A stretch of DNA of 63,692 nucleotides, the filler included, from Asterionella formosa (Eukaryota): assembly GCA_002256025.1 (NCBI GenBank). It is 5 parts of 5 records of this genome, joined end to end, with 100 filler letters (N's around TTAATTAATTAA, not from the genome) between each part and the next. Parts side by side here need not be neighbours in the genome. Positions count along the whole stretch, not along the records: positions 38,283 to 50,937 come from NKIB01007307.1; 4 more parts are not named here. One strand, 5' to 3'. The translations under genes and the position numbers were made by a program. Shown piece after piece: positions 1-63,692 of the stretch. Within the stretch, counting starts at the first letter, position 1, and every line of letters begins with the position of its first letter. The notes under the pieces were generated by a model that was not told where the DNA came from, ran no database searches, and saw only the letters and a list, made by a program, of their open reading frames with translations.

Positions 1-136
1 CCACTTTGATCGCCACCAGGCGCTTTGTTGACTTGGATTTGGCGAGAACAACAAGGGCAAATCCTCCTTTCCCTAAAATGCGGACAGGCTCGTATTCTTC
101 CTGCACTACAGGTGGCCAGTGCTCTGGGGCTTCCAT
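1..136 (-). CDS. Ser/Thr protein kinase, 5' end only (runs off window start)
   Basis: Manual translation from ATG at 136: MEAPEHWPPVVQEEYEPVRILGKGGFALVVLAKSKSTKRLVAIKV. Contains the Gly-rich loop (LGKGGFA) and the VAIK catalytic Lys motif of kinase subdomains I-II. Not in the ORF track. Confidence 0.85.
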   Translation of the reverse strand, partial: MEAPEHWPPVVQEEYEPVRILGKGGFALVVLAKSKSTKRLVAIKV

Positions 137-346
137 CTTTCCTAAGGTGGTGATGGTGTTGCCGAAGTGTCTGAGGGTGGACTGAGTCCTCGACACAAAT
201 TTGTGACACAAAAGACTTTTCACATCTTTCCATGTGGCTATAAACTATAAATACCGACGAAGGTCATAATACCGGTACAAATACAAATACCGGTATGTGA
301 TGTGAACAGAAATAGTGTCTATACTGGTATGTATGATATCGCAGAG

Positions 347-666
347 AAAGATTAGAACGTACCCCAGGCAAGCGAAGTCATTCAATAGTGAACAGGTGTC
401 AGGCACAGTATGGTCGAAATAATATATGTATGACAAATACATATACGGTACGGTATGTTTGTTGAACAACCTATATGGATTTATTCCGGACACCCAACAG
501 CTAATTGGTAGCCAGCCAGCAGTAAAACCAACAGGGTATGAAATTAAATAGCACACATTACTAGAATTAACATTTGGTAAACGTTTTTCTCTGTGTCCGG
601 CGATGATTGGAATCATCTTTATTAACGCTGCAGCTGAATATATCGTGTTTCCACTTTCCTTTACTA
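347..666 (+). repeat. ~300-bp diverged direct repeat, copy 1
   Basis: AAAGATTAGAACGTACCCC...AAGTCATTCAATAGTGAACAGG...GTGTTTCCACTTTCCTTTACTA recurs at 1694-1993 with substitutions and indels. Confidence 0.85.
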
Positions 667-1693
667 GTTTATCAGACCTTTCCGCTCCTTACTAATACCC
701 CCCTTGGACTCATTGTACTTTGACGCAGATTCCATCTGGTCAAAGCAGCTGTTGTTGCAAACCAAAGTCACCATGTTGAAGTGGCGCAGAGGTCCTGTTT
801 GCTTGTGCCCCCACCCACCCACACACCTTACTTGGTACCAAGTCTAAAACGACGCTCACTACGCCTTCAAGAGCTTACAAAGGGGCCCCTTCTTTTCTTT
901 TGCACTTGCTTCTGAGCCACCATGTCCCTAGCCCTTCTGGACGCCCAGGACCCTTGGCTCGACGACCCTCTTGACATTGGCGGCGCACCAGCCATGGTTG
1001 ATCTTGCATATGCTGACTTCATACTCACTACAATAGGATTTCCATGATATTCTAATTGTCTCCATGATTTCATCCTTTTAGGCATCTTCATCACGAAACA
1101 TATCATTTCCATAATAAACATTCTTACCCTGGAAGCATTTCTCACTCACTGCAACCACATGGCCTGCCGTGAACATAAACATGCCATCAGGTTGTCCATC
1201 ATCAATACCAGCCACCTTCCTGTGTTGCCACACCCCAGCATGTCTTCCCATCTATCAAGCATTGTCAACCCTTGGCTTGCCGATTCTCTTAAATAAGGGG
1301 CGCGGGGAATTGCTGGATCTAGCCTACAAAGATGCTCACAGCAACAACAAAAGTATCATATCATGGGGTTTTTCTCTATTATTTTACTCTCCAAACAACC
1401 AAGGATTTCCTTTGCCAGCCTGTACAAGAACCCTACACTATGGTGTGAGGGAGACTGTGATCTTGGATATCCTCCTTCTTTTCACCAGAACATTGCAGAT
1501 AGAGGAGATATGTCTCATGGCAGCAAAATAGCAGAAAGGGGAGCTCATTGCATCACAGAATCAGGCAAATGACTTGACAAGATACTTCTTCATTTTTTCC
1601 AAAATTTTCAGATTGATTCCACAGCAAACCTGGGCAATCTTGTGGCACCCACTATACATTGGTTAACAGTTTGAATGAAGGGGAGTAGCAGCA

Positions 1694-1993
1694 AAAGATT
1701 ACAACATACCCCATGTAAGCAAAGTCATTCAATAGTGAACAGGCACAGTATGGTTGAAATATGTATGACCAATACATATTTATGTTGAACAACCTATGGA
1801 TTTATATTGGACAGCCAACAGCTACCTGGTACCAGCCAGCAGTGAAACAAACAGGGTATGAAATTAATTATATAGCACACATTAGTAGAATTAAAATTTG
1901 GTAAACGTTTTTCTCTCTGTCTGGCAATGATTGGAATCGTCGTGATTTGCATTGCAGCTGTATATACTATTGTGTTTCCACTTTCCTTTACTA
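1694..1993 (+). repeat. ~300-bp diverged direct repeat, copy 2
   Basis: Aligns by eye with 347-666. Confidence 0.85.
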
Positions 1994-2500
1994 TGATACA
2001 TCCTTCATGTATAATATAGCTAGTACTAATGTTTATATAATTATTAAAAACAAATTTAATCTACCGGTACCTTTATAAGCATCCACAATTTTTTCCAAGC
2101 AAAACAGTAATGCATTTGATAATGTCCATGCATCCAAATCAAATCCAGGTCAATGTTTTCCACTACACCATATTATTTTTTCAAAATTGATAGAAACAAA
2201 TGAAGTGTGGTCCACACAAAAGGCATTTACGCCAATCAACATTTCAGATTTGATTCCCCAGGGCATGGTTTGCAACCACAGGCAGGAATTGGGAAAATTG
2301 TATCAATGCTTTGCTTACTCAGACTTTGATTCAAGGAAGACAAGTTACCACCCACCTCTAAATCCCTTGCCCCACCTTTTATGGGGGGCCATGGAGGGCA
2401 TTGCTGATGGCTCTAGTTTTAATGCACCATAGAAATGATTGCAATATTAATTGTGTAAATTATATCTTTGATATTTATGGTCTGAAGTCTGGGTGAAGAA

Positions 2501-5500
2501 ATGCAGGGATCACAGAAACACAGAAGCACCATGGATGTATTATTCAAGAAAACATTGAGCTTTGATTTTTGTAGACAACAAAGAACAAACATGGCTCTTT
2601 TCGACAATGATGCTGCAAGCTGTTATGATAGAATCCTAGGTAACTTGGCCATGCTCTGCGCAAGAAGACTGGGAGTTCCATCAGAAGCGGTATTTGTACA
2701 ATCGGAGACACTTCGACTGATGAAATATACTGTCGAAACTGTCTACGGGACCTCAGCTGGGCACTATAGCAGCACTGCCACCGAGCCTTTAGCAGGAACA
2801 GGACAAGGAAGTGGAGCACCTCCAGCGGTTTGGCTGTCTATTTGTGCAGTACTTTTGTTGGCCTACAAAACACATGCACCAAATGGAATAACATTCTCTG
2901 ACCCAACCGAAACTATGATCTCACCCTGGCGATATGCTGATGCATTTGTAGATGACACAAGAATAGGTTTCAATTATCCCAACAACCTCATGAATGTTCC
3001 TTCCCTGATTCGGACACTCACAGAATGCGCCCAACTATGGGAAAACTATTCTCTACAGGTGGCGCCCTTGAGCTCTCCAAATGCTACTATCATCATATCC
3101 TTCACTGGCACTGGGATGTCCTAGGATACACCAAGATAACCACACTGAATCCACATCTGACTGATCCAGGAGAGTATAGCTCATCAACAGACACATTCAA
3201 CAGTCTCAAACTGATCTCAGAGAGGGAGACGCACTACACTAAGATCCATCACAAAGCACCCCATATAAGCTCAAAATCACTTGGTATTATGTCATGTCCT
3301 CTTGGGAAATGGGATGACGAATTCAGAAGACTGGCTACAAAAAGCAATATTCATGCAAGCACAACCATGTCAAATCAAGTGCGCAGCATGGATGCACATC
3401 GGGCTCATCGAACCATTTGGGCCAGCCAAACAACGGCCTACTCCCTGTCAATCATGGGAATGAATGCTAAACAATTAGAGACAATTCAGAGGAAGGCGCG
3501 TAGGGCCAGCCTGGGAAAGATGGGTTTTAATCAAAATTTCCCGTGGGCAGTGGTGGTTTATCGTCCCTCAACAGTGGGGGCACTGAATCGCTCTAGTTGA
3601 CCTTACAATCGAACAAGGAATCAGAGCCATGGACAGTTACCTTTTTCACCAATATGCACAAGACGAAATATTTAAGTTGATAGATATCTCACTACGATTC
3701 ACCCAGCTTGTTGCTGAGTCTGGCAGGGAGGAGGAATTACTCCTCCACCCAAAGATTCCAATTGGCTATACCACATCAACATGGACAACTCAACTCAGGA
3801 ACTTCATGGGAATGCACAATCTTCGCATCGAACGTACAAGAGGATGGCAACCCAGGACACAATGTATACATGATCAGATGATCATGTCTCTCTTCCTCAA
3901 CAAACGCATATCAGATTATCTTCTTTTTCACCTTAACGCGTGCAGGATGTATCTCCAAGTCACCTCACTAGCAGATATATCAACAGCGGATGGCAGATAC
4001 ATTCGACCAGAAATAGTGGAGTGCAATAGAATTGCACAACGAAGCTCACAGTGGACCTGGCCACAACAACCAAAACCAACGCTCCAACAACAAGACAACT
4101 GGAAAGAAGCAATTACTAAACATCTAATCACTCAAGGATCCAAAAAGCACCTAAGGCTCCGTCAACCATTAGAGAGGTGGACAGGCACTCCTACCAGCCA
4201 CTGGCAATATTATTATGATCAAACTACAAAAAGATAACTATAGAAACATCAGGAGAAAGACGCAAAAGTATGGACAATATATGAAAATGAACCGGTATTG
4301 TTGGGAGCTCCAAGATTTAATTTATCCACTGGCACTCCATCAAATGTGGGGCCCCCAAAAGATCATTGCGCTCCCTGTGATGTTAGTCCTTGGGGATCAA
4401 TTACCTTCAGATCCTGCGTCATGACATCAAAACCAGCTTAAGCAAGAACCAACCTTAGAACTTTCAGGGAACATGTTAAAGGGTTGTTGGACTCCCACAA
4501 ACAAAGGCTACTTCGAAATCTCACTATGACAAATTTGATGGAGGCTAGACTTTGCCGCCATCTTTACTTTGGCTTGCCATGCAAGATTGCTACTGATGGC
4601 TCAATGCAGCAGGACGAAAGAAATTCCTTCGCGTGGACAATGAGGCTGAAACGCACAAACACACTGATCTCAGAACAAAGCGCACAGTGCTCACTAGGGC
4701 GGAACTCTTTGGGCTGTCTTCGGCGATGCTTTTTCTCCAGGAATTTATTGAATTATTATAGCATATCAACCAGCTCCACCGCATACATATGGAGCAACAG
4801 CGCGGCCTCTATAGCAAGATTGGATTTCATCTCCTGGAGCAAGCACCGAGGACTACCCCCAGCAAATGCTGACATTGTTTCACTCCTAACAGATATTTTC
4901 AAGAAAATATACATTGACATCAAGATTCAGTGGATTAAAACCCATCAAGACAATGCTGCTACAACACAGCGTTTGCCTTCAATAGCATCGATGAATGTTC
5001 AAGCAGACAGCTTAGCTTCCCAATATCTGCTAGGACAACCAATCACAGCAGCCACAGGAGGTCCACCAAGAAGGCCACCATCGAGACACTTCCCCACTGT
5101 GTATGCCAGCTTACTAATCGAAGACAGGAGAATACACAGTTTCACCAGTGCACAGATCCGCTCACACATTAAAGGTTATCATTACAGAAAATATTTCAGG
5201 AAGAAACAACAACACAAGATAGACCATATGGCAGAATCAAACATTGACTGGCACAGTCTGAAATCAGCCGTCAAGAAACAAACAACAGGGATGAAAGCAA
5301 TAATGACAAAGTACATACATGGCTGGTTACCCACAGGTACCCGAAGGAAACTTATTCACAATGGGGAGGACTCCTGCCCACAATGCAAGTGCCAAGAAAC
5401 CAATGAACACATCATCACGTGCAGAAGTCCCAAAGCACGGTAAAATAAGGGAATCAGGCTGTCAGCAATGGCAAATGCTATCCAGAAAACACGAACTGGC

Positions 5501-6373
5501 ACAAAAGTGACACCAGTATGGTTAGATTATATCAGACATTTGATGTCACAGAATGAAAAGCCTTTCACAGCCCACTTTGTACCTCGTACTTAGGAAAAAA
5601 CAAAACAGATCATCTATCAATCGCTTAAACATCAGGCGCATTGGGCAAGGAACTCACTCTTCAGGGGTATTTGGTAAGCAAAGCATTAGAACAAGGCAAC
5701 AAAGAGTTCCGACATCGACGACAACATGGCACCAGGAAAAATACATGAATTGTGGGTACCTTCAGCTATTACAAATCTATGGATGGTTGTCCACAGATCA
5801 TGGACAGACAGAAACGAAATTCTCCATTGCAACGTCAACCTCAACATAGTAACACAATCTGATCTCGATCAGCAAATTACACAGCAATACTACCAGCAAA
5901 AAGAAGAAATATGCAGACGGGATTCCCATCTCTTCTCAATCGCACTACAGGATCTGCTTGACTCCCGACTGAACCGAAAAATTAGGTTTCTGGAAAGAGC
6001 AAAATACATATTTCACACATCCAAACAGCAGTCACAAAAGGGACAGGCGTCTATAAACACGATCTTCTCATGCAATACAGTACAGGAGACAAGAACTCCA
6101 ACACCAACAATCCGTCAAAACTCTCGTCTGTGGCCTACAAGAACCCACTACAAACAATCCACACTACGAATCCAATTCCCAAGCTGACATGCACCACTCA
6201 GTTACATGGAAAGGACCCAAGATTGCAGCTACCGAATTTTTTTTAACCCATACTTCCACTCGAGGGAGTGACCACCAGGACATCTTCCACCGCCCCACCT
6301 CACTATGGGCCATGGAGCGCAATAACGCCGAATCTAGAAATAGGTTAGGATAACGGCGCTATAAAAATGATTG
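2501..6373 (+). mobile_element. Degenerate, 5'-truncated non-LTR retrotransposon (Ambal-like LINE: RT, RNase H, C-terminal Cys/His knuckle)
   Basis: Frameshifted ORF chain. RT motifs DNDAASCYDRI, GTGQGSG, AFVDDT, STGGALELSKC (2501-3600). RNase H motifs IATDGS, QWIKTHQD, MNVQADSLA (4484-5443). CPQCKCQETNEHIITC knuckle. 3' UTR ends near ATAAAAATGATTG (6361-6373). Confidence 0.85.
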
Positions 6374-6521
6374 ATATATATATTAATATTTGTGGTCTCA
6401 ATATTCTCCTAATTTATTACTATTACAGTGTATATCTGTGAATAATATTCACTCCGCTTTCAGAATATAATTGAAATACTTCAAATGTATAATTTTAAAT
6501 AGGCAATGGTTTATTGGTTTA

Positions 6522-7728
6522 GCAACTCCCATTCCAGCTATTGTCTTGCCACTCGGGTACTTCCAAGTGATTTTTTAAGCTCTAAGTAATTTCATAAGTA
6601 ATTTTTATGTAGGGGCAATATGGGGCACATCGATTTTTCAGCATTAAAATTGCCGAATTTAGCATGACAGCCAGAATAACGGTAGGCTATGGTATCAGAA
6701 GCATCAAACCCACAAGAATGATTGTAACTTGCAAAATCAATGAAAATTGAAGATTATGTTTGGAGCTTCCAAAGTATGACATGCAAGGTAATAAGTAGTG
6801 TCAAATGAGAAATAGTAATTTTTGTTTTGGGTTAGAAATGAAGTTTCAGTGTAGATGTATGAATTGTAGTACTCACACAGGCAACGTTGACTTTCCATCA
6901 CACAATAGAAGAGTGAAATAAAACAGAAAAGAGAAAAAAGCTGAACCCAATTGATATCTGCATCGCTTTGTAGCATAGATGATATGGTTGCTGGAACCAC
7001 GCACTTAGCAAAAGCTTGCCACCAACATCATATATACCGATATCATTGTTCATCCAGAAATTTGGACGATGCGACTACATGAATCCCACAAGAAGGCAAG
7101 CAATCCACCAACCGACCGCATCTGTTCGACAACACGTCGCTACTGGCGCCATCAATGAACTCATTTCGTTTCAGACTGGGCATGATGGAAGATGATCGGC
7201 ATAGTTAGAGGTGAATTGCTGGAATCAATTTTCAGACGACAAGCAAAAATGAGGTGAATGCTAGATATATTTTAATCAAATCTGTAGAGTATATAAAATG
7301 GTTTCCTTAAGTAGACCCCTTGCCGATTTCGGCAATCCCAGGGCTGGAAAACCGAGGGGCAATTGTAGTGAATTGTAGTGCCAAAATGCTAAAATAAGAA
7401 ATTTATTAAATATATTTTAATGATGGGCAATATCGGACTACTTCCAAATTTCGATGTGAAGATAGGACATTTCCAAAAATGTTTTTTTTATGATTGGCAA
7501 TAGCAAGCTAGGATGGAAATTTACAGTTAATGTCGAGTGGGCAATAGGTAAGGGAATGGCACAACAATAGCTAGTTTGTGAATTGCCTCAACAATGCAAT
7601 TCTCGGTGGCTGCATGCCTTCTCATGGGGCGCCACTTGTACGGTCGACCTACTCACACCACCCAGCAGCCTTGAATACATATATACTTGCAGGCATGAGA
7701 CAACCTTTGGCATGTATGGCCTTCAGCA
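6522..7728 (-). mobile_element. Non-autonomous inverted-repeat element, internally deleted copy
   Basis: IRs GCAACTCCCATTCCAGCTATTGTCTTGCCACTC (from 6522) and GAATGGCACAACAATAGCTAGTTTGTGAATTGC (to 7586). The reverse complement matches 36900-37680 and 39720-39962. Confidence 0.7.
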
Positions 7729-8041
7729 TGTTGCCTTTGATCTGAGGTTGTGAGTTTCGATTCCAGCAATTTTTTGAGAAGCAATTGTTGGGTTCGACTC
7801 CCACACTCCTTACCATCCTGCACGGTCTTCCCTGGTGTGCGAGCAGATTTGCTGCCTTCCTAGGCGGTCGGAGTTTCCCCTAAAAAAATCCTGATAATGA
7901 TCTATATTGTAAATTTTCGGTATGATACCTCAGTTTATGTTGGGCGTCTGCTCAATGTAGTCCTGCGAGGTCTGTCTTGTGATATGCAGGCAACCGGTAC
8001 AAACCGCCTCTAGGATTATCGCAACATTTGACTCTCTCTGG

Positions 8042-8462
8042 TGTTAAAGTATTACCTTTTTGATAGATCTATATCGTTAGACAAAGAAGACTATAGATAG
8101 AGAAGTTTGTTTCTCTTTCTGTTTCTATATTCTTATTGTGAGTTTACTAATCTAGTTTAGGTTGTTCTGTTTGAACAAACAAACGAACTATTCTCCAAAT
8201 GCTGTTTGCATTTCTAGAAACATACAATCATAGATAGACCCATGTCTATCTCACACTTACTGATCATAGGTTTTTAACCATGATCATTCATTTTCAAACT
8301 ATCGGTCTTCCGAAATAGCTTATATTGTCCAGCTCATTATAGTCGGAGTAACAAGGTATAATGTGTGGTTGATGAGAGCTTGGTACATCAAAGTTGGATC
8401 ATTCGAATCGTTTGACTCGTTTGACTCCGAGTCCTAACTACGTAGATGAGCTCACTTTAACA
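8042..8462 (-). repeat. 3' LTR (421 bp) of the Copia element
   Basis: On the minus strand the purine tract AACAAGGAGAG is followed by TGTTAAAGTGAGC. The LTR ends in the perfect 9-bp inverted terminus ACTTTAACA. Its first 24 nt recur at 11745-11768. Confidence 0.85.
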
Positions 8463-11400
8463 CTCTCCTTGTTCCAACAATCCATCATCCCGTTTTGGAT
8501 CGCGTATCCGTGCATGTTCATAATCTTGTCCGTGACATTTTTAGTTAGGACATCTGCAGGATTCTTTTCAGTATTGATGTAGTCAACCTTAATCGTTCCG
8601 TTTTCGACTTGTTCTCGTACATAGTGGTATCTTATGTCGATGTGTTTTGTACGTGCCCCAACCTGATGATTTTTCATGGCGATAGTGGTGATTTCGCCCA
8701 GTAGATTCGTTGCGAAGACAGTTTCCTGTGAGCCGTTACTGAGTGCGACATATTCACACTCGGTGCTTGATTGCGTTACGATATGCTGTCCTTTTGATAT
8801 CCAGTGAATTAGGGCGCACCCTCCGATTGTGCCTAAATAACCACTGACATTTTTTCGTGTATCAGGATTAGAGGCGAAGGCGCTGTCCACGACATCTTGA
8901 ATGCGTAGCTCGTTGGGAGCACGTAGTTTCATTCTGCATGCAATGTCCCCATGTAGACACAAACACCCGAGTAGGCGTTCCAATGCTTGCCAGTGTGTTT
9001 TGCCTGGGTTGTCGAGGTGCTGTGACAATTCACGACATGCGTTGGCGCATACTGGCGATATTTTCTTCACGAAGTAAAGTATCTTTCCAAAGAGGGAGCG
9101 ATATTCCTTATTCTTGATCATCTCTCCTCGGTTCTTACTTAGGACCGTTCCCGGGAATCCCGGCGTTGAGGCTTTCTTTGGTTCCTCTCCAAATATAGTC
9201 GTGTAGTCATTAATCATATCTTTGACAAAGTCCTCCATTTCGGACTGTAGATAGCGTCCGTTCTCGTCTTCGCCCCATTCGTACCATACTCCTAGATGCT
9301 TGCGTAGCTGGCCAAGGTCTTTAACGTTGAAGTATTGTTTCAGTGCCAACTTGAACTTGTTGACGTCGGCTTGGGTGCCGATTACTTCGAGGTCATCCAC
9401 GTAGGTGCATAGCAGTAGGGTACGGATGCCTTCTCGTTTTTCGTAAAACACAAAGGGGTCGACACGGCTTTGCTTGAGTCCCATATCAAGTAGGCAGTCT
9501 CGGAGTTTCTTGAACCATTGCCGTGCAGCTTGTACCGAGCCGTACATTGCCTTATCCAGTCGGATACAGCTGTCAGTCATAGTCGTTTCATTTTCGTACC
9601 GGGTAGTGGAAGTCAGCGATTCCATCTGGCCATTCTATGTAGATTTCTTCGTCGAGGTCGGCTTCGAGGAATGCCGCTTCGATGTCCACAATTTCAGATA
9701 CAAAATCTTTCCTGTGCAGGGTGATTGAAAACACAATACGTAGGCCAGTATCCGTAACAACAGGTGCGAATGAATCTGTGAAGTCAACACCTGGTATCTG
9801 CACATAGCCTTTTACCACAATACGGCCCTTGTAGCGCGTAGTGTTGTCGTGCTCGTTTTTTTTAATACCCATTTCGATCCAAGTGGCTTTTGTCCATTTA
9901 GATTCTTACGGGGATGTAGTTTCCACACTTTGCGGGAGTAGAAGTTTTCAATCTCTGCTTTGATTGCCTTGGTCCATTCGTCTTTTTTGTTACTTAATAG
10001 TGCCTGCTTGTAGCTCTTGGGTTCCAGTGGGTCAGAAGCTAGGCTTGTTGAGTGTGCTTCCTCACTAGGTTGGTGCTCTTCGTTGGTATCTTCGATGGTG
10101 TCATCATCCAATATTAGCGTGCATGCTGCAGATGATTGCTGACGTGTGCCTGCACGAGTAGGAGTAGGTGAGGTCACAAAGCCTGTAGATAGCCTATTCA
10201 TTTCTCAATCGAGCTTTGTAGATTTTGTAGCATTATTCGTGCGAGGCTCGTTCGTATTCATACCACCTGCGACGGAATCTGCAAAGCTCACTCCCTTGGA
10301 AGTACTGGGATTGTCTTGTTTTGTTGGTAGTAGTAGTGTAGTAGCCCCTTGCTTGTCAGGAGGTATTGCGTTGGTAGGTTTAGTGGGAGTGTCGAATTCC
10401 TCATCTATACCGGATCCGTCTGTGGTGAATTCGTCCATGTCCGCTGTGGGTTTGGCATTTCCATGCCAGTCGGCCCATTTAAGGTCTCTTGTGTTGAAGA
10501 CCTTTTTCGTGGCAACGTTGTACATGCGGTAGGTATCACCGGCGTGGTCGTGGCTGTATCCAAGCATGACACATTTGACACTTTTTGGGGTTAGTTTCTG
10601 CCTTGGTGTCCAAATCTTGGACCACCCCACCCTGCCAAACTGAATCAGGTGAGGATAAATCTTAGGCTGAAAGCCGTAGAAAAGCCAATCGGGGCATTTT
10701 CCCGTATTCGAGTTAGCGACAGAGTTCGTTAGTCGCGTGTGCATGTGGACACTCTTGGCCCACAGTAGCCCCTGGTATTCGTCTGACAATTTTGCGCTGA
10801 ACATGGAGGCACATGCTTGGTCTCGTATCGTCACAAATTTTCGTTCCACGACTCCGTTCTGTTGAGGAGTATGGGGGGCAGTATACTCAATCTGAATACC
10901 CTGCGTGGTGCAGACAATACTTAGACTGGTCATGTTTTCACTGGCATTGTTGCAGTGTAGGAAGGGATGCCTCGCTGATGTGGCCATATTTGTTGTGGGC
11001 CTTGTTGATGTCAATTTGCTTTGGTTTCTTGGTATCTTTTGCCGTAGGAAGTTGCGTCACTGTCTTGGTATTTGTTGGAGTAGGATCGGGTGCATGTTTT
11101 TTGTCGTGTCGTGGATATACAAGACCGTTTCGGATTGTAGGGTACGTTTTCCCTTGAAGTAGTAAAGGACGCCTTGATCCTCACAAGAAAAGGTTAGTTC
11201 ATTGTCGTACCCTTCCTTATGTAGACTCAACTCAGACCCCTTCATGCGTGCCTCACACCCTCCGTTCTTGACAAATTGCCCGATGCTGACGATATTCTTG
11301 TGGAAGTGTGGAGTGTAGAGTACCTTGCTTAGTAACATGGAGCACATCTCATTGGTAATTAAAATGTCACCTCGTTTCGTGCATACCACCTCTTTACCGT

Positions 11401-11768
11401 CACCGACAACGACCGAGACGTTGACATTTTCGACGTTTGTCATGTATTCGTCAGTCATTGTGATCTGCGTGGTAGCCCCAGTGTCCGCGAGCCAGCGCTC
11501 CGTTCCGTTGCTTGATGCGCAGTATTGGTCTTCGTACCACTCGTCTTCCATTGTAGGGACGAAACACACGCGTAGGAGTTCTTCAGTAGGAGTCTTGGTA
11601 GCTTTCTGTGTCACGTCCATGGTACCGGGGACATCGTCCGTCGCCTCCATACCAGTAATCTCCTCGCACATTGCCGGTTTCTTTTTTCTTCTCGCCGCGT
11701 GGTGCGCGTTTTGGTTCCGGGCAGTCTCTTGCAATACGGTACGGTACGTAGATGAGCTCACTTTAACA
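8042..11768 (-). mobile_element. Degenerate Ty1/Copia LTR retrotransposon with most of the 5' LTR and gag deleted
   Basis: Protease WLADTGATTQIT, integrase TAPHTPQQNGVVERK, RT (KGRIVVKGYVQIPGVDF, KAMYGSVQAARQW, TYVDDL) and RNase H (VDSAFA, SSTECEY, KHIDIRYH) in Copia order, split by frameshifts. LTR termini TGTTAAAGT...ACTTTAACA. CTCTGG flanks both ends. Confidence 0.92.
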
Positions 11769-11887
11769 CTCTGGGTGGTATGAAATAATTCTTGTCTGTA
11801 ATACATCGAGCTTTCTCATGCAACGACAAGTTGTTGTTGTAACAACTACCGTATTCGACCGTATCGTAGGCCTTGAACCTAGTACTG

Positions 11888-12670
11888 TGTTAATCGAATA
11901 CAGTTGATGAAATTGATAGCAACGAGGAAGTTGTCAAACTTAAACTTTCACTTTACTAACTGGATTGTTTCGAGATAATGGTCTCGAAACACTCTTATTA
12001 CTCACACTGCATTTTAACATATTTTCTTGACCTCTGATTGCTTTTCCTTGCGTGGTGCCTTTTACCACGTCAGCCCAGGTAACTCTTGTTAGCGGCTGTA
12101 CGGTTTTAACTGTAGTACTGTACTCTCTCGTGTCTACTATACCCTTCACGCCTGTCCTGTGGCAGTCAGCTCGAATTTTTTCAACACGCTCCTCGGCTGT
12201 TGCCAGGGAACTGGCGGTCAGGGTATCGACGTGCGCAGCTCCTAGAAGCACATTTCGGAATGTTCTGAACAGGTTTCCTTGCAGTGGTTTCGTAAAGAAG
12301 TCCCCCAACATTTCCAACGTTGGACAATGGCGAATGGTGATTCCTTCATCTACCGATCGATCCTTAATCCAGAAATAGCGGATGTTGATATGCCGAGACT
12401 TTGGCCCTGCCGAAATTCGTCCGTTCTTCTCGAGTTTAATTGCGCTCTCGTTGTCTTGTTCGAAGAAACTTTCTTGAATCTTGTATCCCTGTGCTTCAAG
12501 AAACATTTTTACCCACAGCGTGTTCAGGAGATAATCGCTGGCGCCCACAAATTCAGCCTCCGTCGAACTCTTTGTGTTCAATTTCTACTTGGTCGACTTG
12601 CATATGATGCCTCCAGTTCCAAAAGACATCACGCCACCGGTGTGGCTCTTCATGTCAGGGTGCACGGCAA
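11888..12670 (-). mobile_element. 3' end of a second Copia element (CoDi-type RNase H plus 3' LTR at about 11888-12186), cut by the segment end
   Basis: NTKSSTEAEFVG, QDNESAIKLEKNG, SRHINIRYFWIKD, DFFTKPLQG. Purine tract/LTR junction GAGGAGCG|TGTTGAA; LTR ends ...GATTAACA. Confidence 0.85.
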
Positions 12671-12770
12671 NNNNNNNNNNNNNNNNNNNNNNNNNNNNNN
12701 NNNNNNNNNNNNNNTTAATTAATTAANNNNNNNNNNNNNNNNNNNNNNNNNNNNNNNNNNNNNNNNNNNN
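12671..12770. other. Artificial contig linker N44-TTAATTAATTAA-N44
   Basis: Exactly 100 nt with a six-frame stop cassette; identical at four positions. Confidence 0.97.
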
Positions 12771-12977
12771 ATCGTAAAACTAAAAACCAATAGTCGGAGT
12801 AATAAGCAAGCAATAGAACACCATATGTCTATGACTGCTGCTACTGCAGCGGGACAGTAAATCATCATAGTTTTAGGATTGTATGATCGTAAAACTAAAA
12901 ACCAATAGTCGGAGTGATAAGCAAGCAATAAAACACCATATGTCTATGACTGCAGCTACTGCAGCGGGACAGTAAAT
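12771..12977 (+). repeat. Tandem duplication, period 115 bp
   Basis: ATCGTAAAACTAAAAACCAATAGTCGGAGT...GCAGCGGGACAGTAAAT starts at 12771 and at 12886. Confidence 0.85.
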
Positions 12978-14359
12978 GAATTTAAGATCATCAAACTTTA
13001 AGGAAGACAACGACAACAGTTATCTAGTAGTACAATGTCTTCAAGAAACCATAAAGAGGTTCATGGAAACAAGCGACATGTGGCAAATACTGCCGGTATG
13101 GAACAAAGAAGCAAGTACCACAATGAGTTTACAAAGAAAAAGCGAATTGGCGATTATCCAAAGCAACCAAATCTGCGATTGGGAGACGTTGGGGGTAATA
13201 CCCCATTGTCGAAGGGGACACCATCAGCTACTAGTACAAAGGATCCCATAATTGATACTGACAGCGATGATGACGTTTCTACTTCAGTTATTGATACAAG
13301 AAAAATGGCTCCTGTCGATGATACCATTAATAACAACTCCCGGATGCAGATGGACGACATGGTACCAAATCATAAATTTTCTAATCGCACGGACCAACAA
13401 GTACATTAAAAACTGAGGGAAAAATATTTTGCACTTGCCAAAGGATATTATCAATTGGTCAATGAACTCAATCACTACAAAGGTCGTAATTCGACTTCGG
13501 TTCAAAACTCGCTTTTCCATACGAGGTTATCAAGACTCTTCAATTTCAGCAGCCTTATCAGAACGTCGTTCTCTCTTAGCTAAAATTGAACCATCAATTG
13601 TCACAAAGGATGTGAGTTTTATATTCAAGACCAAGAAGTTTTGCTGTGAACATGTAAGTTTGATGTTATAGTTTGTGAATTGCAGGTACTGTAAAACAGA
13701 CAAAATATCAATCAAATGTGCTTTTTTCTGGTCCCAAAAGAGAATCAAACATCCCGCCCTATCTGGTCCAAGTAGTATGAAAGGCATTTCCAATCACAAA
13801 CAGGATTGGTTTGCCGAATGATTCCTAACTCGGCAATACACAGTGAAACCGGAGTTGGCAAAGAAGTGGAGAGTGACCCAGAGCTTGCCGATTTCATATG
13901 GAATGGTTCTGATGCACTACTTCCAATGAATCAGACCATTGAAAGTACCAACAAGGCATGTTTAGATTACATCAAATCAACATTTGGTGGCATGTGGCCT
14001 GCATTAAAAAGTTGAGAGAATGTCAGAATGTATTGAATAAACCATTTAAAGGAGCGAATCTTAGGTAAGTTCTTGCAGGGAGATGCTCCGAAAGCATGAT
14101 GTTTTAAGTCGGGGATTTTATTCTTATCAAATATGTTTGCTAACATAATTCATGACACACCAGCTGGTTTAACAGAATATAGCTAACTTCCAGACTATAG
14201 ATATTGATGACTTTATTAGGTGGGCGTTGATGCTTTATCGTTTTGCGCAGTCAAAGGACATTGACAGGGGAAGCCATAGATACCAACAAGTCTGGCATGA
14301 TGTTCTTGCTCCGGTGTATTTTATAGGCAGGACAAGCCGTGGAGAAACATTTTTAACAT

Positions 14360-14416
14360 ACCGTATGACACGGTACGTTTACCCACGCGCCCACACTGCA
14401 CTGCAATATTCGTTCA
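14360..14416 (+). repeat. 57-bp dispersed repeat (second copy at 25200-25256)
   Basis: ACCGTATGACACGGTAC...CCACGCGCCCA.ACTGCACTGCAATATTCGTTCA in both places. Confidence 0.75.
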
Positions 14417-15219
14417 AATTACCTCCATCTAATAGAATCCAATGCATACTTAGTAGTTACATAATAATTATAGTTAGTGTGAGACTTCTACAATGCAAAC
14501 CATATCATAGATGATAGGAAAACATTGATTCTGCTCTATACTACTATTCCTATTAGTGCCGCCTGTACTACATGTAGCGGTATACCTCCATTTTTACTAC
14601 TATGGTGGAGTGATAATTTCATGATTCTGTATTGTCCAGCACCGCATGTTCGAAGTGGCGCTCAATTTATTGTTATATATTAATTCATTTTCTTTCTATC
14701 CTGTTCATATCCTGACTTGGTCATCATTTGCAATTTGCAATGTCTTTGCGGACATTGCAATGGTGTTATCTGTGTAACTATAAATTTCGGAAGACCAAAT
14801 CCCCATCTGAGTCTAACAATCGAAATTGTAGCGACCGTGTTTTTTATGCATATGGTCACTGTCGACATTGCATGCAGGAACATCGAGTTCCTGGAATACA
14901 TAGTGAAACTATGTATTGCGGTAGTGCACGCATCGAATCATTCAAGGAAATTAATTAATGATGGCAGTGTAAGTGCTGCAGCATTTAGGGAGATTAGACA
15001 AGAAGAGATTATGTGTCCTATCCTTGAATCAAGTGACCACAATCATCCACTTCATGACGACAGCGACGATTTAGTTTATAACAATATTCAGTCACAATAG
15101 GACGAACAATTGAGACTAAAATTTCTCCAAGGGTTGAATTCAGAAACCATGATGCAATATTCAGATTTTCAAGATCGCACCGGCTTTCTCCCTGAAAATG
15201 CAATGGAAATGCCCCTTCA

Positions 15220-16287
15220 TCCTCAATTTCAACTTCCAAGTAAACATTCTCTAAACATGCGCGCATCAAATCGAATTAGAACTCATGTTATTCCTTAACA
15301 AGAATTATCCTCAATTACAACTTCCAAGTAAACATTCTCTAAACATGCGCGCATCAAATAGAATTAGAACTCATGTTATTCCTTAACAAAAATTACCTCC
15401 CACCAGTTTACTTTGATCATCTAATGAAATGGCCGTTCAAGCAGGCAAAAGCAATGAAATATTTTGATGGAAGGTATTAAGCTCTATCCTACCAGACTTT
15501 GAAAAAACGCATGGATATTATATTTCCACTAACATAAATTGGTGGTCAACTGTTGACAAACAAATAAAAAGTGATAACAATTCAAACATAAACATCTCAC
15601 ACACACTCCATTATTTCGAACCAGTACAGCTAATGGTAGGATTCTTGCTATGTGATTTGCAATAATATGATTTGTGACATGGATTGATGCCTATCACATA
15701 CCGGTATCCTCAACAACCAGCCATCACGTTCATTGTCATGTCGTCTTTCCTTGCCTTTGCTATATATATGCTGGCATGTGTATTGTGTAAATACTATGCT
15801 GGCGGAACATGTATATTACACTGTGCTCTGTTTAACAAATGAATTTGACCAGATTCATAATACTCCATGAAAAATAATGAAGTATGCCGATACAATAGTG
15901 GCTGAGATTGAAAAGACTGAAAGATTGCTTTCGAAGAGGAAACCCAAACAGTTGGTCTTCGTGGATGAAGACTCTATTTGTACAGAGTCACAGTTCCACC
16001 ATCCAGTGTCGTATTTTGCTCATTCTCCCGAAATCGCTGATAAAATAATGAAGCAAGTATGCCGAGCGATACAATAGTGGCTGAGATTGAAAAGAAGGAA
16101 AGATTGCTTTCGAAGAGCCAAGAAGCAAACCCAAACAGTTGGTCTTCGTGGATGAAGACTCTATTCGTACAGAATCACAGTTCCACCTCGAATTAGAACT
16201 CATGTTATTCCTTAACAAGAATTACCTCCCACCAGTTTACTTTGATCATCTAATGAAATGGCCGTTCAAGGCAAAAGCAATGAAATA
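15220..16287 (+). repeat. Patchwork of local duplications plus a dispersed repeat shared with segment 5
   Basis: ~88-bp tandem unit at 15220-15396, partly repeated from 16189. The unit AAGTATGCCG...GTGGATGAAGACTCTATT occurs at ~15880 and ~16055. 15662-16187 is the reverse complement of 52225-52863 with deletions. Confidence 0.75.
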
Positions 16288-16346
16288 CGAGACCTTTTAA
16301 CATGCTTTAAAGCGGACCATTTAAGGCCACAGGCTACTCAGGAACC

Positions 16347-17894
16347 ATGGGAAGTGACGAAGACACGTCAGTGAGGTTGCCGACGTTCGATGGGCAAGAT
16401 GCTAAATGGCACATGTGGAAAGCGAAGTTTTTCGCATAAGCGTGCTACAAGAACTTTCAAGGAATACTTAACGGTGAAGAAATTCCAAGAGGAGAGAAAG
16501 ACCTAAAGGGCGATACGATCGTGTTGTCGGATGCTGATGAGAGACGCATCCGAAGGAGCAACACAGTTGCTTACGCAAGTCTGATAATGGCATGCCAGAG
16601 TGGGCCATTTGGACAAGTAAATAATGCAAGAAATGCCGAGTTTCCTAACGGCATTGCTAAAGAAGCATGGGACAAGCTCATTTCTACGTATGAGTCAGGC
16701 AACATGGCGAATTTCATTGCCTTGACCCACCAATGGACGAAGTGCACTCTAGGGGAAAACGAGAACCCCGACAGCTGGTGTGTGGAGTTGGATCGTATCC
16801 GGGAACGATTGGGCTATACAAGCTCCGCCGTTTCGGATGGTGCCTATGTGGCACACATGATCAACAACATACCTGAAAACTACAAGAGTTTGGTAGTAGG
16901 AAGGTTCGGCCTGGTGCGCAACACGCAAACGGTCGAAGAGATTAAGACAGACATCCGGGACTACTACGATCTATATGTCCGGGATGACGTCAAAACGACT
17001 AACAAGAACAAGAGTGAACAGGCCTTCTACACAAAAGGGAAGTTCAAAGGTGACTGTCGTAAGTGTGGCAAGTATGGCCACAAGGCGGCTGAATGTCGCA
17101 GTAAGGGAAATAGTGCCGACAAGAAGGAGCTCACTCCTGAGCAGAAAGAAAAGAGGAAAACGATCAAGTGTTTCAAGTGCCAACGCATGGGACACTACGC
17201 AAGTGAGTGCACCAGTAACAGTGCATCTAAGAATAATAAAAACGAAGAAAACAACACGACTACATCTACCCTGCTTGTCTGCCAAGGTCAAAATTGGATG
17301 ACGATTGATAAAGCTTTCTATGCCTACAAAAAATCAATGTTCATCGCCACATGCGTCGAAATTAGTTACAACGAGGAAGTCAACCTTGTTCGTGACGTCA
17401 GAAATCGCTGGTTGTTAGACAGCGGTGCTACCGTTCACATCTGCATGGACGTGCGCATGATAGAAGACAAGAAACAAGTGAGTGAAACGGTCGTGGTAGG
17501 GAATGGAACCGAGATAGTATCAACTGTCTCTGGTACTGTGACCCTGATGACTACATACGAAGGATAACGCTTGAAACTCACCGATGTGCTTTATGCACCG
17601 GAGTTCAAGCAGAACATCATCAGTGTCTCTAGAATGATCTACAAGGGTTATCAAGTGATCTTCGAGGACGATAGGATGATGATACGAAACAAGAGCGGCA
17701 TTCTGACCTGCAAAAGAGACAAAACCTGAAAACTTGGAGCAATGTATCATGTCGAAGGTAATCCGATCATCAAGCAAACGGTGATGGAAATCGAGCAACT
17801 ACAAGAGAAAACTACACAACAATCGATCGACGACTATAACAATAACGATTGGACGAAAGATGAAGCAAAGAAAACGAACAAGGGAAAGAACAAA

Positions 17895-17897
<3 letters not shown>
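16347..17897 (+). mobile_element. 5' part of a Copia element (gag with two CCHC knuckles, protease), pseudogenised and truncated
   Basis: ATG at 16347 gives MGSDEDTSVRLPTFDGQDAKWHMWKAKF, then an in-frame TAA. Knuckles CRKCGKYGHKAAEC and CFKCQRMGHYASEC; protease WLLDSGATVHI; VLYAPEFKQNIISVS after a further stop. Confidence 0.88.
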
Positions 17898-17965
<68 letters not shown>

Positions 17966-17990
17966 GCAACAGCAACAGCAACAGCAACAG
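17898..17990 (+). repeat. (CAA)n/(CAGCAA)n microsatellite encoding Q31
   Basis: 31 consecutive CAA/CAG triplets. Confidence 0.97.
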
Positions 17991-18305
17991 AACATGATGA
18001 ACATGAACATGATGAACATGATGATGATGTCAATCATGGCATCATTGCTGAATCGTGGGGTATCTCAAACAACCACCTCCACTGACAGTGCTGATCCCAT
18101 TCAGGCAATGATGAATTCAATTATTGCTTTGAACATGATTTCAATTCAGCAAACAATGCAAAGCCAAAATACAACCTCAACAGCAGGTGCCAATGCACAA
18201 CAAACTTTGTCTGTCTCAACTCAATGTCAAACACCAAAAAACAACATTCTAATATAGTATGAAAGCAGTGGTGGTAAATAATCAAGAATGAAAATTTTCT
18301 TTGAA

Positions 18306-19400
18306 TTACATGGCATATCTATTTGCATTCCTATGCAAATAAGGCATATACACTGAAGCATTTTGGTTCTGACCAACGTTGCTAGCACGAAAGTTGTAGA
18401 GCAATACAATCATTTGGAGAATTAATTTTCTCTCACATTTTTCTTCATAACGAAATTTGTCTTTGATTCTCGGAAATGATCCCTGAAGGCATTGCATTCC
18501 CCATTCCAAAAGCTGTCAGATTGAGGTGGCTTGACGACTCATACCAAATCTTTGTTGGGGTTTACCATTTGCATCAACATTATTGTGATGCGATTTCAAC
18601 ATTGCATTTGATGCAAATGCTGAATCCACAACTACCTTTTTACCTCTATCTCTGTAAACTGTTTCAATCTGATCATAGATTGATGACCAAATTGCCATGG
18701 TGGAGTAATGTAGAACACCAGGTGCATTGAAATATGAGCAGCGAATTTCTCCATCAGGCGAAAAAAGAAACAGTTTGTCACATAGTGTTCATGAGTCCAT
18801 CCATTGTAGAATTTGTTCTGTTGTGTTTCATTCCAGCCCGTTACAGGGTCAGTTTCAGAACATCCATTGCTCCCCAAAAATTTGTTATAAGTGGGTATTT
18901 CTGACTGATCATGGTTGCAAATAAGGTGGCTTCGTCTGCAGTAGGCAGTCTCACAACGGCATCTTTATGTGTCAGCAGTACTTTTACAATCATTTGCCGT
19001 GAAAACCTCAACCAAAAACTCAAAGAACCATGAGTTAATCCGAAAGTAATCTGAAGAATCATATAGGAACCACGAGTCCTGGTCCATGCTAACCCAAGTG
19101 CTAGACAACTGATGGAACTGAGGTATCTTTGCCGACCTTTCTTGTTTGTTGAATTTCTAACAATGAAATCCGTATTTTTCCTACAGGGAGTAAAGGAATA
19201 AAAACAAGGTTTGCACAACTTGTGCAAACCTTGTTTTTATTCCTTTTTGTAGGAAGGTAATCAGAGCATCATCATGCTTGCTGTTGAACAAAGTCCAGAA
19301 GGGACTCAATAATGGATGCTGCAGCTGGTGCGTGGTGACGGATTTTGCCACTTCTTCTTCTGACCTCATCAACAGTCAAACTTTCCCTGAAAGATGGTGT
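18306..19400 (-). pseudogene. PIF/Harbinger DDE transposase (DDE_Tnp_4/HARBI1-like), frameshifted
   Basis: Fragments LAWTRTRGS, FWGAMD, QNKFYNGWTHEHYV, VVVDSAF, EWGM..LQGSFPR, LLYNFRASNVGQNQ in successive frames. Confidence 0.82.
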
Positions 19401-22400
19401 CTTATTGGCTGGTGAATAGCACATAGCTAACAGTAGCAATATGATCATAATGTCATCATCATCATCAGGAGATGAGATGAGATGAAAGTCGACATGGTCA
19501 GTGACCGATAATGATGAATATATAGAACTCCTGCATATAATGAACAAATGGCGGCATGCCATACTAGCATTCAAGAGGATGCATCGATAAGAAAATTTAA
19601 CTACCTCAAAACTGAAGTTAAAAATATATTTAATGTCAGAGAAGTAATCTAAAATATCTCTAAGTCAGAGCGCAATGACGATATTATGTAGCAGATCACC
19701 TGAATAATTTGTGTTATAATACACCCATGATATAATAATTTTTTATTATCAGAGCGCACCCGCCCACTTACACACCATCGCGTCATTATTCACCCTTACA
19801 TTGCTCCAAGGTAAGATGATGGCTACTTACATTAATCATTCTCTTGGCGATTTCTTACTATGCTTGGTAGGCCCTTTCAGGAATTCATTGAGTAGTGGAT
19901 GCAGGTCGAAATGCACAAGCAAAACAAGTTCTTAAGTAGTCAAGCATTTTTGATAATATTAAAATAGGTGTTTGTTCTTTATGTTTTTGATTAGCTATTA
20001 CTATATTATTTCCTTTTGTAACAAATCTTTCCCCTCCCTCCATTATGCCCAAAGAACTTGGCTATACTCAGCAGAACCTTGTTTTTTTAATGTATGACAG
20101 CAAATCACTCCAATTGTGTTCCGTTCTTCGAACAAAACTCCACTCAATTAGAATTTGAACTCACCACCTCAATACCAGCTATGTTTGTTTTCGTTTTAAC
20201 AAAAGTGGATGCAACTCAAATTGTAGTACAATTTTCGACTGAAAGTTGCTGTCAGGGGACCAACACCAAATCTCGATTTTAAATTCATGAATTAATATAC
20301 TTCTTCATTATGATGAAATTATCCTACAAATCAAAAAGGATGTATGTTTATAGCCGATTGTCACTCCCCATTTCTAGGTGAGTCTTTCATTGTACTACTC
20401 AAAAACAATTTGCAATTAAAATTATTGGACGAATATTGAATTGCTTCTTTGAGTTGAGCTCTCAGCAGACCCAAACCGAATATGACTTTCAATATGCATC
20501 ATTAGTCTTCATTATATTTACCCTTGGCTGAGTATCCAACACAACAAAGCTATTTTCAACCTAGTCGACGGAGATCTAATTATTTTATTTGGTTCAACTC
20601 TCAGCAGACCCAAATTGGTTTTTGCTTTCCATTTGAATCGTTACTAGTAGACTTCATCGTATAATGATAGATTATACTGTATAACATCAGTATGTATGCT
20701 CTTTTCGAACAATTCAACACAAACCTGACCGAACTGTTTGTTTTTGAATGAATAATCACTGGATCCCAATTGAATTTCTCTTTCCATGTGAATTCATCAT
20801 CTTCTTCATGACGATACTTTGTCGAAAAAGACTACAAGACTCAAGTAGAATTTATTGTTTACATAATCTGTCAGCTAACTCCAAATTAAGTTTCGCTTTG
20901 CTTCCAGACTGTATGGGAATTTCTATTTCTTCATTGTGACCATAGATTTTATCCAACAATTCAGAACATATAATGCTGTTCCTTGTTCATACAAGTTGTT
21001 CGTCATGATCACCTAATTACCCAGCAAATCAAAACAGGCAGTGTATTTCTACATTTTGGACTTTTTGGTGCCCCATAAATCTTAGCAGGCCCAAACCGAA
21101 TTTTTAATTTCGATCTGAATTGCTATTTGTTGTCATGTTGTGAGATTGTATCCAACACCACTTTGAAATAGCATGATGTTGATTTACTGTTAGTTAACAT
21201 ATCATTCTATTTAGTCAGATGGTGCATTAAATGTAATTCACTTTGGAGTGCTATGTGTACCGCGTGAACCGTACAAATCCATGCACGATTTCATTCATGC
21301 ATTGTATATTTACAATGAGTTGCCCAATTTCGACAACAAGAATGGCATGCGAACGGATTCTGGATTCTGTCCTGTTGTGCTCTCGTATCTGATCTACATA
21401 AATTTCGAAGTGTCCGGTAAAACTAAAATGCAACTCATCACAGAAGTTGTCAGGCGAATATAGATCATACCCTTAAGTCGAACAATGACTGTATCTAAGC
21501 ATATTCAAAGTGGTTGTATTGATGAAAGCTAATTTTAACTTTAATTAAGTTATTTAGTTGTATGTACTGTGTGGATTAAAGTTCATCACAAAAACATTTA
21601 GGAAAAAAACCTCGCGATGTGTAACTGAGGGGCTGTAACCTTAATGGTTTCGACAAATAAAAGTTACTTAAGAGTTTTTTCAGTAGCTATCAAAGATTCC
21701 CCACATGCTGCAATAACAACTTTTACCCTCAGTTCATCAATGATATAGAAGAAGGCTTGTAGTGAATACGCCATAGCTGAGGATGTAATGAATTCTATCA
21801 ATAATTTATATACATTTCAGTTTATTTGTGCTCCAGCATGGCCAACGAAATGAGCTAGCTGCAGCATTAAAATGTGCAATCACCCATTATGTTACCACTT
21901 TGCAATCATTTCCTTTGCTAATTCTCTTCCCTTTTTGTGCTCCCATTCCATTCAATTCTGCAGCGCATAATTTTTAAGATCGAATGGAAAATTTTCCAAA
22001 GACTCTGCTTTCCTCCTCAAATTCTTTCGCAAGAGGGGTGATGTAACGTCAAAAATGGCAATTTCCAACTCATACCAACTATCAGCTGGTTCAGTCTTGG
22101 ACTGTCCAGAACTATTAGACAAGCTTCCAACATTTCAATGTACAAAAGCTTGTTCCACTTGCAAAATTCATGCCAATGTTGCATTGTGTAGGCCACATCA
22201 GATTTTTGGATCATGTGCTTTCGATAACGATCATTGCCGTGACACCAGCGTCAACAATTGAAGTGATAGCAGCCTGAGTGTTGCCAGCATGGAAAGCCTC
22301 CGTCCACCGCATTTGTGATGATTTGCTTCAGGAGCGGCTTGTTTTGCTGATAGTACAATATTGCTCTAATGCTCAAAGTTATGCAGGGGAATAGCTCGAT

Positions 22401-22559
22401 AAAGGCAAGCAATCTTTCCAACATATCAATGCAGTTGCCACCAAGCTTTGCCGCCACGGTAACAAAACTAGGGAAGCACAGCAGGTCTTGTCGGTAGGTA
22501 GCACAATGACAGACTTGCCTAGTAGGAGGGAAAAGGGGAGTACAAAGGGGCTATAAAAC

Positions 22560-23470
22560 ATACTAACTTTTATTTGTTCTTTGTACCCTGATTCCAACTG
22601 GGCAATCCTAAGCGAAATATCAAACATTTTTGCCACCTCATCATCCGCTTTATATACAAACTCCTTCCACCACTTCAGTTCCCTGCTCAATTGTCCAATC
22701 CAACATGCTGAATGCTCCCATGCCATTTGGTCCATAACTGATGCTTTTGGGAAGTTTTAATTAAATCCCACTTTTCCTACACTTGCTCGGCAGGCCTTTT
22801 TTGAATATTTTCAAGTTGTTTGCCTGTCAACTTGGTGATTGGTAAAAAGTATGTTATTTGCGGTGCTCAGATGAGTCAATGGGCTTGGATCGCATCGTGG
22901 CTTTTGAGTTGATGAGAGTTTGTTACTTTTTGTTTTCATTCTTTCCTCCTCATCTTTCCACTTCCAGGAAGGGTTTGTCAAAATAACAAGTGATTTATTA
23001 CTGAGAGATGGTGCTCTGTGTTTGATTTAGGTGGTGATGTTGTTTCTCCCTGACTGTAGTTTTTAAGTGCATTATATATTCCTTGGTTGATTTTGTATAA
23101 GTCAATGTCTAAAGTATTCTCCAAAGGTCACAGCATCAACATTTGCGGGTATCCCAGTGAGTCTCAGTGCCAGTGTAGCATTTGGTAGTTGCATTTAGAG
23201 AGTTCCAAGGCGCCACCAGAGGAGAACAAGAACAGTGTCTCCCACAGTCGTGCGCATTTTGTGAGTAATTCTATCATATATGTTAGGTCCATAAAGTCTG
23301 CTCCTGTTTGTCCATTGAAACCTCTAGAGGTGTCAAAGGCATCCCCTTGTTGCTGTGAGATGATGACTTGCACCATTGGGTCCTTGAATTTTATTCTTTG
23401 ATTAGTATTGCTTGCGTTTGCTGTGAAAAGCACAATACAGATTGAGAGCTACACCCAAACAGACTGCCTG
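22560..23470 (-). mobile_element. Heavily decayed Ambal-like LINE RT fragment
   Basis: LLTKCARLWETLFLFSSGGALELSKCNYQMLHWH and FDISLRIAQLESG parallel the element at 2501-4237 (STGGALELSKCYYHHILHWH; IDISLRFTQLVAESG). Confidence 0.7.
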
Positions 23471-23732
23471 GCAGTGCTATCTCTCATTGATTCTAGGTTG
23501 AAAAATAAATCTGAGAAAGTTCTTTGTAGGTGTAATCCCTTGACATTTTGGAAGTATACTCTAAATGTTGTGTCCTCTATATCTACCATCTCATCTCCCC
23601 AAGGGGTTTGTGAATCTTTTTTGAGATGCTTAACTTTGCCTGTAGTTTGGATTGTACGTTTTTATGTGTGCTTCCCAATTAGAGCATTCTACTTATTCTT
23701 AATAGATGCAGGAGGCTTGAAAACATATAGAT

Positions 23733-24120
23733 TCATTCCAATTCTTTCGAATCGAACTGGTTTGAAGGGAAATAAACAATAAATGCATCTTCTTTTTCAG
23801 ATTTGTAGGTAATCCTGTACCTATCTGCCATTTCGGCATAGCTGAAGATGTTGGTGATTGCCTTCTCATTAAAACATCTTTCTCGCCATTGATCAGCTTG
23901 TGGCCAGATGCATGCTTCCATTGGTCGACATTCGAATGTTTTCAGCCATTTTTGGATTGCAGAGACTGTGACACTTGATTGATCATCCAATAGTATCCAG
24001 TCACACATCTCAGGTGCTTGATAAAATTGTAGTTGATATGAGCTCCCACCCATCCATCTAAATTGACATTTGCTTGTTGTGAAGCTTGTGATGACGGTGG
24101 GTTGTTGAAAGTAACAGAGG
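23733..24120 (-). mobile_element. Copia gag/protease fragment, same family as 30722-35230
   Basis: DWILLDDQSSVTV and FNEKAITNIFSYAEMADRYRITY; nucleotide match to ~34115-34625. Confidence 0.8.
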
Positions 24121-24154
24121 TAACCGCACTTATGTCCGAGGTAGTAGCCTGTGC

Positions 24155-25020
24155 ATGTTTGCGATAACAAGGTCTTCGGTCAAGTGATCATTATGTCTTT
24201 GAGTAATCGCCATGTGCAGTGAACCTATGTTCATAATCATTCAATTAAGAGTCTACAGAGAAGAAATCATACCATTTCGGACTCAGAATGGTTCCGCTGT
24301 GCGTTTCGTCGACCACCAGCATGATAATCTCGCCAATCAACTTGTAAGCAAACACATTCTACTTGTTCTTGTTGACATTTTGAATTGTCACATGATACTA
24401 CATCTACTATTGAGATTCAGCATAGAAGGAGGTACGAAAATGTAAGAGACTGCTATCCACATAGTTATAGTTATAGAAAGATTCTGATTACAATTTATTT
24501 TTCATTTTGCTCGTTTCCGCATTTCGCATGCTGTGTTTGTATTTACAATTGAATTTATCCACATCTTTGATGCCATCACAAGAGCGACAGCAAGTGGCTC
24601 TATTCATTGTTGTTTGCTCATGGAAAACCCACCCGGTATCGGTATCATCAACAAAACAGTGACGAATGTCCTGCATCATTATCATAGTGGTTTGCTGTAG
24701 GAAAAATTTGATATCCATTGTATCTTCATTTGCTTGTTGGAACTGTCCGTTGCCTCAAACCTGCTTAGCGTGTGCGTACACACAGCCACAATCGACTTGT
24801 TTTCATTGGTATGTTTACCATCAATAGAGCGACAAGTGGCTCTCTTCATTGTTGCTTGCTCCTGGAAAACTCGGTGTCCGTGTCATCATCAAAAGAGGGA
24901 TGAATTTCCTTAATCATTGTGGTTTGCCGCTAGAAAAATTGGTACCCGTGGTTTTTCATTCGCTCGCTCGTTGGAACCACTGCCCCTTGCCTCAAACCTG
25001 ATTAGCATGTGTGTACATAC
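24155..25020 (+). repeat. Dispersed ~0.9-kb repeat with internal sub-repeats (inverted copy at ~53375-54283)
   Basis: Reverse-complement match across its length. The ORF track shows the shared peptide QHDNLANQ.V.KHILLVLVDI in both copies. Confidence 0.8.
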
Positions 25021-25425
25021 GAATAAATATGCTAGTGTTGTCGGCAGCACAACTTACATGGTGCACAAGGAAAGAAAGATAAAGGTTGAAAAGATAGACT
25101 TAAAGATATATAAACCTACGCCGTTCTAGCGCATTCGCTGCTCCAAGCCTGCACGCTGTACTATCGCTAAAACACTCTAACGACTAGTTAGTCCCCTGTA
25201 CCGTATGACACGGTACATTCATCCACGCGCCCATACTGCACTGCAATATTCGTTCAGTCCCCTCGAATACATGTGAGGTGAAACCAAACAAATATAAAAC
25301 TAAACATCGACCTGGATTCGGTGCCACACGTCATTGCGTGCCCAGGAGGTAACCGGTGTCATAGGTTGTGACATCACGATGAACCTTGGCTTCAATCTTC
25401 GACCCACTGTGATCCAACAGCCATC

Positions 25426-25525
25426 NNNNNNNNNNNNNNNNNNNNNNNNNNNNNNNNNNNNNNNNNNNNTTAATTAATTAANNNNNNNNNNNNNNNNNNN
25501 NNNNNNNNNNNNNNNNNNNNNNNNN
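25426..25525. other. Artificial contig linker
   Basis: N44-TTAATTAATTAA-N44. Confidence 0.97.
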
Positions 25526-28231
25526 TTCTGGGAGCCAGTCTGGTACCTCATGAGCAATAGAAAGTATCCGGCGAAGAGGTACCTTCGTGGACGCTTTGTG
25601 GGGATTGCCTGGACGACGGGAGACAACATGTGCTACCGCATCTGGACAGATGAAAAAGACCTCATCTCCAGAGAAATCCACCGTAGCGTGGTGCTCCCTC
25701 GGCATCCAGACGAGGAGTTTCCAAGAACCTTGGTCAAATACACAAGCGACTACTTCTTCCCAACTCCCAAATTGCCGAAGAACGGTCCAGAAGTTGTTAG
25801 TGCCAACCTCGAGGGGGGGAGGAAAAGGGTACGGGAACAGAGTAAACAACCTGACGAAGCTGACAAGAACAACGGTGGAACTCGCATAACACCGGGGCCG
25901 CGTGAGGGCAGAAGTAAACGACCGGGCAGTGGAGATCACACCACTTATACCCCAGGTACCGGGGCGCATAAAAACGTGGACATCGCGGAAGGAACCATAC
26001 CGGAGAGTACTGATGTGGGAAACCTCGGCCCGGAGGAAGCAGAAGTTCGCAAGCGATGGCTTGAAATGACAGAAGCGGAGGCAAACCGCGTCCTAGAACT
26101 ATATGCACCACCTACCGAGGGGGTAGACTATGCAAATATGAAAACTATTCTTAGTCATAAAACCACTACTAGGGATGGAGTGAAAACCATTACATTCCGA
26201 GTAAAGTACCGGTCGGGAGAAGTGATCCAGTGCGATCTCGATGACCTGAAAATAGATGCGCCATACTCACTCGCAGTCTATCTCAGGCAGAAAAAGATCA
26301 TGTCCCCTACCCTCAGGGAATGGTCTCAGAGAACGCTAGAGACCCTAGATACTTCATTGTATAGGACCAGGCTAATAGAACCAAATACTTCAATCCGGAG
26401 GCGACATGCACATGATGCTAGCGCCACAGTGGTGACCCTGACCCGATGCAACTCAGCCTTCTCCAGTCGGCGGCGGGTGAAAACCAACTCGAAGCCGGGC
26501 AGGAACAAAAGGAGACCGCATCACTCAAGTGGATGTGAAGTCAAATATGGGGTGAAAATCCCCAGGACGGTAGGAGAAGCTATTGACCTGGACAAGCTTA
26601 ATGGTGATGACCTGTGGCACCAGGCAATAAAGAAGGAAATTGGTGCTCTCATGGAGATGCAGACCTTCAACATTCTTGGACCGGACGAATCTAAATCCTT
26701 CAAACGGGATGGATTTCAGTACGCTCGACTGATGATGATATTTGACGTCAAGCAGGATTTACGGAGAAAGGCCCGACTGGTTCTAGGAGGTCACATGATC
26801 GATGCCTCAGGACACGATACATACGCGACCAACATGAAAGGAATCAGTGCCAGAATCCTCATGCTTATTGCAAGTGCAAACGAACTCAGGGTATTAACAG
26901 GGGATATAGGGAATGCGTATTTGTATGCCAGCACAAATGAAAAAATATTCTGCAGGCTTGGAGAAGAGTTCAGCATAGCAGGGCATGGGGCAACTGGAAG
27001 GATTGCAGTGCTTGAAAAGGCACTGTATGGCACCAAGAGCGCTGCAAACCGATGGCATGCACATCTAGCAGACACCCTACGATGTATGGGTTTTGCAACA
27101 AGCAGATATGATGCAGATATTTGGTACCAAGCACGTAATGATGGCTCTGGCTATGATTACATCGGGACACATACCGATGACTTGATGATAGTGGCAAAGA
27201 ACCCGGAAGGGTACTTTGAGGTGCTACAGGAGAAGTATACGATAAAGAAGATTGGCCCACCTACATTTCACCTGGGATGTGATTACATATGGGGACCAGA
27301 TGGCAAATGGAGCATAGGAACAGAAACTTACGTCAAGGATACCCTGGAGAGAGTGAAAACCATGCTAGGCCGGAAGGACCTTGGCAAGGATGACACACCT
27401 ATCTCACCAACATTCCATCCAGAGCTAGACAATTCACAACTACTAGATGTCGACCAACACAGGTTGTACCAACAACTGGTTGGAATAGCCCAGTGGTTGA
27501 TAACATGTGGTAGGCCTGATCTTTGCTATGCCATCTCGTCTTTAAGTCGATTCAGCTCTGCACCGCGGATAAAACATCTAAATGCACTGGAGCGAGTATT
27601 CAAGTATATCAACAAGAATAGAGCACTGGCGATTAAGATAAATCCGGAAAACTATGTCTTACCAAAGCATGACATCATGTACGAGAGCGCAGATTGGACT
27701 GAGCAGTACCCGGGAGCAATCGAAGAAATGGATGAGAAGTTCCCTACTCCACTAGGGAAGGAACTTAGCACAACCATATATTTTGATTCAGACCACGCCC
27801 ATGATCAGAAAACGAGACGTTCTATTACTGGGATAATTGCCTTCATAGGATCTACCCCAGTAACATGGGCATCGAAGCGTCAAGGGGCCATAGCAACTAG
27901 CACTTACACTGCAGAGCTATGTGCGGGTAGAACGGCTGCTGAGGAAGCCATCAGCATTAGATACATGCTGAGATCTTTAGGGGTGCCCGTGACGACACGA
28001 ACGCTATTATTGGGAGACAACCTAGGATCGCTCCAAAGTACCTCGAATCCTGAGTCTGAATGCCATAAGAAACATAGTATGGTTAATTACCACTGTGTGC
28101 GAGAGTGTTGTGCATCTGGAATCATCCAACTCGCGAAGGTAGACACTAAGATGAATCTTAGCGATGGCTTAACCAAAGCCATCAAGAAGTCTATCTACCT
28201 TGATCATAGAAGATGCCATTTTGCAGCGTGA
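25526..28231 (+). CDS. Copia (CoDi-type) Pol polyprotein, 3' part intact: integrase C-terminus, chromo-like segment, RT, RNase H
   Basis: Frame is open from the segment start (FWEPVWY). GRFVGIAW, KYGVKIPRTV.EA, FDVKQDLRRKARLVLGGH, GDIGNAYL, KALYG, THTDDL; RNase H YFDSDHA, TSTYTAE, LGDN. No stop in ~900 codons. Confidence 0.93.
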   Translation, partial: FWEPVWYLMSNRKYPAKRYLRGRFVGIAWTTGDNMCYRIWTDEKDLISREIHRSVVLPRHPDEEFPRTLVKYTSDYFFPTPKLPKNGPEVVSANLEGGRKRVREQSKQPDEADKNNGGTRITPGPREGRSKRPGSGDHTTYTPGTGAHKNVDIAEGTIPESTDVGNLGPEEAEVRKRWLEMTEAEANRVLELYAPPTEGVDYANMKTILSHKTTTRDGVKTITFRVKYRSGEVIQCDLDDLKIDAPYSLAVYLRQKKIMSPTLREWSQRTLETLDTSLYRTRLIEPNTSIRRRHAHDASATVVTLTRCNSAFSSRRRVKTNSKPGRNKRRPHHSSGCEVKYGVKIPRTVGEAIDLDKLNGDDLWHQAIKKEIGALMEMQTFNILGPDESKSFKRDGFQYARLMMIFDVKQDLRRKARLVLGGHMIDASGHDTYATNMKGISARILMLIASANELRVLTGDIGNAYLYASTNEKIFCRLGEEFSIAGHGATGRIAVLEKALYGTKSAANRWHAHLADTLRCMGFATSRYDADIWYQARNDGSGYDYIGTHTDDLMIVAKNPEGYFEVLQEKYTIKKIGPPTFHLGCDYIWGPDGKWSIGTETYVKDTLERVKTMLGRKDLGKDDTPISPTFHPELDNSQLLDVDQHRLYQQLVGIAQWLITCGRPDLCYAISSLSRFSSAPRIKHLNALERVFKYINKNRALAIKINPENYVLPKHDIMYESADWTEQYPGAIEEMDEKFPTPLGKELSTTIYFDSDHAHDQKTRRSITGIIAFIGSTPVTWASKRQGAIATSTYTAELCAGRTAAEEAISIRYMLRSLGVPVTTRTLLLGDNLGSLQSTSNPESECHKKHSMVNYHCVRECCASGIIQLAKVDTKMNLSDGLTKAIKKSIYLDHRRCHFAA

Positions 28232-28302
28232 CATATATGATAACGAGGCAATATGGTAGATTCACCATTACTTTAGAGGCACTACGTTCATAGCTTGAGG
28301 GG

Positions 28303-28699
28303 TGGTCAGGTACACATAGTACATTGGCATGTAGCTCCTACGGGCAAGCGATGAAAGTAGTGGTTCCAACTACTGTAATATACTCACTGCCTGATCAAGG
28401 ACGGGGTCACACAAAACCTCGTGGGGAGTAATCCCCCTTTGTGTGATAGACTGGGACTACCTCCAGGTTTAGGTCTATCGGGTACGTAGCTATATGGAGG
28501 GACTGCATCTATACGTACGTTGTGATGTGGGTAGCAGGAGTCGTACGGCGAATGCGATGCTGCAGGAGCATAATAAACCTGCACGGATCCATGCACCAAC
28601 CGGGAGTAACGCACCCGGAGGGTACGGAAAGCTATTTTCCAGCAGCAATGGACCACCAGACCCTTATGGAAGAGGCCTAGAGTAATCTAGATCCTGACA
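28303..28699 (+). repeat. Probable 3' LTR of the Copia element at 25526
   Basis: Purine tract GAGGGG, then TGGTCAGG ... CCTGACA (imperfect inverted termini), about 70 nt after the pol stop. Confidence 0.65.
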
Positions 28700-30721
28700 C
28701 CTGGTACCAGGTACCCTGGTACCGGTACCTGGTAACTGGTTGTACTACGGTATGTTCCAGGTACCTGGTAGCAGCACCTGGTGTTGCCGGATTTTGCTAG
28801 CTTCGTTGTTGTGTGTAATGCTGATTCAACTGGTCTGGTATTTATACCAGGTAAGAAGCAGGCAATGAAATAACAAGGTATATCACATTGAAAATGAAAT
28901 TTGAATTTAATGTAGTAAGTAAGTATGTTATTATTTAGTAGTATACGCATTTATCTAGCTTAACACGGCTGTAGTTGTGGATGCCCACCACCACTGCAAC
29001 CTTTCAACATTTGGTTGACGAGAATGTGAGTAACAATCTTATCCTGACCATGTGTCTCATAGATTTAGTCAAGGGCTACATGTGCCATGTACCCACTCAA
29101 ACTAGCAAGAGTCGCCACTGCATCCCAGACAACCCTGCGCTGCCAATAGTAGATGTATATTTCATCATCCTGCTCCCTGCCCTGGTGCTGCTTGCAAATA
29201 GTAGCCTTTCTGGTTTTTTCGTTCTGAAATTCCAACTTCCTATTCTTACCAAGGAACAAGTTTAGTTTGGTGTCTTGGAAGGTTACTTTTATAATCAGTA
29301 CCCACATCCATGTTTGTTTGTTCGTCCTCAATACCTGCTTGATTGTTGGTTTGTTGGTTCCTAGTAGAGCAAGCTGTGCGACATGGACCTCTGGCACATT
29401 GCTTGGCTGGGTAGCATACACATAAGGCTATTTAAATAGCTACAACAAACATAGCAAATGTTGACTATTCCACAAGCTCTACTCAAGTAGAACTTCAGCT
29501 TGCTCAAGAATGGATCTGACATATAGGGATAGTGCGGCCATGGCTGTAAACCAACCCAGATATATGGTTCATCAGTTATAGACATGTTCTACTACCATTA
29601 AGCCTAGTACAAGGCATAATCACACATTTCAGAACCCTTATTACCATGTTTAAATTCGAAGTAGAATATCATGATACAGTGATTTCCTTATGGTTAAACG
29701 GTCACCTCTACGAAGAAAGTAGAATTTATGCTCTAGTAACTAGGAATTCATGAGCAAGTAATATATACTTAGTCAGTCTCAAAGTAAGCATTGAGCCTGA
29801 AATAAATAAACTAATAATGGTTTATAATCCCCGATGTCTTGCACATCATGGGTACTCTGGCTAGTTGACCAGAAAGGGTCACAATGACATACAGGGCTCC
29901 CATGATCATTTTTCCAAGCCCAGCTCAACCAAGTGATCGAAAATAGATTTAAAAAACGTTTTAGCTCACTCGTTTTAATCGTTCAACTCTGTTTGTTACC
30001 TCTGAAATTGTTTAGGATTGATCGCCTTGATAGCAATGGCTGATATTTCCATTTTGGGTTGCTGTTGGCATTTGTTGCAGCAAAAGCAACTTTGTCAGGA
30101 ACACTGCCCAGCGCTGACCACCACGATATGTGCGACCCTCATTCAAACAATATCATCTTAGGAGCTTTCATTTTAACTTGTATGTATTAATGAGTACTTA
30201 GAGATCCTGTTTTGACAATTTACCATTGTTGAATTGTCACCAAAATGTGAAAAAAATCCACCCCCAGTACTACTACTGGGTAGAATTTTGCCTTTCTCTA
30301 TACCATATTTTCACCACGGTCAAGTAGGGGGGGGGGGTACCGGACAGTATTGACCTGTCCAGAGTAGAACACTACCGGAGCCCTACAGAAAAAGACTACT
30401 TTGGTAGAATTTCGTCAATAATGTACATGTAGTTATTTATACCAAGTCTGGACTTGAGTCCAAAGTCTGACGCCACCAAGTCAGACTTCACAACAAATAA
30501 CCACGGTTATTATAGTAAAGCAGGATTAATAACCTGGTTATTATATACCAGGTACCAAGTCAGAAGCACTACCGGTAAACACTATTATACAGTGATGGTC
30601 ATGCATATAAACCTGATCGTTGCCATTCTTACTGGGTAGGAGTATCTGGTGGTACCAGGTAGGGCAGCTAGCTATAATAATTGAAAGTAAATCCCATCTT
30701 CCATCAAAATCGCAAAATAAT

Positions 30722-33700
30722 TGTCCCAATCCGTTAAGTCATCGTAAATTGCGGAGTCATAAATCAACAAGCTGAATCTCTCAGCATGACAGAAGAAGTT
30801 CTCCACACCATCTCAGAGCCATAGCGAGCCATGGCAACCGGCCGTGCAAGAAACACGACCTATCATACTATCCAGGTGTTGAAGTTGCGTCCCGAAGCAC
30901 TCTATGCTTTCTTGTATCCTGTAAGGACACGTCAGGGACCAAATAGGCTTTAGATATGAACAACGATGTCTCCGTGATCGATTGTAATCGTTCCTAAGAG
31001 TTTTAATAGAATTATGGGTTTTACTGTTGGCGTAGATTGTTTTCGAATTCTCTGGTACCATATTCTTTCTTGATTCATTCGATTCAATATGTAGTACTAG
31101 GTAGGTAATTTATACCAGGATTTTTTTTCCTAAAATAATTTCTCCAACACACTCCTGCTGGACACGGATGCTCACTTTGAATTCATAATTTGCTGACGAA
31201 AATGAATAAATTTCGTTCCAACCAGTGGTTTGTCATGTAGTCTGCTAACATTGCATCTGTTGGTCAGTACTTAATTTGCACTTCCTTTCTTTCAATAAGA
31301 TCAGTAATATAAAAATATTTGATGTTGAAATTTCGTTTGCGTTTTCCTGAACTTGCTTTTCCATTTGCTTCTAGCTTCATTGCGCTAGTGTTGTCACGGT
31401 AAATGACATTCGTAGTCACCTTGTGTCCTGGTGCTTCAATAAATAATTTCGTCCACAACACATTTGATATAATGTCATCGACACCAACCAATTCTGCTTC
31501 AGTCGAACATCTAGTGTTCACTTTCTGTTTTGTAGACATAAAACAAATAATTCCGTTTCCAAGTGACAATGTAGCTCCAGTGTGACTTTTAAAATCTTTG
31601 TGTACTGCAAACGCCGCATCAACGTACCATTTAGTGCTCTGAGTGTCATCATCACTCATACATGCAACCTCATTCTGAGTTGCTTTCAATATATTCATGA
31701 TCTTGACTAATTTTGCCCAATCGCCTTCATTTGGTTTGGTAGTTCGGGTTGCCAAAAAAGCAATTCCTGGTTGAATGTCCTGTCTTCCTCGCTTACATAG
31801 GAACATTCCTTTCATAACAAAAGTATGAAATATTTTTGCTTTTTCATATTCAAGCTTCTTTGATTTCGTATCAACTGTGAACAATTTATCTGTCCATGGG
31901 AATTTTCCAACACCTTCAAGTTTGTCTGGAAAATAATCAATCATTGATTTCACATTTTTGGTCATGTCCACCCTCAACACTCCTGGAAGAGAGTAATCTA
32001 GTGTCATCGCCAAATAATCATGCTTCTTTCCACGCATGACCTTGACTTCACCAATTTCGTCAGAAGCGTATTTCTTTTTGAGTCATTCCAAAAATTGATC
32101 ATTCACTTTGCTGTCCATGTGACTTTTTGGGTATATCTGCAGTCATAACATCGCGATTTTGCTTCGCATCAATTGTTGCTGTTATCATGATAGATTCAGT
32201 CATGGTAGTTGGACTAGCTGCTTCATCTCTTTCCATGTATTCACGTTGCGAACTGCCATTGGTACATGCTCTGCCTTTAATGCTCTTGTCTCTCTTTTCA
32301 ACCATAAAAATTAGACTTTCCATTGCACGTCGCTTTTCGATCTCTTTTAGGTCTTCAACAATCCTAATCGGTTCAAATACAACTCTATCATGTAGTTGTT
32401 TCATTTCCTTATAAGCAGCGTCTCTTCCTTTCTGGCCGAATTTCTTGAGGCCTTTTCTTAAGCTGTATGACTGAACAAAGTGAAATGCTCTTTATCGATA
32501 CACATCTCAATCATATAACACATTGTCTTTGCGATCACTTTCGCATTATCAGTCGTGTATTCTTTTTGACTGTGTGCTTGGGTATGCAAATGACGTTGGA
32601 CCATAGTTAGTTTTGATGGCGGTCTTGAGACTCTTTCAGACCTTGTAGTTCTAACATTTGGGTCTGTGTCATCCTCAGTGCTTGGATTGACTTCTAACAT
32701 TGCCTCTTCATTTTCAGTTTCATTTGCTGGCACTTTATCCTCATCATGGATTTCACCTGCATTAATTTCAATATTATTCTCATTGTTGCCCTCAGGTTCA
32801 GGGTCATCCTCTTGGATATTGTTGTTTAATTCAAGCTGTTCTGCTTCATATATTTCATCAGGAGTCATTTCATCATAGTCTTCTTCTCCAAGAATTTCAT
32901 CATTGCTTTCTTCATCACTAGCGTGTTGATCTTCATAATCTTCATCTTGTGCATCTTCAAATGCTTCATTATCATAATCCACTCCTGAAATCTAAGCACT
33001 ATCATAAAATATTTGTCCCGTTCGATTTGATGTCTTGAGACCATCTGGCATATTTTCCTGCACAGCAGGGGCGTGTACTTGATTTATGATTGCTGGGGTA
33101 AGTGGTAGAGGAGTAACTGTTCGTCTAGTGATCATTGAATTTGTACCTCCTTGCAAGTTGTCATTGTAGCGTAGATAAATGCAATCTAGGCTGCGTGGTG
33201 CATTAGTGTTTGAAAACACAGGTTCTTCATGTGCTTGGACATAAGTGCCAAATGTATACTGGCAATGTCGAGCATAGTCCAGGTTTTGTTGATGTAAAAT
33301 CATACGAGGAATATAATACAGGGATATCCCACTCTTTGCCGGAATGAAATTCAGTTTCTTAGCAGATTCTGTCACTAGAATCTTAATCATCAGTCGTGGC
33401 AAATGTTTGAAAGGTAATTGATGATAAGCTGCGCGCACGCGTTCTTTAATCACTCGATTATTTCGCTCCGCTTCAGGAACATGTTCTTGTGGGTTTGCGA
33501 AGTTCATGGTGCCTTGAAATTCATTGGAAATTTGTTCCATCAAAGGTCAAAACTCGTTGTCACAGTGGATTGTTGTAATTTTAAATCCTCCGGTATTATA
33601 AACACGGAATACCTCAATCAAAGCATCTCGATAGACTTCAGCTGTTTGATTCTTGACCCATTGCGCTGGCCTATTACATACACATAATGTTTCGAGAAAG

Positions 33701-35230
33701 TGTTGTGAGAAATGATTTTCCATTCACTTTCATTCCATCCATGCAAAGAATCACTTCGCGTTGAGCTTGGATAAGCCCCTTAGGAATCTCGATGTAGTCA
33801 TTCACGACTGGCAGCGGCTTGCGACGAGTTGTCTTGCCTTTTGGTGTTCTGATGTCAGGTCCAAAATTTTTCTCAAAATTTTTCTCTGCAATTTTGATAT
33901 CGTCGGTAATCACTGGATTATTGTTGATTGTATTCATACGAATTATTGCCTTGAAATCATTAATTGATGGTGTACCCACGGCATGAAATAGATCACAAGC
34001 TCGTTTAGCTCTCTGAAATTGATGTTCAGTGTAAAATGTTTTGTTTTCTTCAACTGTCTTTAACATTTGAGCATTCTCCGCTTTAATTGTTGTAGTAGGC
34101 TTGAAAACATATAAGTTCATCCCAATTCTTTCAAATCGAACTGGTTTGTCAGGCAAATGAACAATGAATGCATCTTCTTTCTCAGAGTCTTAGGTAGTTC
34201 TGTACCTATCTGCCATTTCGGCGTAACTGAAGATGTTTGTGATTGCCTTCTAATTAAACCATACTTCTCCCCATTGTAGAAGACCAGCCTTCATATTGGT
34301 GACCATGGATCCACCATTTGTGGCCAGGTGCATGCTTCCCATGGTTGACATTCGAATGTTTAAGCCTTCATATTAGTGACCATGGATGCACCATTTGTGG
34401 CCAGGTGCATGCTTCCATTGGTTGACATTCGAATGTTTTCAACCATTTTTGGATTGCAAAAGACTGTGACACTTGATTGATTATCCAATAGTATCCAGTC
34501 ACGCATCTCAGATGCTTGGTAAAAATGTAGTTTCATATGAGCTCCCGCCCATCCAAATTGATTGACATTTACTTGTTGTGAAGCTTGTGATGATGGCGGG
34601 TTGTTGGAATTAACAGATGTAACTGTCCTTGTGTCCGATGCATTAGCCTGTGCCTGTGCATGGCTTTGGGCCTTGTTGATAGCCCATTCCTCTTTGGGTT
34701 TGTTCTTGTCTTGGAACGAAGGAAATTTGTGACCTGCTTTACCACAGCAGTAGCATTTTCCTTCTAACTGTGCAAACGATAAGTTCAAATCTTCGTCTTC
34801 CTTGCCTGTATCCTTTTGTTTTCTCTCTTTATTATTATCTCCTGGTTTCTTGTAGTTGGCTTTATTTGTTGCGTCAAACCGATGGTTGCTGAGAACATTA
34901 TTTGATTCGGTGATGGTCTTTGGGTATTGATCGTTGCCGAGTGATTGTTTAGTGTTCAGCCCGGTCATAATTGATCCATATTTGCCTTTATCCGCATTAT
35001 CGAGGTATAAATAGGCCATAAATTGACTGAAAGATTGTTTGCGAAGTTTATCTTGTAGCTTGATGTCGGTCTTGTTGTACCCATCCATGGCTTCAATGAA
35101 CTTGGTGAGGATAATGGGTCCTCCCATGTGTGACTTGAGCACATCTCGTGCCACACGAAATCTTTTGGTGTAGTCTTGTAGACTTTCTCCTTCTTTTTGC
35201 TTTGTAAATAAAAGCGTTCTCATCGCATCT
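30722..35230 (-). mobile_element. Degenerate CoDi-type Copia retrotransposon (gag, protease, integrase, partly deleted RT, RNase H, 3' LTR at about 30722-31149)
   Basis: Gag CYCCGKAGH, protease WILLDNQSSVTVFCN, integrase EHVPEAERNNRVIKERVR, RT KGRACTNGSSQR, RNase H WYVDAAFAVH...STEAELVG...YRDNTSA. Purine tract/LTR junction CAGGAGTG|TGTTGG. Many frameshifts and a 77-bp internal tandem duplication at 34286-34438. Confidence 0.9.
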
Positions 35231-36899
35231 CAAGGTCTCAAATCGACCGAAGACCTTAATGCAACAGGCCAAGATGAATAATAGTAACAGAATTGAAGCA
35301 ATTCACGGGAGTCAATCAAGAAAAGTCGGAATTAGTTGTAAAAAATCCATCACCAACAAGGACCAATGCAAGAAGTGAAAATCATCGATTGGATGCTGCC
35401 ATTTTAGGCCGACTGGATCGCAGGGAATTTTTGTTCCTGGGTCCTGCAAATTTGACTTCAAATGTCATGAGAAAAACATTCAGGAATGTATTGCTGGATT
35501 CTTTTCATCTCAAGCTCACTCCGGAACCGGAATTTATGGTTCAAGAACTCCTTTGGACCTTGTCTGAAAAATTCCGCCAGAAACGGTGCCGGAAGGTTAT
35601 TAAAATTTTTATTCTTACGAATTGTGAAAATCCTATTTGATTTCCTTCAGTTACAATCAACTGCCTCCCAGAAGGACCATGACATAGTTCTTCTTTCGCT
35701 CTCAAATTTTGCGCACACAAAATCCAACAAGGGAAAAAACAAAAAGGTGCTTCAAATATATTGGCACAGGCTTTTAAGTCAGGAAGCGAAATATGGATTT
35801 TTAAAATACTGAGACTACCAAAATGTTTAAGTGAATGACTTTAAGCGAAAATGCTAATTAATGGTAGAAATGGCACATATGCATTTGTCAATGCTCCTGA
35901 ATGAGATTTTGATCTTGTTCTACATTCCATTAATTGTATATCTCCTTCCTTTACCTCTAATTCATCTTGATTTAATTCTCTTCATCCAAGTCGATGTTTT
36001 TTACTTTTGACAAGACAATTAGAACATGTTGTTCCTTGCTCACCTGCAACTTGATAGCCTGATAGATGATTTTTTGAAAAAAATGATACAATGATGCAAT
36101 TGAATGGTGTCACCACACACAGCACACATACCAGTTGTCATCATTGTAGAATTGTATGCATCATCAACTTTGGCAACTTTGGCTACTTCAATCAGCTCAG
36201 TAAAGGTTCCGAATTTAGTTTGTGAAATATGATCCTTGTATGCAGGTTTTTTAGCTGTCAATTCAAATTCAACTGTAGGTTTGATGACACTTTTTGCCTT
36301 CACTGCAGGCCTCTCAGTAGCTGATGGTGAAGATGTCAAACATTGATTAGAATTTTGCAATGCTAGCTAGATAGTCGAAATATGTTGTCAGATGCTGCGG
36401 CTCAATGTTTGTTATTGGTAATCATTTTCGTATTCAAACTGGTTAAGGAACCATCTAAAACTTGCAGAATCATTGTTCATGTTTTGTTTGTCTTCAAAAT
36501 GAGGGCTTCAACGCTTAACAACTAGCTTGATCCTTGAAAATCGTTAACTTTTTGCTTGAGTGAAATTGAAACGCCATTGGTTTTTGAATTTTGCTTCTAT
36601 TTTGAAAATGCCGCCCTAGAAACACCCTAGATTATTATTGTGTACCAGAAAAAACTAGCAATGCTCATCACATGAATTAAAATATACTCTAGACTAGTTA
36701 TATCCCTGTGTAACAAGGATAAAAATCTTCAAGTCTTGGGATATCTTGAGCAGCAGTGTATGGCGTGAATTCACTTGTCAATTTTTCATCAAAAATGCTT
36801 TTCGCAATTTGTGTCTTTCTCATTTTTACTGTCTTCAGCAATCTTTTGACACAGCCAGACATAAATACTTCCTTGCGTATGTTCTTGCATCCTGTCGAT

Positions 36900-38182
36900 T
36901 GCTGAAGGCAATACACGCCCGAGGTGGTCTCTTGCCTGTGAGTATACATGTGTTCGAGGCTGGGTGGCGCGAGTAGGTTGACTTTACGAGTGGCGCCCCC
37001 GGCCCTGCGAGAAGGTCACCCTACGAGTCCCATCCCAGTCGAGTACACATGTGTACGAGAAGGCAAGTAGCCGCCAAGAAGGGTATTGTTGAGGCAATTC
37101 CCGCTCTAGCTATCGTCGCGTCATTCGCTTACCTACTGCCTACAAATTTAGCATAAATGTCAATTTTAGCCTACTATTGCCCATCATATAAAATATTTTT
37201 TGTATATTTCCTATCTTCACCTCGAAAATTGCCAAAGGTCCGATATTGCCCATCATTAAAATATATTTTGTATAATTCATATGTTCCCATTTTGGCAAGA
37301 CAACCGACGCCAATTGCCCCTCGGTTTTCCAGCCCTGGGATTGCCGGAATCGGCAAGGGGTCTACTAAAGGAAACCATTTTATATGCTATTCAGATTTTA
37401 GTAATTTATATCTAGAATTCACTTCGTTTTTGTTCGTCTCCTGAAAAGTGGACTCCGGCAATTCACATTTCACCAGCATGCCAATCGTCGTCCATCATGA
37501 CCGGTTTGAAGCGAAATCAGTTCCGCGATGACGCCAGTAGCGATTCTTTGCCTAACGGATGCGGTTGATTGTTGGATTGCTTGTCTTCTCGAGGGATTCA
37601 TGTAGTCGCATCGTCCATATTTCGTCGGACGCACGATGATATCGAAACATCTGATGTTGGTGGCAAGTTTTTGCTCCGGTCATGTATGTAATGATGCTTT
37701 ACGGATATTCTACAGGCTACAGGTAGTCATCTAGTCTACATACGTACGTGTTACTAAAAAAACCATGCATGGTTTAAGCTATGCTTTAACGCTTACTTTG
37801 AACACGTAATAATATTATCTCTGTAGACTCGGTATTATTTTTACGAGACCTGAAATGTTGAATTATATCGTTCACATATTCATTGATTTCACGTACCGTA
37901 TGCCCGATTTCGTCCTCACAAATATAGTTATCACTCTATCTTGCCTGCCTTTGCTCTATTCGGGCTTGCAATAGGCAACGTTCGTCTTTCTTTGATCCCA
38001 TAGTCTGCTGCTTGTTATGATAGTTGAAGCGGATTGGTAAGTACAACAGTGAAACACTGAATGTGGATTGTAGATCGTATTTATCGACTTTCCGATTTGA
38101 TTGCTTCCGTGGTTTGTTTTGATCGCTTCCATCGTTGTTTGTCGTTACGCACTGTCGTTTTGTTTCGATTGTACATATCTGC
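36900..38182 (+). mobile_element. Left part of the non-autonomous inverted-repeat element, cut by the segment end
   Basis: IR GCAATTCCCGCTCTAGCTATCGTCGCGTCATTCG at 37094. Homologous to 7005-7728 (inverted) and to 38283-39130 (direct). Confidence 0.75.
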
Positions 38183-38282
38183 NNNNNNNNNNNNNNNNNN
38201 NNNNNNNNNNNNNNNNNNNNNNNNNNTTAATTAATTAANNNNNNNNNNNNNNNNNNNNNNNNNNNNNNNNNNNNNNNNNNNN
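38183..38282. other. Artificial contig linker
   Basis: N44-TTAATTAATTAA-N44. Confidence 0.97.
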
Positions 38283-39962
38283 GGCAAGGGGTCTACTTAA
38301 GGAAACCATTTTATATACTATCCAGATTCTAGTAATTTATATATAGAATTCACCTCGTTTTTGTTCGTCTCCTGAAAAGTGGACTCCGACAAATCACCTT
38401 TCACCATGCCAATCGTCGTCCATCATGACCGGTTTGAAGCGAAATCAGTTCCGCAATGACGCCAGTAGCGATTCTTTGCCTAACGGATGCGGTTGCTTGG
38501 CTGTTGGATTGCTTGTCTTTTCGAGGCATTCATGTACTTGCATCGTCCATTTTTCGTCGGACGAAAGATGATATCGATACATCTGATGTTGGTGGCAAGT
38601 TTTTGCTCCGGTCATGTATGTAATGATGCTTAACGGATATTCTATTCTACCGGTTACCGGCAGTCATCTAGTCTACATACGTACGTGGTACTAAAAACAA
38701 CCATGCATGGTTCAATCTTTACTTCAACGCTTACTTTGAACACGTAATAATATTATCTCTGTAGACTCGTTATCATTTTCATGAGACCTGAAATGTTGAA
38801 TTATATCGTTCACATATTCATTGATTTTACGTACTGTCTGCCCGATTTCGTCCTCACAAATATAGTTTGCACTCTATCTTGCCCGCCTTTGCTCTAGTCG
38901 GGCTTTCAATAAGCAACGTTCGTCTTTTTTTGATCCCATCGTCTGCTGCTTGTTATGCTAGTTGAAGCGGATCGTTAAGTACAACAGTGAAATACTGAAT
39001 GTGGATTGTAGGTTGTATTTATCGACTTTCCGATTTGATTGCTTCAGTGGTTTGTTTTGATCGCTTCCATCATTGTTTGTTGTTATGCACTGTCGTTACG
39101 CACTGTCGTTTTGTTTTGATTGTATATATCTACATAAGGACCAATGCATTTATCAATGACTACTCATTGAAGATGTGGAATTCTGCCGTTGTTGATCGTA
39201 TTTGTTTATTTGTATAGTCGTTGACAATGATGTCAATATTATTGCCGCCAAGCAATGCTTTTCTTGTACTAACGCGCTTTGCTACATTTCTACTATGAGT
39301 TCGTATCAGAAGCTACATGAATACTCAGCTAGAGAGAGTCAATAGTGCTGGAGCAGCATGGCGATCACGCTTTCTCAGAATGGAATGATCAGGGTTGCTT
39401 GTTTGGTGGCCGGAGGAATGATAACTGTGGCAGAAATACTGCTACTGGTGTCAGGCTACTACAGCGATGAGCATAGTTGCAGCAACCATACCATTATCGC
39501 TACATAACGATGCAGGGTTCAGCTTTTTTTCTTCTTCTTTCAGTCTTCGATTGTGTGGTGATGGAAAGTCAATGTTGCCTGTGTAAGTAATACAACAATG
39601 ATTCACAATGGATGCACATGACTCCATTGGAACTCTTATTTTATATTTCATTTCTAACCCAAAACAATTTTATCTATTTCTCATTTGATGCTACTCATTA
39701 CATCGCATTTCATACTTTGGTTGCTCCAAACATCTTGTTCAATTTTCATTGATGTTGCATGTTACAATCATTCTTCTTGTGTGTTTAACGCCTGTTGTAC
39801 CATCTCCATGCGTACTACCGTTACTATTCTGGTTGTAATGCTAAAATTCGGCAATTATTGCCGAAAAATTCGATGTGCCCCATGTTGCCATTAAAAAAAA
39901 ATTACTTAAGAAATTGCTTTGAAGTACCCGAATGGCAAGACGATAGCTGGAGCGGGAATTGC
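38283..39962 (+). mobile_element. Body and right end of the same non-autonomous inverted-repeat element
   Basis: Ends in CGAATGGCAAGACGATAGCTGGAGCGGGAATTGC, the reverse complement of the 37094 IR with 4 mismatches in 34 nt. No credible ORF. Confidence 0.75.
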
Positions 39963-40300
39963 GAATAAAGTTTCCTTAAGAATATATATATAGAGATTTA
40001 TTTTTATATTGTTAATTGTATTTCTAAATATATATAATATATATACCTGTATTATGTAAAAAGAGACAATAGTTAGGTCGCACTTATTTATTCCTCACTC
40101 CAGCACCAAAGCACACATCCGACCCACGTTTATCACTACAGCATGGTCCTACATGGATTACATTAGATAAACCCCTGGTACCACCCATTGTCATCATCAT
40201 CACGTGTTCAAAACATCAACACGGGCGTTGCCTTTGCAGAGCACGCTGCCTTGGAATTTTTTGCCGACGCTCTTGATGGTGCGTTAATTTTTCGGGCTCA

Positions 40301-40921
40301 ATGATAAACATGTTCTTTTCCATTTCGGCAAGGCAGCCGTTTGTGATAGCATCGCTCCAGAAGCAAGGTCTCTCGACTTTCAAGGCAGGACCTAAGAATA
40401 AAATCTCTCAAAGATTCTACGCTGGCTTTGTTCAGTCTTCGATTGCACATGCCCCTCAAATGAGACTCAGACAAGCATTTTCTCAAAGTTCCCAAAAGGT
40501 GGTGAAACAATTGGAGAAACAAACCGAACCAATTGTGCAGCAGCAAACCAGTATTCAGCGATTTCTTGGGCCCAAGGTTATGCCAGAGCGCGGCACGTTT
40601 CAGTGGTATCGCGAGATGGTCCTTTTGTGTACGGTCTTTGCGATAACTGGAACCTCGACAATGGTGTTGGTTCGACCTGCCATGTCGAATATATTGGGTT
40701 TGAAAGGCAGCCTCAAGGACGGACCTTGGTCGTATCGCATATGTTCGATTGTCATCATGACGCCTCTATACGCATGTATGCTTGTTGTTGTAGGCACAAC
40801 TTTTGGACGGCATGCCTATTTTCGCCATTTTGCAGTCAAAATGTTCAGCCGATTTGGAATTCCTCCGGAACTCATGGATGAATCGTTTCATCAGACAGCG
40901 AAGAATTTTCGAAAATGGTAG
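40301..40921 (+). CDS. Small two-TM membrane protein, DUF6787-like, with a possible organellar targeting N-terminus
   Basis: 206-aa uninterrupted ORF. C-terminal pattern VFAITGTSTM...IVIMTPLYACMLVVVGTTFGRHAYFRHFAVKMFSRFG resembles the DUF6787 pattern as recalled. N-terminus is rich in S/R/K/Q and almost free of acidic residues. Confidence 0.7.
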   Translation: MINMFFSISARQPFVIASLQKQGLSTFKAGPKNKISQRFYAGFVQSSIAHAPQMRLRQAFSQSSQKVVKQLEKQTEPIVQQQTSIQRFLGPKVMPERGTFQWYREMVLLCTVFAITGTSTMVLVRPAMSNILGLKGSLKDGPWSYRICSIVIMTPLYACMLVVVGTTFGRHAYFRHFAVKMFSRFGIPPELMDESFHQTAKNFRKW

Positions 40922-41680
40922 TGTTCACTTGCTTGTATTTACTCTTGAAAAAACAGAAAAGTGACCACTTGAATTCTCCTGAGCCATTCAGAAGTGAACG
41001 GTAGTCACAACATGAGGAAGAATGATCCTACAGCCCCAGAAGAGTCAACTTGCAAATAAATTGGCAACCAGAAGCTTGCTAGTTCTTGAGCAAATCACCT
41101 TATATTACCAGTAATTGATAGCGTCCTCAGTATATTAGAAATGTATACCTTTTCCTGATAGCATTATGTTTGAAAGTTCATAAAAATCCATCAATTTTGA
41201 CCTGTGGCACATTGCATAGCCTAAACATAACATTATTTAAATTGCTATACTTAACCTGAGTTTATACAGCAAAGGTACTTTTATCCACAAGCTCTACTAA
41301 TGTAGAAACTAAACAAGCGCAATGGATCTGCCATAGAGGGATAGTGAGACTATGTTCACTAACCCACGTATATGAGTCAGTTTGCTTTGATATCTGGTAG
41401 GACTATATAGGCTCTAGCTGTTGGCTTGTAGATGTTATTTGGCTTCAAAACGCTTCTGCCAAGATATATCAAGAAGGGACCAAAATATGAATACATTAAC
41501 GCCTAATGTATTTGTGAAATCGCAAAAAGGGTATGCATCAGCTTGCATGAAATGATCCATTAAAGCTGGATATTTCTGGATGAATATACTCTCCAAAGCA
41601 TGGAAGATGTACATGTGGGTTGGTTATTCAGTAAGAATAGTTTTATTGAGTTTATAGAACAAACTAAGGAGTGAATTGAA

Positions 41681-41945
41681 NNNNNNNNNNNNNNNNNNNN
41701 NNNNNNNNNNNNNNNNNNNNNNNNNNNNNNNNNNNNNNNNNNNNNNNNNNNNNNNNNNNNNNNNNNNNNNNNNNNNNNNNNNNNNNNNNNNNNNNNNNNN
41801 NNNNNNNNNNNNNNNNNNNNNNNNNNNNNNNNNNNNNNNNNNNNNNNNNNNNNNNNNNNNNNNNNNNNNNNNNNNNNNNNNNNNNNNNNNNNNNNNNNNN
41901 NNNNNNNNNNNNNNNNNNNNNNNNNNNNNNNNNNNNNNNNNNNNN
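41681..41945. other. Assembly gap (265 N)
   Basis: N run without the linker cassette. Confidence 0.95.
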
Positions 41946-41948
41946 ACT

Positions 41949-42570
41949 TGTAATGCAATAGTTGGTATATGCTACGTATCTGTAGCTCTCACACAGTAAA
42001 AGTTGCTAGAAAAATGTTTCTACACAATTTGTTTGTTTTACTTCGTTTGCTAATAGTTGCTTTTATAAAAGAGTGGGCTTAATGTAAATGTAAATTTGAA
42101 TGTATAATTTTGAAACTTCCAAGCTCATGGTGAGTTGTCACTTGTTGAAGTTCTTAGTTCAAGCTGTTGTGTTCGAACAGCACCCTCAAGAAATATATGA
42201 CGACACATTTCACGAAGAATACGTCTGTGTTGTTACCTTATATAGCAGAGGTGCTGATGCAGTGCTTGCTATCTCACGTGACTATGTAGGAGGCTACAAG
42301 TCGAACGCGATCTCTTACCTGACTCTCACAACCTTGTCGTGTAACAAATCTCGTTGTGTAAGAACAATTCAGCTATGAGCGTGTTGGGCTCAATAACCAG
42401 TTGGTAGATGCTACGTATCTGTAGCTCTCACACAGTAAAGGTTGCTAGAAAAATGTTTCTATACAATTTGTTTGCTTTACTTTGTTTGCTAATAATTGTT
42501 TTTATAAAAGAGTGAGCTTAATGTAAATGTAAATTTGAATGTATAATTTTGAAACTTCTAAGCTCATTCA
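41949..42570 (+). repeat. Two ~170-bp direct repeats (41960-42128, 42399-42567) around a ~270-bp non-coding core; TRIM-like
   Basis: AGTTGGTA.ATGCTACGTATCTGTAGCTCTCACACAG...GAAACTTC.AAGCTCAT repeated at period 439. Confidence 0.75.
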
Positions 42571-43615
42571 TGTTTCAAAATAGAGGTGATCTTCGGAGGC
42601 AAGGTTCATGTGTGTTCCCAACTTGAACTGAGAATAAAATACATCCTCTTCCTGAATACCCATTTTTTTTAATCTTGGCCTGTCTCAACTTAGGCCAGAT
42701 GCTGTTTGATCGAAGACTGCTTACAGAATGATCCTTTTAATCATAACTAGATCATATCTAGTTCGCTTCTTTAATGTTCCTTGATTTTGCGGACATATCT
42801 GTAATTATCTTGTCAATCATTTATTGATTTGGTCTCTAGCTCGGTCTGATTGTCTTCTAGAGTCCATTTAAAAAGGTTAGAGAGAACTTCTCCTGAAAGT
42901 TCCTCTCTAATCTGTGGCATTTTACACGCGATATTTAACCATGTGCCCTTGAATCAATCATCTTGTTGATTGTGGTACATGTTCCTAATCAGGTCACTAG
43001 AGACGAAAATATATTGACACTCTCATAACCTGATCTGGAATCAGGAATCTCTATATGTTTCAACTGCAATGATAAAGATATTTACAATTCAATCAGACTA
43101 TTTGATTTGTTTTGTGGGTCGTTATCAAGCTGAATGAAGCTCAATACCAGTACAACCAACAGAAGTGGGCGGCTCCCAATCCACATACGGTACCTGTAAA
43201 AATCATCAGCGTACGGTACTGGTAACCATCAGCATATACCCTGGTATACTATTTATCTAGAAGCCAGCAATGAGCCATCCATGGAGATCCAATCCAATTC
43301 ATCCAGCACTCCGTGTACCTTCACAAAAAGCCAAATAAGTGTACCGGTATCATCCATCGTCGACAAGGGATGGTCCATCGTGGGTTCTGCCATAGTATGC
43401 ATGATTGTGTGAACACACAATCGCTCCGTTCCCTCCTTCTATTCGAACTCTGGCTGCTACTTCTTGTTCTGCAACCTCCAAACCTCTGCACCTCTGGAGG
43501 CTTGAGGAATCACGAGGTCGGCTGTCATCCTGTGGGGACAGGACCATTGGCAAAACTGCTGCTGAAGCGACCAATTTCGTGTTGATCAGTTCACTCCTGC
43601 ATTCCCGTCTGTGCC

Positions 43616-45820
43616 ATGGTCGACCCGAGCGACGAGAAGGGCAATTGGATCGATATTACGGAAATGATAAAAGAATGTGCCGCCAGCCTTTCGTTTCAAG
43701 AACCCTACATATGCAACGAGCATTCATTCAGTTTGCATGACTCAATGGCAGCACTCGAATTGATGGATCAGAAGATGGATTGCTGCGAGATTCCTGCTAA
43801 TCTTGTTGGTTCTGGGAGTGCAGACACCACGGTCCCGCCACGTCCACTTCCCAATGGATTGGACGATTGTGTTTCTAATCTGCCGTGGGACCATATCACG
43901 CTTCATGAAACGGCTGTGATTGCTGTTGAAGCTCTAACGCGATTGGAAGCTCTCTTGTCGGGCGCTTCCATGCCGGAAAGTACATACACTTGCATGTATG
44001 CGCATAATGCAGTCATGTCGGACATGCGAGAGCGATTAGATCCGAAATGGACGATTTCGGAACAGCTGAGCCAACTCATGACTCCGACGAAAAACAAACC
44101 AAAGGATCCAACTATACCTCAGCTTGTCCTGTACGCGACAATATTAGCTCTTGTCGATATGAGTGATGTGGTGAGGTCGATTGTGGTGAATGCTGATATT
44201 TATGAAGAGGAAGATTTTTCCATCATTATGTTTGGCCTGCAAGTCTTCGGAGAGGCACTGGACAATGAAGCCAATGTCGTCATAACAAAAAGTCTGTCCC
44301 AGCTGGAAGGAAATGATTCGATAGAAGCCAAGATTCTTCGCCATATTCTACAGTTCCAATTTAAGTTCCTACAAGTATGTACGACTATGTCAAAATTGAC
44401 AGCAGAGTCGGTACGACCATCATGCGAGCATGTCCAATTTTTTGTGAAAGCTGGAGTCGACGAACTAATGGCACTCAAGAAAATACAACCGTCATTGGCA
44501 GTCGACGATGATGAGACTAAACTCCTCCTGAAACGTTGTTTTGACCCCTTTGTGTATCGGCAACTCGTTGGGAGCTCGCCTACGAGAAAGATTGTATATA
44601 AAAAGCCAGATGAGTCCATCGATGTTTTGTCAAAAGTCTTCGGCGAAATCGCCGATTCAGTGTGTCCTATGCTTCTGGATGTTTCGACGCTAGGTCAAGT
44701 ACGCCATTTAGTACAAAAAACATCTGTCTCCTCCATCAACATTCTCAGTCGATCATTGATTGTTTTGAACCTTTATTTTGATGACCGATTGCTTGGGCAA
44801 TACGATTTGGGAAAATTGATCGGACAAGATATACAGCAAATATCCGCAATGCCTGACGATATCTTGGAAAGTAAGCATGGCGTCGCCTTTCGCAACAGAC
44901 TTGCCAAGCCCGTTTATGACACTTTGAAATTGCTATTATTAAATCGAAATCGGCAACGAACTTATCTGGAAGTCATCATGTTCCCAGAATGGATTACTCT
45001 GCAAAGGGAAGCTCATGCTTTAGATATGATCAACCGACAAGATCTCAACGTTAGGGACAAATTTTCTCCTTTCTTTCTACAATACGTGTTGTGCAAAACA
45101 GTGGAACTTATGGATCATTTTGTTGCCCTCGGTATTGAATTAGAGCTATTTCAAGGGCAGCACGATCTTGGCGTCGCGTATTGGTATCGTGACTTTCTGC
45201 TGTCGACACTTTTGACTAATATGTCACAAATGAGACAAGAAAGGGAGACATCTATTCGGTTGCAAGAATCGATTGGGAATGGCAAGAATGGTTATTCATC
45301 CAAGCGAATAAAAGAAGATAAAGAAGCGGAATTCGCATTCATGATGATCGGATTTAAAAGAGTCATGTGTCGAGGATTGGTCCGCTTTATCGCTGCTTTG
45401 AATCAAGCAGGGGTAGTCAAGAACAACATCTATGAATTTACATCACATGAACTAAGATTCCGAAAGCGATTTGACCACTTTGCTGGCATAGCGCAACCGC
45501 CACCATTGACCTACGATGACTTCAGGCAGGGATCCGATTTCTCTAATGTAATTTCAAAAGACTTACTTGCGGCTACGGCAGATTGCTTTAAACAGTGCAA
45601 GGTTATGCTCGATGGTCTTTTTGCAGTCCTAGAAAGCCTCAGTCCAGATGACATCGACGACCGAAAGGAAGAACTGCGGAAATTGACTAAAGTCAGCGTG
45701 GGCAACGCCGTTTTTCTCATGCGGCTCAAACAGATGATTGAAAAGGGAGGAAAGCCTGGCGAAAAGGACGTCGTTTTTGATTTTGGGGTTGATCAATTTT
45801 GCACCATTAGAATAGAGTAA
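43616..45820 (+). CDS. NAA35: N-alpha-acetyltransferase 35, NatC auxiliary subunit (Mak10)
   Basis: 734-aa intron-free ORF with the Mak10 signature WIDIT...FSLHDSMAALELMDQKMD, L.G.S..ESTYTCMY and IYEEEDF; C-terminal LGIELELF, YWY and RF..RF.HF....PPPL.Y. Confidence 0.9.
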   Translation: MVDPSDEKGNWIDITEMIKECAASLSFQEPYICNEHSFSLHDSMAALELMDQKMDCCEIPANLVGSGSADTTVPPRPLPNGLDDCVSNLPWDHITLHETAVIAVEALTRLEALLSGASMPESTYTCMYAHNAVMSDMRERLDPKWTISEQLSQLMTPTKNKPKDPTIPQLVLYATILALVDMSDVVRSIVVNADIYEEEDFSIIMFGLQVFGEALDNEANVVITKSLSQLEGNDSIEAKILRHILQFQFKFLQVCTTMSKLTAESVRPSCEHVQFFVKAGVDELMALKKIQPSLAVDDDETKLLLKRCFDPFVYRQLVGSSPTRKIVYKKPDESIDVLSKVFGEIADSVCPMLLDVSTLGQVRHLVQKTSVSSINILSRSLIVLNLYFDDRLLGQYDLGKLIGQDIQQISAMPDDILESKHGVAFRNRLAKPVYDTLKLLLLNRNRQRTYLEVIMFPEWITLQREAHALDMINRQDLNVRDKFSPFFLQYVLCKTVELMDHFVALGIELELFQGQHDLGVAYWYRDFLLSTLLTNMSQMRQERETSIRLQESIGNGKNGYSSKRIKEDKEAEFAFMMIGFKRVMCRGLVRFIAALNQAGVVKNNIYEFTSHELRFRKRFDHFAGIAQPPPLTYDDFRQGSDFSNVISKDLLAATADCFKQCKVMLDGLFAVLESLSPDDIDDRKEELRKLTKVSVGNAVFLMRLKQMIEKGGKPGEKDVVFDFGVDQFCTIRIE

Positions 45821-45878
45821 ATCAGTCAATGTGGCATAGATCGATCCTTTCAAGAGAAATGTTTTTCGGGCTAGGCAG

Positions 45879-48800
45879 CTACTTTCCTTTGACTATAGTC
45901 GAGAAGTCGTATTCTCTTCTTACCTCCTCGAACGACAGCAGCAAAAGTTCCTCGAAAACCGGCCCAATGCATTGCCACATACCATCGACGCCAACGCAAA
46001 GTACTAATGCGCCGATGATTGACTTGAAAGAGAATGCCAGATCGGCCGTGATAAATTCTGGTAGCTTTCCTTTTTGATGACTGTACAATCGTCCTCCTCC
46101 AATGCCCGTGTACTTCGGTTCCGGGACTCTGTCTGAATTCAGCGTCCATCGCCTTTCGAATTCCTTGTTACCTCCATCGAGAATCCAGCCACCTAATGTG
46201 TCCCACTTCTGCCGTCCAATACTGTCAGAAAGCGCCATCTCTGTTTTGAATCTCGATATTGCGGGAGCCTTTTTGTCAAACAAGAAGACATCGAATCCAT
46301 TTTTTATGAATACATAAACCACGCAATCATCCGTCGAGGCAACAGCTCTAAGAACGTGAAGTCCGCCTTCTTGAACATCAGGATTACGTTCGAATAGTTG
46401 GTGCGTTATACACAGCTGCAATGCAGAGGCTCCAAGGAGCGCCAGAGTGTCCCTTGTCAGTCCTGCTCGAAATAATCCTTTTTCAAATGTGCTTTCAATA
46501 GACAACGCATCGTCAGATGCTTCGGTTTCCCTCGATAACGAGGGCCTCGTTCGCTCTAATGGAGGAATACTTGTTTCCTCGGAGTTCATTGTCGACCCAT
46601 TACTGAGTGACATGATTGAGGACCCTGAATCACTGTTGTCTGAAAGGCTTTCGTCGAATATCGAACATAAAAGCAAGATTTTCGACGCTTGAACGCTGAG
46701 AATCTCATGAAGGGATAGCTGACCAGAAAGTTCCACCAGTTTCTCCACTAACTTTGTGTATCCTTGAGTAAGTTCTAATATCATTTCGTCATTCGTGTAC
46801 AAGGCAGTTCCTACAGAAACAAGCTGTTTCTTCCAGGATTTATCAAGGTCAAATGGATATCCTGCTTTCATACAACATCCCATTGCTCTGAACCATGGCC
46901 ATCCCGACTCTTCAGTTTTGCACCTCTCTTTTGGAAGAGGCAACCGAAACTCATTCAAGAGTGCAATCGTCAAATTAGAATTATTCTCGTCTAATTTGTG
47001 CAGTCCATCCAGGAAAGCGATACCAAGTAGACTTTCAGCGACATCAGCCAAAGTTCGGTCTCGTAATTCCCGAATTTCTTCTATTTGCGATGACGATCCC
47101 ATTAAAAGCGAAAACTCTAATGTCGTTTTGACAGTTGTGTTGCTGATTGTTGCCGAAGACCGAAACGCACTTTTCCATTTGTCCGTATCCTGTCGCAGCA
47201 TTCGATTCACTCCAGTTCGTAGCGAAGCGTCGTATAGTGCAGAATTCCTCGCAGCAACAGAAAGTAGATTTGATAGCTCATCGAAGTCCCATTTCAGTTC
47301 TGCATTTCGAGCCATCAAGTTAAGCGCAAGGAAGTACCCAAGTACAGCATCACCTAAGAATTCAAGACGTTGGTATCTTTCCTTTGGGCTCAAAGTACAA
47401 GCCTCTTCCACAAGTCTGGGCAACGACCTTGGACTTCCACGCAGGGTGACCACCGGTAGGCGTGGCCGCTTGCTATGGGGGTAACACGTTGCCTTGCCCA
47501 GCTCATTCAACTGAAAAGCCCATTCTAGACTTTCCATCTTAAACTCAAGAGCACGCATGAACGATGACTCGTGTTTAAGAAGGAACAAGACGTCCTTCGG
47601 CATGGGATACACCATTACGGCCTCAGGGAATACGTTTTCGTAGTATTCCTTATTTGTATATTTAAAAGAATTGAAAGGGTCATGACTGGAAACCTTGGAA
47701 ACCTTGTAGAGCTGAAGCAAAGGCATCCTAACATGACGTATGAGATTCCCATCTCGTTTCAAGCTCCTCCCGACAAACGTTACAGTATTTGGGTCATAGT
47801 TCCACTTTTGTCTACAGAGATTTCTGTAATCATCATCGCAAGGCTTCGTGCGGCATCTCGATCTGCCAGTAATGCGGAATGATCGAAAGGGAACCGGTCG
47901 AGTTACAAAAAGCCTGCCTGTGGGAAACTTAAAGCGATTCTTCAAGAATCGGTTGGAAAGCTCATAATCGGTATAGTGGCAGGTTGGAGGCAAGAGATAG
48001 TAGCACAGATACGATACTATCGAAGAGACGAGCAAGATAAAATATGCATAAAGCTCCCAAGCAAAGGTACCTTTCTCGCTTCCTAGGAATGAATTCAGCA
48101 GCAAGTACCATCCAGCGAAAATACCTTTCATATCATTTGCTTTCCCGGCTTGTATATATTTATATCCAAGCACCACAAGCTCATGAAAATGTTCCCGTAA
48201 AAGCGTATTGCGTACACTTATGCCACGATTTGCCATACCGATTGTAAGAAACGACCAACTTAATAGTAACAACAAGACACTGAAAAAAAGCAAATCAACC
48301 TTCCCCAGCAAAGGAAGATTCCAATTTGCGTCAATAGCTTCGATGTAGGGCTTCAGTTGTTGAGTGCTTATATCACGAAGCGAGATCCAATCCACCTCCA
48401 ATGAGTCATTTTCAATCAAGGGAGCAAACATGTACGTTCGACCATCGAGAATTTGTTCGCTTGTGTCTAATTCATTGACTGACCGCAGGCCATACCTCTT
48501 CCAGTCCTGAATCTCTCGATTGAATCGAATCAAGTCCTGTAAACGATCTTTTGTTAATGGTGACGGCTGGTTTCCCCCACTCAATTGGATTCCCTTGGAC
48601 AGTCGAACCAAGGCGTTTGCTTGTTGCCCTGGTCCTTTCTGCTTCATGGCAAACTGCGCTTCGATATATCCATTCGCCAATACCGGAATTTCGGCACAGA
48701 ATATCACACCAAGAGGGGTGGGCTTCAAGACTCCACTTCTTGCTGTCACGAAATTTTGACCTTCACAATCGAAAAAATCCAAGCGATACAAATAAAGAAC

Positions 48801-50045
48801 GCTGCCACTTTCGATGTCTTGAGTGGTTTTTGAAACAATAGGTAGCGGAGATGTTGTCCAACTAGATAAGTAGGAAACATAGTTCGCTGTAGATGGATTG
48901 CAAGTCAGTATACCTTCTTTCTCGGTCTGCACCTGTCGCGGTGTCGATAGTTCAGCAGTGTAACTGGTATTACCAGTCTGTCTTCCAACTTCTTCCACTA
49001 AGAGCGCCACTGCATTTCCTAACGCATCTTTTTTGGTAGAAGAAGGATACCCAAAGACCTTGAGCTCTATCGGTTCATGGATAGTAATGATGCAACAGAG
49101 GCGCGTCGGTTCCCCTATCCGAAACGACCGATTCCCTACCTTCTCTTTGTATAAGATGGAAAGACTGTCATGCCTTACCCCAATTTTATGGCATTCATGT
49201 ACCCAGCTAGGAAATTTTCTTTCACTTGCAGGAAGAAAAGCTGATGTCGGCGCTGATTCACTCTCGACCTTTTTGGTGTCGCTTTTGTCAATTGAATCGC
49301 CTCTGATATCCTCAGGACTGATGGGCAGGAACAGTTTCTGGTCCTTCATATCAGCACCCAACATGCTGTGAGCTTCGAGAACAGCCACGGCAACGGCCCG
49401 CTTTGCGAATCTCTTTCCGCTGAACACCACCTGATGCTTCTGGACAATATACTCCCCAAAACACTTCTTCGTTAGTTCAACAAGCTTGTTTTCTTTCCTC
49501 TCTTGGAACATAGGTATCGGAAGGCTGGAGAAGTAAACGTTTTTAGTGATTGGACAATGAAATGAAAAATTAAAGAAGGAACGGCCAGCAATATTTTGAG
49601 GTGGCTCTTCCTTGAAGAAACCTTTTGGGTTCACTTTGAGCTTCTGCTGATAAAATTCGTTCAGATAAACCATTGGGTCTCTGCTGACAAATCTTTCGAG
49701 CACATCGATAGCAATGTTTGTCAATACATTTAGATCAATTTCGTCTTGACCCTCGTCAAACAAATCTTCCAGGTCCGACATAGAAGCTTCGAGAGTGTCA
49801 TCCGGAATAGGAACTTCGGTTTGATCTGAAATTTCAGACAACTGCTTCTGCACTTGAACGCTGCTAAAATGAATTGTAACTTTGGACATCACGGAACCCG
49901 ATCGAATGCCGTCCATGTTAACGTCGAACGAAGGCAAAAAGGACGTGATTTTCAATGGAACTGATGCGGAGCAGCCAATTGATTTGTTTACAAAAAGCTT
50001 ATGATAAGACACTTGCTGTGTTGCGACTGTGGACTTGCGGCCCAT
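45879..50045 (-). CDS. Dicer-like RNase III protein (dsRBD-like N-terminus, platform/PAZ-like region, RNase IIIa, degenerate RNase IIIb; no helicase)
   Basis: 1388-aa ORF. RNase III signature ERYQRLEFLGDAVL plus TLADVAESLLG; second copy RDTLALLGASALQL plus DLAFSFKSIIGAL. dsRBD-like DPMVYLNEFYQQK...KRFAKRAVAVAVL and STKKDALGNAV. Platform-like LYLYRL...YMFAPL...VDW. Confidence 0.85.
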   Translation of the reverse strand: MGRKSTVATQQVSYHKLFVNKSIGCSASVPLKITSFLPSFDVNMDGIRSGSVMSKVTIHFSSVQVQKQLSEISDQTEVPIPDDTLEASMSDLEDLFDEGQDEIDLNVLTNIAIDVLERFVSRDPMVYLNEFYQQKLKVNPKGFFKEEPPQNIAGRSFFNFSFHCPITKNVYFSSLPIPMFQERKENKLVELTKKCFGEYIVQKHQVVFSGKRFAKRAVAVAVLEAHSMLGADMKDQKLFLPISPEDIRGDSIDKSDTKKVESESAPTSAFLPASERKFPSWVHECHKIGVRHDSLSILYKEKVGNRSFRIGEPTRLCCIITIHEPIELKVFGYPSSTKKDALGNAVALLVEEVGRQTGNTSYTAELSTPRQVQTEKEGILTCNPSTANYVSYLSSWTTSPLPIVSKTTQDIESGSVLYLYRLDFFDCEGQNFVTARSGVLKPTPLGVIFCAEIPVLANGYIEAQFAMKQKGPGQQANALVRLSKGIQLSGGNQPSPLTKDRLQDLIRFNREIQDWKRYGLRSVNELDTSEQILDGRTYMFAPLIENDSLEVDWISLRDISTQQLKPYIEAIDANWNLPLLGKVDLLFFSVLLLLLSWSFLTIGMANRGISVRNTLLREHFHELVVLGYKYIQAGKANDMKGIFAGWYLLLNSFLGSEKGTFAWELYAYFILLVSSIVSYLCYYLLPPTCHYTDYELSNRFLKNRFKFPTGRLFVTRPVPFRSFRITGRSRCRTKPCDDDYRNLCRQKWNYDPNTVTFVGRSLKRDGNLIRHVRMPLLQLYKVSKVSSHDPFNSFKYTNKEYYENVFPEAVMVYPMPKDVLFLLKHESSFMRALEFKMESLEWAFQLNELGKATCYPHSKRPRLPVVTLRGSPRSLPRLVEEACTLSPKERYQRLEFLGDAVLGYFLALNLMARNAELKWDFDELSNLLSVAARNSALYDASLRTGVNRMLRQDTDKWKSAFRSSATISNTTVKTTLEFSLLMGSSSQIEEIRELRDRTLADVAESLLGIAFLDGLHKLDENNSNLTIALLNEFRLPLPKERCKTEESGWPWFRAMGCCMKAGYPFDLDKSWKKQLVSVGTALYTNDEMILELTQGYTKLVEKLVELSGQLSLHEILSVQASKILLLCSIFDESLSDNSDSGSSIMSLSNGSTMNSEETSIPPLERTRPSLSRETEASDDALSIESTFEKGLFRAGLTRDTLALLGASALQLCITHQLFERNPDVQEGGLHVLRAVASTDDCVVYVFIKNGFDVFLFDKKAPAISRFKTEMALSDSIGRQKWDTLGGWILDGGNKEFERRWTLNSDRVPEPKYTGIGGGRLYSHQKGKLPEFITADLAFSFKSIIGALVLCVGVDGMWQCIGPVFEELLLLSFEEVRREYDFSTIVKGK

Positions 50046-50937
50046 ATACTGCGGGGGGAAACATACAAACAGGCAGAGATGATGTCAGATGGTAAAACAC
50101 ACAAGCATGACCGAAAAATGATTTTTTTATCATGCACAATCATACAAATCATGCTCCATAAATACATAGATAGCTGTACAAACGTACACACCTATGTATG
50201 TCCACATCATAAACCAGACGCCAGAGGACGTTGCGGGATATGAATAAGACCAAAACTAATACGGGTAGACATACGAGAAAAACACAATAGCTAATTTGAT
50301 ATTCCGGTATAAAGTTCTCATTACCACAACGAGTTTTGGAGGTAAATATTCATACCGGTAAACCTCAATTCCGGTATTTTACCTGATGGTTCCAGTACTC
50401 TACGTATTTATATATACCGGTATATACTATGACATTTATTATCTTTAAGTTGTGTGCAACTAACGGCAGTTGTCAAGGGGCATAAGAAGAACAACTGCCA
50501 ATCATTTCTTGTTCATATTTTTATTTTTAAAAACATTCAATAAGCTTCTTTCTTCAAGAAATAGCCAACATTTGACCAGTAAAAGTTTCAAAAAGTTGAT
50601 TTAGGCAGAGAAGAAATCAGTATCATCCATGTATTCCCTTTTCTGTATTTAGTAACAATAAGGCCTTGGTATCAAAAACTTTCACAAGCAACGAATAACC
50701 TTAGGGATGACAAATGTATCCATTAGCATCATCATCACACCATTTATCAACCACCTTGGTATCACAAAGTCTCACAAGTGCATATAGCCCACAATCTGGG
50801 TGGATGGCATACGTATTCATTAACAGCATCAAAACACTTTTGACTTGTTGCTTGACTTGGTCAATGCATCCAACTGGTTCAAGCTCCTTCGTTTTGGAGC
50901 AGGATACTTTTCGGTCGCGACATCTTGTCTCTTGATC

Positions 50938-51037
50938 NNNNNNNNNNNNNNNNNNNNNNNNNNNNNNNNNNNNNNNNNNNNTTAATTAATTAANNNNNNN
51001 NNNNNNNNNNNNNNNNNNNNNNNNNNNNNNNNNNNNN
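50938..51037. other. Artificial contig linker
   Basis: N44-TTAATTAATTAA-N44. Confidence 0.97.
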
Positions 51038-52571
51038 TGGTTGAAATAACATGGAATCATGCATATTCAGTGGCCATACTGATCTGCAATGGTGCTTTGG
51101 TGCCAGTATAGAAAGATTCCGAGAACCCAATTTCTTCAGGTATATGGAATTCTTGTGGAAGATATCCTGTATCGGTGCATAACAATTCCAATCCTTTTCT
51201 GCATCCGGGGATGATGCAGTACTTATGGGCAAGGTGAAATACTTGATCATAATGTTCATCCAAACTTGCATCTTTTCCTGGATCACGGACTTGACATAAT
51301 CCATCATTTATAGCAAAAAGATAATGCACAAAATGATTGTCTTCCTCCTCATCTGATCTTTTGCAATACACAATTAGAACATAGTTACTTTTGTAATGAA
51401 GTGGATGACAATCACCTTTGTATATATATGGATTGATATTACCCTTTTCTGGGTTCTCATCCAGATCAAATATAGTATAACCTTTACATCACTTGGATGA
51501 AGTTCATGAATTATATAATGGATCATAGAGGTAATTGTTTCAAGGTCCCAATATGCAAGATCTTTAAAATTTGAAGATGATTTTTTGATGATACTACCTT
51601 TGACTCCATAAAGTACAGAGGCGTAATTGCATATTTCTTGTGGGGTACGTGTGTACAAATCTTTCCACAATTTTAGTTTTCCATGAGTTTTCGGCAAATT
51701 CAAGGAAAATGCCGTTTGCTTTGGCATATTAACTCTACACATTTCACATGCCGACTCTTCACAAAAGTAGCTAGCTGCCTTCTAGATTGTTTTTAATGAT
51801 TTTACAAAGAAATTCTTTTGCTTCCATGTATGATTTAAAAAAGATTCAATTTTGTGTTTCTGACTTTGTTCCCTATTCAGAGCATCAACTGCCTTAGCCA
51901 GCATCACATGCATCTCTGTCTGCATTGATCTTCTTGAATTCGAGTCTTGATCTAGCTCAGACTTTTTCTTGAATATCTTTTCTTTTAGAAATGCAATAGT
52001 TTCTCTGCTTTCATGATGTTCATCTTGATGTTCTGGACGGATAGTGAGATATGTTTCTTGGTTTTGCAACTTTTCAACCATTTCTACTTCTGAAGTGTTG
52101 TCTGCCATATTTCTGCCGATATTTTCATTCATCGCATGATTTTGTTCATCAAATGAATGAGAATCACTGAGTTCTTCTTCATTATCAGCGATTTTGGGAG
52201 AATGAGGAGGAAAATACGACAGTGGATGGTGGAACTGTGACTCTGTACGAATAGAGTCTTCATCCACGAAGACCAACTGTTTGGGTTTCCTCTTCGAAAG
52301 CAGGCCAATCTTTCCTTCTTTTCAATCTCAGCCACTATTGTATCGGCATACTTGCTTCATTATTATTATTTTCTGGAGTATTATGAATCTGTTTAAATTC
52401 ATTTGATCTTTGAGTGTATTCAAAGGAATCTTCGATTGATTTCATAACTTTCTTCATCTTCTTTTCCGAAAACATAATGTCGTGTAGTGTAAACAATGGA
52501 AGTAAGTCTCGTTTCTTGTTTGACTGATCCTTTCCAAGAAATCCGTTAAAAGCCGTTCGGAAAGTTGTCAA
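51038..52571 (-). pseudogene. Frameshifted, multicopy, probably transposon-borne ORF of unknown function
   Basis: Chain of same-strand ORFs (52335-52571, 51782-52276, 51374-51742, 51057-51371) that read as one interrupted protein. Its 5' part recurs at 15662-16187. Confidence 0.5.
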
Positions 52572-53374
52572 AGGCCCAGAAAACTATGATGTAAAAGAGT
52601 GGAAGGGAAACGCAGAGCTTTTCGCGGAGCTTATTGCAGCGCTTGTGGAGGTAGAACTGGTGTGATGGTAACCGAGTGTAGTAATTGTTGAACAGAGCAC
52701 AGTGTAATATGCATGTTCCGCCAGCGTAGTGTTTACACAATACACATGCCGGCATATATATAGCTAAAACAACGAAAAACGAAACGACAATGAACGTGTT
52801 GGCTGGTTGTTGAGGATACCGGTATGTGATATGCATCAATCCATCATGTCACAAATCATATTATAGTGATGTACATATCAACGCATCCGTATACTTAGAT
52901 CCTATCCACTGTATAATGCTATCATATTAACTGTTGACTTTAACTGTATACATTAAACGACAAACACATATATTAATTAACATACTTTATGTATGATTGC
53001 TTGATTTATATTCTGTGATGTATCGATAACACTTGCGTACATATTTTATTGAACTTTATTGTCATTGTACTATTTTTACATGATCATATTTTGATCAAAA
53101 TTATATCATATACATTTGATAAAGTCATCACAGTTTTATGATCAATGTGTCATAGCTATGTGATGTACTTTATTCATTATTACGTATCATACTTTGGTGA
53201 TGTATGCATCGATGTAACCCTATCATGATATCACATTATCATCCTATCAATCATGATGAGATGATTGGGAAGCAACTGTATTCTGCATCGTGCTACGGGG
53301 CATATTATTATATCACGCAATTTAGTAGCGAAGTCACTCCACCTGTAATGTACAAAAGTCGACAGTGCACATAC

Positions 53375-54283
53375 TCACACACTAATCAGGTTTGAGGAAA
53401 CGGACAGTGGTTCCAACGAGCGAATAATGATACCACAAGTACAAATTTTTCCAGCGTAAGAACCTGTCTCTCTATTGATGAGGATGACACGGACACCGAT
53501 TTTCCAGGAGCAAACCACAATGAAGAAACCCACTTGTCGCTCTATTGATGTTAACAAAGATGCGGACAAGTTCAACAGTGAATACAAGAACAACATACCA
53601 ATGAAAACAAGTCGACAGTGTGTGTACGCACACGCCAAGCAGGTTTGAGGCAACGGACAATTCCAACAATCAAATGACGATACAGATATCAAATTTTTCC
53701 TATGAGCAAACAACAATGAAAAGAGCCACTTGCTTTCGGTCTCTTGATGGTATCAAAGATGCGGACAAGCTCAATAGTTAATTCAAGTACAGTATGCCAA
53801 ATGCAGAAACGAGCGAGCGATATGAAAATGAAATGCATTTTAATCAGAATCATTCTATAACTATAGTAGCTATGTGGACAGTAGTCTGTTACGCACATTT
53901 TCATATCTCCTTCTATGCTGAATCTTAATAGTAGATGTAGTATCATGTGAGAATTGAAAATATCAACGAGAACAAGTAGAATGTGTTTGTTTACGGGTTG
54001 ATTGGCGAGATTGTCATGCTGAAGTGGACAAAACGGATATACTTTGTGCGCTGTGTACGGAAACATTATGAGTTTATTCAAAGGCGCTCTCGATATGGAA
54101 CATCTGATATGGTTAAAATGATCATACTTGCATATACATAAGATTACGAGTTCGAATGATTTCTTCTCTCCTGTAAACTCTTAATTGAATGATTATGAAC
54201 AAAGCAAGGTTCACTGCACATGACGATTACTCGAAGATATAAAGATCACTTGACCAACAAATTGAAGACGTTATCGCAAACAT
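53375..54283 (-). repeat. Dispersed ~0.9-kb repeat (inverted copy of 24155-25020)
   Basis: Reverse-complement match. Confidence 0.8.
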
Positions 54284-54756
54284 TCATTCCGCTTGTCATC
54301 GCTAGGACAGTATGTCGTTGTTGTTGCAAAAATCGGAGTGATGAGGGGCGGATGGAAATGACGAGCCAAATTACATTACTTGAACTGGTACATTATCCTA
54401 CCAAGAAATTCGAATACAGGAATCAAATAGAAACAATACTTATAATAAATAAATATATGTAGTCAAAAGGGTTACTATTTAAATTACAAAGGCATTTATC
54501 AAAATTATTAGATGATACAACGAAATGTTATAATCAGATGATCACAATCCTATGATGCATCATGGAAATATGATAGTTTTTTTGCAGACGATGACATTGT
54601 TTGCCAAAGAATATGTGCCGAAGGTCCAATTATGTTTCCAATCCAGAAGCCTAAAGCACATTAGAGACTGATACTGGTACTTGTTAAGCAAACTTTAGCT
54701 ACTGGTTGTTCTTATTTTTCTCTTGCCAACACAGCACTGCAACGACAGCAAATATC

Positions 54757-57006
54757 ATGGATCTGTGTGAAAATAACAATGACGAGGACAAATGTCAATT
54801 CTGTGGTACAGGTCATTTTAAATCAATTCGTGGTCATCACAGACACAGCCCTTCGTGTGGGCAACAGTATATGATTCAATCTCAGATTCAAGCATCGCAG
54901 ACATCATCAATGGTAGCTGCTTTGCCAAGAGATGGATGATACCACTCTCAAGAACCCCTTGCAAAATTCCTGAAACAATTGCCACCAGCCATTGTTTTCG
55001 TTCAAACAGTTGGTTTTGATGCCGATGACTATGATAATGGTTTATTCCTTGATAGTTTAGTAGATCATGATGCTGCTGCTATTAACAGTCCAATCATTCA
55101 AAACACAGAAATAAACGACGTTGTAAACCCTACCAACTTCCGATTTCGCCAAGAAGATCCAGGTACAGCCTACACACAAAAGGATGTTGTAAAAACGGAG
55201 CTACTTAGCATTTTACTTGTAAGTAGGTCACCATTATATCTTTATGATGTAATTCTGAAATGGCATGTCTCTTCTCAAATGGCAGGAATGACGATTTTAG
55301 AAGCTATTCCTCAATGTCAAAACACATATCTCAAAGATCTGTTAACCCAATTTTAGATGGACAACCAAAAGCCATGTGTCAAGGCAGTCACTCTCCTCTG
55401 TGGTAGAAGTGTTGGTGTTGTTTGCTTTTATTTTTTTGTTGCAATCAAGAGCTTACTTTCCAATCCCAGATTCATGCATCCCAATAAGAATGTTTCATTT
55501 GATTTTTCTGATCCCTGCAAGGCTCCACAACCATCTGATGTCCGTTCAGAATTACACACCAGGACTTGGTGGATTGATGCTTACAACTGCCTGCCTGTGC
55601 ATTCAACCCAATGATTTTCTCGCCCCTTTCATGTTTTTCATTGAAAGAACACACACTGTAGAAAATTCTAAATTCACCACAGAGCCAGTTTTGTTTTCTC
55701 TTGGGATTTTCTGTACAACTGTAAGGAACAAAGTCATTGCTTGGCGCCTCCTTGGTCTTATCCCAAAACTTGATGGTCAGAGTCTTGCAATGAACGAAAA
55801 TATGACTACCGACGATAAGTGCAAGGATTATCATACAATTTTGGCAATTATATTGTCGGGAGTTCAAGAGACTCAGAAATCTGGTGGCTTCAAGTATAAT
55901 TTCAATTTCCATCATGGCAAACAGCATAGCCTGGTTGTAAAGGTACCGGTCGGTTTAGTGCTTGGCGATGCGGAAGGATTGGACAATCAGTGTGGGAGGA
56001 TTAAATATTACCTGAAAACTTTTCGTCTCTGTTGGGAATGTGATTGTTCATACAACAGTTTAGATATACCATCAATTAAATGCTCTCCAGTAGGTCAAGT
56101 GGGTTGTGCTTCCCTATTAGGAATGAATGACAAAACACTACTAATGGATGCTGTGTTACAGCGTTTTATCACACCTTGCTGGTATGCGTTGGATTTTGGT
56201 GGAGATCCATTGGGAATCAATGGCCGCCATTGCCCTCCTGAAAAGGTTGCCTTCAATACATGAGGGAATGATGATGCATTATCTCATTCTTCTGTTCTCG
56301 GTAAAGTTTGGCACTGTTACCTCTGCTCAGGGGTTGAAAAATAGATCCGCTTTTGATACATTATTCATAAAAGTGTCAAAGATGATGCATCATCAAAGCG
56401 ATCGGAATATGCCAAGGTGCATTTTTCGTGTTGGATTCCATGGATGTTGTCCAAAGATTACAAGAAATGAAACCATTGGGGTAATGCTTGTTGCGTGTTT
56501 GGTAATGGCTACAGACGCCGGAATCAAGCTTTGCAAGGACAAGGTTGGAATGTCAATGCAGGAAATAAAAGACATCCAAATGATTTTCGAGGGCATGGGG
56601 GGGGGGTTCCTGGTTCAGCCAAGAAAGTTATGAAGTACATCGATTGATGGAAATTGAATGTCGATCCATTGTCAAGTACTAAACAAAATAAGACAAGATT
56701 TTCCCAAGAAAAACGACAGAGCAAGGCTGAAAAATGACAAAGTTTCACCAGCAGATGCATACTGTCCAAAATATCGAACGGTTTGGCAGTTTGCAAGTTT
56801 TCAATGGGGGACCAATGGAAAAGAATTTGAAATTCCTTTGCAAGTTACCAGCGAAAACATCTCAAAAACGACATCACCTAATGGACCTTCAATCTGGACA
56901 ACGAATTATCATAAACATTGCCATAGGTATTGCTTGTCGGGAATTTTTGGGAAGAGATTCTTTTGAATATGACAATACAGATTTTCTCACCAAGCACTGG
57001 AACTGA
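54757..57006 (+). pseudogene. Plavaka-like (CACTA-related) transposase, frameshifted
   Basis: N-terminal C..C...H....C zinc finger, PLYLYD.ILKW, IKSLLSNP, SELHT..WW, EPVLFSLGIF...R....AWR.LG.IP, YH..L..IL, VLGDAEG.D..CG, RLCWEC, QSDRNMPR, KFHQ..H...I.RFGS, K.PAK.SQKR. Confidence 0.75.
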
Positions 57007-58048
57007 TAGACTACCAAATACTATCCAACATACATGATCATAAATTTATAATATTGTATATTTGTGGGTGCAGGTCCTTCACCAGACCACAATACCAATT
57101 TTACTGAATCCATTTCTTCTTGATTCCAACATGGTTATATTGCATGATCACTTAGCTAGTAGTACTACCGTGCGTTATAGCAGTGATATTTGTCATGTTG
57201 TAAATTCTGTGACAGATCATCAGGCAAAATAATTTACCAACAAGCAACAATGGTGATCTCGAACAGCCTAACTGCATCCTGACTTGGGAAAATGATGATC
57301 ATTATTCCAGTCCCACTTCCTGAGAACACATATCGTGTTGTGGTTAAATGGAGACTTCGAGTACTGCTTGATAGGCACTGTGACCACACTCACCGTATTT
57401 TACTTCGGCATTTATTTCAAGGGCATGTCGACGACACTGTGAATGCGGACCTTGATAGTTTATTGGACATCATGTTTAGGAGATTTGAGTCAGTGAATTT
57501 GTCAACTTTCATTAAAAAAAAGGGTGGAAAGAAGATTGGATGGCATGCACTTGTTATTGATCATAGCAATGTCAAGTTTGCTAGAAGCTTTGTTGATGAG
57601 GTTTGCCCTTCGAACCAATGTGACCGCATTAAACATCTCAACATTTTCCTACCAAAAGTTGCAAACGCAATGAAAACTGTTCATTTGATTATTGATGATG
57701 ATTTCATGCTACAGATTGAAGGGACTCTATCATCTTCCAAGATATTTTTGTTGAAATTGGTCTTTCCTTCTGGACCAATTTTTCGGAACAAAAGATTTTC
57801 CTTTTCTTGACCTGGGCTTTAAAATTTTTTTGGGGCAACTCGGAAATGATGAGGCTAAGTGGTGGAGCTTTTTCTTTCAAGCCAAGAATGTTCCAGATCA
57901 GCTGCTGGTCTTTGTCTTTGGCATGCTCGCTAATAGTGAATTCAATCCATTCAATGGAGGCAAGACTCTCCTAGTATGCCTTGATTTGAATCATGAACCA
58001 ACAACAACTAACTGGACTGTATTGGAAATCTTGGTGGATCTTGGAACA

Positions 58049-58339
58049 GCTGATGCAGCCATAATATTCTTCCAGATAGAGGAACAGCTGAGAGGGTCCG
58101 AAGAACAGGATCGGCTGGAAATCTCCATTTATTATCATATCAAAACAAAAGTAGCGGCGTTTCAGCAGTCCAAGACAATATAAACGGTGTATTGTTTGCC
58201 ATGTTTACTGATGTCTCTTTAGCTTTTGCATGATGGTCACAATGGTTAGTCAATCTGGAGATATTCATCAACATTGTCAGAGGGAATAAAGCAAGTGTAA
58301 TGACATGATAGAATCTGCAACATGATAGAATCTGCATCC
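58049..58339 (+). repeat. ~290-bp direct repeat (second copy at 60060-60346)
   Basis: CAGCTGAGAGGGTCCGAAGAACAGGATC...GGGAATAAAGCAAGTGTAATGACATGATA...AGAATCTGCATCCA in both. Confidence 0.85.
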
Positions 58340-58398
58340 AACCGAAAGCTAAAAAAACCCAGCTCTACTAATGCTACCCAAACTTTTGTCTTCGTGCA

Positions 58399-58418
58399 CC
58401 TAACCCTAACCCTAACCC
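58399..58418 (+). repeat. Short interstitial telomere-like repeat, about three CCCTAA units
   Basis: CCTAACCCTAACCCTAACCC. Confidence 0.8.
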
Positions 58419-59144
58419 AGCCATAATGTACCTGGTACCGACCTCAATTCGTGATCCACATGTTCAATTCACATAATTCATCGTCATAGAGAGCAGGTGC
58501 GTTTATTTCCCGAAGAAATTCCAAGAACTGAAAAGGAAGCAAGTCTTCTCACTTTACTTTCACTTAGACGGAAGGCTTTTGTACCAACAGTTTGTCGGTC
58601 GGAGTCGAAATGTAAAAATTCTCAATCATTTCCGGAATTTTTCTTAGCGGAATACTATACCTGGGAGCTAAAATGACCCTCGGGTCATTTACTCTTTATA
58701 TTAATTAAATAGCTGTAGTATGTTTCATATGCCAGTATACTTCCACCTTTTGCTACTGTACATTATACCGAATTTTTTTAACGTCCCAGGTGGAGTAATA
58801 CCGGTCTACTTGTGCACTGGATAAATAGTGTAATTACTAGCTTGTAATTTTTCAAAATGTCTTCATCAGTCATGAAACGTTTTTATACAAGATCCATTTC
58901 GTACCTTAATTATTTTAAAAAAAATTGTGACTAGCAATATTGTTCCATATCATATAGTATACACATAAGCCCTTTCATCTCTATACATTTAATTATTTAG
59001 ATTGTGCATATAACGCAGAGCATAGGAAGAAAAAAATATATATACCGTTATAGTCGTTGGAAAGAAACCAGTGAGGTCTTGTAGTAATGAATAATATGTT
59101 TACATATATATGATGCCTACAGGTATTACATATAAGCCCTTTTA

Positions 59145-59249
59145 TCAAACCCTCCTTTAACGTACGGAGTAGTTAAAAGTCAAACCCTCCTTTAACGTAC
59201 GGAGTAGTTAAAAGTCAAACCCTCCTTTAACGTACGGAGTAGTTAAAAG
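59145..59249 (+). repeat. Perfect 35-bp tandem repeat x3
   Basis: (TCAAACCCTCCTTTAACGTACGGAGTAGTTAAAAG)3 with no spacers. Confidence 0.95.
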
Positions 59250-59495
59250 CATACATACCGATATATGCATGACAATCATCATCATGCATTGTAGATACCA
59301 GTACCGGTAGGTTAAAAAAACATTCTGGTAGCTATGCTCATCATCATGGCATAATAAATAGTTGTATATATGAGGATGAACAATATTTCCGGCATCTTCC
59401 TCACGACCGGCAACAAGAATGTTGCAGCTCAATCGATGAAAGATCTCCTTGCTGTTTACGCTGCTATGGCCAGTGGCAACAAGTCTCACAACGCT

Positions 59496-60051
59496 TGGTC
59501 ATGTGGACCATGACCTATGGTACAGTATGTACCACGCTAGAAATACTATATTAGATGGTATAAGTCCTATATAATGTTAACCTCATAGGCTCTTCTATAC
59601 AGACCATATACTTGTTTACTCTCAACAAAGAGATTTACGCAATACACACTGTGTATGTATACCACGTCAACCCTAATGAAAGGTGTACCCTTTCATATTA
59701 CGCACACGACTACCATGGTACCCATATGTAGTACACATACATGTACACGGGATTGATCATGATTAGCACGTGAAGCTATATACTAGCCCATAGTACATAT
59801 TGCATTATGTACCCGCAGGTATATATGCTACGAGATAACTATTGGTATATAGCTATGTACCTCTAGAATAGATGCACGCAAGAATGCTAGGCTAACATGA
59901 CACCTAGTAATATGGACTCTTGACGCCTAGCTAGTACGTACACTTCTCATTAAGGCCCTTGTGAGTCCCCTTACCGGTAACTTTGAGCTAATATAGATAC
60001 ACTAATCATTAAGCTCATAATTACCCAGAACCTACTTGTTAAATCCTGACA
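59496..60051 (+). repeat. Possible solo LTR
   Basis: Termini TGGTCA...ATCCTGACA match the LTR at 28303-28699. Flanks ACGCT/ACCGT are only a partial target-site duplication. Confidence 0.35.
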
Positions 60052-62036
60052 ACCGTAGGGCTGGTGCAGCCAATATGTTGTTCCAGATAAAGGACCAGCT
60101 GAGAGGGTCCGAAGAACAGGATCAGCTGGAAATCTTTATTTATAATCATAGCAAAACAAAAGTAGCGTCATTTCAGCAGTCCAAGTCAATATAAATGGAT
60201 GGGTGTATTGTTTGCCATGGTGTTTAATAATGTCTCTTTGGCTTATGCATGATGGTCACAATGGTTAGTCAATCTGGAGATATTCATCAACATTGTCAGA
60301 GGGAATAAAGCAAGTGTAATGACATGATACTAGAATCTGCATCCATCCTTTGAGTGGTCTCCCTTTGCTACTCTCCCAATTCTCTGCATCCCCTGCTGTG
60401 TTTATTAAATCTGAATCTGCTGAGGTTGGGATCACAACCCAGTGGATATCTGCAACAAAAGCTGCAACTTTCCCAATGATGATAGGCACACCAGTAATTG
60501 GCGACATCGCAGAAAATTGTTTGGCTGCGATTGTACTTCATCAAGCAAAAGTGGAAATGTGGAATCATTCTCATCCAATGAGGCAGTCCGCATTATTTCA
60601 AGTTGCTGAGGTTGGGCTTGTGCCATAAGATACCAGGGACTGGCACTACCCTGTTACCTCACACCACGTAATTTTATCATACCGGTAGGGAACAACATAT
60701 GCCCGTGGTGATGAAGGGGTACAACACAGCACAGGCGAATACCGGTATGCAGACTACATATGAATAGTCGTATTTGTGTGGTTTCAATGTGGTCATTGAC
60801 GATGATTTGTTAGGCCGCTTCTCACATCAGGCCATTCGATAATCGAGGTTCCTTTCTTGTGATAAGTTAGATTCAATGATCCCAACAAAGGTTCTTTCCA
60901 GAATCCATCAAGCATGCAAGCACTTGAGCAGCAGCGAGACCAAGATCAAGGTGACCAGCCATGCAAACATAGCTTAGTCTTGTCTAATAAATGAGGTTGC
61001 CTCCTTCAAGTCAGAAATAGTTTTCACTCGTCACTACATGTGGTCGTCCGATTCTGATGATGAATCGGGATTTGATTGTCCCTTACTCCTGGAAGTAGTG
61101 GCAGTAGCAATATTGGACGAGATCAACATGAGTGTATCTTGAATTTTTGAAAGGACTGAAGCTTTGCGAATTGGGCAGTCGTCCTGATCTAGTAGCATTT
61201 GAATCACTCGTCACCTGCGCTCCCATGGTGCAAGAATACTGCTTTGATTAGTGCTCCACAGTTGGCTGCTGATTGAGATCCTGCCACAGTGGCTGTGACA
61301 ATATTGAACTATCAACATCATCATCATCTTCTTAGGTCAACAATGTTGCTTGTTGGAAATTGTTCTGGGACAAGGGTTTCCTCTGCATCATGGTGGAAGA
61401 GAAGGTCGTAAATTTAGAGGAGAACTGTCCAATGCAGTCGTGTTGGTCTGGCTGGGCAGCTGAAATCCAACAATCAACCGAAATCCAATTTTCTAGAGGG
61501 ACAAACACAAACTCTCATCAATGAAGAAGTGTAGTAGATAAACTAGCTATGGTACCAGTAGCAAGTTTTTATTTATATAGTGTTTCTACTATTCTCCTGC
61601 TAGTAGCACAGCATAGCTGTTTCTAGACAAGTAGCAAAAACAACATCGTACTAATTAGCTACAAGTATCATTCTGGATGTTATTTTGCTCTTGGTGTAAA
61701 CAAACACTACCAGTAGCAATTCACATGGTGATGATTTCCCATGCTGAGTTATCAGGAGGAGGTCGTTCGGGGCATATAAAAGCAGGGGACACGAAAATTT
61801 GCTAAATCAGTCGACTATGAGAAAATAGTAGAGAAAGTAAAATAATCGCTCCAGTACTGTAAACAAAAAAGCTAGATGACGTTGCCGTAGTAGGCAACAT
61901 AAGGGATCAAAAATCCCATGTATCCATAAAACGAAAAGTGGTTCATGTGAATCTATCATCGTGTTCATCCTTCTCAAACATAAATGTATTGAGAACAGGC
62001 AAGGGGTTTTCCGTACATGAATTTGGAAGAACTGAA

Positions 62037-63692
62037 ATGGGAAGAAACAAGTCTCACGGGCATGGCAGCAACTACAATCACATCAAAAACAATATCGTCA
62101 ACAATCACCAGCCATTTCATATTGCCTTGGGTAAATCATATGACTCGGCAGAAGATGCACTCCGTAATGCCTTGTTGAAATTCCCATTTTCTGTGCCTAT
62201 CATTCCTTATGCAAACATCAAGACTCACAATATCAATAATCACAACCATTGGTGGCACATGGATATTGTCAATGCCATTAAACCTATGTATTACTTTAAT
62301 TTCAAAGAACCATTGAACGCACCAAGTTGGTGGTTTGGGATTGCACTAGATTGGGAATTGGATTGGGTATTTGCACCAACCGAAGTGGCATTTCAGAGAT
62401 TGATGGTTGGCAAATCAACAAATCATGCTCGTTGTGGAGCACTTAGAAACTTGGCTGTGAATGACAACAACGAGGTGACAATCGCTGAAGCAGGAGGTAT
62501 CATAACGATTCTGTCTGCAATGAAGACTCATTCCTCAAATGCTACTGTGCAAGAGTATGGTTGTGGAGCACTTGTGATCTTGGCTTTGAATGACAACAAC
62601 CAGGTGACGATTGCTGAAGCAGGAGGTATCACTACAATTCTGTCTGCAATGAAGACTCATTCCTCCAATGCTAATGTGCAAGAAAATGGTTGTTCAGCAC
62701 TTATGAACTTGGTTTTGAATGAAAACAACAGGGTGACAATTGCTGATGCAGGAGGTATCACTACGATTCTGTCTGCAAAGAAGACTCATTCCTCAAATGC
62801 TACTGTGCAAGAGTATGGTTGTTGGGCACTTTGGTACTTGGCTAATAATAATGACAAGAACAAGGTGACAATTGCTGATGCAGGAGGTATCACTACAATT
62901 CTGTCTGCAATGAAGACTCATTCCTCAAATGCTAATGTACAATATGAAGGTTGTGCTGCACTTAGGAACTTGGCTTATAATAATGACAAGAACCAAGTGA
63001 CGATTGCTGATGAAGGAGTTATCACTACAATTCTGTCTGCAATAAAGACTCATTCCTCAAATGCTACTGTGCAAGAAAGAGGTTGTGGAGCACTTTGGAA
63101 CTTGGCTTCGAATGGCAACTACAAGGTGACGATGGCTGATGCAGGAGGTATTACTACGATTCTGTCTGCAATGAAGTTTCATTCCTCAAATTCTATTGTA
63201 CAAGAAAAAGGTTGTGGAGCACTTATGCACTTGGCTGCAAATAATGACAACAACAGGGTGACGATATCCAATGCTGGTGGAAAAGCCGTAATTGAGTCTT
63301 CTATGCGAAATCACCCATCCAATACTGGTATTCAAGAATATGGTAATGGAACACTTAGCATATTGACCCAACATTGGACTAAGACAGAAACAGAATTGGA
63401 AAAATATGTCAAACGGTTGAAAGCGAATGATCCAAGTTTGACTGAACTTAATCTCAGTCATAATTTAATTGGTGATGACGGAGCCAAGGCCATTGCAGAG
63501 GCTCTCAAGGTCATTACTGTCTTGACTACACTTAATCTCCATGGTAATTCAATTGGTGATGACGGAGCCAAGGCCATTGCAGAGGCTCTCAAGGTCAATA
63601 CTGTCTTGACTACACTTTCTCTCAGTTATAATTCAATTGGTGCTGACGGAGCCAAGGCCATTGCAGAGGCTCTCAAGGTCAATACTGTCTTG
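62037..63692 (+). CDS. ARM-repeat plus RI-like (NLRC3-type) LRR protein, 3' end beyond the window
   Basis: Manual translation: frame open from 61863 to the window end, first ATG at 62037. About 7 ARM repeats (N.VTIA.AGGITTILSAMKTHSSNA.VQ..GC.AL..LA), then LKANDPSLTELNL and 28-aa LRRs (IGDDGAKAIAEALKVNTVLTTL.L..N). Absent from the ORF track because it has no stop codon in the window. Confidence 0.9.
   Translation, partial: MGRNKSHGHGSNYNHIKNNIVNNHQPFHIALGKSYDSAEDALRNALLKFPFSVPIIPYANIKTHNINNHNHWWHMDIVNAIKPMYYFNFKEPLNAPSWWFGIALDWELDWVFAPTEVAFQRLMVGKSTNHARCGALRNLAVNDNNEVTIAEAGGIITILSAMKTHSSNATVQEYGCGALVILALNDNNQVTIAEAGGITTILSAMKTHSSNANVQENGCSALMNLVLNENNRVTIADAGGITTILSAKKTHSSNATVQEYGCWALWYLANNNDKNKVTIADAGGITTILSAMKTHSSNANVQYEGCAALRNLAYNNDKNQVTIADEGVITTILSAIKTHSSNATVQERGCGALWNLASNGNYKVTMADAGGITTILSAMKFHSSNSIVQEKGCGALMHLAANNDNNRVTISNAGGKAVIESSMRNHPSNTGIQEYGNGTLSILTQHWTKTETELEKYVKRLKANDPSLTELNLSHNLIGDDGAKAIAEALKVITVLTTLNLHGNSIGDDGAKAIAEALKVNTVLTTLSLSYNSIGADGAKAIAEALKVNTVL
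62433..63365 (+). repeat. Coding tandem array of 129/132-nt ARM units
   Basis: Equivalent codons at 62433, 62562, 62691, 62820, 62952, 63084, 63213 and 63345. Confidence 0.92.
63438..63692 (+). repeat. Coding tandem array of 84-nt LRR units
   Basis: Units start at 63438, 63522, 63606 and 63690 and are nearly identical at DNA level. Confidence 0.92.

Follow-up and report, generated by a model that had tools for sequence, protein, structure and literature searches.

A conserved hydrophobic hairpin, candidate membrane anchor, in the PAZ region of a Dicer-like protein from Asterionella formosa

The Dicer-like protein encoded in the window (the whole stretch of Asterionella formosa DNA that was analysed, 63,692 nucleotides) contains a hydrophobic hairpin that, judging from sequence patterns and structure models, is probably a family-conserved pair of transmembrane helices (rough probability 0.65); it would act as a two-pass anchor that leaves the RNA-handling domains in the cytosol or nucleoplasm. 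The coding status of the hairpin, its presence in RNA, the conservation of its hydrophobicity, the fold of its flanks and the loss of RNase IIIb residues were established directly.

Gene and domain architecture

The gene lies in a single open frame of 1401 codons (minus-strand translation of 45882-50084), and its product corresponds to a database protein of 1388 aa (P0002) with approximately 100% identity and the same start methionine; they differ at three residues, two of which are in the hairpin loop. A second methionine (MDGIRSG, window position 49916) is the start in closer orthologs. The following features, all on the minus strand, were assigned:

45879..50045, minus strand: coding sequence of the Dicer-like protein, intronless; 1388 aa plus stop, start Met MGRKS...
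49371..49676, minus strand: first dsRBD-fold domain, about aa 137-238 (approximate, from model secondary structure)
48975..49208, minus strand: second dsRBD-fold domain, about aa 293-370 (approximate, from the same AF2 model and the Foldseek search)
47484..48647, minus strand: platform-PAZ-connector cassette with the hairpin inserted, aa 480-867
48231..48293, minus strand: hydrophobic helix 1, LLFFSVLLLLLSWSFLTIGMA, aa 598-618, predicted first membrane pass
48054..48230, minus strand: variable loop between both helices, aa 619-677, 59 aa
48084-48122, minus strand: weaker segment IFAGWYLLLNSFL, inside the loop
47991..48053, minus strand: hydrophobic helix 2, LYAYFILLVSSIVSYLCYYLL, aa 678-698, predicted second membrane pass
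47985..47990, minus strand: Pro-Pro break (P699-P700) where the chain leaves helix 2, invariant in alignment A1
47004..47372, minus strand: RNase III domain 1, catalytic motifs intact, aa 905-1027
45945..46472, minus strand: RNase III-like domain 2, catalytic carboxylates lost, about aa 1205-1380 (approximate)

Two stretches matching Pfam PF00636 (E 1e-16) indicate two RNase III domains in one chain; the nearest Protein Atlas neighbors of the whole protein were fungal and plant Dicer/RNase III clusters (0.90-0.92), which only restates the family. Neither PAZ nor dsrm was matched by Pfam at E<=1, nor was a helicase; instead of a helicase, aa 110-480 fold as two dsRBDs in the AF2 model (pLDDT 74), and the best Foldseek matches of this region are tandem-dsRBD proteins, with TARBP2 (7zpk_C, E 9.6e-5) followed by Loqs-PB (8dfv_K, 3.8e-4) and NF90 (5dv7_C, 8.1e-4).

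The AF2 model of the cassette (pLDDT 72.1, pTM 0.63) was aligned by VIA-align with the Dicers of Giardia (2ffl_D; Z 10.7, 224 aligned, rmsd 10.6) and human (4nh5_A; Z 9.6, 202 aligned, rmsd 5.2; model 1..369 against chain 766..1053). A search of 48,161 chains that did not depend on Foldseek gave 11 with Z>=8, every one of them Dicer or Argonaute/Piwi; Giardia Dicer reached Z 10.6 in it. Foldseek itself returned nothing for the cassette model at E<=0.001 (best 2.7e-3), and the assignment to Dicer follows from the VIA-align Z-scores and the uniformity of the match list. At the level of the modelled fold, the flanks of the hairpin are a genuine Dicer platform-PAZ-connector cassette, so that the hairpin has been added to a fold known from soluble proteins. 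When PAZ domains are aligned in isolation, they cover model positions 97/98..350 (aa 576-829), which places the hairpin about 20 residues inside the PAZ-aligned stretch, as judged by the first and last aligned residues only; the sequence-only reading, which had described an insert between platform-like and PAZ-like regions of a Dicer-like protein, was right about the type of protein but not about this placement.

The hydrophobic hairpin and its possible explanations

The minus strand of 47985-48293 encodes residues 598-700 and translates to LLFFSVLLLLLSWSFLTIGMA...IFAGWYLLLNSFL...LYAYFILLVSSIVSYLCYYLLPP, directly downstream of ...RTYMFAPL...VDW...; translation and hydropathy agree with the earlier description of two strongly hydrophobic segments and a weaker one, all in frame after this motif. 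On the Kyte-Doolittle and Hessa scales (the latter as a plain sum without position terms), residues 598-616 scored KD19 2.27 and a Hessa sum of -2.19, and residues 680-698 scored 1.89 and +0.33; both are membrane-like by these values and are the top two hydrophobic windows of the protein, the runner-up elsewhere having a Hessa sum of 4.75, and helix 1 has no charged residue in its 21 positions. The weaker segment (KD19 0.69, Hessa 8.89) is not membrane-like; a third membrane pass was rejected on these values and on the absence of the segment from short-loop relatives. No N-terminal hydrophobic signal appeared in the whole-protein hydropathy scan.

The hairpin is a property of the family; conservation among diatom Dicer orthologs was a check proposed in the sequence-only reading. 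A search of 1.84 billion database representatives gave 12 hits; frame and hydrophobic pattern were retained in all eight homologs at 28-100% identity, and each of the 18 relatives, the most distant at 21-28% identity, carries a pair of hydrophobic 19-mers bounded by the same conserved motifs. The second-best KD19 value was never below 1.45 in the 18 proteins and reached 1.6 or more in 15. In 17 of the 18, the Hessa sum had its protein-wide minimum in the hairpin, and in 15 both hairpin segments outscored every window outside it; the second segment was marginal in three (Hessa 4.27 in P0011, 3.78 in P0017 and 3.95 in P0019). Outside the hairpin, a Hessa sum <=2.75 occurred in only 6 of 19,227 19-residue windows of the 18 family proteins, and those listed as per-protein minima all fell in one RNase IIIb core helix; given this rarity, the hairpin pattern goes beyond chance. 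The helix sequences themselves diverge freely, and the loops of the 18 relatives measure anything between 0 and 72 aa (by 19-mer boundaries), with 28 aligned loop residues absent from P0003. Against this background, W676 just before helix 2, P699-P700 and the NRF motif that follows them (aa 711-713) are invariant in the nine sequences of A1; divergent sequence and a variable loop combined with an invariant W676 and Pro-Pro are the usual signature of membrane helices.

The family-wide distribution of charges (K/R vs. D/E: N-flanks 35/28, C-flanks 50/27, loops 55/73 over 629 loop residues) fits the positive-inside rule for an N-in/C-in arrangement. Members of the window protein's own clade have long loops (49-71 aa) in which K/R are as numerous as in the flanks (window protein loop: 7 K/R vs. 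5 D/E), and charge alone therefore does not settle their topology.

The hydrophobic helices may instead be non-spanning, either as a buried hairpin engaged in self-association, partner binding or packing against PAZ, or as a monotopic element of the lipid-droplet or reticulon type in one leaflet; this is rather unlikely, and the structural comparisons bear on it from both sides. In the AF2 model both segments are long helices (block pLDDT 73-88), helix 2 corresponding to H195-218 (block pLDDT 82-88) and helix 1 forming part of H119-166 (model numbering); the extension of helix 1 to 48 residues and a third helix added in the loop suit a non-spanning hairpin, as do the very short loops of some relatives (0-14 aa) for the monotopic form. 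The PAZ domain of human Dicer is described as carrying a Dicer-specific helical insertion, which also counts toward this explanation. The insert alone matched only generic two-helix hairpins at Z 6-7, whether from membrane proteins (ATG9A, CD9) or from soluble coiled coils (ESCRT-I, SMC hinge arms), and its best Protein Atlas score, 0.75, was uninformative. However, helix 1 of the window protein, uncharged and at a Hessa sum of -2.19, lies far beyond the other helices in the 18 proteins; a buried interface normally keeps its sequence, whereas hydrophobicity alone is conserved here; and the charge bias between flanks and loop favors a spanning topology.

The insert might instead be a functionless, tolerated, lineage-specific expansion of a PAZ surface loop, hydrophobic by chance, which its variability would suit: the loop varies widely in length and sequence, and two of the three allelic residue differences lie within it. 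Such an origin is highly improbable, since all 18 relatives retain the paired hydrophobic 19-mers although the flanks fall to 21-28% identity, W676 and P699-P700 remain invariant in A1, and an exposed, neutral hydrophobic surface of 40 residues would face strong counter-selection in a soluble protein.

Transcript data address whether the insert reaches the protein at all. The locus is represented in RNA libraries, and the insert is not spliced out of the contigs that cross it: a lake metatranscriptome contig of 6760 nt (X1) is colinear with 45600-50095, and a polyA-library contig of 4211 nt (X5) spans 45600-48348, each with 0 gaps. These two contigs come from different studies, one of them with a polyA library. 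At the contig level, none of four RNA runs shows a joint across 47980-48300; contigs represent dominant forms and drop rare variants, and a minor spliced isoform could escape them. Runs X7 and X8 cover the gene piecemeal, with holes inside the insert, and these holes speak neither for nor against splicing. Contig cover stops at 50095 (X1) and 49986 (X5), and past 50108 there is a single 151-nt RNA contig at depth 2; this drop in cover is what the end of a transcript would give, more than carried-over DNA would. Scanning metagenome contigs with P0010 and the close-clade alignment A4 returned no orthologous DNA locus. The GC content of the insert (0.393) is the lowest of the gene (0.40-0.49 elsewhere), a dip that Phe/Leu-rich coding explains as well as an intron would and that is thus non-discriminating.

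An in-frame or retained intron, removed from functional mRNA, is largely refuted already and has a next to negligible chance: the GC minimum, the in-frame GT and AG dinucleotides (for example a 42-nt GT..AG over IFAGWYLLLNSFL) and the lack of 28 aligned loop residues in P0003 would suit it, yet the dominant polyA-library and metatranscriptome contigs are colinear with joints in 0 of 4 RNA runs, all 18 relatives, the most distant at 21% identity, keep the frame and the hydrophobic pattern, the T-richness is a product of Phe and Leu codons, and the motif TTTTTTTCAG, earlier flagged as acceptor-like, is just the codons ctt ttt ttc agt (L F F S) of helix 1, at the upstream end of an insert that comes after it and not before.

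The two RNase III domains

The first RNase III domain aligns through YQRLEFLGDAVLG and DVAESLLG to RNase IIIb of Drosophila Dcr-1; its motifs read EFLGD and DVAE, and E..D and D..E are retained in all 16 relatives that cover the region. The catalytic carboxylates were scored by Aquifex aeolicus E40, D44, D107 and E110, a numbering confirmed by the legend of Fig. S5 in De Riso et al. (2009; PMC2724275). In the second domain, which also aligns to RNase IIIa of human Dicer, TRDTLALLGASAL is aligned to TNERLEFLGDAVL of Mycobacterium tuberculosis RNase III (2a11), with E->A and D->A; the full set of positions reads LALLGA and FSFK (E->A, D->A, D->F, E->K). Both signature carboxylates are missing in 16 of 16 relatives, and the glutamate position of DxxE is K in 15 of 15. 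By these residues, the second RNase III domain is predicted to be catalytically degenerate throughout the family. With a single intact site, a monomer should cut one strand, and the dsRNA processing proposed from the sequence could not take the form of canonical two-strand dicing by a monomer.

The proposed anchor and known systems

Membrane insertion, topology, the choice of membrane and the catalytic consequence are inferred. The domain order runs from two dsRBD folds through platform, PAZ and connector to an active and then a degenerate RNase III domain. The N-terminal part of 597 residues, free of a signal peptide, would remain in the cytosol or nucleoplasm; helix 1 would go in N-in, the loop would be lumenal, and helix 2 would bring the chain back, so that the dsRBDs, the PAZ pocket and both RNase III domains would share the cytoplasmic face of an endomembrane, which we would guess to be the ER or the nuclear envelope. 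The same-side arrangement, already proposed in the sequence-only reading, is consistent with the presence of two segments rather than three, with the lack of an N-terminal signal, and with flanks that are positive and a loop that is negative family-wide. The enzyme would then meet dsRNA at the membrane surface, with its end-binding PAZ module beside the bilayer, and a cut through both strands would call for a second molecule or a partner.

A point against an anchor is that co-translational insertion does not usually start from a first membrane helix with about 600 folded residues ahead of it.

It is possible, as a tentative extension, that Dicer throughout this lineage is an integral membrane enzyme whose PAZ-derived anchor pins the pocket for dsRNA ends to an endomembrane (ER or nuclear envelope), coupling small-RNA biogenesis to membrane-bound dsRNA, such as RNA-virus replication compartments or transposon transcripts at the nuclear periphery, with two anchored molecules, meeting within the membrane plane, obliged to cooperate in cutting both strands by the dead second RNase III domain. 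An antiviral role, as raised in the sequence-only reading, would be speculative. To our knowledge, all characterised Dicers are soluble, and their work at membranes, where seen, proceeds via a partner. A conserved transmembrane hairpin carried by Dicer itself would, if confirmed, be a new way to place RNA silencing in the cell, and would raise the question of which dsRNA is encountered at that membrane. The invariantly inactive second RNase III site would call into question, for this Dicer-like family, the standard view that a single monomer makes both cuts.

In structure, aa 480-867 come closest to the minimal Dicer of Giardia intestinalis (PDB 2ffl, Z 10.7), a soluble enzyme with both RNase III domains active. 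Giardia Dicer has no N-terminal dsRBDs, whereas the window protein combines dsRBD folds with two hydrophobic helices inserted in PAZ and a second RNase III domain that is degenerate. The helicase and DUF283 of canonical metazoan and plant Dicers are absent here as they are from Giardia-type minimal Dicers, and their absence is therefore compatible with Dicer-like status. The same cassette fold is found in human Dicer (4ngb-4nh6), DCL1/3/4, Dcr-1 and Dcr-2 (Z 9.1-9.7, 194-216 aligned, rmsd 4.9-6.9 A), from which the window cassette differs by a sequence identity of only 14-17% and by a hydrophobic hairpin that adds about 100 residues. Bacterial RNase Y and eukaryotic Ire1 are integral-membrane ribonucleases, tethered by a helix of their own and cleaving at the membrane surface; their folds are unrelated, and their anchors are single-pass and N-terminal or mid-protein, not a hairpin in an RNA-end-binding domain.

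Among the matches listed for Dicer and transmembrane in the full-text literature, no Dicer with its own membrane segment was found; "transmembrane" in PMC10080066 and PMC13547706 refers to other proteins, and PtDCR as a full-text term led to unrelated papers only. A Dicer knockout in Phaeodactylum is cited in PMC11910669 (Grypioti et al., 2024, New Phytol.). The diatom Dicer-like proteins Pt2_48138 (dsRBD and two RNase III domains) and Tp3_11638 (two RNase III domains) show, by description only, the same unusual order of dsRBD before two RNase III domains with no helicase (PMC2724275); the available portions of that text and its supplement legends mention no membrane segment in either protein and describe the key catalytic residues as conserved in diatom Dicer-like proteins. 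Human Dicer is found at an endomembrane, together with the ER membrane protein CLIMP-63, according to the accessible part of PMC3526294; that association is indirect and runs via a partner, whereas in the A. formosa protein the anchor would belong to the Dicer chain itself.

Gene structure and hydropathy of the insert

The Dicer-like gene of Asterionella formosa occupies an uninterrupted frame whose product, counted from the first methionine, has 1388 residues, equal in length to P0002, a database protein at 100% identity; the closer orthologs in A1, an alignment of nine sequences, begin at a second methionine, 43 residues downstream of the first. Translation of 47985-48293 (minus strand, aa 598-700) reproduces exactly the insert quoted in the sequence-only reading, and any ORF on the opposite strand of this stretch is shorter than 80 aa.

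45879-50084, minus strand: uninterrupted frame, 1401 codons, stop to stop
aa 598-618, minus strand: predicted helix 1, LLFFSVLLLLLSWSFLTIGMA
59 residues, minus strand: loop between the helices, containing IFAGWYLLLNSFL
aa 678-698, minus strand: predicted helix 2, LYAYFILLVSSIVSYLCYYLL, followed by Pro-Pro

Hydropathy was scored in 19-residue windows by two measures, the Kyte-Doolittle value (KD19) and the total of the Hessa biological-scale values, added without position terms (Hessa sum).

Hydropathy of the insert and of the rest of the protein
Helix 1: KD19 2.27; Hessa sum -2.19
Helix 2: KD19 1.89; Hessa sum +0.33
Best-scoring window outside the two helices: Hessa sum 4.75
Third, weaker segment: KD19 0.69; Hessa sum 8.89

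Both strongly hydrophobic segments that had been proposed from the sequence hold up, while the third, weaker one is ruled out as a membrane candidate by its values on both scales. Across 18 family proteins, only 6 of the 19,227 windows outside the hairpin have a Hessa sum at or below 2.75, and the per-protein minima outside the hairpin, among those listed, all map to a single buried helix within RNase III domain 2.

Conservation and predicted topology of the hairpin

A word-index search returned eight homologs (identities 100, 58, 57, 56, 56, 34, 35, and 28%), and in A1 each row has a hydrophobic stretch at both positions, separated by a variable length; the invariant residues that frame the helices are W588, L604, W676 leading into helix 2, P699-P700 directly after it, and N711-R712-F713. 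When aa 480-900 were searched exhaustively with HMMER against 1.84 billion representatives, no more than 12 proteins matched at E<=0.001, 7 of them at E<=1e-10, and the majority did so in two stretches divided around the insert. In the wider alignment of 18 sequences (21-53% identity to the query), 18/18 proteins show a pair of hydrophobic 19-mers, without overlap, in the interval bounded by the RTYMFxPL...DW and NRF motifs. For the weaker 19-mer of the hairpin, KD19 never falls below 1.45 and is 1.6 or higher in 15 of the 18; in 17 the hairpin contains the protein's most membrane-like window overall, and in 15 both segments outscore every window outside it, the exceptions being P0011, P0017, and P0018. 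By 19-mer boundaries the loop measures 0-72 residues (mean 35); P0018 and P0019 are truncated proteins, and in P0019 the two segments abut.

The loop accepts replacements even among near-identical alleles, since two of the three residue differences between P0002 and the window protein P0001 lie there (MKGIF to MKSIF, GSEKG to GSKKG), and a contig from a polyA library has C>T at 48125, which changes a loop glycine to serine. P0003 lacks 28 aligned loop residues present in its close relative P0005 (A1, columns ~905-935), a gap that is either a genuine deletion or a product of the gene model in that record.

Summed over the 18 proteins, the 15 residues before helix 1 hold 35 K/R and 28 D/E, the 15 after helix 2 hold 50 and 27, and the loops (629 residues) hold 55 and 73; these charges fit the positive-inside rule, by which both large protein parts would be cytoplasmic and the loop would lie on the far side. 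The proposal that the dsRBDs and RNase III domains share one side of the membrane agrees with these family sums; for the window protein itself the charge argument is weak, because the loop in its clade is longer and more charged (7 K/R, 5 D/E). The whole-protein hydropathy scan found no hydrophobic segment near the N-terminus, hence no signal-peptide-like start, so that from general knowledge of membrane-protein biogenesis the 597 residues before helix 1 should stay in the cytosol or nucleus.

As read from the alignments, hydrophobicity kept without sequence conservation, a connector of variable length, an interfacial tryptophan, and a Pro-Pro stop form the pattern expected of membrane helices. 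The main rival explanation, which we consider a minority prospect, is that the hydrophobic hairpin stops short of crossing the bilayer, being monotopic or else buried in a partner; the conservation pattern would be unexpected of a buried interface. That the insert is a functionless expansion appears very improbable.

Transcripts and genomic neighborhood

Of 12 public runs listed by the search, 10 contain all or part of the stretch searched (9 recorded as RNA; 7 studies), and four were compared in detail. In X1, a lake-water metatranscriptome, one 6760-nt contig spans 45600-50095 with 3 mismatches and 0 gaps; in X5, a polyA-selected library labelled as an algae metagenome, a 4211-nt contig spans 45600-48348 without gaps, through the entire insert, and a second contig picks up 48360-49986. 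Cover of the gene is only piecemeal in X7 and X8, both freshwater metatranscriptomes, and no joints or loose ends were reported in any of the four runs. In the 300 nt upstream of the gene, X1 retains just one 151-nt contig of depth 2 and the remaining three runs have no cover, which weakly favors transcripts over contaminating DNA as the origin of the contigs. The dominant polyadenylated form retains the insert; as this evidence consists of contigs, not reads, a rare spliced isoform could go unnoticed. An intron, the least probable reading of all, is opposed by the gapless X1 and X5 contigs, by the lack of joints in the four runs, and by a conservation pattern that is not intron-like; the acceptor-like TTTTTTTCAG that had hinted at one is accounted for as the codons for L-F-F-S within helix 1, and the low GC content of the insert (0.393) by its Phe and Leu codons.

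Apart from the Dicer-like gene, the window encodes copia-type retroelement fragments, a NatC subunit, and an ARM/LRR protein, which point to a eukaryotic nuclear genome and to nothing more specific.

43586-45820, plus strand: Naa35/Mak10 NatC subunit, convergent neighbor (PF25789, E 4.7e-61)
8441-11815 (minus), 16440-17564 (plus), 25478-28228 (plus): copia-type LTR retrotransposon pieces (RVT_2, integrase core, gag, zinc knuckle, Pol beta-barrel)

The Naa35/Mak10 frame stops 58 nt short of the Dicer stop codon, and a single X1 RNA contig covers both genes, whose 3' ends probably overlap or abut. The copia-type pieces, upstream in the window, are possible substrates of a silencing pathway. Runs of X in two translated frames at ~50700-51300 mark an assembly gap, written as N, that lies ~600 nt upstream of the Dicer gene.

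Domain architecture and comparison with known Dicers

RNase III (PF00636, E 1e-16) was the sole Pfam family detected, in two stretches. Domain 1, with YQRLEFLGDAVLG and DVAESLLG, aligns with RNase IIIb of Drosophila Dcr-1, and 16/16 relatives that cover it keep the catalytic E, D, D, and E. Domain 2 aligns with Mycobacterium tuberculosis RNase III and human Dicer RNase IIIa, and has TRDTLALLGASAL in place of the enzyme's TNERLEFLGDAVL and FSFKSIIGAL at the position of the expected DxxE(A)xxGA.

45945-46472, minus strand: degenerate RNase III domain 2, LALLGA for LEFLGD and Lys for the DxxE glutamate

The signature Glu and Asp of domain 2 are absent in 16/16 relatives and Lys replaces the last Glu in 15/15; since the replacement residues RDTL and FSxK are themselves conserved, a retained non-catalytic role is suggested. 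(Aquifex residues for comparison, A. aeolicus RNase III 37, 40, 44, 64, 107, and 110, are marked in the Fig. S5 legend of De Riso et al., PMC2724275.) The catalytic residues thus predict a family that pairs an active RNase III domain with an invariantly degenerate one; on the model of RNase III pseudo-dimers, each monomer would be expected to cut a single strand, and two anchored molecules might cooperate to cut both.

The AlphaFold2 model of aa 480-900 (18-sequence alignment; pLDDT 72.1, pTM 0.63; residue 1 = aa 480) has helices at model positions 119-166 (helix 1 with an extension), 173-188 (a loop helix), and 195-218 (helix 2). Foldseek gave no match at E<=0.001 for this model; the top match was the human Dicer platform-PAZ-connector cassette (4ngf_D, E 2.7e-3), in a list made up nearly entirely of Dicer and Argonaute PAZ structures. 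VIA-align on these matches gave Z 10.7 for Giardia Dicer (224 aligned, rmsd 10.6 A) and Z 9.6 for the human cassette (202 aligned, rmsd 5.2 A, model 1..369 on chain 766..1053), and a Foldseek-independent search of 48,161 chains placed Giardia Dicer on top (Z 10.6), all 11 chains at Z>=8 being Dicer or Argonaute/Piwi. As models without a true match typically reach a best Z of 7-8 (the search tool's note), the evidence for a Dicer-type cassette is moderate but coherent. Isolated PAZ domains align over model 97/98..350 (Hiwi1 3o3i_X: Z 8.6, rmsd 2.9 A, 95 aligned), starting ~20 residues before helix 1; judged by first and last aligned residues only, the hairpin thus appears to interrupt the early part of PAZ and not to form the platform/PAZ linker of the sequence-only reading. 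The insert alone resembles generic antiparallel helix pairs, soluble and membrane (Z 6-7). The model of aa 110-480 (pLDDT 74, pTM 0.41) best matches tandem-dsRBD proteins (TARBP2, E 9.6e-5; Loqs-PB, 3.8e-4; NF90, 8.1e-4), which places two predicted dsRBD folds upstream of the cassette.

The observation made from the sequence is confirmed, and the available tests (hydropathy, RNA contigs, family conservation, and fold comparison) all support the earlier proposal of a membrane-tethered dsRNA protein. We favor, with a probability of roughly 0.65, a non-canonical Dicer-like enzyme that its own two-pass hairpin would anchor in an endomembrane, with the dsRBDs, PAZ pocket, and RNase III pair on the cytoplasmic or nucleoplasmic side and the loop opposite; the interest would be high if localization confirmed the anchoring. 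Full-text searches of the literature yielded no Dicer with its own membrane segment; a 2024 Phaeodactylum Dicer knockout study might bear on the point. The Phaeodactylum Dicer-like gene Pt2_48138, with a dsRBD upstream of two RNase III domains and no helicase in its published description (De Riso 2009, PMC2724275), matches the domain order of the window protein, a likeness that makes membership of the same family a lead only. Human Dicer, as described in one report (PMC3526294), can be positioned at the ER via CLIMP-63; that association is mediated by a partner, whereas the window protein is predicted to carry a hairpin of its own.

Follow-up and report, generated by a model that had tools for sequence, protein, structure and literature searches.

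The repeat arrays of fungal NOD-like receptors (NLRs) are reportedly conserved internally, an observation said to have been made by Paoletti and colleagues in 2007. In the available text of a larger survey (Dyrka et al. 2014, PMC4986451) the repeats are recognized by more than 85% identity between them over at least 100 residues, and the WD40, ANK, TPR and HEAT arrays consist of tandem solenoid repeats that are alike in DNA and vary at a few hypervariable codons on the binding surface. The same text describes combinatorial domain arrangements, and repeats that evolve in concert both inside single members of the family and from one member to another. The Asterionella formosa locus described here shares the DNA-alike tandem repeats with a few hypervariable codons, and its LRR scaffold is 94–98% alike. 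It differs in being built of armadillo (ARM) and RNI-type LRR units, whereas the available part of the fungal survey (PMC4986451) reports finding no LRR and makes no mention of armadillo, and in its mean amino-acid identities of 73% (ARM) and 82% (LRR), compared to the fungal criterion of 85%. Fungal NLRs also carry NACHT or NB-ARC, neither of which is present in the visible part of the window. A likeness to fungal NLR arrays, claimed in a first-pass annotation of this DNA, is apparent in the placement of hypervariable codons but does not extend to unit identity or to a visible NOD domain.

The LRR-ROCO and NB-ARC-TPR candidates of brown algae (Zambounis et al. 2012, PMC3341825) likewise belong to a stramenopile host. 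As far as the accessible portion of that paper goes, their positively selected LRR residues lie on the concave face, shuffling of repeat modules takes place, and a reservoir may be provided by orphan cassettes, all of which may have parallels here. The brown-algal LRRs derive from repetitive exons and accompany ROC-COR or NB-ARC according to the same portion of the paper (PMC3341825), whereas the units in the window are contiguous and in one frame. The LRRs here are also of the RNI type, an ARM array is included, and the visible part shows neither a GTPase nor a NOD domain.

The 28-residue LRR unit (LxxLxLxxN followed by a helix) is shared with the RNI-like LRR_6 repeats of NLRs, RanGAP, tropomodulin/CARMIL and axonemal LRR proteins. 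The units of those proteins are diverged, but the scaffold in the window is 98% identical in DNA and the differences fall nearly all on x codons.

Natural importin-alpha keeps Trp and Asn at helix-3 positions at which the units here vary, and we take the variable ARM helix-3 columns to be equivalent to these Trp and Asn positions. Helix 3 of importin-alpha forms the base of the peptide pocket in the accessible part of one account (PMC7522293), and the variable residues of the window lie on the same helix. The idealised, near-identical units resemble those of designed and consensus ARM proteins (PDB 5AEI, 5MFC, 6S9O, 4RV1 and 4HXT), which together with Vac8 are the top sequence and fold matches. 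The array differs from both natural and designed ARM proteins in lacking an N-terminal cap, and its binding is a prediction. Among the papers listed in literature searches, none describes hypervariable ARM arrays in diatoms or other protists, and none was found that gives the contact residues of designed ARM proteins.

Organization of the locus and its two arrays

The window is the whole stretch of DNA analysed, 63,692 nucleotides in five joined parts of one A. formosa assembly (GCA_002256025.1). The features below all lie in the last part, which comes from NKIB01007311.1.

61938..63692, + strand: open frame of 585 uninterrupted codons, with no stop before the window end and a first in-frame ATG at 62037
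61938..62060, + strand: 5′ extension of the open frame (ORF list and translation), unlike the gene family of 62061..62430
62061..62430, + strand: in-frame 370-nt fragment of an unrelated gene (HMMER relatives, alignment A1, lake contigs)
62430..62431, + strand: in-frame breakpoint, where the fragment's last base meets base two of an ARM codon, with phase 1 to the left and to the right
62431..63341, + strand: ARM array of seven units (Tandem Repeats Finder, Pfam, translation, AlphaFold2, Foldseek)
63342..63437, + strand: end of the ARM solenoid (a further helix-3 remnant), long linker helix and putative LRR N-terminal cap (translation, model, structure-database matches)
63438..63692, + strand: RNI-type LRR array of three units and one codon of a fourth, ending at the window edge

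The two tandem arrays noted in the first-pass annotation are real, and repeat, Pfam and pattern searches agree on them. Tandem Repeats Finder reports a period of 129 at 62431–63236 (6.2 copies, 84% matches) and a period of 84 at 63438–63692 (3.0 copies, 91% matches); the ARM array is also covered by a row of period 261 (62431–63262, 3.2 copies), and this higher-order period points to a recent block duplication. The Pfam profiles Arm (PF00514; 65.1 bits, cut-off 20.6), ARM_LRRK2 (78.6 bits, cut-off 26.2) and LRR_6 (PF13516; 60.8 bits, cut-off 23.4) all score well above threshold. Neither unit type occurs elsewhere in the window: a 47-nt ARM pattern has six matches, all within 62490–63187, and a 42-nt LRR pattern has three, with a chance expectation of 0 for each. 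The 18 Pfam families that match the 585 visible residues at E ≤ 0.1 include no NACHT, NB-ARC, TIR, ROC-COR, death-fold, kinase or other signalling domain.

The ARM units are 43–44 codons long and start at 62430, 62559, 62688, 62817, 62949, 63081 and 63210. The first opens with the C-terminal two thirds of a helix 3 and has no N-terminal cap, an abrupt mid-repeat start at 62431 that had escaped the earlier annotation. The array does not have capping repeats at both ends. At the C-terminal side the last unit is diverged and an end helix is seen. Units U1–U6 are 84% identical in DNA overall and 89% identical without five helix-3 codons, U7 is only 64–67% identical to the others, and the amino-acid identity of U1–U6 ranges from 65 to 81%. 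With a scaffold identity of 89%, the earlier wording 'nearly identical in DNA' is overstated for the ARM units, although it holds for the LRR units (98% outside six codons).

Hypervariable ARM codons lie, relative to a unit start s, at s+6..8, s+15..20, s+27..29 and at the last codon before the next start, and the four lists of variable residues given previously (after V-Q, G-C, A-L, and L-A or L-V) match the translated units exactly. Among the 132 base columns of U1–U6, 43 are variable, and the five helix-3 codons contribute 14 of their 15 bases to this number (hypergeometric p 3e-7, to be read in the light of these codons having been picked after inspection of the data). When the choice of codons is allowed for, a concentration at least as strong arises in 6167 of 100000 random draws, which is marginal for U1–U6 alone. 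The helix-3 variability is also one-sided, with a moment of 0.562 at 100 degrees per residue that is reached by 26 of 20000 permutations, and the variable columns include those aligned with the canonical helix-3 Asn of Vac8 and with the position four residues before it.

The LRR unit has 28 codons (84 nt), of which codons 3, 5, 7, 8 and 13 are hypervariable. Only 11 of 84 base columns vary, and eight of these fall in x codons 2, 3, 5, 7 and 8 of LxxLxLxxN (p 1.9e-5), a set fixed before the test; every one of the 11 occupies the first or second position of its codon, with none at the third, and none is silent. The three strand segments quoted in the first-pass annotation agree with the translation. 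The scaffold identity of 98% applies within the window, and comparison with the related loci L001 or L005 gives 94–95% outside the six codons; the mean amino-acid identity was taken over the 84 available residues. The alignment to the LRR domains of tropomodulin and leiomodin begins at residue 6 of the segment 63342..63437, and we read the sequence before the first LRR unit as a likely N-terminal cap. The array matches RNase inhibitor at E 7e-23 and RNI-like LRR proteins including RanGAP, tropomodulin and axonemal LRR proteins at E 5e-36 to 1e-10. In L001 at least six LRR units are followed by a diverged last unit, a short tail and a stop.

In the predicted fold a canonical ARM solenoid leads into an LRR domain. 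In an AlphaFold2 model built from 31 sequences the ARM part has pLDDT values of 91–99 with recurring H1, H2 and H3 helices of 9, 11 and 14–15 residues, a single long helix occupies residues 299–333 ahead of the first strand, and the LRR part alternates strand and helix (pLDDT 53–73). A single-sequence model from 62037 has a pLDDT of 52.9, below 50 in its N-terminal part, and indicates rough helix positions only. The engineered ARM protein 4RV1 ranks first in Foldseek, and Vac8 superposes at an rmsd of 2.4 over 313 columns; Vac8 is also the best solved sequence match of the ARM array (E 2.3e-24), followed by designed ARM proteins (E 7e-19 to 1e-9). Because the model gives no coordinates, the groove-facing assignment of ARM residues is drawn from helix periodicity and the Vac8 alignment. 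The evidence supports variable residues located where ligand contacts would be expected, on the ARM helix-3 face and at the LRR beta-strand x positions, in keeping with the earlier proposal that they occupy a binding face.

A mosaic at 62430/62431

An exhaustive HMMER search with 62061..62430 returns 14 proteins at E ≤ 0.001. Over 102 aa P0196 shares 96% identity with the fragment, and P0197 shares 56% across its residues 154–242 of 702. Twelve of the 14 contain no Pfam family, and P0202 has a weak GH127-like match below cut-off. P0207, a giant cadherin-like protein from bacteria, is unrelated. Several of the relatives (P0197, P0199, P0202, P0203, P0205, P0206 and P0208) constitute a donor-gene family of ~600–720 aa without a Pfam family. 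The window contains part of the N-terminal domain of this family and not a full-length member, and alignment A1 shows nothing of it on either side. We infer that the donor family has a membrane anchor, in the form of an N-terminal hydrophobic segment, and a C-terminal domain with an alpha/alpha-barrel likeness, both absent from the fragment. An Atlas search with P0197 finds only GH88-like and unnamed bacterial clusters (scores 0.90–0.91), and the nearest clusters, GH88-like at 0.91, are a lead to the fold of the family, nothing more.

Contigs from other sequencing runs follow the same boundaries. A lake DNA contig (run X6) matches 62061..62430 only, with 2 mismatches in 370, and RNA contigs of runs X8 and X11 match this segment only. 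Record 22 of X6 (DNA, 3313 nt) and record 27 of X8 (RNA, 520 nt) diverge from the window at 62430, P0196 and P0198 run on past this point into the donor family's own sequence, and contigs that match from 62431 onwards have ARM-type sequence before it. To the left of 62061 the lake DNA and RNA contigs cease to match, and 61938..62060 has no convincing likeness to the donor family in alignment A1. The N-terminal 123 codons of the frame are thus a piece of an unrelated gene, and the repeat to which they are joined starts mid-unit. The locus is a recent mosaic: its array is 5′-truncated, starts within helix 3 and is joined in frame to part of a membrane-protein gene unrelated to it. The first-pass reading of a two-array receptor gene is not supported by this result. 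In-frame fusion has a chance expectation of one in three. The chimeric frame may be functional as a new gene, or it may be decaying debris left by turnover in the family, and we lean towards the latter.

It is very unlikely that the assembler created the joint, or the order and number of the repeats, in a repeat-rich region. Several features would fit such an origin: the window has a run of N (with X in translations near 50.7–51.3 kb), it breaks off within the LRR array, where a short-read assembly would be expected to end, its two structural breakpoints are only 370 nt apart, and contigs from other runs are short, with none among those listed spanning more than about one unit or extending across a whole array. 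However, a 222-nt contig of run X1 (record 7, depth 626; neighbouring unique contig 518) spans 62238–62459 without mismatch or branching, and the units differ by 11–19% in DNA, enough for unique placement. Among the contigs listed this is the only one to bridge the joint; it ends 29 letters beyond it, short of the 31-letter rule, and X1 may be the source sample of the window. The joints that are uncrossed among the contigs listed (62430/62431 by RNA, 62057/62061 by any) are gaps in cover and not evidence. Summed X1 depth at 60500–61997 is 4e3–5.6e4, compared to 626 in the unique bin 62319–62425, which indicates that the DNA upstream is multi-copy.

An intron at the joint was considered, since a GT comes after 62430 and a phase-1 split interrupts the donor codon. 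This was rejected as the main reading because the ARM frame stays in phase for at least 1260 nt, there is no AG at the left boundary (62061), and the lake DNA contig diverges at both boundaries as well.

Diversification and partner domains of the family

Units of the window were pooled with those of related low-GC contigs, giving 13 ARM and 20 LRR units. Replacement differences per site are 0.46–0.47 at contact codons and 0.10–0.165 elsewhere, and silent differences per scaffold site are 0.17–0.19, corresponding to a contact-codon dN of ~0.71–0.75 against a scaffold dS of ~0.20–0.22; recombination among repeat units inflates such measures. The local dN/dS at contact codons is 1.05 (LRR) and 1.6 (ARM), from 2–3 silent sites and with the ARM codons picked post hoc. 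The first-pass annotation proposed elevated dN/dS as a check on its reading: replacement divergence at these codons exceeds silent divergence of the scaffold (dN ~0.7, dS ~0.2), and the local ratio is only 1.05–1.6.

The ARM pattern is not confined to the window. Twelve ARM homologues have four or more units that are alike internally at 55% identity or above, and in these arrays, which belong to other protists, variability again peaks in the columns after V-Q-E, G-C and A-L. Their variability profile correlates with that of the window (Spearman 0.43, p 0.004). Related freshwater metagenome contigs vary at the same positions, and recurrence of the helix-3 pattern in other protists suggests a wider, undescribed phenomenon.

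Relaxed constraint on the exposed residues of young duplicates, in repeats that serve as an ordinary scaffold or adaptor with neither diversity selection nor a repertoire, seems an improbable source of this pattern. ARM and RNI-type LRR domains are common structural adaptors, Vac8, axonemal LRR, RanGAP and tropomodulin are among the best solved matches, the local dN/dS of LRR x codons is near 1, and the block duplication implied by the 261-nt period is recent. Relaxation alone, however, should not raise replacement above silent divergence (~0.7 against 0.2), none of the 11 variable bases in the window LRR units is silent, and distant protists with different scaffolds vary at the same columns. 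Canonical ARM repeats moreover appear to keep the helix-3 Asn and Trp that vary here, a point that the accessible text of PMC7522293 supports in part.

Contigs at least 90% alike fall almost entirely on the two arrays and number 80842 in X1, 1126 in X6, 12255 in X8 (RNA) and 9074 in X11 (polyA RNA). Their summed depths pool paralogues and possibly other organisms and so give no copy number. X8 RNA contigs over 63263–63395 have 4–7 mismatches, and 61356–61997 is uncovered in the RNA runs and covered in the DNA run X6.

The arrays are combined with different partners, as the first-pass annotation had anticipated in calling them reshufflable: in L002 an LRR array precedes an ARM array, in L001 another domain precedes the LRR array, and in P0006 ARM repeats are followed by the apparent start of a kinase domain. 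Kinase families accompany ARM repeats in 4/84 and 14/111 matches, and other ARM-bearing homologues have U-box, F-box, BTB and further families. NACHT (PF05729) is listed in none of the ARM-bearing homologues, although LRR units of the window's type are joined to it in 3/13 long ORFs of a high-GC organism and it is present in six LRR-only matches. The arrays are real and probably serve as binding cassettes that diversify within a large modular family of diatoms. A viral origin was dropped after a pattern search of IMG/VR: of the seven stretches that matched, only one, with 32% identity over 67 residues, proved to be related.

An intact intracellular receptor gene, in which both sensor arrays recognise non-self and signal defence and the N-terminal domain is genuine and was gained by shuffling, would be consistent with these NACHT-linked LRR units and with a family that exchanges partner domains freely, as well as with the 585-codon frame, its in-frame ATG at 62037 and the variable residues at contact positions. 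We regard it as unlikely, since the N-terminal part represents only ~110 residues of a ~700-aa protein without the predicted anchor or barrel, the array begins in mid-helix without a cap, and the donor gene runs on normally in lake DNA, lake RNA and P0196. The visible part also has no NOD, TIR, death-fold or kinase domain, and the ARM-bearing matches are without NACHT. Because the open frame arose by recent fusion to a gene fragment, receptor annotation should await transcript and long-read evidence.

The account that we favour, and think reasonably probable, is that the stretch contains two repeat cassettes of a large, transcribed, modular diatom family with diversified contact codons, of which this copy is a recent mosaic. 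The ARM and RNI-type LRR cassettes would be protein- or peptide-binding solenoids, with each ARM helix 3 presenting four to five variable residues to the groove and each LRR beta-strand four to five to the concave face. Recombination or gene conversion among units and paralogues may keep the scaffold near constant while selection would retain diversity at contact codons, and from that diversity we propose that different arrays bind different targets. The family would couple its arrays to different partner domains.

A broader proposal, which we put forward tentatively and with considerable doubt, is a cassette-based recognition repertoire in diatoms and several other protist lineages. Its ARM and RNI-type LRR units, almost identical to one another, would number in the hundreds to thousands, and in them selection keeps the groove and concave-face residues diverse while recombination homogenises the scaffold and moves arrays between output domains (kinase, U-box, F-box, caspase-like and ADP-ribosyltransferase). 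Truncated or stop-bearing copies, such as the window locus and L002, could act as a donor reservoir, and the ARM array would represent a new class of natural modular peptide-reading sensor. Such a system would parallel, in nature, the designed armadillo binders and would be a protist analogue of fungal NLR arrays and lamprey VLR cassettes, and armadillo would join the short list of repeat types that are both homogenised and diversified. Little is understood of the molecular basis of defence and partner recognition in diatoms. A large transcribed family, with cassettes that vary almost exclusively at predicted contact residues and recombine with different partner domains, would offer candidate genes for the interplay of diatoms with chytrids, viruses and bacteria.

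The sequencing runs that match the stretch are freshwater and lake samples. At the neighbouring gene, NAA35, every named relative is from a diatom.

Two repeat arrays with variable predicted contact positions on a constant scaffold

The open frame at the right end of the window contains two tandem arrays, both of which are real, and its first in-frame ATG in translation is at 62037.

61938..63692, + strand: open frame of 585 codons, without a stop, reaching the last base of the window
62431..63236, + strand: ARM array (Tandem Repeats Finder: 129-nt units, 6.2 copies, 84% matches)
63438..63692, + strand: LRR array (Tandem Repeats Finder: 84-nt units, 3.0 copies, 91%)

The ARM array also shows a 261-nt higher-order period in Tandem Repeats Finder. 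Pfam searches identify Arm (65.1 bits, cut-off 20.6), ARM_LRRK2 and related ARM families in the first array, and LRR_6 (60.8 bits, cut-off 23.4) in the second. A 47-nt ARM pattern matches six times and a 42-nt LRR pattern three times against a chance expectation of zero for either, with no match outside the two arrays in the 63.7-kb window. The repeat arrays described in the first-pass annotation are thus confirmed, and its lists of four variable ARM sites and of LRR strand segments agree exactly with the translated units. Its description of the ARM scaffold as nearly identical in DNA needs qualification: the first six units (U1–U6) are 89% identical outside five variable codons and 84% overall, and U7 is a diverged end unit with 64–67% identity to the others.

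The five ARM codons (after V-Q-E, after G-C, two after A-L, and after L-A) are only 50% identical among U1–U6. There are 43 variable base columns out of 132, and they take in all but one of these codons' 15 bases (p 3e-7, with the codons picked post hoc); a test corrected for that choice is marginal, with 6167 of 100000 random draws reaching the observed value. The geometric test is cleaner: the five codons are located in or just after helix 3 in both structure models, spaced i, i+3, i+6, i+7 and i+10, and their variability moment of 0.562 at 100 degrees per residue is reached by 26 of 20000 permutations. An alignment with Vac8 pairs the second codon after A-L with the canonical Asn of helix 3; given the W-x-x-x-N spacing, the Trp position would be the codon after G-C. 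In importin-alpha the base of the peptide pocket is formed by helix 3, in which Trp and Asn are conserved (PMC7522293). The variable ARM sites are therefore predicted to line one helix face on the groove side, as first proposed.

Among the LRR units 11 of 84 base columns vary, eight of them in the predefined x codons 2, 3, 5, 7 and 8 of LxxLxLxxN (p 1.9e-5), a placement consistent with the proposed concave-face strand. All 11 are at codon positions 1 or 2, so no LRR difference is silent, and the three units are 98% identical in DNA outside six codons.

A structure model built with 31 aligned sequences has a pLDDT of 87.8 and a pTM of 0.81 (ARM part 91–99, LRR part 53–73). Foldseek matches are headed by engineered and consensus ARM proteins (4RV1, E 2e-10), followed by designed armadillo binders and Vac8, which superposes with an rmsd of 2.4 over 313 columns, together with importin-alpha, beta-catenin and the ARM domain of LRRK2. 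Sequence comparison places the LRR part nearest to axonemal LRR proteins, RNase inhibitor, RanGAP1, NLRP LRRs and tropomodulin.

A donor-gene fragment joined to the array

The first-pass annotation proposed a candidate receptor with two arrays, but the frame is not a clean receptor gene: it is a mosaic in which a fragment of another gene (the donor) adjoins, at 62430/62431, an array starting in mid-helix. An exhaustive HMMER search with the residues encoded by 62037..62441 returns 14 proteins (E ≤ 0.001) that match the N-terminal part of the frame, including P0196 (133 aa; 96% identity over 102 residues) and P0198 (86% over the matched stretch). In seven proteins of 594–717 residues this N-domain precedes a large domain that has no Pfam family, for which the leads are a weak GH127-like match below cut-off and GH88-like Atlas neighbours at 0.91. 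In an alignment of the donor family (A1) the window's match is confined to residues from about 55 to 164; past the joint, P0196 and P0198 keep the family's own sequence and the window switches to ARM.

Contigs were matched to the window at a likeness of at least 90% from four sequencing runs, X1 and X6 (both labeled 'DNA?'), X8 (RNA) and X11 (polyA RNA). A 3313-nt X6 contig matches 62061..62430 with two mismatches and differs from the window on both flanks; the two substitutions of this contig, at 62158 and 62346, account for both residue differences of P0196. The likeness of a 520-nt X8 contig ends at 62430, that of a 151-nt X11 contig begins at 62061, and contigs matching from 62431 rightwards have ARM-type sequence on their left. 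The joint is in frame, combining the last base of a donor codon with bases 2 and 3 of an ARM codon, and the array begins inside helix 3 without an N-terminal cap.

One 222-nt X1 contig (62238 to 62459; depth 626, with a neighboring unique contig at 518) crosses the joint without mismatch or branching, passing it by 29 letters, just under the 31-letter rule. On this sequence match we take the joint to be real in the X1 sample, possibly the assembly's own source sample. In the same run a contig carrying two extra nucleotides at 62158 (depth 1063 of 1582) reveals a second, frame-shifted copy of the fragment, and the DNA upstream of 62057 is multi-copy. The chimeric copy in the window probably arose by recent rearrangement and may be non-functional.

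Relatives, rearranged cassettes and array copies in DNA and RNA

ARM homologues are numerous in protists at 23–74% identity (84 proteins of near length and 111 longer ones), and the weaker long homologues include many plant CSI-type ARM proteins and LRR-only proteins; these searches returned no protein identical to the frame. Units were cut from all 195 homologues and compared with a profile of the window's ARM units, taken by coordinates. Twelve proteins have four or more full units with an inter-unit identity of at least 55%. Their variability peaks at the first column after A-L (1.62 bits) and at that after V-Q-E (1.61); next in rank are the column two positions ahead of V-Q (1.37), a column of helix 1 (1.28) and that after G-C (1.27). 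The rank correlation with the window profile is 0.43 (p 0.004) for this set and 0.29 (p 0.06) for 15 less homogeneous proteins. Since relatives share the variable columns, one-sided helix-3 variability is a family trait rather than something particular to this locus.

When JGI metagenome contigs were scanned with the last ARM unit and the LRR part, 519 stretches matched, of which 203 encode relatives and 80 were kept. Seventy-four of these loci (among L003–L079), from culture and mixed-culture metagenomes, have 58–68% GC and represent another organism; it has many long open frames with LRR units 57–79% identical to the window's, and in 13 such frames LRR_6 is accompanied by NACHT (3), ankyrin repeats (4) or BRCT (1). 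The other six have a window-like 38–42% GC.

The cassettes have undergone modular rearrangement. Locus L001 combines an N-terminal part of unrelated sequence with an LRR array (six profile-aligned units and a diverged last one), after which come a short tail and a stop. Locus L002, a low-GC freshwater contig (1–2115), has roughly nine LRR units and then, in the same frame, seven or more ARM units, the reverse of the order in the window; it has in-frame stops at variable columns (TGA at 1126–1128, first after A-L; TAA at 1615–1617, two before V-Q) and is likely a pseudogene of the same family. In P0006 the same ARM scaffold precedes what appears by eye to be the start of a kinase domain, its precomputed Pfam list containing ARM families only. 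Same-type ARM arrays in P0001, P0009 and P0015 are listed with PF01129, PF13271 (DUF4062 in one source) and PF00656, which we take to be an ADP-ribosyltransferase, a TIR-like domain and a caspase-like peptidase, output domains that would suit conflict systems.

Thirteen freshwater or lake studies have metagenomes or metatranscriptomes that contain the stretch, and one 'algae metagenome' matches at 0.69 of sampled words. The contigs placed number 80842 (X1), 1126 (X6), 12255 (X8) and 9074 (X11), about half of them fitting two places.

Summed contig depths (paralogues and perhaps other organisms pooled; not copy numbers): last unique bin; ARM and LRR bins
X1: 626; 9e4 to 2.5e6
X6: 36; 244 to 34400
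X8 (RNA): 9.7; 3e4 to 2.2e6

A very large set of near-identical units is thus present in both DNA and RNA. DNA carry-over does not account for the RNA signal, given that over 61356..61997 the RNA runs have zero depth and X6 has a depth of 31–111. The ARM-to-LRR linker (63263..63395) is covered by X8 contigs with 4–7 mismatches, so the ARM-then-LRR order is present in RNA contigs, presumably from paralogues. Just upstream of the frame, 60629..61034 looks like an unannotated transcribed unit, matched in both lake metatranscriptomes by RNA contigs (685 and 771 nt) with 13 mismatches and 12 gaps.

Replacement and silent differences in 13 ARM and 20 LRR units (pooled DNA set): replacement differences per site; dN; dS; local dN/dS
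LRR x codons: 0.47; 0.75; 0.71; 1.05
LRR scaffold: 0.10; 0.11; 0.20; 0.57
ARM stripe codons: 0.46; 0.71; 0.44; 1.6
ARM scaffold: 0.165; 0.19; 0.22; 0.86

It follows from the pooled values that contact-site dN is 3–4 times scaffold dS, although the local dN/dS ratios at contact codons (1.05 and 1.6) rest on 2–3 silent sites and are not decisive. The LRR scaffolds of the window and of L001 or L005 are 94–95% identical, such that homogeneity reaches across loci.

Known systems and other genes of the window

The proposal of a diversifying receptor is partly supported. The arrays may bind peptides or proteins via their variable residues, with recombination or gene conversion keeping the scaffold homogeneous and selection keeping the contact codons diverse. 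In concept the nearest match is to the highly internally conserved repeat arrays of fungal NLRs: WD, ANK, TPR and HEAT repeats that are more than 85% identical internally, have a binding face under positive selection and are polymorphic in repeat number (PMC4986451). This locus resembles them in its variability at predicted contact positions on a constant scaffold, invoked earlier as a hallmark, but its units are 73% (ARM) and 82% (LRR) identical and its visible part has no NOD domain, so it would work like these arrays without being a member. The brown-algal LRR-ROCO and NB-ARC-TPR genes have in common the stramenopile setting and concave-face selection, but differ in their repetitive exons and output domains (PMC3341825). 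No description of hypervariable ARM arrays in diatoms or other protists appeared among the papers listed in searches of the open literature. The interest is in the family-wide phenomenon rather than in this truncated, chimeric copy.

Elsewhere the window contains two ordinary nuclear genes, both without visible introns, and pieces of copia-type retroelements.

43616..45820, + strand: NAA35/Mak10 NatC subunit (TPR_NAA35, E 4.5e-61)
45879..50045, - strand: Dicer-like protein of 1388 aa with RNase III domains
8438..12581, - strand: copia-type retroelement piece
16521..17567, + strand: copia-type retroelement piece
25550..28231, + strand: copia-type retroelement piece

The named relatives of the NAA35 protein are all from diatoms (35–42% identity), and metagenome proteins reach 100%, 69% and 67%. 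Taken with the freshwater and lake samples that contain the stretch, these relatives indicate a freshwater diatom, one lacking close named relatives in the database searched. The copia-type pieces carry RVT_2, integrase core, Pol beta-barrel, gag and zinc knuckle domains. A run of N at about 50700..51300, with X in the translated frames, leads us to read the contig as scaffolded, the stretch's own filler also following 50,937. Upstream of the open frame, a direct repeat of ~270 nt (58049..58310 and 60060..60329; 88–96% identical, 2 kb apart) could represent the terminal repeats of a small element.
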